A stretch of 64,000 bases of DNA from Takakia lepidozioides (lineage: Eukaryota > Plantae > Bryophyta). The translations under genes and the position numbers were made by a program. Positions 1-64,000 of the stretch are shown piece after piece. A model generated the notes under the pieces. It saw only the letters and a program-made list of their open reading frames with translations. It ran no database searches and was not told the origin of the DNA. The stretch spans positions 80,042,001-80,106,000 of the forward strand of contig CM060731.1 in NCBI GenBank assembly GCA_030704615.1. The letters run 5' to 3'. Position 1 is the stretch's first letter. Every line of letters starts with the position of its first letter.

Positions 1-116
1 TGACTTCATACCTAACAAACACCCAAACTGTCTCAACCCAGATCTGCCTCCTTACCACCCTTTACAAATCCTTACTGGATTAAGTAATCCAAGAGTGGAG
101 GTAGCCATATTCAAGG

Positions 117-2600
117 ATAGAATGTACTCATAAGATGTTGTTTGCCATAGCCTTGTGGCCATTGACCCCATGCCCAGTTCGAGCGGAACACAAAGGGACA
201 GAAACTACCTTTGTCAGGGGCTGACGCTGCTAGTATGACTTACCTTGGAACAGACAATTGATCCAAGTTTTCCAGATATCCTCTAGAAATCCCTTTACAC
301 AAGCATCAATCTGCTGTGTGTGATTTGCACAATAACTAGGCCCCAAAAGGGCCTGGGCTGGGCTTGTGGCTCAGCCTCGAGATTTTCAAAGTTGGTAAAC
401 AGAGGTACAGGCACAAATCCATTGATCGATTTGAAGAGGGTGTCTCTCTCGTGAGAGTACCCAGGACAATGAATCAGAAAATGAATATTGTCGTCAGGTT
501 GCCCACACAACTGGCATTTGCAATCCCCCTTTCCTCACCGCATCTGTTTGTTGTTCAAAGGTAGGCTTCCCGCCCTGAGTTTAAATTTCAGTCTAGGGCC
601 GAGAGTGGGTAAACCCTTGAGGTCATCCATGATGTCCTCCCCCATGTCACAGACTGGAAACAAGTTCAGGGAAGTTTTCTGCCTAACTTCATTTTCATCA
701 GACAATTTCCTGGCAACAGACATAGCTTTGGACACTACAGCCTCCAAGTCAGATTTATCCATCAGGGTCAAGACTTGCGGACTTAGATTCAGATCCTTAA
801 GAATCTCTTCTACCCTCCTCCGCCAGGACTTAGCCTGTTTGAGAGGGCGATCCTGCTTCCAAGATATAGAGTCGATTAACTTAGGGTATCTGATATTAGT
901 CATTCGATGCAGCTGGACCCCACCATCTGACCTTGAATTTATCTCGTTGGGAGCTTAAGGGAGGGATGCCAAACTCACCCCGAACAGCCACATTAGCTGT
1001 TTTGGAGCATGCTGACATGCACTCTTAAGCACCCCCACTTGAATGGATTCTAGAGACTTAGCCTGGTTGGAGTTATCAACCCACACTGCAGATGCGTACT
1101 CCAAGGCAGGCCTAATAACGTGGCAAAGCACGGTTTTTTTTTTTCCTCTGCAGTGGAGACCCAACGCTTTGTGCTTGCCAGATTGAACAACTTTTCGAAT
1201 ATGTGCATCCCAATCACAGTTGGAGGAAAAACTCAACGTCAAGATATGTGTAGGAAGGGAGGACAGGAATCTCTTGGCTTCCCCACTGCCACCTCCTCCC
1301 TCCTCTCGGTCATCGAATGCCACCACTGCGCATTTACAGACGTAAGCCTCTAGCCCCCAAAGATCAAAGTATCTCTTCGCCCAATCAATCAACTCCTGAA
1401 GATTGGATGAAGTCTCCCCTATGCCTGCGAAGTCATCCGCAAACATAAGGGCTGGTATGGTGGCATCACCCACCCTTAACCCAAATCCTCACTTTCCACA
1501 TCCTCAAGGAGTTGATCGATGAAAACGTTGACGAGCAAAGGGGAGAGGGTACATCCTTGAGCTACATGTCAAAGAAGTTGGACTTCTGTCCAGTAACAGT
1601 GACACAGCTTTTGGTGTGAGCATACAAGTTATGGACCAGTCTGCACATCTTTCCCTTGATCCCAGATGACCAGAGTCAGAGCCATAGACCATCTCTCCAC
1701 ACTGTGTCATCAGCCTTTTTGACATCCAAGAAAAAGACAAAAGTGGGTTTCCTTCTTTTTTCCTTCCCTGGATCATCTGGCTTAGAGTGAAGATATGATC
1801 CACACAGCCCCTGTTTCTCTGAAAGCTAGCTTGGCCTTCATGAAACCACCTCTAGACTCCAGATCAACCTCGAGACGAGTACTTATAACTCTGCAAAATA
1901 TCTTGCCAACTGCATTGAGATGTGTGATGCCTCTGTAGTTCCCCGGCTCTTCTCTGTCACCTTTCTTGTGTAGATTGAAAATGACCCCCTGTCGCCAGCG
2001 AAAGGGGATCATTTCAGTCCTCCAGACAAGGTTAAAGAGAAGTACAAGGGCCTCTATCATGGGGTCGCCACTGTGCTTGATACGCTCGCTGACTATGTCA
2101 TCAGGTCCACTGCTTTATATCTGTTTAAATGCTCAATTGCTTCCACAATCACAGAAGAACTAATGGGAGCATTGTAACCCTTTGAAATATACTCCAGTTC
2201 ATCAGGGCTGTCTTGAGTCATAGGAACAGTTTTTTCAACTGTGTCCTTCCATTCTTCAGAAGATCCCTCACTGTTAGACCTAGAATTTCTGCCAAGGATA
2301 CTGTAGTGAGTTTCAAAGGTTTTTGATGATGTCAACAGTTGAAGTCACCACTGCACCCTTAGTAGTCCTTAGCGCTTGTACTTGTTGACAATTTTTCGGC
2401 TTGTACAGACGTTGAAGGGCAAACCAGAATCATTACCACCACAGTGGTTTGAGATTATTTCACTGTATAACTTGTCCCGATATAATTTCTTCTGAGACCT
2501 TGCAAGCTGATTGATATCTTTGCGGATCTGGTAGTACCTAGCCCACAATTCTTTGCTGACTTTCAAATTGCATCACTCTTTATAGAGGACTCGTCTCTCC
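117..2600 (-). mobile_element. Degenerate non-LTR retrotransposon (LINE): RT plus C-terminal Cys/His region, 5'-truncated, in a DRC11 intron
   Basis: Frameshifted minus-strand ORF chain 2369-2566, 2093-2335, 1782-2060 (KKGDREEPGNYRGITHLNAVGKIF), 955-1473 (LMFADD; IRPALEYASAVW), 535-903 and 295-510 (CGQPDDNIHFLIHCPGY). The 3' end (~117) is set by homology to the fragment at 43742-43940. Confidence 0.9.
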
Positions 2601-2667
2601 GCTATCTTGAGTTTTGATCTCATTGGTCCACCATATCAGAGAAGAGAGAGGGAGAGAGAGAGGGTAC

Positions 2668-5662
2668 TTTATCTTGGCCAACTCCATGATCTGCTGACGG
2701 CTTTGCCTTCCCCTCTCCTCTGCCTGGCACCACAGTCCACACACCAAGGAGAGTCACATACAAGGTTATTTACTGCAGCGATGGGCTTTTGTAGCTTTAT
2801 TCAGCCATGGACTGGCTCCTGGATACCCCCTGGCTACAGGATATAGTGATGATGCTATGAGGGGCCTCAGTCTATGACTCCATGAGATAACAGCTAAATT
2901 CTTGTTGTACAGGGTCCAAATCCGTCACTGTAGCTCTTGAGATGTAATACCAGAGGAATTGGCAAGAGAAACGCTAAAGCCATTAAGACGTACCTTGGTT
3001 TTAAAATCGTACAGAATTTATGGACATATGACTACCCATTATCTGCTCACACCCTTCCAGAGAGCATCGCTCTTTTGAGATGAGAAGACGAGATTGTCAG
3101 AACAATCAGAACTGGAGGAAAGCTGATCAACCTGTTGCAGGACTGAAACTGGCAAACCTGAAGCAAGGCGACAGCTTCAGCTTCGGTCATTGGGGGTGGT
3201 GGAACCTCCACTTCCTTCCTCATTTTTCTCTCAGCGAATTCTTTGGCTGCTTTTTCTTCAGCTGCTTTGATTGCTGCCACGGCTGCTCTCTCAGCTTCAG
3301 CGACCGCAATTGCTGCCACCTGCGAATTTCTAATATTTACATTTATTCAGGGTTGTTAGGAGAAATGAAATGAAATGAAATGGTGCTTTATAACGTCCGC
3401 GGAAAGCTCATAGAGCTTATGGGACAAAATGGAAGAAAACATGAGAGAGGAGACAAAACCAGACCCAAGAATAAGAACTAATGTTCTAGTGATTGTCTCT
3501 GCAGGTAAGCTGCCAAGCATTTCTGATCCTCATAGTGGAATACTTGCGAGAGATTGGGTTCCACTGAATAAACAGTGGAATCTCCCACGGATCTCGTGGT
3601 ATAGAGGGCAGTTAGAAGAAGAAGAAGTGTTCTTCAGTTTCAATTTCCCGGCTGCGCCCTATGCAAGCTGGACATAGGCGGTCCTCCCGTTGCAGGTTTT
3701 CCCATCTGCCAGTCTCTATCCGTAGGTTGTGGGAACCCACCCTGAACCGCCCCAATGCCCTCAGGAGGGAAGGAGACAAGGATGCTGAAAGGTAATTTGG
3801 CCTCAAGATTCTATCATCTCGGAGCACCAAGGATGTCTCTCGAGATAAAGACTAGGAATCCAGCTGGCGCCTAGTGCCTCCTTCACGGATGACAGACTGA
3901 CCCTGTAAGGAAGTGGTCACTTTGTAATGCTTCTTACAGAGCAAACAGCAAAGTTCCGTGGGCAAGTTTGTACCAAAAGATTAGGGGTGTCAGGCTCAAC
4001 CATGACGACCTCAGAAGTATGCAGAGAAAGTCAATCATCCACTGAAGGATTAATTTGTTGCACTAAGCCCGGGAATATTAGCTGCTTCTGTATCCAGAGA
4101 GGGAGAGAAATTGGCATCCACCATGCCTCAACCTTGAAAAGAGAGAATCTTGGTAAGGTTTCTCGAGTTTTTGTGGAACCCTCTGTGGTTCTCTCAGAGC
4201 ATAGGTCGTTCTAATTACATAATTGATTTTACTCCATCTGAAAGTGGGAGACAATCTCATGCAGGAGGGAAAACTCTATACAGTATATATATTGCACTGT
4301 GACAGTAGAAGGTTTACTTCATATATGGTGGACCCACCAAGTAGTTTTCACGGGTTTCAAGGAGGCTGCTGTTATCCACTACGAGAAAGTGTGGCGGAAC
4401 TACGTCCAAAGCGTCCAACCCCAAGCCCATTTCTTGCTGTCACACAGATTCCTACAGCCAATTTGTTAGTGCTTAAAGACCCTTAAACTTGATCAATCAT
4501 GTTGAACCTTGTGGGCTAATGATAAGGTGGCTGCAGATATCTTCTCGATAGGCTCATCTTCTATATGAAGCTTGGGTCCTCTCTTAGGTCATAAAAGTCT
4601 TTAACTCAGTGGTCAAATGGACTGGACATGCTTTGGGTTGGTCTCTGTTTTTCAGAACTGATGAAGACACTGGTACAAACAACAGTGAATCAATACACTA
4701 AAGTTCAGCCTTGTGCGGTGCAAAGTTTGAAAGAATCGGGTGAGACATCAACACCATACAAAAACTACATCAGACCATGCTAGCTGCTGGCATGTCACAC
4801 GGTCACTAGTGGGCACATGCATTATATTGGCCAGTTACTCAGACTACAAGGGCATGTTTATATGGCAAGTTGGATGCACTAAATTGCTGCTGGAAATTTG
4901 CTGCCTTGGTTTTACTGCACATTAGCAATGGCTTACAATTTGGGGATCATATGACTTGCCAGAAGATCATCCCAGTTGAAATATTCCTTAGTTTCGTTTA
5001 GTCCCACCATCCACTGCCATCCAAGAACATCCTTAGCCCCTTGTATACCAGCATTTGACCATCCAAGAGGTGAATGAATAAAAGAAAAGAGGATATTTAG
5101 GACGGCACCCAAGGGCACATGGCTTGTGTCATTTGCGAAGTGTGCCATTCTTAATCTGAACTACACTGAGAACAACTGAGAACGATATTAACAATATTAT
5201 CATTTTGAACTTCCCCCCTGGTTTGAAAGGAAGATTGCAATATGTCCACCAACGCTAAATTTTTGTGGGTGCTTAAAGACTATCGCAGGTCAACATAAAC
5301 TCACTCCCTTCACTTCCAAAATGCGCCCAATGCAGGCCTCCAGGGCCTTCTTTGCATCACGGCGCTTTTGGGGATGCACAACCTGTACCCACCAAGAAAA
5401 ACAAAGAGAGTGAGTATTTTTCTAACACCAGTACGTGATTAGCCAGGGATCTTTGGTTTATTGTTGCATATCAATTTCTGATCCAGCAGGCCAACTTTTC
5501 CAATAACATAAGTACATTAGTAATCAACCTATTTCTCTGGGCCTTGTAGGCTAGTAAGCAACCTACTGTACAGTAGAAGGGTTGTACCTGGTCATAAGAG
5601 TCCTCTAGTTTGCGGTAGACTTGCAAGTATTTTATGTAGATTTTTGAAAACTGTGGCAGGGT
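2668..5662 (-). CDS. DRC11: Dynein regulatory complex subunit 11 / IQ and AAA domain protein (N-terminal half). Exons 5588-5662, 5305-5382, 4960-5013, 4338-4436, 3158-3319, 2668-2723. First exon not located; the gene continues left of the window.
   Basis: Exons join in frame: TLPQFSKIYIKYLQVYRKLEDSYDQ|VVHPQKRRDAKKALEACIGRILEVKG|WMVGLNETKEYFNWDDLL|QEMGLGLDALDVVPPHFLVVDNSSLLETRENYL|VAAIAVAE...PPPPMTEAEAVALLQ|AEERGRQSRQQIMELAKI. This matches recalled IQCA1/DRC11 motifs (YIxYxQxxRKLExxYDQxVHPQKR; EAVxxIQxxERxRQxR). All acceptors are CAG; donors are GT except one GC. Confidence 0.88.
3361..3900 (-). mobile_element. 3' fragment of a second LINE family ending in a (CATTT)n tail, intronic
   Basis: ORF 3612-3830 reads LGRFRVGSHNLRIETGRW...RLCPAC...IETEEHFF and continues after a frameshift as CPLYHEIRGRFHCLF (LINE C-terminal Cys/His region). 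Minus-strand tail TAAAGCACC(ATTTC)n at 3361-3391. Confidence 0.8.
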
Positions 5663-7050
5663 CTGCACCAAAGTGTACACCACTGTTAAGGAGCTTCCCT
5701 GTTAGCACACATCCATAGTGATACTGAAATTCCCAAAGCCGGTGCTTGTGTTTTCATCAACCTGACATTCTTAAAATTCATGAAATTGCATATAGCTTGT
5801 AGACTACCTAGGACAATTTCAGTCTTTTCCATGGCCTGGAAATTTGGGGATTTTGCACTGCCAGCTGCTATAATGAGAAAAGGAGGAAGAGAGAACAAAG
5901 AAACAACAAATGAAAGCTTAGCTAAGGATGTGAACACTTGCCGTGGGCCACTCTTCAAAGTTTTTAGGGAATTCCATTTTCAAAAGCTCCACAAGACCCA
6001 GCATTGCATCCTGCCATTGCAAATTGTATGTTCTGTCCATGCCCATGGCCCAACAGAGAAGAGCATGTCTATTATGCTCTGCAAGATGGATGTAGATTAA
6101 AGCTCGATTGCCCTACATTGACCAATTCTCAAAATCATGATGCAAGTTAGAGTGGTTAGATTAGATCTGAAGATTTGTTGGGGTCTCTTTCAGGATGCAC
6201 CTCAGGCAAATCTGCAGATGGCTATCTTAGACTTTGATTCTGTATGTCCACTGGTCAATGTTTTCCCATAGCTATGCCTAATATTTGGGATCGTATTTCA
6301 AAATGTGTGTTTGCGATTACTACCAGGAGAAGGTTTGAGCCACTTGGTCTCAGATTGTTGCACTATCTCCTGAATCTCTACTAAAAACAATATTTACGCC
6401 ACAGATGCCAAAAGGTCAACTGAAGAGTACCAAACCCTGTCCTAGCCACTAAGGCAAAGTGCGCTGTCATTGGATGGGTTTGCAACTGAGCACCAGCCTG
6501 AAGTCGTTCCTCATTTTTTCTTCTTTGGGAATATCATAGTAAGTGTTGACTCTAAGAGCAATGCAAACAGAATCTGGATAGGGAGAACTAGATCGAATGG
6601 GGCATTGTAGAAATATACTCGTGCGACATAGTGCTGATTTCTGGCGAACAAATCTCCTTTCAATTTGTCCCCTTTCTGAAGATCTGTGCACTCCCTCCTC
6701 AAACCTCCCTTTCTTCCTCTTGTAGGTCAATGTTCCACACCGCACGTTTTATCTGCAGGCAATGATATGTCTAGCATCTTTTCCTTTCTTGCATTTCTAG
6801 GTCTACCATCCTAAAGCCCTCCTATGTGTGTCAGCTGACATTACAGGTATTACTGTTACTCAGCCATCCATGTGGTTTGGCCTCTTCACATCTGAAAAGC
6901 CACATTCAAACACAATCAATTTTTCCTGCTTGCAGCCCTGGTTCATGAAAACATGTGGGGTATATCTGTGCACTTTTGGGTAGTGTATTTGAACCACCTT
7001 TGAAGGACCATTCACCAATCTTATAAACACAGCTTCTTAGTATACCTATA

Positions 7051-7648
7051 CTAGTGTGGCCTGTGTGCAAGCACATATTGTACCCACATTTTACTAAGTA
7101 TACCGTACCTTCCTATGCTGTCCAATGATAATTTAAATGCAAAAACAGACTTCCGAAAAAATTTAACTAGAGTTCTTCCAGTGCCGCACATATTTGACCC
7201 GAAGACTTGCACTAACAAATTTGGCCACCATGCACTAGCCATGTACACAGGGGACAATTGTACTTTTTTAATTATTTACCATGTTTACTGCTGCAACTGC
7301 AGAAATCCCAAAAAACCTGCCGGACCCTTTTTCAAGAAAAATTAATTAGTCCGGCGGGGCCTGACGGATAGCATGGGCAAGCACATATTTACATTTAAGA
7401 CCATGTTTACCAAAAGACATATTAAGGGCCAATATTCCAGAAAAACCCAATTTGCTATTTTTTATGAATTTCCAGGGACAAAAAATACTTGAAACTCAAT
7501 ATCTCCCACATTGTAGGTCCAAAAATTATGAAACCACCTCGATGCACCTTACTCATTGAGGGCTTTCCATGCAGACGGAGGCCTTGCAGTTTGGGAGATC
7601 TCAATGGGACATACAAAACAAAACAAACTATCTTGCTTAATATATTGA
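7051..7648 (-). mobile_element. Short non-autonomous Helitron
   Basis: The minus strand starts A|TCAATATATTAAG (7648) and ends with a short hairpin TGTGC-TT-GCACA followed by CTAG|T (7054-7051). This is the TC...CTRR-in-AT signature. A diverged 5' copy lies at 15365-15781. Confidence 0.6.
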
Positions 7649-8074
7649 TGTTTTTATTTTATTTTCTTATAGTGATGGTGAAATTGGCAAGCCAAGCCAT
7701 AGCCAGGCTCTAGGGGTACCTCTTGAGTCTAAACTAATACTTTCATCCACTCGGATGGTTTTCTCGTTGTAAAGTATCTCGGGTTCACCCTCACCAAAAG
7801 GGGTGTATGCCTTATGGCCCCACAGAGGTTTATTTTTCCCCAGAAATAAAAAAAATGGAAAATATAGTTATTTTGAAAAGAAATTTATTGGATCTCAATT
7901 TCGTTTCAAGATTTTTATTGGAAATGACGTCGTGTGTGTGTGTGTATGTGAGAAATGATTCATTAATTATAAAAAGATTGTAAAATGCAAAGTGTCATGT
8001 CAAATTGCTATGGTATAAAGTGGCACTTCGTCTATGGGTTGGTAAAACCCCGTCGTTACCTTTCTCACCTACTA

Positions 8075-8505
8075 CCGTAGTGGGATAGCTGGTTAGGCAC
8101 TTGCCTGTCTAATAATTATTTTTGGGGCCATTCAGCAGTTAGGCACTTTTGAGAAAAAAAATTTAAATTAGGCATCTTGGATGTGTAATTTTTTCAAATT
8201 AGGCAACTAAGAATAATGATAACAAAATAAAAACACAAAAATATAAATATACAACCGCTGCCATGGATGAAAATTGAAAACTGAGTCCATGGATGACATT
8301 TTAAATGAATATCATTCTAAATGGATGTCATTTTTAGTTTTTTTTTCCTATTTTAGATTTATTTCTAATTTAAATTCAAGTTTGTATACCATATGCACTT
8401 TTAGAGAAATTTTTGAAAATTAGCCACTCTTGTCAAAAATAATTTATTTTGATTAGGCACTTTTTTTTCGAATTAATTTCTGCCTAATCGGCTATCCCAC
8501 TACGG
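8075..8505. mobile_element. MITE with TA target duplication (Tc1/mariner-Stowaway-like)
   Basis: 25-bp TIRs CCGTAGTGGGATAGCTGGTTAGGCA / TGCCTAATCGGCTATCCCACTACGG (2 mismatches). TA on both sides (8073-74, 8506-07). AT-rich interior with TTAGGCA repeats. Confidence 0.88.
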
Positions 8506-9017
8506 TAATGAATTGCTTTATTTTCAATTTGGAACTTGAACAACGGTCAAATATAAAGAGGACTAGGACGGAACCTGTTGCATTGCAATTGCAACAGTCA
8601 CACTTTCTTTTATTTATGTACATGGTAGCCAAAGTGGTTTCAAGTATCCCCTTCTACTTGTTGTGAAGCACAACATAGCACTAGAAAAGTAATGACAATC
8701 TATCTTCAAAAAGGTGAAAAAAATACTTTTACTATAAAAATTGAAGCAGAAATGAGGCTATTGTATCGTTTTCAATAGTGCAAATTATGAGACATGCCAC
8801 GTTCTATAGTTCATTTTTACGAACAGGAGTGGAATGAGATTACTCCCGCCACCAAACAATTACAAGTTTGTTTCAATTTGTCTCCATCTCTAGGCGGTGT
8901 TGTGGGCTAACGTAATGGACGGTTTGAAGAAAACATATCTCCCACTATCTCTCATAAAATACAACCAATAACTGGGGCCAACTGATAAATACATGGAGCT
9001 AAGGGGCGACGATGCAT

Positions 9018-10305
9018 CACTACAAGAGATGAGCGTTTTTAGGACTACGGCTTTTGCGGAGTTATAAAAACGGCATTAGGTACACGACTACAGAACGCTG
9101 AAATGCGTTGCAGTCATAGTTTTATCACTCTGTAGTAATGGATATCACTACATGACTCCGGAAAGGTAGGGAGCATTGGTCAAACATTGTTGACAATGAT
9201 GACAGGGGTGGTTTATATGACTCGCATCATATGGAGGACTACACGTGGATGAATTTTCCTAGAATCGTATGACTTCATGACTGAATATGGTTTCAGAGCT
9301 CTAATTATATGACTGCATCACTACACGTGTCATTTTGAAGGCACATACACGAATGTATTTATCCATTGGATAAGTTCATTCATCAATGATCAAAGTGCAA
9401 AAGGTTAATTTTTTTCAAAAGTTGCTTATAGGGTTGCCCATTAGGGTGCCAGCCGTGAACAGAGGGCTAGGACTTGGCCTCCTTTTGGGCTTTTTTTTGT
9501 CTCCCGCCACACCATATGTTTTCTTAGTATCCACAAGCCTAGAGCATGGAACGCAACGATCGCAAGATGTGTAGGGGCGTGGGATGGAGGCTTTGCAGAC
9601 CTATTCTTGAGCATGCAGGAAGGGGCAAGGATAGACACAACGAGGCACTACAACACACTACAAGCACCGTCGGTATTTTACTATAAATTTCACTATTTGC
9701 CACTTTTCACTATTTCTAGCACCACGTAGTGAAATGTGCTGATATTAATAGAACAATTCACTATAACTATCGAAAGTTTCATTACGGAGTCCTTTATTCT
9801 ACCACCCCTCAGTCAAACATTGACAGCTGTAATTATGAAAATATAATTTATAATGTATATTTCAATTTCAATAACTCAAAGTGAAAGTTTTTACTAGCAA
9901 GTGTTCAAACCAGCCCAATGGTAATATATTTTACTACCACTATCAAATGTTTGTTTACGTGGTATTTTGGTTTTCTAGACAAGTAGCAGGATTTTAGCCT
10001 TTGACCTAGAATAAATCAAAGTGCAAAAGGTTAAAAAGTCAAGAAATTGCTAATAAGTTGCCCATTAGGATTAAAAAAATTAAAAAGTTGTTAATAAGGT
10101 TGCCCATTAGGGTAATCGTGAACACAAAGGAGGGCTGGGACTTAGCGTTTTTTTTGTCTCCTACGCCACACCATGTAGCCGAGGGATGGAACGCGATGAT
10201 CGCAGGATATGCAGGGGCGTGGGATGGAGGCGTTGAGCAAATGATGCAGGAAGGAGGAGATGAGGAGGAGATGAGACGAGGAGAAGCTCGCAACATTCTT
10301 GCGAG
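9018..10305 (+). mobile_element. Two tandem diverged CACTA-like left-end fragments
   Basis: CACTACAAG starts at 9018 and ~9654. Blocks 9388-9630 and 10015-10260 are diverged direct copies (ATCAAAGTGCAAAAGGTTAA...GGGGCGTGGGATGGAGGC). No matching TAGTG end was found. Confidence 0.45.
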
Positions 10306-11362
10306 CTGCAAAGTTTCAAATCAATTTAAAATCATTTGGTAGGGGGACGATTGGTTCACCCTTTAAACCATTTTAGATTGATGTCATACTTCTCAAAGAC
10401 GTGTAAGAGGGCATGTAGAAGACACTTGCAAAGTTTCGGAGCAATAAAATATCATTTCATAGGGGAAGTTTCCGTTCACCCTTTCATCCAATTTTGAATT
10501 GAACTGCATTTTTATTAAATAAAATGATTTAGAGGGCATAGGATTGTGGGGCGCAATGATTTTGTTTTTGGCTTGATTTTGATCTGTGAGTTGAACCCTC
10601 ACACCACCACATCCTTGCCAAAAAATGTACCAAAGAAAAATGTTTGGAAAAAAACGTTCATCATTTGCTTTATGCTCACTATTGCAGAACTCTCTATGAA
10701 GAGTGCATGAAGTTGAAGATAACTTCACCTTGGAGTGTAAATGAGGGAATAAAATGTGTTTTGGATGCAGACGATGTCTGTTCATGGTGATATTTTGCAT
10801 GCAACTCTTCATGTTGTTATCAAGCATATGGCTTCAGAATGGAATTAAAAACAATTCATGTGCAGGCGAAAGGTTGTTTCTCCTTATGAAGTTGAATAGC
10901 CGATTCAAACAACTTTGTTGAAGTTCAACTTTGGTCCATATGTGCTTAAGTACGTACAAATCACGTACACAAAGTTGCAAGCGAAGAAATAATCATTTGC
11001 CCCCCGAAGTTCGAACGACTCGTTAAACCTTTCAACCAATTTTCAATCATGAATCATTTAATAGGGAAACTATTGGTTCATCCTTAGAACCATTTTAGAC
11101 TTGTCCGGTAACTTAAAGAGGGCATGTACAACACACTCCCAAAGTTTCAAATCAATCTAAAATCATTTGGCAGGGGAACGATTGGTTCACCCATTGACCC
11201 GGTGTACACTGTCACTCTTCAAGATTCGTGGGTGTGGTGCTTGATTATCCCATATGATGGACCCAGGTGCCATGGCCAAGTAACAAACCATTAAAACATT
11301 ATGGTACGAGACAAACACAATTGAAAACAACATTTATTCGAACATGATGTACAGTCAGAGGT

Positions 11363-12870
11363 CTACAAGTTTCTATCCATCCTCCAGCAATTTTTGGGCT
11401 CAGGCCAATTGAATAGCCCCGTCATGAAACGCTTCATAATATTTTCTAGTTTGTACTGCAACTCTATTGTGTCTACACACAAGTTTTCCAGAGCGGAAGC
11501 AAAACAGGTTCTAGTAGACATATCGTTGAACAGACTTGCATCGAACGTGTTCCCCCATTTATTGCCTGGGCTATCTTTCCAATTGCAAAGGTCTCTGATG
11601 GCACGGTTAGAGGAGGCCTACGAGGTGTGCCATCTGACTGGTTGTTGGCTACATTATGAACAATTGCAATTTCAGGTGCAATCCACCATCTATGTGCGAG
11701 AGTCTTTATCATCTTGTCTTTGCTCTCAAAAATATACACTGTGGTTTTTGGGTCATCCGTCGTGGAGGCCATCCCCCAATCGCATACCCCAATGTACACA
11801 TCTTCAGACCATTGTGGAAAATGCAACAAGATGTTGTCGGGAGACATGTCGTTGTGCAAGAGGTGGTGATTATGGACGTTGAGCATGATGTGCAAAAGCG
11901 TCCATGCTAATTGGGTGCAATTCTGTCGGAATCGAACCAGTTGGTTGACCTCCTGTATTTCCTGCTCCGTCCCCCGTCGTTCCATTAACTCCCTGTTATC
12001 CCGATCATTCCCCCATTTCCTGTCAATATTCAACCATGATCGTATGGTCCCCCCATTCCACCAATGTGTGTAACCTTCATTTCAACGTGGATGCAACGCA
12101 AAATACTTTATGATGCCGAAATGATGGAACTTTACAGCCAACGCCTCATTGTTATGTTGGACTTTGGCAAGCTCAGCATTTGTTTCCCTGGGCGTTTTCC
12201 CTGCTAGCTCCCAAGATGGAGGAATGAATTGATCCCCAACAATTCTAACCCTCTGAATTGTACCATACCCTCCATGTTTGGGCGCGTCGAGTTGTTGTAC
12301 CTGTGTGTTTGTGGATATGTATCTCACGTTCAATGCCGCATCCGCGGACGAGGACCCTGCTTTCCATGGGAGTGGTTTTGTACGTCGTTTGGCGTGGGCC
12401 TTTGCCATGTCAGACCACAAATCCATAAGCACAAACAACTCCTCCTCCGAAGTTGGCATGCGACCTTCAGCTACAGGTGTTCTCGTAACAAACTTGTCCA
12501 TGGTTTGCCTCAGATTCCATGTGGCATCATGGGCCCGGTCCTCCATCCATTTCGTGAACTGGAACTTCGTCATGTCCTCCTCCCATTCATCCCCGACCAA
12601 AGCCTCCCTCATTCTGATCTCCATATTGTGCTGGAATCTAAGGAACCCCTCATTCCCATGTCGGACATACAAAAGATTCAAACGCATTATGTCATTGTCC
12701 TTCAAATAATCCAGCACTACTTGCTTCACCACCTTCGCGGCCTCTGCGCTTAGATAGTTTTTTTTGTTGACCTGACTATCCCGTTCATGTGCATGTTTAC
12801 GCTTCCTACCTTTACGCCTACTTCCCGAGGAACCCCCTGACACTGCGTTCGAAGCAACGTTTCCGGACAT
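11363..12870 (-). pseudogene. Intronless protein kinase (TE cargo), disrupted by one in-frame stop and a 3' frameshift
   Basis: ORFs 12082-13080 and 11473-12033 are in the same frame across a single TGA. Motifs: G-loop HGGYGTI, AGK lysine, NEAL, catalytic HNDMSPDNILL, DWG, WIAPE. Likely start ATG at 12870 (MSGNVAS...RRKGRKRKH, NLS-like). The C-terminus after the frameshift ends ...CWRMDRNL* at 11363. Confidence 0.85.
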
Positions 12871-13156
12871 GATGAAAGTACTTTGCGGAATAGACGTGGC
12901 TTCGTAACGGAAAACTAAACCCAAACTATTGATAACCTTATATACTAGCAGACCAATTTCCTCACCCTCTATTGGTATAGTACCCAAAGCAAACTCTCCC
13001 GCAGTCCCAGGAAAAAAAGGCAAAAACTCCTCCCCCACACAAATCCACTTTCTCCCCCCGCTACGCTCAGTCCTGGCCACCGAAGTTCAAACTCCAAGAA
13101 GCCCCAGAACCGCACTCACAGAGAGGGAAAAAAATGGGTTGGGAATGAAGGGTAGA

Positions 13157-13166
13157 CCCTTATATA
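13157..13166 (-). promoter_or_regulatory. TATA box of kinase gene
   Basis: TATATAAGGG on the minus strand, between the palindrome array and the ORF; equivalent boxes precede the other two genes. Confidence 0.55.
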
Positions 13167-13262
13167 CTGCCTGGAGAGGCCTGACGTGCGACCGTCTCTG
13201 CTGCCCATTCACGCCTCGCCACGTATCCAGGGAGCGGTCGCATCTAATAACAAAAAAGAAAA

Positions 13263-13700
13263 TGTGCGACCCCCCATAAGCGGTCACACCTAAAAACAAA
13301 AAACAAAAAGTCTGCGACCACCATCGGCTGGTGGTCGCACCCATTTAAAAAATAATTAAAAATGTGCGACCATCCCCTGCTGGTGGTCGCACCCATTTAA
13401 AAAATAATTAAAAATGTGCGACCATCCTCTGCTGGTGGTCGCACCTATTTAAAAAAAATGAAAAAATTGCGACCACCACCTGCTGGTGGTCGCACCCAAT
13501 TTAAAAAATAGAAAAAATGTGCGACCACCCTCTGTTTGTGGTCGCACCTATTAAAAAAAATGAAAATGCTGCGACCACCACCTGCTAGTGGTCGCACCCA
13601 TTTAAAAAATAAGAAAAAATATGCGACCACCCCCTTCTGGTGGTCGCACCTATTTTAAAAAAATAAAAATTTGTCCGACCAACCTTTGCTGACGGTCGCA
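13263..13700. repeat. Palindrome array 1: 9 units of TGCGACCACC-N7-GGTGGTCGCA with A-tract spacers, period ~51-52 bp
   Basis: Units start near 13265, 13313, 13365, 13417, 13468, 13520, 13570, 13622 and 13674. Confidence 0.95.
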
Positions 13701-13932
13701 TGATTGACAATATAAATCATAATACATGAATTTTACAGATAATTAATGAAGTCCACGTAATGAGGCCACATCGGTTGCCACGTCGGTTCTCATAGTAAAT
13801 AGTCAATAGTAAAGTAAAAAAATAAACATATTTATGTACAGTAACGTTGGTTTAGGACGTGACGTGATGCACGTCCGTCGTTGACGTCGGACGTGACGCT
13901 GACGCGTCAACGCCACATCATTTGCAGCTAGG

Positions 13933-13968
13933 CGTGAAGGGGAGCTTACCGAAGTGAGGTGCGCGACA
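13933..13968 (+). mobile_element. 36-bp terminal stub of the chromovirus LTR whose remainder starts at 26528
   Basis: CGTGAAGGGGAGCTTACCGAAGTGAGGTGCGCGACA matches the LTR 3' terminus seen at 36540-36574. It shares the TTCACG variant with the 26528 copy; the other copies read TTCAAG. Confidence 0.92.
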
Positions 13969-14400
13969 TAATCAATAGCCACTCCTATGTAGCTATTGCC
14001 CTTGGTCGTAGTTTTGAGAGGTCCGACAAGGTCTAAGCCAACCCTTGTAAACATCTCTGTTACAGGGATTGGTTGAAGTTTAAGAAGAGCCACGGTTCTA
14101 GGCAGCAGGGGTTTTGGACTTGCATGGAACACACTTAGCAATAAAATCCTGAACATCCTTGGTTAGGCCTTTCCAGTGGTACTTTTCTTGAAGCCGCTTC
14201 ACAGTTTTCTCAACTCCAAAATGGCCAGCATAAAGAGAACAATGATACAGTTCAAGCAATGAAGGGACATAGCTCCTTGTAGGGATCTCCACGACACTCT
14301 CCTGCCCTTGAAGACAAACCACCTTGAGCAACTTACCTTCATACTCCCGGTGGGTAGGGAGATGATAGTTGACTTGCCTTTTAGTGTAAGAGGAGAGGCC
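13969..14400 (-). pseudogene. Ty3/Gypsy-type integrase fragment (HHCC zinc finger plus start of core), interrupted by the LTR
   Basis: YHCSLYAGHFGVEKTVKRLQEKYHWKGLTKDVQDFIAKCVPCK, then FTRVGLDLVGPLKTTTKGNSYIGVAIDY, cut off at the LTR terminus. Confidence 0.85.
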
Positions 14401-15364
14401 CTTAGATGTGTGCCTGTGCTACACCTCTGGAGAAGGGCTTGATGAAGGTGATTGTCCATGGCTGCTGATGTAGCAAGTGCGACAGTTTTCTCCTGCCACA
14501 TCTGCCAAGTCCGCATCGTTTGTGGGAGCTGGTGAAGGGTGGTAGCTCTAGAGGGACGTGCAGGCCGCAATTTTGATTCCTAGTCCTTGATACAGTAGCC
14601 ACTAATGAAGCGATGCTTGTGTAGCATGTAAACACCCTCGCCCAAGAAGTGTCAGAGCTCCTCGTCCACCTTGAGCCAAAAGCCCACTCGGATAACGGAG
14701 CGGATGAGCTTCTCATTGGCCAGCAGAGTGTGCACCTGATAGTCAATAACGGAAAATCCAGGCAAGTAGTATCTTATATGCTCTTGTCTAAAAACAGCTG
14801 CAGGAAAGATCAAGACGTCATTGACGGTGTGAGGGAAACGGGAGACAGGGATTCCCGCAACATGATCATCCCAAGTTATGTCCACATTGTGTTCTGGCCG
14901 CCAGGGGCCGTTGCACAATTGTCGGAGTTAACTTGACTCAGGTTCGCGTAGTTAGCTATGCAGAGGCTTGAGATGCCCTTCCTACGATTCTGACTCATCC
15001 AAGCATTTACACATCCATCACACCGTGCACAGAGAGCACGCTTTTCCAATGAACATCAGCCGTCTTAAGCACCGTGCTGATCCCTTTTATAAACGAGGGT
15101 TCATGATCTTATCCAACAGAATGTCCAGTCTTGATTGGCTGCTTGGATTTCAGCCAGGTGCCCATCCAACGGGGATGCCACCTCTTCTAGCTTAGAGATA
15201 AAGTAGCTGTTAGCATAAGGCACTTCCTGTTTATAAATAGAACTGCCAGTGGGGTTCATCCATACTTTCCCCAATGGCCATCATCCACCCTTTCATCGTT
15301 CACTCATTCAGATGTTGAGAAAGCAGGTGGAGGGAATCTGGCCATTACATAGTGTTGTAAGGTA

Positions 15365-15781
15365 TCAATATATGAAGCGAGACGTTTGTTTTGTTTTGTT
15401 TTGTTGGCTCTGTCCCTTCAGGGCAGAGACTTTGCATCATGTTGAAGTCAATGGAAATGTGGTCAATGGACCTTACACCGTTGGTTTAAAAAAACTTTTA
15501 AGTACAACACATGGCAGCTTGTCAAAATTGTTGCTTCAATGGACAGAGCCTCTCGCGGTTTGCGGCTTGTTTTGTTTTGTTTTGTTTTGTTTGTAGCGTC
15601 GTTGGGATCTCCCAAGCCACGGGGCCCTAGCCCCGGTGCTTGGTGCCCTTGGAAAGCCTTCGATGAGGAGGGGTGCACCGGCTTGGTCTCATGATTTTGG
15701 GCCCCGCGGTGTGGGAGATATGGAATTTCAAGTATTTTGGCCGATCGATGAAATTCGGGAAAAATAGCAAAGTGGCCTTTC
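15365..15781 (+). mobile_element. Helitron-like 5' fragment, same family as 7051-7648
   Basis: A|TCAATATATGAAG start, (GTTTT)n tracts, and GGGATCTCCCAAGCC...GTGTGGGAGATATGGAATTTCAAGTATTTT, which is a diverged reverse complement of 7450-7648. No 3' CTAG end. Confidence 0.55.
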
Positions 15782-18145
15782 ATCAATTGATTTTACATTG
15801 CTTTGAAGCTTTGCAAGTGGAGTGTCTCGATCAGCACATGCCCTCCTACAAGTACCGGAGAAGGATGACGTGAATAAAAAAATGGTTGAAAGGGGGTGAA
15901 CCAATCATTCCGCTATCAAATGATTTTATATTGCTTTGGATGTCATTGCTTTGGTAATCTAAGCCCCCCAATGGCCCCTTGTAGCCCTTGAATTACAATT
16001 CAAAATGCAATTCAAGCCCTTAAAATTGGTACTGCCAGTCCCTAAAATGACCAACCCCGGCCGCCCCTCAATTGTAATTTGAGCCCTGAAATTGTCAATT
16101 CAAACCCCTCAAATTGCACTTCTAGCCCCTGAAATGACTATTCCCGCCCCTCAAATTGCAACTGTAGCCTGTGAAATGGCAATTGCTAGTGCAGCCCCTG
16201 AAATGGCAATTGAAGCCCCTAGAATGGCAGTTTCAGCCCATCATATGCAAGTCCAGCCCCTCAAATTGGTAATTCGAACCCCATAAATGGCAATTTCAGC
16301 CCCTGAAATTGGCTATGGGTGAACCAATTATTCCCTGCCCAATGATTTTGATTCATTTGAAACTTTGCGAGTGTCTTGTACATGCCCTCTTAAAGTTATT
16401 GGACAAGTATGAAGTCAATGTTAAATGGTTCAAAGGGTAAACCAACAGTTCCCCTGTTGGATGATTCATGATTAATCATTAATGATTGATCTCATATTAC
16501 ACTAGGACCTATCAGAGGGTACATTGAACACACTGGCCAAGTCTCAAAGCGAACGAAAATCATTTGGATGGGGCAACCATCCGTCGGCCCATTGATATTT
16601 TCGGATTTCGGTGATCTCATATTACGTCTGGGACCTCTTCCATGGCACATTGACATACTGGCCAGTCTCTCAAGCGAACCAACATCATCTGGCGATGGCA
16701 ACCATCCGTTGAGCCATTGAATGAATTTTGCTTGATCTGATATTAGTCCGGACCTGTGAGAGGGGTCTCGAACTCGAGTACAGGCGTGTGCAAACGTACT
16801 GCTTGGAAGCAAACAAAAATGATTTGGAGAGCAACCATCCGTTCACCCGTTGAATGTATTTTCGCTGGATCTGCTATTGCTTTGGGGCCTGTTGGACTGT
16901 GTTTCGCGTGCTCACGATTTTTTTTTCGTTCGGTTTTGAATGGGGCGTGTAATGGTTGTAATGTAGCCATATGCAACGTGTGCGTGCCAAAATTGGGAAC
17001 GAACATAATTCATTGGACCCAAAACCACAGTCTTCTCCCTGTTTTGCACTCCAAAATTGATTGTGTTCAACTTCATGCCTTCTTCATGAGAGAGTTCTGC
17101 AAATAGTGAGTGCAGAGAACACTTTTTTTTTTGGGGCATTTTTTATTGGTCCAATTTTGGCGGGGGAGTAGTGGTGGGATGGCTTGAAGCCGCCCCAGAA
17201 CAAAATTGAGCCAAAAACAAAATCGATACGTGCCAGAAACCCCAATGAAAGGCAGTGCAAACCTATTTATTGCTTTAAATTAATTTAAATTCAATTACAT
17301 TATGGAATGGCTTGGTGTCGATGGGGAGTTTATTCGTCTGTTGTGTCTCCGCAATGTGTCGCACACACGTTCAAGCACATGCGGGCAAAAGAGGGGCTTC
17401 AACCACATCCGTTCAATGGGTGCAATCCGTGCACGCATATCAGGATTTTTTTTTCGCAATGAACAAAAACCAGATGACAACTGAACGCCTCATTGGCCCA
17501 TTGAATGAATTTTGATTGATCTCATATTACACTGGGACCTATCAGAGGGTACATTGAACACACTGGCCAAGTCTCAAAGCGAACGAAAATCATTTGGATG
17601 GGCAAACCATCCGTCGGCCCATTGAACGAAGTTCGATTGATCTCATATTACTCTGGGGCCTCTTCCATGGTACATTGAAGATACTGGCCAAGTCTCAAAG
17701 CGAACCAAAATCATTGGAGGCAAATGATTTATGCGTCTGTTCATTTATTTGTGATTAATCGTTTAATGGGAAAAGGATAAACCAAAGGTTCATTGATAAA
17801 AAAAAATTGACTGATTTGAAATTTTGTGCGTATGTACTACATGCCTCTTACATGGACCGGAGAAGTATGAGATCAATAAAAAAATGGTTCACAGGAGGAA
17901 TCAATGGTTACTTGATGTGCCAATTTCTGAATGCTTTCAAACTTTGCCATTGCCTTGTACATGCCATCTAAGGTACCAGACAAGTATGAGTTCGATTTAA
18001 AATATTGCAATGGGTGAAACCAATGGTATCTTCATTTAGCAATTTTTGATTGTTTTGAAACTTTGCCAGTATATTGTACATGCCGTCAAACAGGTACCGA
18101 ACAAGTATGAGGTCATTCAAAAATGGTTCAAAGGATGAACTCGTA
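15781..18145. repeat. Composite internal minisatellite region
   Basis: ~120-bp units (GAAACTTTGC...GTACATGCC...AAATGGTT...GGTGAACCAAT) at 15790-15940, 16310-16470 and 17810-18145. ~122-bp units (GATCTCATATTAC...CTGGCCAAGTCTCAAAGCGAAC...CCATCCG) at 16487-16870 and 17517-17720. ~21-bp GCCCCTGAAATGGCAATT units at 15960-16310. 17010-17290 is a diverged inverted copy of 10510-10800. Confidence 0.8.
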
Positions 18146-18246
18146 TTTCCAAAAATTACGTAGACTATACAGTGGGTTGCACATTAATTTCGCAACCTGA
18201 GACCTTGGCCTACTCCCTACGTTTCTAGTCTTTCTAGTCATCTTCA

Positions 18247-20890
18247 TCTAGATTTTTACTTCGTTGTCGTCATCTCCAGATGTTGATGAAGATGCTCCGG
18301 GTGTAGAGGCGTGCCTCCATTAGTACGGATAGCTCGAACCTGGGCTCGAGTGGTCAAAGAGGGACCCAGTGTTGTGTGGTCCACCCTTGCCATCATGCGT
18401 AGCGTTCTAGGCGAGTGCTGACTAATCCGTCACATTTCCAGAGCCGGGTTGTGTCGCTCTTGCTACGGCGATAGACAATTTTTCAATTAAATCCGATATG
18501 TTTGGAAGTTGCAAAGAACACCCCTGGAATAAGGCAACTTGGTCACGCCATGTGTTCTGCAATATTTTTCCACACTCGTGATGACAGCCTTGAAATTGTC
18601 CAACACCTCCTCCTGCTGGGTGTCTCTGCGCAACTATCTGGAAGAAATGGCCCATCATCCCGACGAGGCATCCAGTACGTCTCATTCATATTCTCCCAAC
18701 GGATGATAGAGGCCTCCAACTCCCGCAGAAATAGGTCTCTCCCAATCGGTTCGCGATTGATGGGTCGTTTTTCCGCCGGCACCCACGGATCCTCAGGCAG
18801 TCGGAAGAATCTTTGTCTGGTTACAGCTCCAATGCCCTCCCAAGTTCCGGAAAAAAAGCTCCATTTGGACTAGGGTCTCGTATGCCTCTAGCACGCACAG
18901 TTATTTCATAGTTGGATGTCACCAAATAAGGTCACTAGATTTTCAACACTAGTTAAGTCTTCGCATCCAAGGGTGCATCTCTTTGGAGCATCCCATGTCA
19001 TGTCTCCCCCCAGTGCTGCCAATTTAAAAAATCGTAAGCGATACATCCAATGGCATGTTTGTACCAGTTGTACTCGTATCCCGTGGGCATATTGTCTTGC
19101 AACCCAACAACTCGTAGAAACGTCGATGGATGGTCCACGACAGTCAGGGCATTGGCTGGCCTCGCATGGCTACCGATATGAGACATGGGGGATGGAACAA
19201 ATGGCCACATGAACCAAGCATATAGCCTCCCTCCAGTCCATAAGGGTTGAGGTACATTGTGCATACCGTACCATCTGTTACCCATGATGCTGGATTGCTC
19301 TGTGGTATCCACATCAGTTTATCCTTATTATGTAGGCGACATCCTCGGCCTGTTGTCCACTCCTATATACTTCCAAATCCCAGTTTATGCTGTTATTGGT
19401 ATCGGAAATTGTATGCACACAGTGGCTCAACATGACATATGCACAGCACCCCATGTGAATGAATCCAGTGTACTTCGACGTAATACATCACAGCAACAGT
19501 GTCGTGCCTTTGCAAATTAGCATAGATGCTATCTACGCTTCGATTCGACAAACGTGCTGCACGTTGGAGGGAGGACAACGTTTCTTCTATCCGTGTTTTC
19601 TGCGATGCTAGATGGCCCGCCCATGTCACCCAATTCTGCCAATTCCACTTCAAACCATGGTCACGATCGGATTTGCATGGCACTTGTAACCGATATGCAA
19701 CAGCCCTACGCTGCTCGCGTTCCCCCACAAGCTGCGTCTAATTCAGGGTCTTCTTTTTTATTGGGCCGATGTACTGCTTAATTTGCACGGCTGAACATTA
19801 CTCCAGTTTCCACTTCTGGTCCGGTCCTCCCCTTTCTTGCCCTCTCCAGCTACAAGCTCTTTCTTCCTCAACCCTCGCCGCGGTCCGATGCTTTCAGACG
19901 ATCTTAACATTCAGATTCATTCCATGCAACCGATTGATGTAGATCACCTCGGAGTCGAATGACGCGGTCCAATGTCCATTTTGGTGGCCGATATTCAAAC
20001 GCGCCATATGTCTTGCTCGTTGGGTGATTGTGCCTCGGGTCCTGAAGCCAACACCACGGCGTCCCGCTGTTCGAGAGTCCCCAACCTATATTCCTTCCAA
20101 CACAATTTGCCTAGTTGCCACCGTTGCAATATGAATAATGTCCTGATGTCATTGATGTGCTATTCATGTGCCGGCCAACTGTTCTCAACGGAGGCATAAC
20201 ACTCACCCCCCTCCACCTCAGCGTTGAAGGTCCGGCGCGAACCAGACTGTTGCGGCGTATAATCTGGAGTGGTCTGCATTCTCACTTTACTCCACATCAG
20301 TCGCTTTCCCATCCGAGCGATTTATAATTTCGGCCCTTTCTCCTTCTTCCACCTCGTCGTTTCCATCGAACCGTATGATATGATGGCTGCCCCCTGACGT
20401 ATATACAAGTTTGGATATCAGAGAACATGTATAGTCTAGTACGTTGTCTCGCAGGCTCAGAGACAAGTTTGTCAATCCAATGGTGGCAATTAAAATCAAC
20501 TCTGTGTACAACATGGCCGCAAATAAAACGGGACATTGTTGTTGACGAGCGGTTTGACCCCACATGGTGTATGGATTACCTCCTCTGCCTGTGCGGAAAT
20601 GCGGGGTTGGCGCATGAATGCAAGCTAGATTGATTTTGTGGTTTGTGGATCATGCCTATCTCTGGGTCACAAAACGATTTATGTGACACCATTCCACAAA
20701 TTTCCTACAGTCACCAAAAGACCACCGCTTGCCCAAATTCCAACTTCCCAACCTGGTTACGCAAGAATGTTGGGGTCATTGTATATTCCCAACGAAGTTC
20801 GCGCCTGACACCTTTGGGTTTTTTTTTTGGAGGTCCAGGTTCATTATCGTTATCCTGGGATGATCTCCTCTGTCTTTCCTCCTCCGCCAT
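18247..20890 (-). pseudogene. Degraded RING-H2 finger (putative E3 ligase) gene, TE cargo
   Basis: 19263-19135 translates CTMY(TGC>TAC)LNPYGLEGGYMLGSCGHLFHPPCLISVAMR-frameshift-QCPDCR. N-terminus MAEEERQRR...PPKKKPK (ATG 20890, NLS-like). Coiled-coil-like stretch SQKTRIEETLSSLQRAAR; acidic end SSTSGDDDNEVKI*. Many stops and frameshifts; this domain is not in the ORF track. Confidence 0.7.
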
Positions 20891-21249
20891 TTATGGCTTG
20901 GCTTACCCCTACTCGACAGGGGTTTGCTAAGAAAAATGTTCTCCCAACCTTCCAACTGTACCTAATCCTACTCCCTGATGAATCCTCCCCAAGTACTAGA
21001 GGCACGTGTCACTCCCTCGGCGTTCTAAGTGATATGCCGCAATGTGCAATGAAAAAAACGTGTGGGTGCTAGAGGAGGGCTTCCCGGGAGGGTACTCAGC
21101 ATCGATTTCGTAGAATCCAAACGGCCCAGAATACCCCCACCCAACCAATAGCACCCCTCCCAATTGGACTCAATGACAAGGAATGCAACCATCCCATCGC
21201 CCACCAGTCCTGGTGTGGAGAAAAGTGAGGGAAAGAATGGCCTCCAAGG

Positions 21250-21258
21250 CCTTATAAA
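21250..21258 (-). promoter_or_regulatory. TATA-like box of RING gene
   Basis: TTTATAAGG on the minus strand, ~60 bp from array 2, in the same position as for the kinase and transposase genes. Confidence 0.45.
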
Positions 21259-21317
21259 GCCCCCCTTCTACACTCAGGGGCGTGCCTTGTCATCCTGACT
21301 GCGCAATGCTATTAATA

Positions 21318-21755
21318 GCTGCGACCGCCAGCAGGGGTGGGTCGCATTATTTTTTCTTTTTTTATTATGTGCGACCACCAGCAGGGGGTGGTCGCAAAAA
21401 AAATATTTTTTAATAGGTGCGACACTAGCAGGGGGGTGGTCGCAGATTTGTTTATGTTTTTAATGGGTGCGACCACCAGGGGGGTGTCGCATTTTTTTTT
21501 ATTTTTTTAATGGGTGCGACCACCAGAAGGGGTGGTCGCAGATTTTTTTGTTTTTTAATGGGTGCGACTACAGCAAGGGGGGTGGTCGCAATTTTTTTTT
21601 TTTTTTTATAGGCGCGACCACCAGCAGAGGGGTAGTCGCAGAATTTTGTTTAAAACAATAGGTGCGACCACCACATCCTGGTGTCGCACTATTTTCCCTT
21701 TTCTTTAATAGATTGCGACCACCAGCAGGGGGGTGTGTAGGGGGGTGGTCGCATA
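21318..21755. repeat. Palindrome array 2: ~9 units, opposite polarity (CAGCAGGG loop, T-tract spacers), period ~49-50 bp, with outliers to ~22090
   Basis: Units near 21320, 21370, 21418, 21468, 21515, 21563, 21612, 21663 and 21714. Confidence 0.95.
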
Positions 21756-22458
21756 ATATTTCCGATTTTTTAATATCTACCAACAGTCCGTAGGATCAGT
21801 TGGTTAAGTGCACTGAGTGCGACCGGACGATTCTGGGGTCAAATGGCTATTTGATAGGTGTGGTATGGTGCCCCATTCCTACGCGTCTTGGGTATAAATG
21901 AAAGAGGTTTAGTCGCTTCCCTAAAACTAAATGGGGCCTGATTGGTGAGCTGTCGCTCCCAGGTGTTTCCCAAAATAAAATAAAATAAAATATGAGACCA
22001 CCAACAGGGGTAATCAGTAACTAGGTGCAAATACCAGCAGGGGGGTGGTCGCAACATTTTTTTATTTTTTTTGTAACAGTTGCGACGACCGATAAGGTTG
22101 TCAACAATTTTTTTTAACATCGGGCCAACCACTTGGAGGTTGGTCCCCTGGCACCTGTAGTATGTTTGGAGAGGCAGATGAAAAAAGCATAGATGACTCC
22201 CCATGGATTTGTGAAGGGGAAGATGAATGTTGGGAGCTGCACCTGGCTTTTGTGGCTTTCGAAACCATAATAGGAAATCAACAATGTAAAGGTAATGACG
22301 AAACACAAACACACGCACAACCACCAAACCCTTTCTTGGGTACACATATTCCACCATTTTTATTTCCGTACACGTATGCATGTACCCAAACTGAAACATG
22401 GATATCCATGGAAACATACTACATATCATGTGACAGGTTACAGAAGTTATAGCTGTAC

Positions 22459-25426
22459 CTAATTCCGTCTGGCACGACGACGATGGTATGATCTCACGTC
22501 TAGTACAAAATCTTCGTCCCTACTCACTTCTCCCCCGTTCCCATGATCAGTGCTAGAATCATGATCTCCATCTGTTCTTTCGTTTCCAGAGGCAACTGGC
22601 CGTTGGACCTGTAGTCGTCCTCAGAGTACGTTCAGTTGTCTCTCTGGTCGATTTCCACTCCTATCATGAATACCATCTAGGGTATCAGGCATGTTCACAG
22701 GTCGGTCACCAACAAAAGGTTGCACAATTCTCTGTCGTTTCTGGGCTTGTCCCGGATTTCGTGGTGGCATTGGAGCAGATCTCGTATGAGGAAAGCTACT
22801 CGCGCGTACATCAGAGGGGCCGACATGAGAAGAAGGGGCATGGGATGGACCAGCGAGGGTCGAGGGAGCACGGTTCACATGCGGACGTCGTCAGGCCAGA
22901 TGAAACGACAATGGCCGGTCGTCGTCATCCGATGGTTCGACTTGCAGAAGTCCCGCAGCAGAAGAACCATTTCCCAGGATCGGAGTAGCGATGGAAAGAA
23001 TTACATGAGGGGGAGAGAGACTAGATGGACCAGCATGGGATGGACCGGCTTGAGAAAGAGAAACATGAGATGGAGCGGGGTGAGATGAAGCACAGTTTAC
23101 AGGGGCACGATGTCGGTGAAGGAATGACAACGGCTGGTTGTCATCATCCGACGATTCGACCTGCACATCTCCCGCAGTCCGTGGAACTCGTGGTGGGGGA
23201 GAATTGACCTCAACTTCATTGTTGAGAGTGTGCTCCACTGGGGGAATGGGGTCTGCAATTGGGATGACACCATGTCACAGTTCATCAACAACAAGGTCAT
23301 CGAATGATGGATGCATTGCAACATCATCGTCATTAAATTCATATGGGTCATGTGGAGGATTGCCCACATCATCGGACCCATCCCAACCGTCGGAGACGGA
23401 GTCCCTCGCGGCGTCAATGTTATCATTGCTGCTAGATTGGACTTCTGAGGCAGATTCTTCAGACAACAGATTCTTCTCGTACCATGCAGATGCGTCACTT
23501 GCTCTCCTCTATCGCAGTAGCCTATAATTCGTGTAGACGTAAACCAATTTGTCAGCCCTGGCAGGATTCAACCTGTTGCGAATCTTGTTGTGAACAAACG
23601 AGTAACTGCTCCAGTTCTGCTCACAGGACGAGGCAGAGCACACTTGAGCAAGAATACGCTTTGCAATGGGAGCTAACGTTCTTCCTCCAGCTCCAATCAG
23701 ATCCCACCATTCATGTTGCAACATATTCATTGCTTTTGGATCCGGCATGTAATGGAAATGATTTTGCCGATCCGAGAAGCACTGGTACTCGGACAACGCT
23801 CGCTCTGCAATGTTCAAGGGCGTAAGTTACATGATGACCCGTACAATCCCGGCTTTGGCATCCACATCGTCTCTCAAATCCGTATTGTCCAGCAAGAATG
23901 GATTCAGCAAGGCCCCCGCATAATGCAAGTCCGTGCGAACCATCCGTTTGCGGTCGTAAAATGCATCCTCGGTCCTTGCCACCAAATCATTGTTCATAGA
24001 CAATGGAGGACGCCTCAAGGATTGCACGTGCTTCTCAAGGTTTTCCAATATCAACCATGTTTTACCCATTATTGGTTGTTTTCCATCAAACTCCCGCAAA
24101 GCAATCAATACCGGCTCCACTATGTACACAAAATTTGTACATTTCGCCCATAAATCGTCGGAGCGAATGATTGCGCGGACCCTCCGATTTTTTCTCAAAG
24201 ACTTGGACTTACGAGAGTCGTGTAAGGTGCCCACATACGCATCCCATTGAGGGTCAATGATCACCTGCTCCAGACCCGCCCTAACAGTCACTAGTCGATC
24301 CACCATCAAAAAGTGTGGCAAAGCGGGTTTCACCCAGGTTCCTAAGGCTGTATTTGGGTTCATGCTTTCTAAACAATGGCAGAGGGATGTGATGTGTACG
24401 AATAAACGTCACAACCGACTTTGCCCTTTTTACTAGTTGTTTCATCCATGATTCTTTTCCCCAATCCTCCAAAAGGAGATCAAAAATATGAGCAGCATAC
24501 CCTTGGTAATATAGATGGGGATATCGTACAATCAAAATATCGGCCATATTAACCATGTTAGATGCATTGTCCGTGCACACTTGGACAATTTTATCAGCTC
24601 CAATTTTATCGATGTAACTCGTCAACAACCCTGCTTGATAACGTGCATCTTTTTTCTCCCCGCTTGTGTGAACGGATCCCAAAAATTATTCCCCCGCAGG
24701 ACAGACCAACATGACATTGAACAGTGGTCGATTAGTAACAGAACTCCAACCGTCCGCACATATAGTGCTTCCATATTTCCGGAGAGAATCACTTGTCTTT
24801 TCATTCACCTTTTGGGTGAGGTCAGACATAGCCTCTTCTAGCAATCCTGTGCGGAGATCGCGATAACTCGGAGGTGTGTATGTGGACTTGGAATCGGACG
24901 TGGCTTTGACAACAGCCACAAACGGAGGAAGCCTCGAGATATTGAACGGAATATTGGCCTCGTAGAAAAATTGGGCCCACTTCTTATCCAGAGTCCTCAT
25001 GTGCTACAAATTTAAGCCTTCTTGCATTGATTGTTGCCTCAATGGTCTGGTCTATACAAGTACTGGCGTACAATCAGGTGTTGCTCCTGACCCACCGGCT
25101 TCTCCACGAACAGTAGACGCCTCACAAGAATCCCCCTGGGTACAACTCTGAGGGACAGTTTGATTCAAACCAGGAGTGTTTGGCTCAGAAGCCGCGGCCA
25201 CATCAAGAGACGGTGGGATATTGCCTCCACATTGGGCAAAGCGGGCTTTCATTCGCATGGAGGCTTTTGGGCACAAACTAACCCCTGCATTCTTCCCATC
25301 TCTGTAGCCGAGGTGATATAACATGCGATTTTTGAGACCCGCCAGCTTCAATGCACAAAGATTGCATTGAACACCATCCTTTTTGTGCGGGTCTATGGTG
25401 AACCAAGGGATCCACTCCTCCCTCAT
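22459..25426 (-). pseudogene. hAT-superfamily transposase (BED finger, DUF659-type DDE core, hAT dimerisation domain, long acidic/Ser-Pro tail), frameshifted
   Basis: VQCNLC...YHL...SLC (BED); FFYEANIPFN; TICADGWS; QVCTDNASNM; YAAHIFDLLLED (CxxH site reads YAAH); TRFAT; LHYAGALLNP; WWDLIG...RILAQVCSASSCEQNWSSYSFVHNKIRNRL. Confidence 0.93.
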
Positions 25427-25736
25427 CCTCACACCCAAAACCCTAACCACAGACTTAAGGTTGAACGAAGAACACTAGTGTACTTGGTAGATTTGTCAAG
25501 AGCAATAAAAGTTAGAACAGAATGCGATGGCCCAACACTACGGCATCAATCCAAGTGGATCAATGCACCATGTAGTATTGTGCTTTTCGACAATTTGTTG
25601 CAGTGGCTCTGGTGGAAGCCACAACAGCAAAAAGTCCGCACCCTCCTCTTGGGCTTACACTCTTGCTGAAGGAATAGAGAACATCCACTCGCCACAAAAG
25701 TGTTTGCCACAAAAGAAGTGAGGGGGATTGGGACCA

Positions 25737-25745
25737 CCTTATATA
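25737..25745 (-). promoter_or_regulatory. TATA box of transposase gene
   Basis: TATATAAGG on the minus strand, ~50 bp from array 3. Confidence 0.55.
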
Positions 25746-25792
25746 CCCTCCAGCCTCCAAGCCTCACACGCTCGACGAATCACATCCAATGC

Positions 25793-26302
25793 TGCGACCG
25801 CTCCAGGTCGCACGAGGAAGTCGCACGTTAATATTTTTTTTAAACTGCTGCGACCACCCCCATGCTGGTGGTCGCACCTATTAAAAAAAAGAAAAATGTT
25901 GCGACCACCCCCATACTCATGGTCACAGAGATTATTTAATAAATAAATAAATAAAATATAAAAAAAACTGCGACCACCCCCCTGCTGGTGGTCGCACCTA
26001 TTAAAAAAACAAAAAAATACTTCGACCACCCCCATGCTGGTGGTCGCAGATATTAAAAAATAGAAAAATGTTGTGACCACCCTCCTGATGGTGGTCGCAC
26101 CTATTACAAATAAAATAAAAATTGTGCGACCACCAGTAGCGGTGGTCGCAACTGTTTAAGAAAAGAAAAAAATGCGACCACCCCTGCTAGTGGTCACATC
26201 TATTTTTAAAAAACAAAAAATGCTGCGACAACCCCTTTGCTGGTGGTCGCAACTATTAAAAAATAAGATAAATTCTGCGACCACCACCATTTGGAGGTCG
26301 CA
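25793..26302. repeat. Palindrome array 3: ~10 units, period mostly ~51-52 bp
   Basis: Units near 25793, 25849, 25900, 25969, 26022, 26073, 26125, 26173, 26224 and 26275. Confidence 0.95.
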
Positions 26303-29300
26303 CCAATTTAACAATAATGATTTAAAAATGACCTCAACTATTGGCGGTGTAGTAATTTATAAAACAATTCATTCACTTGCCAAGGTGTCGCTTGGAATAC
26401 AACGTGTCCACCTACGTGGCATATTTTTCACCTAACTCATGTTTTACTAATTTTCCGGCAAAACTGACGTGACGTTGGTCGCATCAGCATCAGGTCCGAC
26501 GTGACGTGACGTGTGCAACCCTGTAGGCTTCACGTCATAGTTACTCACTTTGATGCGCGCGCCTAACTCCCAAACTGGCCGCCGGGCCAACTCGGAGCTT
26601 CGGCTGCTCACTGGGACATAAACGGTCCTTCTTTGCTCTTCCACAAGACCCTCGCTCACTTTGGGCCTAGTGGAGATTCCCTTTGGTTGTTGGCAGTCCG
26701 GAACAGCTCCCCACATCTTGGTCACTTTCCGGCTCGCACACATACTCACTAGTTTTTGGTCACCAACAGGCTTGCACCGTTCTTGGGGTTACTACTCCCT
26801 ATATAAACTTCTGTGACTGTCCGCGGGGGTTTCACAAACAACACCGTCCTTTAATGGCGAACCACCACGAAGACCCTTGACTCCCGGTGATGAGTCGCGG
26901 TGAGTCTTGGCCCACCCACCACGGCCCCAATGGACCGTGATAAGTCCCAAGACTTCCCACGACTCCCACCACAAGGTCTCCGCCCCATGGTGAGTCCTAT
27001 GCCACCCCCACTAAGACCCACTAAGCTACCACCACCCCTCGTGGAACCACCCCCACCGCAACCCGGTGTGCGGGGCTCCACCTAGTGAGCGCCTCCGCCT
27101 CCTTGAGTGCCTTGGGCACTCAAGGATGCTTCAGCCCCCGTACCTATTGTTGCCATTGCCCCCACCACAGCGGCAGCCCCTCTTGTGTCCCGACCCCCTG
27201 CCCTCAAGGCAAAGGGCCGCGACACACACCCCTACCAACAGGGAGTCGATGTCCTCATCGACTTGTCCAATTTGTAGAAACTAACATCGAAGTTGTGGCG
27301 TCCCACATCAAGGAGTCTGTTTCCGTACCATGGCGTCCCATGACAAAGAACCAAATCTCCACTTGACTCTACTCTCCACTAGCTAGTTCAGCCGACTTTC
27401 TCCAAGTCCCGCCCAAGGTTGGAGCCTCTCCAGCTCCACCCAGTGCACTCTTCTTGGCCCACTTCAAGGCCAAGGAACGATCCTCCCCGAGGATCGAATC
27501 GCCTTACTGTAACAACATTGCTTGCGATCGCTCATGATTCCGCTTTTTGGCATCACTTTGAGCAAGGGATCACCTTGAACCGTTTTTGGCATCAACCGTG
27601 TGCCCCCAATCACTACAATTGGGTCTGCCTTGGACTAATGCTGGCATGAGGTACGGGAACACGCCGAAGCCGCACTACGACTTCGTCCCGAGGTTACACG
27701 ATTATAGTACGTGAACGGAAGCACGTAGCTTCCGCGTTAGCCCGCACTACAAGACAACCTCCTCGGTAGCGCAGATATAGTATGCGCACGCGCCAGGTGC
27801 ACATTAGCACGTGAACTCCCAAAGAAGGCGCAAGTTTTCTTGCCCCTTAGATGGGAGTCACCCAATTTCAGCACTGCGCAAACACACGATTAATCCAATT
27901 TACCTCTCCCACTTTTGTAAGCTAGCATGCATTCTACACACTAGCCAACCATACCATGCATCACCATTCCAAACAAAATAGGACACACAACATTTGGAAA
28001 CCATTTCATTTATAAACAAAATTTGTACAACACAAGTTTTTGCAGTCGAATTCCTGAGCTAGCTAAGCCGGACTAAGCATGCATCTCCTCCCCCACGATC
28101 CAAGGTTGATGTCCCCATCAACGCTTCTTCCGCTTCTGAGGTCGCCCTTCGAAAGCTGCAACCGCCTCGGATGCGTTTCCCATTTCTGAGGCATGCACCC
28201 AAGTTGCCTCCACTTGATGATAGCCCTTCCATTTCACGAGAAACTCGTTTCTTGATTCTTGAACCTCCTCGACTTAAGCACTGCCTCCACCTCTTACTCA
28301 GGTTCATTTTCATGATCCAACAGCACAGGTGGCGGATGCAACACTTGATGCTGATTCAGAGGCACTTCATCTTTGAAGTTAGGATTCAAAAAAGAAACGT
28401 GGAATACCGGATGCACCTTGCTCTTTGCCGGCAGCTCCAATTCATACACATCATCATTCATAACCTCCGGATGCGAAAGGGCCCTGCATACGGAGATACG
28501 AACTTTGGACTCACTTTCGGAGGTAGTCGAAAATTCTTGATGTTCAACTAGACATCCGTGCCTGCCTCAAACTTAACTTCCCTCCGTTTTCGATTCGCCT
28601 GCCATTCATACCGTTTCCTAGCTTTGGCAATGTTGTACTTTGCGAGCTCCAACAAATGCTCACGTTCTTCCAGCACCGCTGCTGCTGCCGGTTCCTCAAC
28701 GTATTGGGCGGCCCAACTTGTCGGCACCAGAGGTGCTTTTCTATAGACCAATACGAAAGGGGAAACTCCTGTTGCGGAGTGTTTTGTGTTATTTTAACAG
28801 AACTCTGCCGCATCCCAGTGCTCCACCTAGTCTGATTGGTCTGCCGACCCATAATTCCGCAAAATCTGCTTCACCACGGAATTCACTCTTTCCGTTTGGC
28901 CGTCCGTTGTAGGTCGGAAGGCCATGCTCATCTTGAGCCTCGTCCCCATTTTCTTCCAAAGTGCTTTCCAAAATTTACTTGTAAACTTTGGATCGCGGTC
29001 CGAGACAATATCCTTCGGGAGTCCATGATGCTTGAAGACGATGGCGAAGTAAAGTCACCCCGTCTCCTGCGTCGTTGTCATCTCCTTGGTGGGAATGAAA
29101 TGGCCCATTTTACTGAACCTATCCACCACCACCATGATTGCATCGAATCCTTCTGACAGCGGCATAACAGTCATGAAATCCATCGAGACACTTTCCCAAG
29201 ACCCCTCTGGAATCGACAAAGGTCGTAACAGCCCCGCTTGCTTTTTGTACTTGCTCCGGTTTTGTTGGTATGTGGTGCATGTCTTGACATACTCCTCGGC

Positions 29301-30997
29301 CTCCTCCCTCAGTTTGGGCCAGAAATACTTTTTCTTCAAGAGTGCCGCGGTGCACTTGGCTCCGCCGTTGTCGCGCACCTCACTTCGGTAAGCTCCCCTT
29401 CAAGTCATAGTTACTCGCTTTGATGCGCGCGCCTGACTCCCAACCTGGCCGCTCGGGCCAACTTGGAGCTTCGGCTGCTCACCGGGACATAACGGTCCCC
29501 CCTTTGCTTCCCACTAAACCCTCCACCTAATTGGGACTAGGAGAATTCCCTTTGGTAGATGGCAGTCCGGAACAGCTCCCCACTCTTTGGTCGCTTTCCG
29601 GCTCGCTCGCTTACTCACTAGTTTTTGGTCACCAACGGGCTTGCACCGTTCTCGGGGTTACTACTCCCTATAAATACTTCTATAGCTGTCCGCGGGGGTT
29701 TCACAACCAGCCATGCCATTTTATGGCGAACCACCACGAAGACCCTCGATTCCCGGTGGTGAGTCGCGGTGAGTCTTGGCCCACTCACCGCGGCCCCAAT
29801 GGACCGTGATGAGTCCCAAGACTCCCCACGACTCCCACCTCGAGGTCTCCACCCCATGGTGAGTCCTATGCCACCCCCACTAAGTCCCGCTAAGCTACCA
29901 CCACCCTTGTGGAGCCACCCCCACCGCAACCCGGTGTGCGGGGCTCCACCTAGTGAGCGCCTCCGCCTCCTTGAGTGCCTTGGGCACTCAAGGGTGCTTC
30001 AGCCCTCGTACCTATCGCTGCTACTGCCCCCACCACAGGGCAGCCCCTCTTGTGTCCCGACCTCCCTGCCCTCAAGGCAAAGGGCCGCGACACACACCCC
30101 TACCAACAGGGAGTCGATGTCCTCATTGACTTGTCCATTTTGTAGAAACGAACATCCAAGTTGTGGCGTCCCACATCAAGGAGTTTGTTTCCGTACCATG
30201 GCGTCCCATGGCAAAGAACCAAACCCCACACTTGACTCTATTCTCCACTAGCTAGTTTGGCCGACTTCCTCCAAGTCCCGGCCAAGGGTGGAGCCTCTCC
30301 AGCTCCTCCCAGTGCACTCTTCTTGGCCTACTTCAAGGCCAAGGAACGATCCTCCCCGAGGATCGAATCGCCTTACTGCAAAAACATTGCTTGCGACCGC
30401 CCATGATGCCGCTTTTGGCATCACCTTGAGCAAGGGTTCCCTGGAACCCTCTTTGACTAGGAAGATAACCTTGAATCAACCGTGCGCCCCAATCACTACA
30501 ATTGGGTCCGCCTTGGAATGCTGGCCTGAGGTACGGGAACACGCCGAAGCCGCACTACGACTTCGTCCCGAGGCTACACGAATATAGTACGTGAACGGAA
30601 GCACGTAGCTTCCACGTTAGCCCGCACTACAAGGCAACCCCCTCGGTAGCGCAGTTATAGTACGCGCACGCGCCAGGTGCGCACTAGCACGTGAACTCCC
30701 AAAGAAGGCACAAGTTTCCTTGCCCCTTGGATGGGGGTCACCCGATTTTGGCACTACGCAAACACACGATTAATCCAATTTACCTCTCCCATTTTTATAA
30801 GCTAGCATGCATTCTACACACTAGCCAACCATTCCATGCATCACCATTCCAAACAAAATAGTAAGCACAACATTTGGAATCCATTTCATTTATAGCACGT
30901 TTTGTACAATACAAGTTTTTTGCAATCGGATTCCTAAGCTAGCTAAGCCGGGCTAAGCATGCATTTCCTCCCCCATGCTCCAAGGTTGATGTCCCCA

Positions 30998-32075
30998 TCA
31001 ACGCTTCTTCCGCTTTTGAGGTCGCCCTTCGAAAGCTGCAACCGCCTCGGATGCGTTTCCCATTTCTGAGGCACGCACCCAAGATGCCTCCACATGATGA
31101 TAGCCCTTCCATTTGACGAGATACTCCGTTTCTCGGTTCTTGAACCTCCTCGACTTAAGTATTGCCTCCACCTCGTACTCAGGTTCATTTTCATGATCCA
31201 ATAGCATAGGTGGCGGACGCAACACTTGATGCCGATTCGGACGCGCTTCATCTTTGAAGTAAGGTTTCAAAAGGGAGACATGGAATACGGGGTGCACCTT
31301 GCTGTTTGCCGGCAGCTCCAATTCATACACATCCTCATTCATAACCTTCCGAATGCGAAAGGGTCCTGCATACGGAGGTACGAACTTTGGACTCACTTCC
31401 GAAGGTAGTCGGAAATTCTTGATGTTCAACCAGACCTCTGTGCCTGCCTCAAACTTCACTTCCCTCCGCTTCCGATTTGCCTGCCTTTCATACCGTTTCC
31501 TAGCTTTGGCAATGTTGTACTTTGCGAGCTTCAACAAACGCTCGCGTTCTTCCAATACTGCCGCTACTGCCGGTTCCTCAACGTCCTGGGCGGCCCAACT
31601 TGTCGGCACCAGAGGTGCTTTTCCATAGACCAATACTAAAGGGGAAACTCCCGTTGCGGAGTGTTCTGTGTTATTATAACAGAACTCTGCCGCGTCTAAG
31701 TGTTCCATCCAGTCTGATTGGTCTGCCGACACGTAATTCCGCAAGAATTGCTTCACTACGGAATTCACTCTTTCCGTTTGGCCGTCCGTCGTAGGTCGGA
31801 AGGCGGTGCTCATCTTCAGCCTCGTCCCCATCTTCTTCCAAAGTGCTCTCCAGAATTTACTCGTAAACTTTGGATCGCGGTCCGAGACAATATCCTTCGG
31901 GACTCCATGATGCTTTAAGACGTGGGCGAAGTAAAGTCGCCCTGTCTCCTGCGCCGTTGCCGTCTCCTTGGTGGGGATGAAATGGCCCATTTTACTGAAC
32001 CTATCTACCACCACCATGATTGCATCGAATCCTTTTGACAGTGGCATAGCAGTCATGAAATCCATCGAGACGCTT
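30998..32075 (-). CDS. Integrase core plus chromodomain of copy B (no N-terminal zinc finger)
   Basis: SVSMDF...VVVDRFSK...IVSDRDPKF...DGQTERVN...GPF...HPVFHVSLLKPY...EYEVEAILKSRR...YLVKWKGY...ASW. Confidence 0.93.
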
Positions 32076-32990
32076 CGATTTCCACGTGCCATTTTCGCCG
32101 CGTGGCCTATCCCACTTCTTTTCCGGTCGGAAGGAGTCACCTTCCCGCCGAATCTTCTTGTGGTTCAGCTCCGTACGACCTTGTCTTTCACCCCTAGGGA
32201 CATCTGAGAAACATTCAGCCCTCTCAATAGCCTCGTTCAAAGTCTTGGGTGGTTTCTCCTCCAACTTCCGCCTGGCCCATGGGGCCAGTCCCGCCACAAA
32301 GTTGAAGACCATTTCTGGTTCTGCCATGTCCGCGACTTCGAGCAACAGCACATTGAAAGCCTGGACATACCCCCGAATGTCATCTGTTTGCTTCAAATTC
32401 CTCATCTTGTCCCGGGCAAGCCAGGACGCGTTGAGGGGCACAAACTGTCTCTTCATCAATTCCTTGAACCCACTCCAGTTCAAGGTTTCCGGGCTTGGAC
32501 CTCGGTCGTGAAGGCGTTTCTGCCACCATTGTTGAGCATAGCCCCTCAAATAGGTGGGAGCCACTTCCACCCGATCCTCGTCACTCAACTTGGCCGCCCG
32601 GAAGTACTGCTCTAGCTCCAAGAGCCAGGTGTTGAGTGCCTTCCGGTTTCGGACGCCCTCGAAGGTGCCGGGTTCCTTAGGCTTAAACTTTGCCTTAGTG
32701 GAAGTGGCATTAGCCGCCTTCAACACGTCTTTCAACGTCCCGCCAAACTGCGCCAACAACCCTTCCCAAAAGGCTGCCGGCATGGGAGGCATCTCTTGGC
32801 TTGTCGGAGCTCTCAAGGATTCCTCAGGCTCCGACTCCTCGGATTCCTCCCGCTCTTGGGCGGCCTCGTTTTCGGAAACATGCATCGCTTCCTCAAACGG
32901 CCGCCTCGGTGACACGCCGCCCCCATCGGGCTCACCGGGATCATCATCTTTTGGGCCGTTCCGCTTTCGCTTCGGCTTGCCCGACCCCAT
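32001..32990 (-). CDS. gag: Gag of copy B (3' end runs out of frame across the deletion junction)
   Basis: KPKEPGTFEGVRNRKALNTWLLELEQYF...YLRGYAQQWW...WSGFKELMKRQF...LKQTDDIRGYVQAF...FVAGL. Confidence 0.93.
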   Translation of the reverse strand: MGSGKPKRKRNGPKDDDPGEPDGGGVSPRRPFEEAMHVSENEAAQEREESEESEPEESLRAPTSQEMPPMPAAFWEGLLAQFGGTLKDVLKAANATSTKAKFKPKEPGTFEGVRNRKALNTWLLELEQYFRAAKLSDEDRVEVAPTYLRGYAQQWWQKRLHDRGPSPETLNWSGFKELMKRQFVPLNASWLARDKMRNLKQTDDIRGYVQAFNVLLLEVADMAEPEMVFNFVAGLAPWARRKLEEKPPKTLNEAIERAECFSDVPRGERQGRTELNHKKIRREGDSFRPEKKWDRPRGENGTWKSKRLDGFHDCYATVKRIRCNHGGGR

Positions 32991-33031
32991 GATGAGGCCA
33001 ATCCCAAGGACGATCGCGTACTGAACTCTAA

Positions 33032-33043
33032 GCTCTGATACCA
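33032..33043 (-). other. Primer-binding site complementary to initiator tRNA-Met
   Basis: TGGTATCAGAGC, 2 nt inside the LTR end ...CGCGACA. Confidence 0.9.
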
Positions 33044-34544
33044 AGTGTCGCGCACCTCACTTCGGTAAGCTCCCCTTCAAGTCATAATTACTCGCTTTGA
33101 TGCGCGCGCCTGACTCCCAACCTGGCCGCTCGGGCCAACTTGGAGCTTCGGCTGCTCACCGGGACATAACGGTCCCCCCTTCGCTTCCCACTAAACCCTC
33201 CACCTAATTGGGACTAGGAGAATTCCCTTTGGTAGATGGCAGTCCGGAACAGCTCCCCACTCTTTGGTTGCTTTCCGGCTCGCTCACTTACTCACTAGTT
33301 TTTGGTCACCAATGGGCTTGCACTGTTCTCGGGGTTACTACTCCCTATATATACTTCTGTAGCTGTCCGCGGGGGTTTCACAACCAGCCATGCCATTTTA
33401 TGGCGAACCACCACGAAGACCCTCGATTCCCGGTGGTGAGTCGCGGTGAGTCTTGGCCCACTCACCGCGGCCCCAATGGACCGTGATGAGTCCCAAGACT
33501 CCCCACGACTCCCACCTCGAGGTCTCCACCCCATGGTGAGTCCTATGCCACCCCCACTAAGTCCCGCTAAGCTACCACCACCCCTTGTGGAGTCACCCCC
33601 ACCGCAACCCGGTGTGCGGGGCTCCACCTAGTGAGCGCCTCCGCCTCCTTGAGTGCCTTGGGCACTCAAGGGTGCTTCAGCCCTCGTACCTATCGCTGCT
33701 ACTGCCCCCACCACAGGGGCAGCCCCTCATGTGTCCCGACCTCCCTGCCCTCAAGGCAAAGGGCCGCGATAGCCGTGGCCCGCAAACAGGCCATCGTGGC
33801 ATTCTCTCAAGAGACTATCTTTGATCCCTCCCAGCTTGGGCATGTAGAGGCGGTTTTGCTTGTACCGGAGCAGTCCATTGTGCAAGTGAAACTGCGATTT
33901 AACCCCCATCTTCAAGTCCCGCATCACGGACTTCGCCATCTCATCCTTCCTGTAAGCCTTCCGGATCTTCCTTTGGAGCGCCGTCTCGCCCCTATACACC
34001 AACGTGAGCTGCTGCTTTCTACTTAAAGCATCGGCCACCACATTGTCCCGTCCCGGTTTGTACTGGATATCCACGTTGAACACCGCCAAAGTGTCTTGCC
34101 ACCTAAGTTGTTTTGGGGACAACTTAGGCTGCGTGGCAAAATACTTCACTGTGACATTGTCCGTGAACACCTTCACCGGGTTGGAACCAAGATAGTGGCG
34201 CCAAAACTCAAGGCAATGCACCACCGCCTTCATTTTTTTCTCGTACATAGGCCACCGTCGCTCCACTTCATTCAGTTTCTTACTTTTGTAAGCCACTGGA
34301 CGTCCATCCTGCATGAGCACACCCCCAATTGCGAAGTTCGATGCATCTGTATGAATCTCAAATGGACAGTCGAACTCCGGGATTTTCAGGACTGGTGCTT
34401 CCGCCATCCGCTGCTTCTACTCGGCAAAAGCTTGGCCACAAAAGGTGTTCCATACCCATACCTTAGACTTACATAGAAGGTCCGACAGTGGTCCCGCGAT
34501 CTTGGCGAAATTTCTCACATACTTTTCGGTAATAGGAGGCGAGT

Positions 34545-36574
34545 TGTCGCGCCCCCTTGCCTTGAGAGCAGGGGGGTCGGGACACATGAGGGGCTGCCCC
34601 TGTGGTGGGGGCAGCGGCAGCGATAGGTATGGGGGCTGAAGCACCCTTGAGTGCCCAAGGCACTCAAGGAGGCGGAGGCGCTCACTAGGTGGAGCCCCGC
34701 ACACCGGGTTGCGGTGGGGGTGACTCCACAAGGGGTGGTGGTAGCTTAGCAGGACTTAGTGGGGGTGGCATAGGACTCACCATGGGGGCGGAGACCTCGT
34801 GGTGGGAGTCGTGGGGAGTCTTGGGACTCATCACGGTCCATTGGGGCCATGGTGAGTGGGCCAAGACTCACCGCGACTCATCACTGGGAGTCGAGGGTTT
34901 TCGTGGTGGTTCGCCATAAAATGGCATGGCTGGTTGTGAAACCCCCGCGGACAGCTACAGAAGTATATATAGGGAGTAGTAACCCCGAGAACGGTGCAAG
35001 CCCGTTGGTGACCAAAAACTAGTGAGTAAGCGAGCGAGCCGGAAAGCGACCAAAGAGTGGGGAGCTGTTCCGGACTGCCATCTACCAAAGGGAATTCCAC
35101 TAGGCCCAAATAGTTGGAGGGTTTAGTGGGGGAGCAAAGGGGGACTGTTATATTTTGTTTGGAATGGTGATGCATGGTATGGTTGGCTAGTGTGTAGAAT
35201 GCATGCTAAGCTTACAAAGTGGGAGAGGTAAATTGGATTAATCGTGTGTTTGTGTAGTGCCGAAATCGGGTGACTCCCACCCAAGGGGCAAGAAAACTTG
35301 CACCTTCGTTGGGAGTTCACGTGCTAGTGCGCACCTGGCGCGTGCGCGTACTATAACTGCGCTACTGAGGGGGTTGCCTTGTAGTGCGGGCTAACGCGGA
35401 AGCTACGTGCTTCCGTTCACATACTATAATCGTGTAGCCTCGGGACGAAGTCGTAGTGCGGCTTCGGCGTGTTCCCTCAGGCCAACATTCCAAGGCGGAC
35501 CCAATTGTAGTGATTGGGGCGCACGGTTGGTTCAAGGTTATCTTCCTAGTGAAAAAGGGTTCAAGGCAGTAAGGCGATTCGATCCTCGGGGAGGATCGTT
35601 CCTTGGCCCTGAAGTGGGTCAAGAAGAGTGCACTGGGAGGAGCTTGAGAGGCCCCACCCTTGGCCAGGACTTGGAGGAAGTCGGCCGAACTAGCTAGTGG
35701 AGAGTAGAGTCAAGTGGGGGTTTGGTTCTTAGCCATGGGACGCCATGGTGCGGAAACAAACTCCTTGATGTGGGACGCCACAACTTGGATGTTTGTTTCT
35801 ACAAAATGGACAAGTCGATGAGGACATCGACTCCCTGTTGGTAGGGGTGTGTGTCGCGGCCGTTTGCCTCGAGGGCAGGGGTCGGGACGCAAGAGGGGCT
35901 GCCCCTGTGGTGGGGGCAGTGGAAGCGATAGGTACGGGGGGCTGAAGCACCCTTGAGTGCTTATGGCACTCAATGAGGCAGAGGCGCTCACTAGGTGGAG
36001 CCCCGCACACCGGGTTGCGGTGGGGGTGGCTCCACAAGGAGTGGTGATAGCTTAGTGGGACTTAGTGGGGGTGACATAGGACTCACCATGGGGGCGGAGA
36101 CATCGTGGTGGGAGTCGTGGGGAGTCTTGGGCCTCATCACGGTCCAATGGGATCGTGGTGAGTGGGCCAAGACTCACCGCGACTCATCACCGGGAATCGA
36201 GGGTTTTCGTGGTGGCTCGCCATAAAATGGCATGGTTGTTTGTGAAACCCCCGTGGACAGTCACAGAAGTATATATAGGGAGTAGTAACCCCGAGAACGG
36301 TGCAAGCCCGTTGGTGACCAAAAACTAGTGAGTAAGCGTGGGAGCCGGAAAGCGACCAAGGTGTGGGGAGCTATTCTGGACTGCCATCGACCAAAGGGAA
36401 TTTCCACTAGGCCCAAATTGGGAGAGGGTCTAGTGGAGGAGTAAAGGGGGACCGTTATGCCCGGTGAGCAGCGAAGCTCCGAGTTGGCCCGGTGGCCAGT
36501 TTGGGAGTTAGGCGCGCGCATCAAGCGAGTAACTATGACTTGAAGGGGAGCTTACCGAAGTGAGGTGCGCGACA
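34545..36574 (+). mobile_element. Chimeric chromovirus remnant: truncated LTR (34545-~35150) fused to 3' UTR plus complete LTR (35852-36574)
   Basis: Starts with TGTCGCG inside copy A's RT (LASYYRK). Jumps from LTR to 3' UTR sequence at ~35150. The flanks CGAGT and TTGCC do not match. Confidence 0.9.
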
Positions 36575-38640
36575 TTGCCCCTGCTAAGAAAGGGGGTCAA
36601 GGTTCGAAATCAGGGAAGCAATCTGCAACAGGTGCACCGCAAGTGAAAGTGAGGGGACCCAATTGGACAGAACAGGAGGCACTTATCCTCATTGAGCAGA
36701 AGAGGATTAAGTATGAAGGTTACCACCACCCTCTAACTCATACCACGGAGAAATTTGTCTACGGGAAATATGCGTGGAGGGCCATTCTTGCTGGCTGTAT
36801 GGCGCACACAGACTTCAGAGGCCGTGACATCGACCAGATCACAAACAAATGGGACACGCTGATTAAGGAATTCAAAAATCTTCAAGACTACCTTAACTCA
36901 TCAGGAGCTACAGAATTGTGGGGGTTATCCAAAATTGAAAAGAAGGTGTTGTCCAAGCAGCGGAAGTTGCCACTGGAGTTCACTCACGCAATGTACTTGA
37001 CCATGGAGCCCTGGTATGGGCAAAGAACCATCTGTAGCACAACGATGAATGTCATAGACACCGACAAACGGCCTGGTGCTATACCTATGCGCTATGGGAG
37101 AGCTGCAGCTGGAGCACCGATACACTCAAGTGCACCTTCTCCCAATGCGTCTGCTGGCAGGGCTTCCCCTCTAGACATTCGGCAGGTGCAGGCACTGACA
37201 CACGTTCCTCTCAGACTGTAGGAACACCTCCGTTTGTTGTCACTCCAGGAGACAATACTTCTGGCTCAACTGGACGAAAACACAAACAATCAGGTACCGA
37301 TAACTTGTGTGACTTTGTAAAAGACTTCAACAATGAGTATCTATCCAGGGCTGAGATGCAAGAGGCTGACAAGTTCGTCCGAAAAACTTAGCAAGCTTGA
37401 CAGAGACTGCTTTTGAGGAGATGGCAGATTGTTTCCTCCGCCATCAATGGATGCAATTTGGCAATTTCAGGTCTTACACCAAATTTTAAAAAAAAACTTC
37501 ACAACCTGCGGATGGACTTGCTGCACGGAAGCGAAGAGGCTCGGGAAAGTATCACGCAAGACGCCATGATGTGGTTTGTGACTGTGCAGGAGCGTGCGGT
37601 TTTTGATATTGCATTCAACAAACGACATGCTTTCCAAGTGCTCTGGAGCGGTTTTCCAGCAGAGGACCGTGTTGCTGCTTTGGGAGAGCTTGACGAGGCC
37701 TTCATGGATCGGCTGATGAAAGATATTGGGCTGTGGACCACAGTCCTAGATCATGGTATGTCATCGGACCTAACAGACCTTGTTAATAGACCTTTTACAC
37801 AGACCTTCTAACCAGACCTTGTAAACAGACCTTTGACACAGACCTTTTAAACAGACCTTGACGTTGACCACGAACGCAGACCTTCTAGCAGACTTTATGA
37901 ACCATGACAACCAACAGAGCCCCATGTGCATCAAACCCCCATGTATTCTTCCGTTTGTTAGCAGACCAGGGATGAGTGCTTTGTTTTTGATATGTTTGTG
38001 ACATGTTGCAGAGTGTGATCCAGAGGACGAGCTTGTTCGGAATGCTCTTGACTAGTGCCAAGGTGATGGGTGCCCACTGATCTGGAAAGGTCTGCCCATG
38101 TCCGATCTGGAAGTTGTTATCTGCAAAGGTCTGCATAACCAAGGTCTCCCCGGTAATTTCGGGTAAGGTGTGCAATGCCTCCACGAAAGTCTATTTTGGC
38201 AACGAAAAGTTTTTGTCACCCACATTCTCTGGCTTGGGATCACTGGCAATCCAGTCGGGGGCAATCCAGTCGGGGGTCTATTGGTTGGCATGTCGGTACT
38301 TGGGATTTGGCTAGGAAGGGTCTGCTCGCTGCGGGTCTCTTGGGTCTCCATGGGAGTTGGGTTCTGTGTGTCTGCTGTTGTACGAACTCCAATGAGCCTA
38401 CACTTAACGGGTGACTCGACTCCAGTATGGCCACGGAGGGCTCGTAGAAGCTGCCTTGCGCCATTGGCGTAACATCCTCACTCTAGACCAGGATCATGAG
38501 GCCAGACTCCGATTGAAGGACAATGCGACATCAAACATGGAGGAACGTCTGTACGAGGTGGAAGTCCAGAAAACACAAAACTTAGGGAACATGACACAAG
38601 CTTTGTTAATGATGGCTTCCTCCATGGAGTCTCTCACCAG
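36575..38640 (+). pseudogene. Myb/SANT (trihelix-like) gene of a PIF/Harbinger element, 5' end replaced by LTR
   Basis: RGPNWTEQEALILI...YAWRAI...RDIDQITNKWDTLIKEFK. Further coding-like pieces at 37222-37380, 37413-37755 and 38411-38640 (coiled-coil-like). Convergent with a Harbinger transposase. Confidence 0.75.
37766..37897 (+). repeat. Tandem ~13-bp CAGACCTT motif cluster
   Basis: About 9 copies of (C/T)AGACCTT; inverted AAGGTCT copies at 38087-38147. Confidence 0.8.
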
Positions 38641-38749
38641 GTGCACCAATACATCACAATTCTACCATGCTTACAATTATGTCCTTATGCTTCTGTAATC
38701 TTCTGCATCCTGCAGAGGTAGGAAATTTTGTTTTTGTCTTATATTCTAC

Positions 38750-39490
38750 TGTCTTCTACACGTGGAAGAGCAATGAATTGGTGAACCTTTATAGAGACTG
38801 CTGTAATATCAAAGACGACAGATCAGAGCTCTGGTCTAGATATTACCAGCTGCGAAAGATGAAATGCAAAGGCTCAAAAGAAAACTATTGGGAAGAGTTG
38901 TACTATGACATTAACTTGAACCACCACGGTAGTAAATGATAAAAGATTCTGGTTGGCCTTCAGCATTCATATAGGTCAAAAATGGGTCAGCAAGCTTTAA
39001 TGATAACAAGGTGCTGTTGTGACTTCTATGGTTGAGATTGTGAAAACCTTGGAAACGCCTTCTTGGCTGTGAATCTAATTCTAACTCTAATTAGTGAGGG
39101 GTTTTTTAAAGAATGAAAGGATACAGTAGAAAGACCATTCCCAAGACAGCCCTGATGAACTGCAGTATAGCACAAAGGGATTAGCTCTTCTGAACTTGTT
39201 TCCAGTTTGTGACATATGTGAGGACTTTAAGGATGATCTGAAGGGCCAACCTACCATTGGCACTAGAATGAAATTAAAACCCAGCGTGGGGAGTCTACCT
39301 TCAAACAACAAACAGATGTAGAGAGGAAAGGGAGATTGTCAATACCCAACGTGTGGGGTGCCCTGAAGACAACATCCATTTATGATACAATGTCTAGGGT
39401 ATTCTCATCAGCGACCCTCTTCAGGACCATCAAGAACACAGTCCTTGCACCTCTGTATAAGCAAATGAAATGCTTTAGAGGGTAAATGCT
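38750..39490 (+). mobile_element. Internally deleted fragment of the same LINE family as 117-2600
   Basis: ELWSRYYQLRK vs ELWARYYQIRK. QDSPDELQYSTKG vs QDSPDELEYISKG, joined directly to LNLFPVCDICEDFKDDLKGQPTIG vs LNLFPVCDMGEDIMDDLKGLPTLG, so the RT is deleted. Confidence 0.85.
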
Positions 39491-40952
39491 AAAGTAGTAC
39501 CGCCAGAGTACAAGCACGTTGTTTTAGTTCGTGTTTAGAATTTCCCCTTCTCACTGTCCGACACAAATCATTGCCCGCCTCTCTGTGATGCGTTGGTGAT
39601 GATCTCTTTTTAACTTTTTGCTGGTTCAGGTCTCTCGTAGGCCTTTGCTGTTTTGCACCTTGTGTGGTGGTAGACACAAGGACTGATTCACTCAAATATC
39701 CTGCTGAAAATGATTACAATACCTTGGCATTTAGAAGCCATCATAGGATAGTACATAAAAAGAACCCATAAGAAACTCAAAGTTGAGGTCTTTGTAATCT
39801 CAGGGACACTTTAGTTGCTGGTTAAACTCAAACAATATTGTTCCAACCAAGGACTCCAAGGATGAACTTTACTCTTGGGCACCATAAATTTGGTTAATGT
39901 TGCTGGCAGGGAAGGCTTGGATGAATGACTTGTTGAACCCTTCCACCCAAGCAGTCATTACTCAATGCTATGCAACACATGCTTATTTGCCAGTGGGTAA
40001 GTTGCTATTTCAAAAGACCCACCTGCCATCCTTCTCTCCTTCTCCAAGGAGAATCTGGGCCCTCCCCTGCTTCCACCTACTTTGGTGGATTCAAAGGTCT
40101 ACATCATCCTGCAGTAGAATGCAGTCTCTTGGAGCCCTGGCCCACAGTGTCATGAGACAGTAGGTGCTGCTGCAGTGCAACAACAGTTGTTCATCTCGAT
40201 CTGTTGCTGCTTGGGTCCAGTTTGCACCATAACTATCACTTTGCACTTGCAAATCAGATACTGCACTATAGAAGTGTGATGGTTTCACGCCCATTTAGTT
40301 ACACCCTCACTAGCATTGTGCTCGTCTGGTCTCACCTCAGTGGTGGACTCGCTCTCTCGAAGGATTCTTGAAAGCTTGAAGCCACAAGCGAGCCAAACAC
40401 TATTATGTTGTTTTTGGAATAGGGTTAGCCGAGTAATTAGCATGTAGAAGGTCTTACAACTACTCTCTATTTGCTGCATTTGAGGAAACAAACCCAGAGC
40501 CAAAAAACATCCCAAAATCAACCACTGCTCAAGGGAGTGAAGTGGTACAAAGAAAGAAGGAAACTTTGTAATTTCCAGATGAGCCCATAGGGCCCATGGA
40601 GAAAGTAGAACAACAAGAAATGCCCATCAAAGAATAGAAGGAGATCGTTACATCTGCTGGCAGCCTCTGGGTTCCAAACGAGATTACCAAACCCACCCCT
40701 GTCATAGTAAAGTTCTGACTCAATTAAAAGTAAGGAACTTCCTGCAGACCAAAGGAAGAACCTTGTGCAGGTATGTTGCTGAGCTATTCTGGTCCTCAAA
40801 GCAAGAGAGGATTTAATGATAAATTGCATGATGGCCATGATTGCATGTGGCGTCTGTCCCCTGCAAAGCTGTTTTGAGTTTGAGGTAACTGGATGCAGAG
40901 AGTGCCATGCTTGCATCATGCTGGTCCCCCAGCTGTGTGGGCTCTTCTACGA

Positions 40953-42298
40953 TTAAACCTCACATTCTGTACTCTCACCAGATAATCCAGTATGTCCTCT
41001 CGGGCCATTCTGCCCTCTTGAAAGTAGTTGTCTTTCCTTTGTTATTGTAGCCATACCTCGTGGCATTTCTGGTGGTGCGGCCTGTGCCTCCACATTGTCA
41101 GCCATTATTGCAATAGTTGGAGCCATTTGACACTCCACCAGAATTTCGTCCAGACTTTTATCCTTGCTAGCCAGTAGTATATTATGCAATATACAACAAC
41201 AGTGTATAACCTGTGGTAGAAACTCTAATGCCAATCTTGTCTTCATTCCAATCTCCTTGCAACGGCCCTTAAGAATACCGAAGGCCCTTTCTATGGCCAT
41301 CCTAGTTGCAGAGTGCTTTCTATTGAACCACATTTCCTCTTGGCTCAAAGGTCTTCCCATAACATCTTGCTTAAATGGAGTGATAAGCCACTTGGAGAGT
41401 GGGTATCCTCTGTCACCAACAATGTAAGGGGGAAACGGAAGTCTGGATGGTAACAATGTTGGATCCATACTGAGACCAAACATGATGCCCTCCTCAACCT
41501 TGCGATATAGTTCTGAGCATTTCAGGTGGTAGGAGTCATGTATACTGCCGGGCACCCCAATGTTTAGAGACGTGAAGTAACACCTCGAGTCAACCACTCC
41601 CTGTAATAAGACACTGAAAGACTTGTTCCTGTTCCTATGGTCAGCCGCAATCTTTGTATCTTTTGGTGCACGGATGTAGATGTGGCTCCCATCTATTGCC
41701 CCCAGACAATTCGGGAGCCACTGCTTCTTCTCAAAGTCTCTTGTGATTTTTTCCAGCCTGCGGCCAGTTGGCCAGGATATGAGGTGCCCGAGTACATGAC
41801 AAATTGCAAGGATTACCTCCCTCATGATGTCGTAGACTGTAGATCGACCAATCCCTGCTTTATCTGCAACGAGTGTGCAAGTATGGCCATGCATGAGTTT
41901 GTATAGGGTGACAACTACCTTCTTTCAACACTTATTGGCTCCCTCCACTTTGTGTGCTGGCCTTGCACATATGGCCGCAAGTCATCACAGAGTTTCGCAA
42001 ATGTCCTACGTCGCATCCTCACAATATCAAACCACATTTCTTGGGTATACACATCGAATAGAAATGTGTCAAACCAACAAGTTGACCTGGGTTTAACATA
42101 CCACAGATTGTTCAATATGTTCAAGTGCCAAGCCATAAGATCCAACACTGTTTTGTAATGAGGCACTCCTTCAATTTCACCATCCTCATCCCATTTGTAG
42201 ATAGCTTGTCTGGTCATAAGGTCTTGCTCCTCATCACAATCTCTTTTTCTTTTTTCTGTCAGCATGAGACATGCCAGCTTGAATGTTGTTAGAGCCAA
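40953..42298 (-). pseudogene. PIF/Harbinger DDE transposase (frameshift near 41900)
   Basis: VRMRRRTFAKLCDDL...EPISVERR; GIGRSTV; CLGAIDGSHI; NRNKSFSVLLQGVVD; PGSIHDS; IVGDRGYPL...LITPF; FNRKHSATRMAIERAFGILKGR; CCILHN. Confidence 0.93.
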
Positions 42299-43741
42299 CT
42301 AGTGTAATGTTTAAGGCTGCCAACACCATGTCTGCCATGGAAAATAATAGAGACAAGATTAGTAGGAGCTGAGGTAATGATCTCAAGGCATTCATTGTGT
42401 TGTGGCCCAGGGGACTTGTTGGATCAGATGTTAGCAGGGGCCCAGCTCAGGGTCAATGGGAGCATTTGCAGGTGGCCATTCAAGAGGCATGGGTGGTGGC
42501 CAATCTGGAGCTGGCATGGGTGGTGACCATGGAGGAGGAATGTTCGAAGGCGGCAATTCTCGGGGAATGGCAGGGGGCTCTTCTGGCATCATGTTTATAC
42601 CAGCCCGTGATCGTAGACAGAAGGCACCTATGGAGGTGGGCAGTGACAGTGACGAAGAAGGGTCATGAACAAGTGCTGGAGGTGGAGGCTGGGGATGCAC
42701 ATCTCCCTGGTGCTGCACTTGACCACTTAGTTGGTAGTTAGTAGCATGAGGTGAAGAGAGCATTATAGGCGCTCATTTTGGAATCATAGCAACCTGGACA
42801 TCATTTCTACTGTACGTACGTTTGTGAACAACATCATATGGTGTACAATCTGTGCCATTCAAGATTATAGATCAGAGATGCATAGTTTTCTTTGTGAGTT
42901 TGATCTCATTGTATTTTCCTCAGTTTAAGAAATGGGCATTCTTTGTCATATGTGCAAAGTCTAAATTCCCATTTGTGGGGATGCTAGTATATGCCTGGAA
43001 AAAGAGAGGGTGATATGGAAGGGTAGGGGACAAGAGGGGAATATGAATGAATTGTACTTGATTTTGTACTCCATGAATATCGTTGTCCACTGCAGCAAAA
43101 CGCTGTCTGGATTCAGCAAGGGGGTGTTGGTTGATGTCAAAACTCGTGAAATTTTTTGTTATGCCCAAATCTCCAGCTGCATGATCCTCCGCCTATCACA
43201 CATAATACATCGGTTTTTAAAGTAGCAGCTAGAAGTTTTTTTGTGAGGAAAGAAGGGAATACACTAGATGTGACCTTTAGAATCATAATGTCAAAACTCA
43301 AATTTGGCGAGCTAGGATAAGCCGATTCTATCAGGACCAGTGGACAACCAACTGCAAACAGTCCAGAGCAGAGTGTGCTTGCCATGGGCAACCAACTGCA
43401 AACAATCCAGAGTAGAGCAGGCAAGCACACTGCCTTTCAACAGAAGGTATGTCTCAACCACCACTTGAGAGGCCTCAACCATGAGATGGTGGCAGTCGTT
43501 TGTGACTGCGATAAATGATCCTAGGGGCCAACCAAGACCATGATCACTGAAATAGCCAGCACCAACGTAGTAAAAGAGATCATGTCCAAGTAGCCATTGA
43601 AGCAGACAGGATAAATAGCTGCATAAAGATCCAATGTTCAGAGTTTACGTGTGCTCACAGCCTACAGGGTCTTTCCTTTTTGTTATGTATATTCTTACAG
43701 TAAATGATTAGGCATGCCACTTTGGTACAAATATCCTTTAG

Positions 43742-43940
43742 CTTTAACACACAACAGATTGATGCTTATGTGAAGGGCTTTCTAGAGGATATATGGAAAG
43801 TCCAAACTAACTGTTAATATGAAGGTAAGTTGCACTACTGGAGTGAGCCCCTCACAAAGGTAGGGCCTATTCCCTATGTTACCATCCAACTGGGATGGCC
43901 ACAAGGCTACAACAAACAAAGTCGTAAGATTACATTCTAT
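43742..43940 (+). mobile_element. 3' end fragment of the LINE family at 117-2600
   Basis: Diverged match to the reverse complement of 117-325 (ACAGATTGATGCTT...TTTCTAGAGGATAT...ATGGCCACAAGGCTA...TACATTCTAT). Confidence 0.8.
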
Positions 43941-44980
43941 ATAACCCATAGAGGCTGACTATGACAGACTCTAATGTCAAACTGGCCTGACTTTGATGGT
44001 ACAAAGCAGGGTGGATATATCTGGTCCAACAAAATCTGCTGTAAATAATGTGGTCATAGGCTCTTTCTTAAGATCCAAGAGGGGCACCAAAGTATAAGCC
44101 TGGCTCAGCACCCCTTATTAGTGTAGTATTGGTTATGTGCAGGGTTGGATACTGTTATGCACCCCTTAATTGCACTTTGCCGGAATGTGGAGACTATGTG
44201 TTCAATTTTCATATCACACTCTCCACATTTTGCTGGTGGAGCTGATGTTGAGTATGTGACTACAGACTCTCAAGAAACACCGTTCTGAGCTGGATGCTCA
44301 GAAAAAAACATGCAGAACTCAAGAAGAAAATAGGTGAGTTGCTCACTGCAGAGGTAAGTCAAGTCCTTCACAGCCTACCATTGTCACTCTCCAGTTTAGT
44401 TTGAAGTTTTTTTCAAAGGCTCTCGAAGGAAGATGCTGTGACAGTCTCATACATAGAATTGACCCAATCTTCCCCAGTACTTTGATGTTGGAGGGGTTCA
44501 TCATCAGATGGTTTGCTGAGGTGATCCACACAAGGTTGCGGTTCGGGCACCATCTGAGGATATCTAGTAGAATTGGACAACTGAGAAAGGTGAGGCATGT
44601 GACCACAACTTTGCACCCCTCTGAAAACCTGTAGTATCATGCATTCAGCCTTGCAGGGTCCCACACTGCCTGTAGGTTATCTTTTCTAATTTATGGTTCT
44701 TTGCACATGCAGGTGGATGCTGAGGACAAACTGAAATACATCAAGGAGGCAGTAAAGAAAGAGTTCTGCAAGAAGGAAGTGAAGGAGCTAAGCAAAAAGC
44801 TATGTGAACATGTGGAGCAGTCAGTCTCTATCATTGGAGCTCTTGGGGCACTGATATTGTTTCAGTAACTAACACCTGTTTTGAGGGGTGTGGTTGGGAC
44901 ATGGTGGTTATAGGGTGTTTGAAATTAGGGGGAGGGAGGAAATGAGTGGAGGCCCGTCGAGGAAGTGGGGGCCTGGAAAG

Positions 44981-45013
44981 AAAGAAAGAAATGAAATGAA
45001 ATGGTGCTTTATA
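44981..45013 (-). repeat. Retroposon 3' tail matching that at 3361-3391
   Basis: GAAATGAAATGAAATGGTGCTTTATA is shared; the upstream body is not clearly alignable. Confidence 0.55.
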
Positions 45014-46279
45014 AAGTTCTAAAGAGAGAGGAAGTCTAAGAAAGTCTAAAGTTCGCGGGAAGGGAAGATATGAGATGAAAAGATACTTTATAAATGAAAT
45101 GCCTTTGTAACATCCACATGGGCCCCCAAGATAATCCTTGATATCTTCTGTTAGACCTTGTAGCAGCAACATACTGGGTATATATGCATACACCTTCACA
45201 AAGAAACAAGCTTACCCATGTGTGCAACTTGGCCTTCCTCTTTACTAAGGAGAGAACGACAAAGAATAGCACAGTGGTGAGGGCACAGTCTCCACCCTCT
45301 CAAGAGCTCGGGTATAATTTAGCTAAGCCTCTATTTGAGGGTGACTGACAAGGGTTTTTCTAAAAGGGTATGAATATCTTCAGCGTGCTCTCAATGCATG
45401 GTGGGTGCAGATCTGATATACAATACAATTCTACTACCTTGCACTCTCTCATTCGAAAACTCACAACTAATGACTACCAAAGTGTAGCACCTGTATTAAC
45501 TGCAGCAGAATCTGGCTATTCTCGTGAGTGCTCAATTATGCTACATTGTCGAAACGATTAGCGAGGGCCCTGCAAAAGATTTCAAACTGTGAATAATTAT
45601 GGTGCTCATTGTTATCCACTGAGGCATAGGTTGGGGATGTGAAGCCTCTTGAAGTCTTGCTTGAGATCACTGCAGTCCTCATTGAGCTCGTCGAGGAGGT
45701 ACATATCAATGAGGGGTAGAAGTGAATTCACTGCCGCATAGACACTTTGCCTGCGCCCATCTGTCGATCAGGCAATGTGTTCTTGTGCTATATGGCCTGT
45801 AACAACAGCCACATTTCACAATCAGAAGGGCATGTTACAGTTGAAGTAGATATGTACCTAAATCCAAAAAAAATCCTATTGGGTGGGGAGTGACATTATT
45901 GAATAGTGGCGTGATTGACAATGTTTGGAGGCTTACCCATTTTCGTTTGAAGAAAGAGATTCTTGTCTGCCTCTGAGTGGGAGTAATAGCCAAAACAGAA
46001 TAGTTTATAGCCATGCCGAAAATCCTGAGGTCTGTCACCCAATTGCCACAATTACAACACAATTTGAGGCTCAACCCACAACCATCTAGAGCTCTGAGTG
46101 AAACTATGGTGGCTCATTAGCAGTACACCTGGGTTTGTAATTAAGAAGGAAGGAAGGCATCTAGTCAGCAAACAGACCAATCTCACAGCAAGTGCACAGA
46201 TACTTCAAGCCTGGCCATATGTTCCTAACAATGATTTGAAATCACATAAAACAGAGACGATCGAAACAGTCTCACTGCT

Positions 46280-46349
46280 ATAACTACCCTCCAGTGCTGG
46301 CATGTCTGCTTGATATAACTACCCTCCAGTGCTGGCATGTCTGCTTGAT
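46280..46349. repeat. Perfect 35-bp tandem duplication
   Basis: ATAACTACCCTCCAGTGCTGGCATGTCTGCTTGAT x2. Confidence 0.95.
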
Positions 46350-48280
46350 GAGGCGAGAGTTCAACACCACCAGTAGTGTTCCATTGCGAGATTAATGTGA
46401 ACCCAGCTAATATAGAACCCAAGTTTGACACTGAGTGACGGTGACTGATGGGATAGAGAAGCAATGAGTGATGTTCATTTTAGCACCCCGAATTGTGACA
46501 AACCATATGCAGTTGTTCTGGAGAGTAGGCAATGGACGGACATTCCAAGAAGTATAATAGGCAGAATAATTTGTGACATATGATTTCCTGCTTGGTGACC
46601 ACTGTGCATTACAGCTATTGGGATTCACTACACTACTTCATGACAACAGCCAAAAGGTTCTTGTGAAGGAATGCAAAATCTCACCCAAAATCGAGTTCGC
46701 GAAGTCTCTGCTGCATGTCTGCTCACGAATGGTGGATCCACGATGAAGAGCAGATGGAATTCTGAGCCCTTGCGAATTCGAACTAAACCTGCACGGGATT
46801 TCGCAGCACTGCCGTGCATCCTGTATGTTCCCCTCATGTGTACGAATGGTTATTACGCGTTCCCAAGAAAAACTGTGAGCGAAGAATGAACGCACGAGTG
46901 ATGAAATCTTTTTTGCACCGGTTCTATAGCCGGCAGGTGCGGCGTCAGGTTAAAGGAGGTTGGGGGTCAACGCACTTCCGTTTTCCTATAAACCCGCTCA
47001 TCCAAAATGCCCTGTTACTAACCTCTACGGCTCCTTAACCCGGTAGGTGCGGCCTGGCCGGAAGTAAGTTAGATTAGCATACTGCAACTTTCACCTGAGG
47101 TGATGTAAGTGACCCTGGCACCCCATTGATGCAACAGTCTCAACACGTCATAACACGACAGTTATGGCGTGTATTTCCGTTTTCAAACATGTCACCCCTC
47201 TAAACGGTGGCTTTTGCTCACACTGCTCCAAGCCCACAAGAGACAGACAGCTTTGTTCTCATCTCCACAAAAATCCCATTTGAGGGTTTCATTCAATCAG
47301 GAGCTTTAATGGTGACAGGCCATGTTGACGATAGACAAAATGGCCCATGAAGGGCATTTACCCCTTCAATCTGCACCCCTTACCACTGGGATTGCCAAGC
47401 CATTAAAGCACCATCTGGCATGCAGGACACTTGAAAGCGAGAGAAGGATGAAGCTACTCATTCGGATTGTGTTTGCATCTCAAATGACAAAGACCCACTT
47501 GAGAGCTGAGCTCCATGGATGATCGCCTCTCCCAACTATCTGCTCAGTGCTGCTCATTTAGAGCACAACCCATGATGAGCATTCGCTAAGTACTAAGTAC
47601 TAGTAGATTGTCGTTGTTGCATGTCGATCAGAGATAGTGAATGGCGTAGTATGATGATCCATCATACCGCTCACTCATGCTGCATGCAGACGTGGAGCCA
47701 GACTTCGTTGTCCCTATCCATGCCAGCCTATACCTCTTACAATAATGGTATCTGCGCTTTGACCAACTTCCAACACAAAAGTGCCAGTCTGACTTCAGAC
47801 TTGAGAAGCAGAAGAAGAGGTGGAGGGAGGTAACTGGTAACATGTTTAGAGAATTCAGTGCACGATTGAGCACGTCACTAATAAGGACTAATCTCCTGGG
47901 GACCTGCAGGCAAGCCCGCCGCCAGCTGACTCCAGTCTGACCCTGCAGAAATAAGTTAACACATATGATGTAAGATGTTAGCTCTGCATTAGGGGTGCTC
48001 TGGGGAATCGGGATCCAGCAGCCATGACTGCGGATGCGCGCTGATGAGGGGCTCCATCTCCAAGGCAGGATCTACGCATTGCGTTCGTCGGTTGTCTCCT
48101 GAAAGAATGATAGCTTATATTGGCCGACAATGCGGCCAAAAGGGCAACACCAGACAACAAAGTCGAGCTTGGACTCTGGAGCTCTGCAGCCAAGCAAAAC
48201 TCGGTTGAAAGGTACTAAGTACCAAGCTCCTGGGAACATTCTAGACTAAATGCAGCTCTACGCAGAAATAAAATAAAATA

Positions 48281-48480
48281 CCGTACTTACCTAGCTTATT
48301 AGGCAATAATTAATTCAAAATCAAGTGCCTAATTATTATTATTATTATTATTATTAAATAAAAATGTGCCTAAATCTTGGAAAATGCTCCTGAGAAGTGC
48401 CTAATTGCTCGAAAACTGTGAAAAATACCAAAATGTCCAAAAAATGCCTACAATTTAAAAATGCCTACAATTACTCAACA
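48281..48480. mobile_element. One-ended remnant related to the MITE at 8075-8505
   Basis: TA|CCGTA...TAGC..ATTAGGCA start and repeated TGCCTA motifs; the second TIR was not found. Confidence 0.45.
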
Positions 48481-51400
48481 ATAGTTCTCGAGGGAGGTAA
48501 AAAACAATTGTTAATTATATTATTTTGTTATGGACGTCATACAAAGTCACTGATGGCTGTGGCTGCGGCCCCAAAAGATGGGCCTGGCTTGCCGCTTCAC
48601 TTGACAGCTTGGACAAGGAAAATGGAGGATCATGGGTTGCGAGAACTGAAGAGATGTACGCAGTGAAATTAGCACGATGAAGAAAAGTGCTGCGTCATCT
48701 GGGTGATAACAATCAAGTGGGCCTGCTGCCCATGGCTTTCTAGAACTCAACTTTCTATAACTTAACTTAATGCAAAAACAGGCAGCCGCCCTGGCATTAT
48801 GTTGTGCGCCGCATTCATTCACGTTCTCGTAGCCCTCAAGTTACCACTACCAGCCATAGCCGAAACTCAGCGGCGAATGACAGAGAGGTGGATGCCCTCA
48901 AACTACTTTCATAACATAATGACACCGGAAACTGCGCGCTGAGGGCACGACAAAAACTCGAGTACCCATGTCTTGTATCAGTTTTTCTGCTGCATCAGAA
49001 ATCATCGCAAAAACATCCTGACAAAACCAGAAAGGTACAGAGTAAATTGAGCTGTTTGCCCCAGGTTTGAAAGAGGAGACGTGTGCTTAAAACTCAAGGC
49101 CTGCGGGGGAAGAAAAGTTAAAGTTTGTTTAGCGTCCAACGGGTTTTCTCTTTCGCAGAGAGAGCGGAAGCCGTAGGAAAGTGCAAGAGTGTCTGTCGAA
49201 GACACCCTTTCACGGAGGTGTTGGCCAGTTTGAGGCAAATTTCATGGCCAATCAGACAATTGTTCAGGCCTAATAATTGCTTGTGGGAGCCACTCTTCTA
49301 TCATGGGACAGCCCAAGACTGAGGGATGTTGGTTGCAGACCAGCAATCCCAAGGTTCATTTTCGCCCTTGGCCTCCGGGAGGATTCCAGTCGGAGCCAAC
49401 CCTGTCACTCCACCATCACCGCCTACACACCACCTCTATCTATCACTATGATTCATCTGAAACGTCATCGTTATGTTCTTTCCAGCTGCCCCTGGAGTTC
49501 GACGTTACGCAATCATGAGAAGATTAAAAACAACTCACAAACAGAAAAACAACAATCAGAAGCGGGAGGAAATTAACGTGGAAACTGGACGATTGCCTGT
49601 CTTCCTCACTTTGTAGGAATTCAAGATATTGTTTGAGTAAGATGAAAGATCAAAGGCATCATGGGATGACCCATGATCGAGCACTATACTACTATAGAAC
49701 GGAGTTATGATGAGCAGCCGGCCCCCGGGATACAACATACGGAGAATTAGATTATCGTACTACAAGTAATAAAGCCCCACGGTCTCGTCTCTTCGCATTT
49801 GTCATGGCAGCGCCAGACACGCTGACTAAGGTGCCAAGGACAAAACGACCCAAAGGTAGACGTACTGGTGTTACTCGAAGTACCACACTGAGAACCCCCT
49901 TCGTCCAGTACGATAATTCTGCTGCTACTCAATGCTCACTGCGCTTGGTCCCACATGCCCCTCGTGGGCAAGTCCAAAATTTGGGCTTCGGGAGCATTTA
50001 CCCTCTCTACACAGTCAGCGGGCTACTTTATTGTTGATCCAACACAAGTTTCGCAAGTGAACATGGAAGTTGGAAATGGCAGGACAAGTCAATTTTCTTC
50101 TCAGGTGAGGAGGAGATTTGAAGGGAGGACCCACCTTGCATTTTTAAAAGGCGTACTGTCTTCATGTGAAGAAACTACGTACTGTTTCTTTACATTAGTT
50201 TACTTTTTGGTGGCCCTTCAGGCTGTGAGGGGCTTCTGCTTTAGAGTCTGATCAAATCTACGGCTGAAGGCCAGTGAGCAGTTTATCTTCTCGGTCCTCT
50301 CTCTTGGTCAACCGTCCATTGGCCCCTCGATGAGCTGTACGTTGAGCATTAATTAGACTCTGTAACTTCGCTGGACATTAAACAAGACGCATGGATGCAT
50401 GCTAGTAACACTGCCTTGGTACAGTAATTTCCCTCATACCTTAGTCTCAATAATAGTAACAACGTTCCCTTCTCCAACTAATGACTCAAGGTCTAGAAAA
50501 GGACTCCAACCGATGCCTTGTCCTGCCTAAGTTATGAAAAGGCTGGGCCAACAAACTTTTCTCTTGTTAGCCAGTGCCCTCCCAAAAAAGCGCAGCCCTT
50601 TTGCTGCAAGACTGTTTGTGTGCTCGCGCTTCGTGGTGAAGGATTTAGGGGTCCGATTCGGTTCCCGCCGCTCGAGTCAATCCTGCCCCATGGAATGTGT
50701 GTCGTAGAACATCTTGCGAATGAAATGTGCAGCTGTGTCCATTTCCCAGCTACAAGCGTTCCACACTAGCTACCATGGAGAGCATCACACTTGCCTAGGA
50801 CTCGGCGTGGCCCTAAGTGACCCGGAGGTTGGCAGGAAGTGAGAACCTGGATGCGAGGACAGCTGAAGCAAAAGGATTGCAGTAGGTACATAGTTCCCAG
50901 GAAACTGCAGGTAACAAGAAGACGTCAGACCCATGTTCCTGGGGCACTAAAAAGGCGGTGGCAGTGTCTCTTACAATATAGCGAAAGGGCCTCCTGACTA
51001 TCATGGACCTTATTTACTAAGACTGTCCTGACAATTTATACTTGTGCTCTATTCTACGGTCCACCCTCTCTAACTGAAGTGTTCAGATTTGCTTCAGGCT
51101 ACCTATTAGTTGGGATTTTGGGTCGGGCCCGCGAGACTTTGTTTTGTTTGAGGACTGGAGTTTTCCTCATGTTTGATATCATGCGGGTTCTCATGAATAT
51201 ACAATCATCACATGTTTTGGTTAAAGCCTTCCAGAGAAGAGTTAACAGCATCTCACTCCCTACAAAACCACAACTTGGTGTTCATGGTGTTCATGGTTTT
51301 TCATTTTTCTGGAAAAGAGAAACATCCGGGAGACACACGAATCAGCCCTAAACTAACCTCTTTTCAACTAACCAGGCAAAGTCTATTATAGATTGGGAAC

Positions 51401-54400
51401 GGGGAGAAGATTATACATACTAGGTACTACACAGCAGGTCCATTTGAATCCAGTATAACATCAGTGCTCTATCTGAAAGCCAGTGAGCTACCAATGTGGT
51501 AAGGGAAAAAGGTGTTAAGAAAATTTTGTGAAACAATCATCTTTTTTTTCAGTAAATACCAGAGACCCCTTTGTAAATGTTAACACGACATGAATATAAA
51601 GACCATAAGTAGGCAAGAAATTGTTGCATGTGCAGGTCGAGCATTGGACTGTACAGATTGACTTCAAATTTTCGATGCAAGAGTTGCACGGTAGGAATTG
51701 GAAGACATAATAGATCTTCTTCTGCAACAGCTGCAATCAACAGACATTATGTTTTGCAACTGGAGGGACCGTAACGTTGAAACTTCATCTTATGACCCTC
51801 TAGAGTCTGAATGGTGGGTTCTGAGATTAAGAAAGGTTGGTTGAAAGTTGCAGTGGCAGTTGTCTCCAAATCTGACAAGTAGATCTGTAAATTAGCTTTA
51901 TGAAGACCGAAATGAGGGGACTGTGTGGCATTGGAGACATCTCCCTGTGTAAGATTAGACAGCCCTAAAGAACAGCAAAAGTGAGATCGATCCACGCAAG
52001 AAGGACGGCACGTGCAAAGAAGAAGCGGCATACGTCAAATGGCGCTGGATGGAATGTGGCACGTTATGCGCGCGCGCTGCGGCCGGACGTCGCATCTGAG
52101 CTACACTCCTGAACAAAACCAACAGTACAGCACGAAAGTAAGATATGGAGCTTTCTTCTTTCTTCCCTTCTTATGTGCATTTGACATGCGATGATACGGC
52201 CTGCAGTAACTTGCTCCAGGCTGGATCTTGTCGTCTGCAGTTAAGTTTTGTAAGAATTCATCAGCTCGGGCGGGCTGAAACATGCCGACTTGACATTTGC
52301 TGAGAGTCCCGAGAAATCTGGTGAGTTCCCCGGGAGAGTTTTTGATGCGACAGACTGACAGAAACACGTCAAAAGCGTCAGTTCATATGTGTGAAGGACC
52401 ACCCAATAAGTTTCTGAGGAAGTGCCAAGTCGAATTCTCAACCATATCTTGGTGCAGAGCTTACTTTCCACGTATGCGGCGCTCCACTCAAGGAGGTCAC
52501 AGGTGACATAAGAGAGTCTCGAGACTCGAACGTTGTGACTTGCGACTGTCTCGCTGTTAGTTTTGCGATATTTGTCGGCCACCTTTTGGGTTCTTACAGT
52601 TCAACTCGGCCCCACGAATGTGGGGCCCAGATCAAAAATCGGTCATGAATTGGAGGGGAAGCGCCCAGCACAGAAATATGAAATCTGAGGTCTGGTGGGA
52701 CCTGACGATGGCGGCCAGGAGGGAGGGAGCAAGGTCCATGTGTTAGGTGCCCAGCTTTCAGTGACGTCGCGACATGTTCCTCCAACCTGCAGACGTGAAG
52801 CCGTGGACTATGACGCCGTTAGAGCCAAAGGGGCAGCCGGGCTTTCAGCACCCCGTGGGTGTTTTTGTTTGGAACTGTAGCCGGGCTTTGTGTAGCGATA
52901 CTGTTGATGAGCGTCACAGCTTCCAAATCAGCCAATAGAGCACCACACTTCGAACCCATAAACAAAGAGCTGACCACAGCAAGCTCTAAATTAGATAGCT
53001 TGTCAGCCATGCGCTCGGAACTGATCCCTCTTTCAGGCGGATGGGACGGACACGAGGCTTTACATACGTACAGCAGCTGGGATCTGGACCTGGAAAAGTT
53101 TTCGTATCTCAGCCAAATCTGGCAGGGACTCTAATTCTGAAAGCGGTCGACTCTGTTATGTTTAGTAGAGCTCTGCCGTCGGTGTCGTCCAGTATTGCCG
53201 TGATGGTAGGGCAGCATTGCAACGTCAACCCAGTGGGGCATGCAGGAGGAACAAGTAAAGCGAATATGGAGACTAGGACCGTAACTTCCGTAAGCCGCAG
53301 CACTGGTGACGGTAGTTGAATATTCAGAAACCAGCTGGAAACGAGAAATCATAGAGACAAAAGAGACAAACATAGCGTCAAGCTTCTGACTCGCGGGTGT
53401 TAGTAAACATGTGCGTCTGAGCATTCCTCTGCGGTTTCTGCTGGGGCTCAAATCCTTGCGCTCCAATCTGGACCAACGAAAGCTCTATGGAGGAGCTGGC
53501 GCGCTTTAGCATTCACGTGCCATTATCCCCCAGGACCACCATTTTTGCTCTGTCCACCCGAGCAACAGATGTGTCTCCTGAGAGCATGCCTCGTACCTCG
53601 AGCGCCCCCACCTGTGACGACCGGGTCCCAGTTTGGCCAGCAGCTTCAAGTCCCAGACTCTCTTAAAAGGGCTTAGATTCGCAATGGATTCCCTTCCATT
53701 GAAAATCGGTAATACCAAATTTGCTGGATTGACATCTCTGGATATGTCGAAGTAAGAAAAACTCAAGCCCAAAACTCAAGCGCATCTGACTAAATCTAAT
53801 GTGCTGCCGCCTTTGAGCGTCCATATGGATTTCAAAGATCCGTTCCAATCTACATGTTTTGTAGCCTTGAAACCTTTTGAAGAAACCCGCATCAAGGTTC
53901 GCAAAGGGAAGTACTAGGACTGCCTGCCCACACTCCCATCATACTTGAATAGCTTCCATGCCCCTCTTTGAGTATAACAAAACAGCGGCCATGCCAACGT
54001 AGAAGGCAATCCTTCCACAGCTTGAATGTTCCAACCAGTACTGGTTCCAACCTCTAAAATGGCTAGGAAGGGCAGGGAAGGGTGCCGTGCCAATTTATAA
54101 GACGCTTGTTAAGTAACCCAATTTCACATAACATTTTTCCAGCCACAGCTCTGGAGGTCACATGCAAACATTCACCTCGTGTTCCTTATCCACCAGTCTC
54201 ACTCACCTTTGGAGGTGAATTCTTCACTACGGACAGGAGCTTTAATGAGGTCTGCAAATTTCGGCACCGAAGGCAGGGCCAACACATCATTGCTGCACAG
54301 GCATTTGGGATCAGTGTAAGGATGTCAGATATTCATCATGAAAACTATGCTGGATCTCCTGGTATAGTCAAGCAAGCAGTGGACAGAAGCCATTCTACGG

Positions 54401-57400
54401 TGAACAGGCCATCTGAATGTTTTATGTCAAATCTGAACAGCATGTGAGGCATGAAGGGAGAAATGCAGAGTCTATCATACAACTTGTATAATACCTATAC
54501 TCTGACACACAGTATTCCCCTATCCTTTTGTATGTTGGTGCTGTTGCCTTTCAATAGTCTTTGCCAAAGGCGGTATAACTCAACCCCTTTCTGCTTGGTG
54601 GACAAACAAACTCGGTTTGCAAGTTCGAGGAGGTCTTAGGGTAAATAAGTGCCAAATTCCATCGGCACTCCCAAGGAAGTGAATCACCCCAACTTTGTAC
54701 ATAGCCCTCTGATTCCTTTAATAGGAAATATCGATGAGGGTTTTCCTGAATGGGCTTTCCTCTAATGTACTAGTTTGTCGGTTTACATTGAGATTACGGA
54801 CGCTAAATTTTCTCGGTCAAGAGACAAGTACTTACAGAGAAAACGGAATTATACAAAACCTATCTTGCAGGCGGTTCAAATAGGTGCCTGCAAGACAGCT
54901 TTGTATTCGGGAATCCAACGGTGAAGAGGTCTTTAACTATGTGCCTTCCCCACTAGTTTCTATGGCGGCTAGTTTATATGCTGGTTGAGCCCTAAACGTG
55001 CTGGAAACGTGTCATTCAAACCACACCATAAATTGTTGAATACCTGTTGCAGCTTCATCAAAAAGGTAAGGAGATCCGCAACCTTTTGAAAACCTCAAAC
55101 AGCTTGCGGATCTCCTTGACAAGATAAGGAGATCTGCAAGAACTACTGCATGATCACATAGAAAGTAGGTAAGTAGGTTGGGTTCTCCTTCCCATAGAAG
55201 ATTGCGAGAGGTTTTCAGTGAGTGATGCAGTTAACATCCATCATGAAGTGAATCTAGAGTAACCCTAAGTTAAGTATTGTTGCGCAGCTTTTGCGCGGTG
55301 TTTTCTTCCAGATTACGGAATGCTCAGCTGTGCACTTGGAATACGTATTTGCTCAATGATGTCTAATCTTGGTGATTTGAGTTATGTAGGTCCAATGATA
55401 GGAAGGTCGGGCCCACTGGAATCCTATTTTTTCAAAGTGATCACAGCAAAAATATAGAAGACATCTGCACTATTTTTGCGACTGTGACTTGATGGAATGG
55501 GGAATAGGGAATGTGAGTACAGAGAGATGAGCGTAAAGGAAGTTAGTTGGGTACGTGTAGCTTTCATAATAATAAGTGTAGACAACCGTGCTGTACATGT
55601 GCATCTCGCGTCGCACGCTGAAGCTTATCAGTCCTTAACATGTTGTTGCGGCTTTCTGGGAGCTGTTATTCAGGGAAATATTTTATACAGTTTCCATCAT
55701 AAGTTGCCTTGCTCACATGTGACAGGGTTTCCTTGTGTCCAGTTGAGTACTGACTACTGACCCATTAAAGCTTCAGCCGTTGAAGTATCGCTTTCCTGCG
55801 TCAATTGCCATTCGGATGTGGTGGCTAGAAACTGTAATCTACTGTGTAGTTATGGCATACGCTCTCAAACCTCGGATGACAGCCAGGAAGGGTCATGGGA
55901 CATATCTAGACTCCGCCGTGCAAGGTTGGGAGTGACGCTTTACGTAGGTGCTACCCAGTCCGGCCTCCACACTGAACATCCGAGGAGTCTGATGATAAGC
56001 ACATTTGCATGGACCAAAACAGGCTCCATTTAATTTACAATAGTTCCGACAGGCGCCATGTTTCCACTTCTGGACCTGCTCTAGTTCCAACAAGCTCTGG
56101 AAGCATGGGGTCACCAACCAGGGAAGAGGAAATGCATGCATGCAAGAAGCAAATGCGTGGAGACAGTGACGGAAATGCCGATTGTCACGCGCGTTGAAAG
56201 GCCGTGTCAAGTGGCCTTCATTCATTGTAGATCTGACGTGCGCGCATCCCACGCAATGTCCGAACCCAAGGCAAAAGCGGCAAAAGCAGCCCACTTTTGC
56301 TCTGCCTTCATTATTCCGCTTGGCGTCTCTCTATCCTCATCAGCCCTTGCCCCCAACCCACCCAGATTCCGTTTGAGTTTCACTGGCAGCCTCACCTGAT
56401 AGCAAGCCAGCAAGCCTCTCTGCCATTTGACTGTGCAGGTCTACTGTATAACTTATTATTACCGCCCAACTTCCAACTTCGAAATTGCAGAGCTGACGTA
56501 CTGTCAGGATAGATCACAGGATAGAGCAAAGCTTATCAGATGGGCTAGAATTCCTCGAATTCTTCTCCCTCCCTGAGTAGGTGACACACTTTACCTGCCA
56601 CCCACATGCTTTTATAGGCAAAGGATAACATTGTACAGTCCTCAGATAGATAGAAGCCTTTGCGTGAATGTGGTAACTGATTAGAGACCTGCCACCTGTG
56701 GATCTAGTGCTTTCTGACGTGCGGCCCCACCATCTGACGTTGAGAGCCCCGTACTCTGCACGAGTACCCCCCCTGGTTTAATCCATCTCGCTCTACTAGT
56801 TTTGTCATTATGTGCGGACGCACTTCCCCAATCCTAACGTCTGCACTCTAGACTCCCGTACATACATACTGCACACCTGCACCTTTACTTATTGCTTTTG
56901 TACGTGTACAAGAATCCCTACTTCCTGTCCCATTTTGAGACTTGGAACCAAGGAACGAAGCCCAATTGTCTCATGGTCATGATCACATCAAACAATGTGG
57001 CCCCGGCATAGAGACTTGTAAATGTAGTATTCATTCAGTGGCCTGTAGATGATTCCAAGCTGAGAATGTGTTTTGGATAAAGCTCTCGCACAGTGTGGAT
57101 GCGATTCTTCACTCCGATCCCATACACTTTGGGGCGATTCCATTCTATACTCATCATCACCACCATCATCGCCATCGTCTTATGTCGTCTTCCCCGCCAA
57201 GGAACCACCAAAAGGAACATGAGCAATAAGTAGGCCTGCGATGGTCGTCTTTATAGGTGGAGTGATGTTAGGGCGCATCACGGCAAGTTTAGTGTTCTGT
57301 GCCTTGCAACTTGTGCGCTTATGATGACCCTCAACTAAAGCGCACAGCCATGAAATATGCGATGGCAGGTGCTGTGCTTTCAATGATTTTGTGAGAACTT

Positions 57401-60400
57401 CTACGCCATCCTCTCACGCAATTGATTACGCAATGACCATGTTTTGTATGATCACACCCATCTTAATACCCGCTTCCGAATGCTCAATAAAAAACTCTTT
57501 CATATTGTGAGCTGCTCAGTCCAGCAGAAGCTTAGATCTCACGTGAAATTAATATCACAGATGCCATCCCATATTAGTCCACTTGCCAACAGATTTGGGA
57601 TTCATAAGTTCGCCACTCTGGAGATTCCTCCCACACCACTTCCATCCATCTCAACTCTACAACAGATCTCAACTCCTAGACTCCCAAATCTCGTGCAAAA
57701 ATCAGTTGCCATGAATTCGCTGCGCTGCTTCATTTCCACTCTCACCCAATTCAACCAAGAATTGTGGGTCTTCTGATTTCTGGCTTGCGGTTGAGGCACG
57801 AGGGAGCTGAGGTCCTTGGATAGATTCATACGCTGCCGCACTGGGGCTGATCCTTGATTACTACAATTGTAAGGAGACAAATAATGAAATACAGGGTACT
57901 TCAAGGTAAACTATTTTGTTCCTTTCACTGTCCAGCCATCTCCCTCCACTACCATCCACAACCGCTGCTAACTTAGCCTACCGCTCTCCTCTTTTCTCGA
58001 CTCCTTCACTAACGTAGTACGAGTTCCTTGTGACGGATCATACTTTTGGACGCAATCGGCGGAGCAACGGGCCTACACAAAGATGCCCACAAGCATGTGC
58101 ACGCATGCCCGGAATTACCTTCACAGAGGTTCCCCGTGCGGATAACTGTAAAGCGGATGGCCCCACGGGCATTCGCACGTCGGGCCACGCCATCACGAAC
58201 TGAACTGGCAGGCGTCCCTGCCCGTTGCCGGTGCCGGAGGCAGGCGCCGGTCACGGGGCTGCCCGGAATATGGGCTGCTACGTAGAGGCTTGCTCTCCGT
58301 ATCCAGCAGGTAGGTGGGTAGTCGTTAGGCATATCCTGTATTTCCTTTGTATCCTTGCAGTCTTAAGCCTGAGACTTTACTTGAGCAAGCTTTTTAAGTC
58401 GCTCCGGTCATGCCTAGATTTTTGCGATTAGCAACGGGCAGGTGGTTGCATACTTTTTCGGAACTTTTTGGTTTCCCGAGAAGAAGAGTGACGCGAGCGG
58501 AGGTGATGAGAAGACAAAGACAATGCAATGCTAGACAAAGTTTTGGTTCTGACTCGGAATGGAAAAAAGATAGGAAAGTCACTTCGACATGATGACACCT
58601 ATCCGAACTGTACTGTACAATACGGGATAGTATTATAACGGAGTATTATTCTGTGTATTGCGAGGTTAGTGAAGGAGGTGACTGAAGGAGGCGTGGTTAA
58701 GAGCGAGGGATGTGACTAAACAAGTGACTAAAAGGCCCATAATTACGCAACGGCCACCGACGACGGAGCTCAGCGCACGCTTCCCACGCCCGCTCGCTCT
58801 ATCCCTTTCTCTCTCGCAAACTGGGCTTTGGTTTTGTGAGGGGAGGGGCAGCGATGCCTCCCCCGTGTAGAGCATTCGTGTGGGAGAGGGTGGCGGATCC
58901 ATGGATGGACAGTGGGAGCGAGGGGAGAAGGCGCATGCGGAAGTGGGCAACTCTTGCTGGTGATGCTGCAGCTGATTGATTCTGGATGCTTCGGGTCTGG
59001 ATTAATGGCAGCATAGTCTCCTAGATCTGCAATAGATTGACCCCAGTCCATCTCTCGGATTTCCAAGCCTGCTGCCTCAATGTTGGGCCTCCTCTCCTGC
59101 ACAATCCGTTTCCTTTTTATTTGTGTGCTGCGAGCTTTAGGCACTACCAGGTTGCTTGCACCCCTGGTGACCCGTATCTTGATTCTGGAGCCATTGACTG
59201 AGGTGAGCTTAGGGAGCACATGTTTCCGGCAGTTCTCCGAAATTGGGCCACGAGAAGAGATTGCACTGACCCATATTCCCCAGCGCAGCCGCTGAATTTC
59301 TGTCTCTTGAGCAGTGATTGAGGTGCTTTCCAGCATGTACAAGAAAAGAAACAACAGCCAATGGGGAGGGGTGGGCTTAAAAATCACAAAGTCATTAGCT
59401 TCCCCCGTCATGCAGACTAGTGTTAGTGTAGTCCCTTTTGCGAGAGATATCTGTGTCCTGCTCGCCGTCAAAATTTACTGTGACTAGTTCGATTTGTTAG
59501 CAAATTCTTCCAATTTTGTGATTGGAGAAACATGTACGTGAACTGTCAGATGAAGTGGCGACACCGAGTATCCTCGTCTTGGGTCCAGAATTCCAAATGG
59601 CGATTCTAGTACCGTACGAAGGAAGTTGAATTGCACATTTAGCAAGCTATGGGTTGGCAGGGGCGCTAATTTGCTGCGGTTCCTGTTTGATGGATTTGAA
59701 AAGTTTATGTAAGGCATCAATGAGAGGACTGTGCTGGAAACATCAGATGCGGAAGTAAGCGCGCACAGGGGGGATGTCTATGGTGAATCAAACGTACAGG
59801 ACGATTGCGTGAAGAAGTCATCGTCATAGTCTAGTCGACAAATTTGGGGCACGTGGTGGAGCAACAGCTTGAAATGAGATTGTAGGAGCTTGTATGTGGA
59901 CAGGGGGGAATCAGACAAGGCGGGTTCACTAGTCAGCTGGGAGCCTGATGAGTGCGAGCATTACATGGCCGCTGAGTGCCCTTCACGTCAATCTACAGCA
60001 TGTGGAAACAAGGGCAGATGGTGGGATGGCTCAGCTGTGCTGCTCTCTCATCTTCAAGTCAAAGGAATGATTTCGACGTCAGCTACGGATCCGATCGCAT
60101 CCTCAGCTCCGGTCACATTCACCTGTATGTATATATTCAAATACATACTTTTCAACAATTGTCTCTGTGTTCTCATTGTTTCAAATTTGAGGAGCTGAGC
60201 ATTCGATAGACCTAATACAGGTAGTCCTTCCAGAATCAATCATGCAGGTTGAAGGTTACAAGAGTCTGTTCTCGCCTTTGTTTTAGGACGAGGCCCTCGC
60301 GGATGGTTCCTCAGTTCGATAATTGCCTTGGTTAAATGTGCACAGCTTTCCATAGGCTTGCACTTCAGGAGCCAAATCAGTTTCTCTCCCACTATATCAC

Positions 60401-61147
60401 CCCAAGGCTATTGTCGGGCCGTTTGTACGTAGCGAAGTTATTAGTCCTTGGAAGGTGGAGAGCATAAAGAACTGGGAACTTCCACTTGCCTAGAATCGGA
60501 CTCAACACGGAACAGCTTGGTCCCGCAGAAATTTACTGAATGAAAGAGGTGAATCTGCGATTTCTGCAAACGTTGTGGCAAGTCTCATTTTGTAACCGAA
60601 ATGTTGCGAGTGTCATCTCAGTGAGCTGTATGCTCGATTCACACGTCTCTCTTTTCGTGAACGCGACTTGGCCCAAAGTTGTTATCTTCATATAATGTGG
60701 CCCGAGTTGAATTCACTTTGATATTAAGTACTGCTCGCATCAGGGACCTGTACTTGAGTGTTGATCGAATCCTTTGTGCTCATACAAAGCTTAAAATGAA
60801 TCGTACGTCGAAAGGTCTTCTTTTTATTGAGATCCAAGCGCCTGTCCGTTGACACAGCCCTCGAGAAGCTTGATGAGTGAAAATGGCTAAAAACCGGTCC
60901 TATGTGGTTAGGCGTGTCTTTAAATGAGGAGCCCAAAATATAAGATCTTGGCCAGATTCTATGTACTCTCTGAGCAGACAGCTGAATGGTCTTCCATGAC
61001 AGTTGTAAGATTGAGAGAGAAGACATCTCAATAGAGGGACAGATCAGTGGGTATTGCACCGGTCGAGAACCAGTTGATTGCAATTACTGCTGCAAAACAC
61101 GCATGGAGCTTTCTAACGTTGGCCAGACGTAGTCTTGATTCATGCAG

Positions 61148-63371
61148 GTTTGCACAGATTGGCTGTCAGTCGAAGGGACAACCCAGTAGCGAGCTAGTAT
61201 CTAGCACTTCTGCCAGTGAGCTATCTAGAAACGATGACACAAAGGAAGAAGGTGATTTATGCTCCACAACGCCAGCACGGCATTGGATCTTAGAACAGGT
61301 GGATGGGAGAAGTTTCTTTCAAAAAGTCAAGGGACCAGCCAGGACATCCATGTCAGCGCCAGATATCCGTCCTCTGAAGATTGAATCTACCAGGCCTGAG
61401 CTTAAATTTCAATGTGTGAAGAAGGAAAATTTCCAGCTTGATGACATGCAGACTCTAAGCTCGCTCGACCGCACCTGTGTTGAAGCAGCCAATGCCAGTG
61501 CACTTTCTGTTGGGAATGCCCATTTCATGAACTATTGGCCACAGGCCAAGAAGAGGAAAGTGCTCAAAGGGAGGAGCATTGCAATTCAAGAGACTCAATA
61601 TAGTGCTGGTGGCACAGCAGATGAAAGGGATACTAGTGCCACTAACAAGACAGTGGAGTCCTTATTGAATGCCGGTTCTCAGACCCCTGAAATTTGCGGG
61701 GGTTCTGACCTGACTGCCGAGCACCATATGGCGGATCAAGAGAGCTCCAAATCAAGTACTGAGGAGGAGACTTCCGGTGCCTTGGCCAATGAAAGTGCAG
61801 CTGCAAACATGCCCAGCGCCCTCATATCTGAAGAGAATTTATTCCCTGGCCCTGCAGGCAAGAAACCCAAGGTGGAATTCCACTCTAGGGAGCTGGGTCT
61901 CCAACCCTTAGACTGTGAACCTCGTCAACCGGTTTACCATGAGACCACATCTGGAGATAGACCTGGCCGTGAGAGACAATTCTACCCGCCATTGGCATTG
62001 CCGATGGCCTTTGAGAAAGAGAGAGAGCTGGATATCAACCAGACGAAACTTCGATTGGAGAGTTCTGAGGAGCTCCGCTTGGATACAGATCCACAACTCT
62101 CTCATGTAAATTTGAGTTCCAAGGGGTCTGGTTCAAAACGAAGGTGGGAGACCAGTGGGAGTGACTCATGGTTGCAGCTGGGTTTAGGGACCTCATCGAC
62201 AAGTGCGGGCGAATCCAAACATATAGTACAGCCTTCTCAAGTTTCCAAGACACCTGTAACGAGGCCAGAAAGTGCAGATGTAGGTCCCTCTGGCAGAGAG
62301 GGAAGACAAAGGATAATTGGCACTTCAATCACACCAACGTCTGAACGCCAAGAGGCATCGCACGAATTGGCCGTTCAAACTAGTCTCAGAGAACAGCACC
62401 TATCACTTTCTCTGCCCCTTCGGCCAATTCAAACCCATCCCCATTATGGAAGTGATTCCCTAGGTAGAACAGCAGCTTTAGCAGTTAGTCCAGGGAGAGC
62501 TGGTTTGGCATCATCTTACGGAGCCCATGCCCCAGTAACACAAACAGAGAGATTTGAAGGTTTAGACGCCTGGGCTGGAAGAGAAACGCAAGGCTGGTTC
62601 GGACAACCAGTCGGCCAATTTTCAGGACCTATGAACACGAGACTAATACCTGTGGTTCCAGTAGTTCCTTTGCTGGCACGCACAATGGCATCTGCTACAC
62701 CTCCTGGCACTGGCAGATTTATGCATAGATCTGGAGGAGTCGGTCAAGTTCCAAGTACGGATCAAAATGTCTATCCACCCACTAGCTTATTAAACTTTCC
62801 TTTCCCAGAAAGGGGGCCACCTTTTGAACAGCTTTCTGGAGTAACAAGAGAACCAGCTGGAGCTAGGCAGAGTTCCGGAGAGGACATGCAAAGAGTAGAG
62901 TCTTTATTTCCTCTGGGTCCACGAATGCAAAGGACAGTGCAATCCTCTCATCCTCCACAAACCGCAGTGAATTGGAGGGCACAACCAGGGGCAGGGCCCA
63001 GTATTCCTCAGAGACCTCAAGCTTTGGAAAGTAAGTTGCCCTGGTCCGAAACCGCCGTGAGTACATCTACAAGGATGCTGCAGCCCAGAGGGTTTTTAGA
63101 TTGGAGAGAAGCTAGCAACGTTGTTTTGCAGAATGCTGCTTTAGAGTCACAGAAAAGCCAAGTGGAAGCACAGGTCCTGGAAGGAGGATCGTGGCCAAAG
63201 TTTCTATACAATGAACCTCAACCTCCCCCTGAGCATGTTCATGTGACCAGCCAAAGGATAGCGAGGGAGCTGAATCCACTGCCATCTGGGAGGGAGTCTC
63301 AACAACACAGAGCAGGACTGAAATGGACCTTTGAGAAGTCAGGCGCTGGTCCTCATCAAACGAGCGCTGTG
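61148..63371 (+). CDS. Large internal exon of a host gene; low-complexity, probably nuclear protein
   Basis: Lies within the 783-codon ORF 61047-63398. Acceptor TGCAG|G at 61147/8, donor GTG|GTAAGA at 63371/2. NLS-like AKKRKVLK and GKKPK; LxLxL motifs WLQLGLG and LSLSLPL. No folded domain recognised. Confidence 0.75.
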
Positions 63372-64000
63372 GTAAGAAGTTTAACACATGCAACGTAAAG
63401 CTCGCAACCTGTGCATTGTGCACATTGTTTGTGGGAAATTTGGCTCCATAGAAATGAGACATCTGACTGTTTCAGAATTATTTCTGTTAGGGTCCTCACT
63501 TTTGGCGAGTAACACAGCCAGTTACTTTCACCAATCTGAAACTATAGCGTTCAATTCTAACCGAGTAGATTATTATGTATCACAACTTTGTAGGATTCGT
63601 ACATGGAGGAAAATAACTAGACTGGGGATGTCACAAAGTGGGTGCCCAGGTTGCCGTCTTACTGTCAGCTACATAAGATGTTTTTCCTCTATGGAGCCAG
63701 GGAAAACATCATATGATCAACCATTATGGCATCTGTCGAACATGTTGTGGGAGGTTTAGGAGCTTGCACACAGGACTGGGGAAATGGTTGGAAGCATTGG
63801 GCCAGTAAGATCATGAGCCTCCTGTTTATTGGATTGCATCTTCTACTCCAAGATCTCTCAATCCAGAGTGAGGACCACCTGTCTGATGTGAAAACTATGT
63901 TGAGAAAAATGATTTAAATTCGAAGAGCTCATCTAAATCAAGTGCTGCACATCATTTACTTTAAAGACTTGTTCTTTTGCAGAGAGATCAATTGGCACCT

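Follow-up and report, generated by a model that had tools for sequence, protein, structure and literature searches.

Positions 10307 to 26527 of a 64,000-nt stretch of the Takakia lepidozioides genome (contig CM060731.1; this whole stretch is hereafter called the window) very probably represent a single old insertion of a DUF659-clade hAT transposon. The element, of autonomous type and roughly 15 kb, is now dead and rearranged, and it follows a three-gene family design in which a protein kinase and a RING-H2 protein accompany the transposase. Its two parts, 10307-13934 and about 15780-26527, amount to about 14.4 kb, which agrees with the at least ~14 kb that an initial annotation had estimated for the two arms.

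We examined the insertion site with an LTR that has three more copies in the window as the reference for alignment. The termini at 13934 and 26527 both align to the same point, 35 bp inside this LTR, and their flanks share the duplication CGTGAAG, with a private T>G change present in both copies. The duplication is 7 bp if perfect or 8 bp with one mismatch, the canonical hAT length being 8. Since the two termini face the same direction, an inversion must have split the element. The shared target-site duplication thus supports a single hAT element split by inversion, as the initial annotation had deduced from two termini with one duplication. An inversion of about 10307-15780 would have flipped the kinase arm and, with it, 1.8 kb of flanking host sequence; in run X9, a contig 99% identical to the window diverges from it exactly at 10307. 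A short terminal inverted repeat of the (C/T)A(G/A)NG type, CAGGGTTGCA, is present at 26527, and the same repeat occurs in relatives. The CCTA...TAGG ends described earlier hold in part: CCTA does stand in front of this repeat, but CAGGGTTGCA is the true inverted repeat, and the kinase-side terminus is degenerate and misses the CAGGG repeat. The coordinates of all features are listed in Table 1.

Table 1. Features of the hAT element and its flanks, in window coordinates.
Feature	Position	Strand	Remarks
Arm A (kinase arm)	10307-13934	-	internal breakpoint 10307 to element terminus 13934
120-bp unit repeats	10309-11211	.	downstream of kinase
Protein-kinase pseudogene	11366-12870	-	Pkinase match and family profile
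Kinase-gene TATA box TATATAAGG	13158-13166	-	second copy about 12937-12945
Palindrome array 1	13246-13700	+	8 clean and about 2 degenerate units; spacing 50-52 bp
Subterminal GACGT-rich repeats and degenerate kinase-side terminus	13850-13934	.	...TGCAGCTAGG
Host LTR, first 35 bp	13935-13969	-	starts with duplication copy CGTGAAG (13935-13941); moved by inversion
Host flank inverted along with arm A	13970-15780	.	right breakpoint somewhere about 15360-15790
Arm B repeats	15782-18140	.	120-bp units in both orientations; 21-bp minisatellite 15943-16311
RING-H2 protein pseudogene	18546-20890	-	N-terminus with PKKKPKG at 20890; at least 8 frame changes
RING-finger remnant	19147-19362		within RING pseudogene
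RING-gene TATA box TTTATAAGG	21250-21258	-	
Palindrome array 2	21312-22116	-	21312-21744, resumes 21985-22116 past insertion
A-tailed insertion in array 2	about 21775-21984		~210 bp
hAT transposase pseudogene	22600-25426	-	BED-like finger, DUF659, hAT dimerisation domain
Transposase-gene TATA box TATATAAGG	25737-25745	-	
Palindrome array 3	25793-26302	+	8 clean plus about 2 degenerate units
Subterminal GACGTGACG repeats and transposase-side terminus	26460-26527	.	...GCAACCCTGTAGG (reverse complement of CCTA+CAGGGTTGCA)
Second target-site duplication copy	26528-26534	.	CTTCACG (reverse complement of CGTGAAG); remaining LTR after it

The 120-bp units are common to both arms, which bears out the earlier remark that the arms share internal minisatellites. 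Among the units of arm A, at 10558-10764, is a fragment of an abundant short repeat. That the units form a structured RNA was considered and rejected, as folding against shuffled sequences gave z values from -2.9 to +0.2, mostly near 0. Scans of 9-28 kb with Rfam and for tRNAs gave nothing above threshold.

All three genes of the window copy are broken by stops or frame changes, in keeping with its initial description as pseudogenised, and the decay is uneven, with two lesions in the kinase against at least eight frame changes in the RING gene. The kinase lesions are an in-frame TGA at 12082-12084 and a 1-nt deletion near 11551; other copies from the same species have CGA at 12084 and an extra A after 11551, and so are free of both. 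Contigs from two runs, presumed to be RNA but possibly DNA, cover part of the kinase ORF. A 186-aa piece of the window kinase matched Pkinase with 34 bits, above the cut-off, the family profile extended over 11366-13086, and all catalytic motifs (GGYGT, AGK, HND..N, DWG, and APE) were retained. In an alignment of 48 representative clusters of the family, which shows the motifs GGxGxV and AGK, the K, E, HND, N, and DWG residues were invariant, and several members scored 34-50 bits for Pkinase. The structural model (pLDDT 83.6) has an ordinary protein-kinase fold, and Foldseek matched it to many kinases with probability 1.0 at 12-15% identity. The residues defining the eukaryotic protein kinase fold are therefore present in what is predicted to be a kinase, an atypical one because the HRD-loop Lys is replaced (HNDLSP).

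The transposase has five or more lesions, about four of them in-frame stops and one a frameshift in the conserved part. DUF659 was detected at 71.6 and 36.3 bits, above the cut-off, and Dimer_Tnp_hAT (PF05699) at 23512-23826 on the minus strand with 28 bits (cut-off 21.4). Among relatives, PF05699 scored 31-39 bits or was recorded without a weak mark in L012, L013, L014, L017, and L018, and was weak only in L015. The motifs DGW, TDNAS, C.AH, and SSCERNWS were invariant in six relatives, as were the DDE and CxxH motifs in relatives. A search of the transposase sequence against solved structures gave no match. The dimerisation domain and the predicted DDE/CxxH catalytic core place the gene in the hAT superfamily.

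In the RING gene of the window only half a finger survives and Pfam matches are sub-threshold, while the sequence is colinear with the profile of its relatives from 20890 down to about 18550. The relatives matched zf-RING_2 with 35 bits and zf-rbx1 with 33 bits, both above cut-off, and all eight C3H2C3 metal ligands were invariant, with RING spacing. Their gene thus has the RING-H2 signature and encodes a putative E3-like protein. The AlphaFold model of this protein was poor (pLDDT 44.5); a wide fold search returned only coiled-coil or helical matches with Z below 8, from which we took no reading, and an Atlas search with the RING N-domain gave no usable match. Complex prediction for the kinase and the RING N-domain scored 0.00, which counts neither for nor against binding.

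We then scrutinized the sequences upstream of the three genes. The prominent feature is a 27-bp palindrome, TGCGACCACC-N7-GGTGGTCGCA, repeated with a period of about 51 bp in arrays of 8-12 copies, of which there are three, found nowhere else in the window. A search of the window with a variable spacer recovered 21 clean units (8 + 5 + 8) plus degenerate ones, or ~9-12 per array, and the fixed 27-mer, with as many as 3 mismatches allowed, gave 10 matches, against 0.01 expected, all inside the arrays. A TATA(T/A)AAGG box lies about 55 bp from each array, and the arrays are 300-370 bp upstream of the minus-strand genes, the ATG standing beyond the TATA box by 296 (kinase), 368 (RING), or 319 nt (transposase). 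The common design of array, TATA box, and ORF that had been noted at first inspection was thereby located at all three genes. Array 2 is opposite in orientation to arrays 1 and 3 and is flipped relative to the RING gene. The arrays may be regarded as putative promoters, and the genes as putatively co-regulated. Scanning the metagenome contigs for the window palindrome gave 0 matches with a fixed spacer and recovered no same-family copy; with a variable spacer, it gave only single chance matches in bacterial contigs.

All relatives of the element come from metagenome or Logan contigs. The most complete, L012, is a 17-kb metagenome contig within which lies an element of 15.76 kb, bounded by CAGGGTT inverted ends and equipped with intact genes for a kinase of 494 aa, a RING protein of 1039 aa, and a transposase of 966 aa (DUF659 plus Dimer_Tnp_hAT). 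In three contigs its left end, CAGGGTTACCA, borders a different flank each time, and its right end reads ...TGACAACCCTG, the terminal inverted repeats being CAGGGTTACCA / CAGGGTTGTCA. Both ends bear GGACGTCC subterminal repeats, and arrays of the motifs GCGGTCGCC / CGACCGCC precede each gene. The initial annotation had called for copies with all three genes between such ends and with target-site duplications; L012 supplied the genes and the ends, but its two flanks have no matching duplication, and the assembly has perhaps mixed copies. RING and transposase genes are adjacent and convergent in L012, L014, L015, L017, and L018 and in tandem in the window; L013 has a kinase convergent with a transposase, with an array and TATATAAGG. 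Arrays paired with a TATA box are seen again in relatives, each of which uses a motif of its own. GGTCGC was rejected as a universally conserved motif, being found only in the window and L012, with other GC-rich motifs in L013, L014, and L015.

Intact ORFs of ~500 and 1040-1120 aa are kept across lineages whose transposases are only 43-64% identical. RING and transposase divergences follow each other (62/64% and 40/49%). The dN/dS analysis was confined to the kinase, at the tips: the window copy and its 96% relative gave 1.1 on 20 differences, a value that would reflect neutral decay at the tips. Copies of the L012 type are nearly identical to each other, too close for dN/dS. Because the intact L012 element holds all three genes inside its CAGGGTT ends, the kinase and RING genes appear to be integral to the lineage and not chance captures. 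This had been proposed from the window alone, and the five RING-transposase lineages, L013, and the conserved catalytic motifs lend it further support.

DNA transposons of plants often capture genes, and Pack-type captures are host-gene fragments, usually with introns or partial exons and with close host paralogues. The broken window genes, with the kinase dN/dS about 1 against a close copy, would suit passenger host genes acquired by Pack-type capture and of no role for the element. We find this very improbable, as full-length, intact, intronless kinase and RING ORFs persist over deep divergence with invariant catalytic and metal-binding residues, and each accessory gene has the element's own motif array. 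Nor was any kinase or RING relative found in annotated host proteomes, all matches being in metagenome or raw-assembly collections. It is equally hard to credit that the arms belong to different elements or that the inversion is an assembly artefact. The termini facing the same way, the far lesser decay of the kinase arm compared with the RING/transposase arm, and the proneness of repeat-rich regions to misassembly would be accounted for in this way, but the two outer flanks meet at a single point of one LTR copy and share the 7-bp duplication that carries the private T>G, and in relatives the kinase end and the transposase end lie on one element.

The history and the role of the arrays leave more room for alternatives. 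The inversion itself is supported; the ancestral order first suggested, kinase -> <- RING <- transposase, is doubtful, given that RING and transposase are convergent in five of five related lineages. Given the tandem arrangement here, this order must either be peculiar to the lineage or involve a second inversion. Two adjacent inversions (10307-15780 and about 15780-22120) of an ancestral kinase -> RING -> <- transposase, as in L012, would also explain why array 2 runs opposite to arrays 1 and 3. We judge this a real possibility with somewhat less than an even chance, as it needs two events with a common breakpoint, the proximal RING promoter region is intact, including the array-to-TATA spacing, and no breakpoint is seen between 22116 and the transposase 3' end; a single inversion with a lineage-specific order also fits. 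Rather unlikely, in our estimate, is that the arrays serve chiefly as subterminal repeats bound by the transposase, as in Ac/Ds, and not as promoters, the RING array being a duplicated end fragment. On that reading the arrays sit upstream of genes merely because the terminal genes read inward. Arrays 1 and 3 are indeed 230-620 bp away from the termini and are oriented alike with respect to their own end, those of L012 adjoin both ends, and hAT transposases bind subterminal repeats, as established for Ac. Against this, the true subterminal 100 bp is already taken by a shorter GACGT-type repeat at both ends of the window element and L012, and internal genes also have arrays at the same TATA distance (window RING, L012 RING and u343, L013 kinase). 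The two roles are not exclusive.

With the single three-gene element as our preferred reading, the family would have a transposase gene pointing inward at one end, a kinase gene pointing inward at the other, and the gene for a large RING-H2 protein in the interior, each preceded by a TATA box and its own array of a GC-rich palindrome specific to the family, with short GACGT repeats and CAGGGTT inverted ends outside the terminal arrays. The arrays would be binding sites of an element-encoded, probably dimeric DNA-binding protein, for which the BED-like finger of the transposase is the obvious candidate. At the element ends they would act as hAT subterminal sites, and before all genes as a common regulatory module. 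The kinase, presumably nuclear, and the RING E3-like protein may serve as trans-acting accessory factors that aid transposition or evasion of host control. The phospho-degron, anti-silencing, and toxin-antidote ideas first put forward for this pair are speculation. Tentatively, and with the chances rather against it, we suggest that the two proteins form a protein-modification system of the element acting in the nucleus and that the arrays constitute one regulon under an element protein, which would make this an undescribed self-regulating multi-gene transposon, probably of bryophyte-type land plants. Its targets would be host silencing or repair factors, or the transposase itself, which invites comparison with large DNA viruses.

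hAT elements are textbook single-gene cut-and-paste transposons. Ac of maize, Tam3, and Tag1 share with the present lineage the BED-like finger, the RNase-H-like core (DUF659 here), the hAT dimerisation domain, CAGGG-type inverted ends, and short subterminal repeats. Their target-site duplication of about 8 bp is approached in the window copy by 7 perfect bp, or 8 with one mismatch. They differ in being 3.5-5 kb with a transposase only, whereas elements of the window lineage measure about 15-16 kb and carry two or three additional conserved genes, every one of them with a motif array of its own. Other cut-and-paste elements keep accessory genes that serve them, such as VANDAL/Hiun of the Mutator superfamily with VANC, which works via short motifs repeated in its own element family, and CACTA or PIF/Harbinger elements with a second ORF. 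These belong to other superfamilies, and their accessory proteins are DNA-binding or anti-silencing, in contrast to the kinase and RING-type proteins predicted here. A fungal hAT element is reported to amplify a housekeeping gene (PMC6710886), a non-transposase gene multiplied by a hAT-family element as here; that case would be a recent host-gene capture, whereas the genes of the window lineage are old, family-wide, and without known host counterparts. In the library searched, we found no description of hAT elements with kinase or RING genes.

Large DNA viruses carry protein kinases and RING E3 ligases, as exemplified by herpesvirus US3/UL13 and ICP0. The likeness, a mobile genome with its own kinase and RING-type E3 acting on host proteins, would be an analogy of function only, as the window element is without capsid, polymerase, or packaging genes. 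The window copy is dead, and its value is that of a clean case: a single target site, an inversion inside the element, and a kinase that is nearly intact. With its intact natural copies, the lineage would be a tractable system for asking how phosphorylation and ubiquitination are employed by a transposon, whether against its host or in concert with it. If our reading is true, a deep hAT lineage has a competent-looking kinase and RING protein wired to the cis-motif arrays of its transposase, which would mean that accessory gene sets like those of viruses can evolve in DNA transposons.

The sequences to the right of position 13934, where the kinase arm of the hAT copy ends, and of position 26527, where its RING/transposase arm ends, align to one and the same point of an LTR, one in forward and the other in reverse orientation. 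This LTR is present three more times in the window, and the element is inserted in the first of the four copies. Both flanks carry CGTGAAG, compared with CTTGAAG in the other LTR copies, and the target-site duplication (7 bp, or 8 bp with one mismatch) thereby contains a private variant. The shared LTR point and the marked duplication show that the two termini bound a single insertion, located 35 bp into the LTR, which bears out the single duplication proposed in the initial annotation. Both termini point rightwards, which requires an inversion of the stretch between 10307 and ~15780; this stretch comprises the kinase arm, the 35 bp of LTR sequence and ~1.8 kb of flanking host DNA. A 184-nt contig from sequencing run X9 matched 10307-10438 with one difference and diverged exactly at 10307, which fits a real junction there. 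On the right, the breakpoint falls among degenerate 120-bp units, somewhere within ~15360-15790. A degenerate repeat akin to these units forms an inverted pair outside the element arms (7447-7649 versus 15364-15775). Members of the 120-bp unit family hence also occur beyond the element, and the pair may have mediated the inversion. A 44-nt core at 10674-10717, with a twin inside 17019-17224, was found at high depth in many unrelated contigs from four of four runs, where the flanks on either side vary; it seems to be a piece of a far commoner short repeat that lies within both arms, oppositely oriented relative to the 120-bp units.

Coordinates of features in the window and in the intact relative L012
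Sequence	Feature	Position	Strand	Remarks
Window	Palindrome array 1	13246-13700		kinase gene
Window	Palindrome array 2	21312-21744, resuming 21985-22116		RING gene
Window	Palindrome array 3	25793-26302		transposase gene
Window	Kinase pseudogene	12870 to ~11366	-	family profile, three pieces
Window	RING pseudogene	20890 to ~18550	-	colinear profile matches to relatives
Window	Transposase pseudogene	25426 to ~22600	-	DUF659 and Dimer_Tnp_hAT above Pfam cut-offs
Window	~2.7-kb LTR, four copies	26528-29193, 29369-32075, 33046-33769, 36574-35151
L012	Kinase	1101-2585	+	494 aa, intact
L012	343-aa gene	4701-5732	-	intact; own motif array at 5900-6225
L012	RING-H2 protein	8281-11400	+	1039 aa, intact
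L012	DUF659/hAT transposase	12608-15508	-	966 aa, intact

The three tandem arrays of the window consist of a single palindrome, TGCGACCACC and GGTGGTCGCA separated by a 6-8-base spacer, which recurs with a period of ~51 bp, its units set apart by A/T-rich stretches. With up to 3 mismatches, the fixed 27-mer matched the window 10 times against 0.01 expected, and a variable-spacer search recovered 21 clean units, all of them within the arrays. Arrays 1 and 3 have like orientation; array 2 is inverted, and is broken up by a ~210-bp A-tailed insertion. An (AAAAT)n tail and a tRNA-like A-box suggest that this insertion (21775-21984) may be a SINE; no tRNA was detected in it by ARAGORN. About 55 bp to the gene side of each array is a TATA-type box, TATATAAGG for the kinase and transposase genes and TTTATAAGG for the RING gene, located 296 (kinase), 368 (RING) and 319 nt (transposase) ahead of the ATG. 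The proximal promoter regions of all three genes can be aligned. Besides the array-adjacent box, a second exact TATATAAGG is present at 12937-12945, 74 nt ahead of the kinase ATG.

All three genes lie on the minus strand of the window, and their decay differs. Two of the kinase profile pieces share one frame, with a TGA (12082-12084) between them; a 1-nt deletion near 11551 puts the last piece out of that frame. Other kinase copies, on contigs from three runs, have CGA at the stop site and retain the missing A; the window kinase is therefore two mutations from them at those sites. It bears these two lesions and differs by 1.8% from its nearest relative. In the conserved part of the transposase, the reading frame is interrupted by about four stop codons and shifted once. 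The RING gene is shredded: it is detectable only via relatives, the colinear matches cross at least eight frame changes, and half a RING finger (CGHLFHPPC, 19147-19362) is left. Contigs from two runs whose RNA status is only guessed cover positions 11358-12284 of the kinase ORF at 93-95% identity, with no coverage of the arrays, and are weak evidence at best.

Relatives of the kinase formed 48 representative clusters in a library of 1.84 billion proteins, most of 500-550 aa; the N-terminal ORF also had one 96% relative on a short Logan contig. One cluster, P0006 (494 aa), sits on the 17,136-bp metagenome contig L012. The element is common to three contigs from position 445 on, each of which has a different sequence before that point. 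The common part starts with CAGGGTTACCA, and the other end is ...TGACAACCCTG at 16203; the element spans 15.76 kb, with hAT-type ends and GGACGTCC subterminal repeats, and occupies at least three insertion sites in copies 98.7-99.8% alike. The transposase-side end in the window is CCTA+CAGGGTTGCA with GACGTGACG repeats, and so is of the same type as in L012; the end on the kinase side has degenerated (CCTAGCTGCA). L012 has a fourth element gene, for a 343-aa protein that is a paralogue (30-38% identity) of only the N-terminal ~130-aa domain of the RING proteins. No counterpart of this gene was found in the window.

Four more RING lineages (35-62% identical; L014, L015, L017, L018) adjoin a convergent DUF659/hAT transposase, and in one kinase lineage, L013, the kinase is convergent with the transposase, with no RING gene between. 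RING and transposase diverge in step (62/64%, 40/49%, 40/49%), co-descent being judged on only 3-5 lineages. In each lineage the genes are preceded, at 200-450 bp, by an array specific to that lineage; its motif is GC-rich, 20-27 bp long and often palindromic. The half-site of L012 (CGACCGCC) and that of the window (CGACCACC) differ at a single base, and lineages beyond these two have different array motifs. The L013 array is likewise followed by TATATAAGG, as in the window; ~600 bp outside its kinase-side array, at L013:3053-3085, are plant telomere-type (TAAACCC)n repeats. The array-plus-TATA design first noted in the window is real, and its recurrence with co-varying motifs is as expected for binding sites of an element-encoded protein, for which the arrays are putative sites. 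The arrays may act as promoters, and the genes may be co-regulated.

In the kinase family, the Gly-rich loop, AGK lysine, alphaC glutamate, HND, catalytic Asn, DWG and APE are conserved. Replacement of the HRD-loop lysine (HNDLSP) makes the kinase atypical. The L012 kinase model (pLDDT 83.6) combines an N-terminal helical domain with a standard protein-kinase fold and resembles many kinases at 12-15% identity, none in particular. In the RING family, all eight C3H2C3 ligands are kept, along with a basic NLS-like stretch near the N-terminus, the ~130-aa N-domain and a coiled coil, and the region after the finger is strongly conserved. Structure modelling, fold searches and complex prediction assigned neither a fold nor a partner to the RING protein. 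The transposases of the relatives keep the DDE and CxxH motifs.

Next to the element, Ty3/chromovirus pieces are nested across 26528-37000; they include the four LTR copies, and integrase-chromodomain, gag and RNase H ORFs occupy 31.0-34.4 kb. At 36565-37221 is a Myb/SANT-like ORF and, ~4 kb away at 40953-41894, a transposase ORF of the DDE_Tnp_4 (PIF/Harbinger) type, and a 783-aa open reading frame at 61047-63398 (+) had no Pfam match.

The ancestral order kinase -> <- RING <- transposase, suggested initially, does follow from undoing one inversion, but all five relatives show RING -> <- transposase. The discrepancy would be explained either by a flip of the RING cassette in the family of this genome, making the order a property of the lineage, or by a second inversion of the window copy, which is possible but less likely than not. 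On the origin of the genes, the independent, intact, multi-copy relatives argue against both a chance capture of the kinase and RING genes and their being host genes trapped between two elements. Among the papers of the library searched, none was found to report kinase or RING genes in a hAT element. The same relatives uphold the proposal that both genes are integral to the element, and these sequence comparisons support the view that they are old, conserved parts of a hAT lineage.
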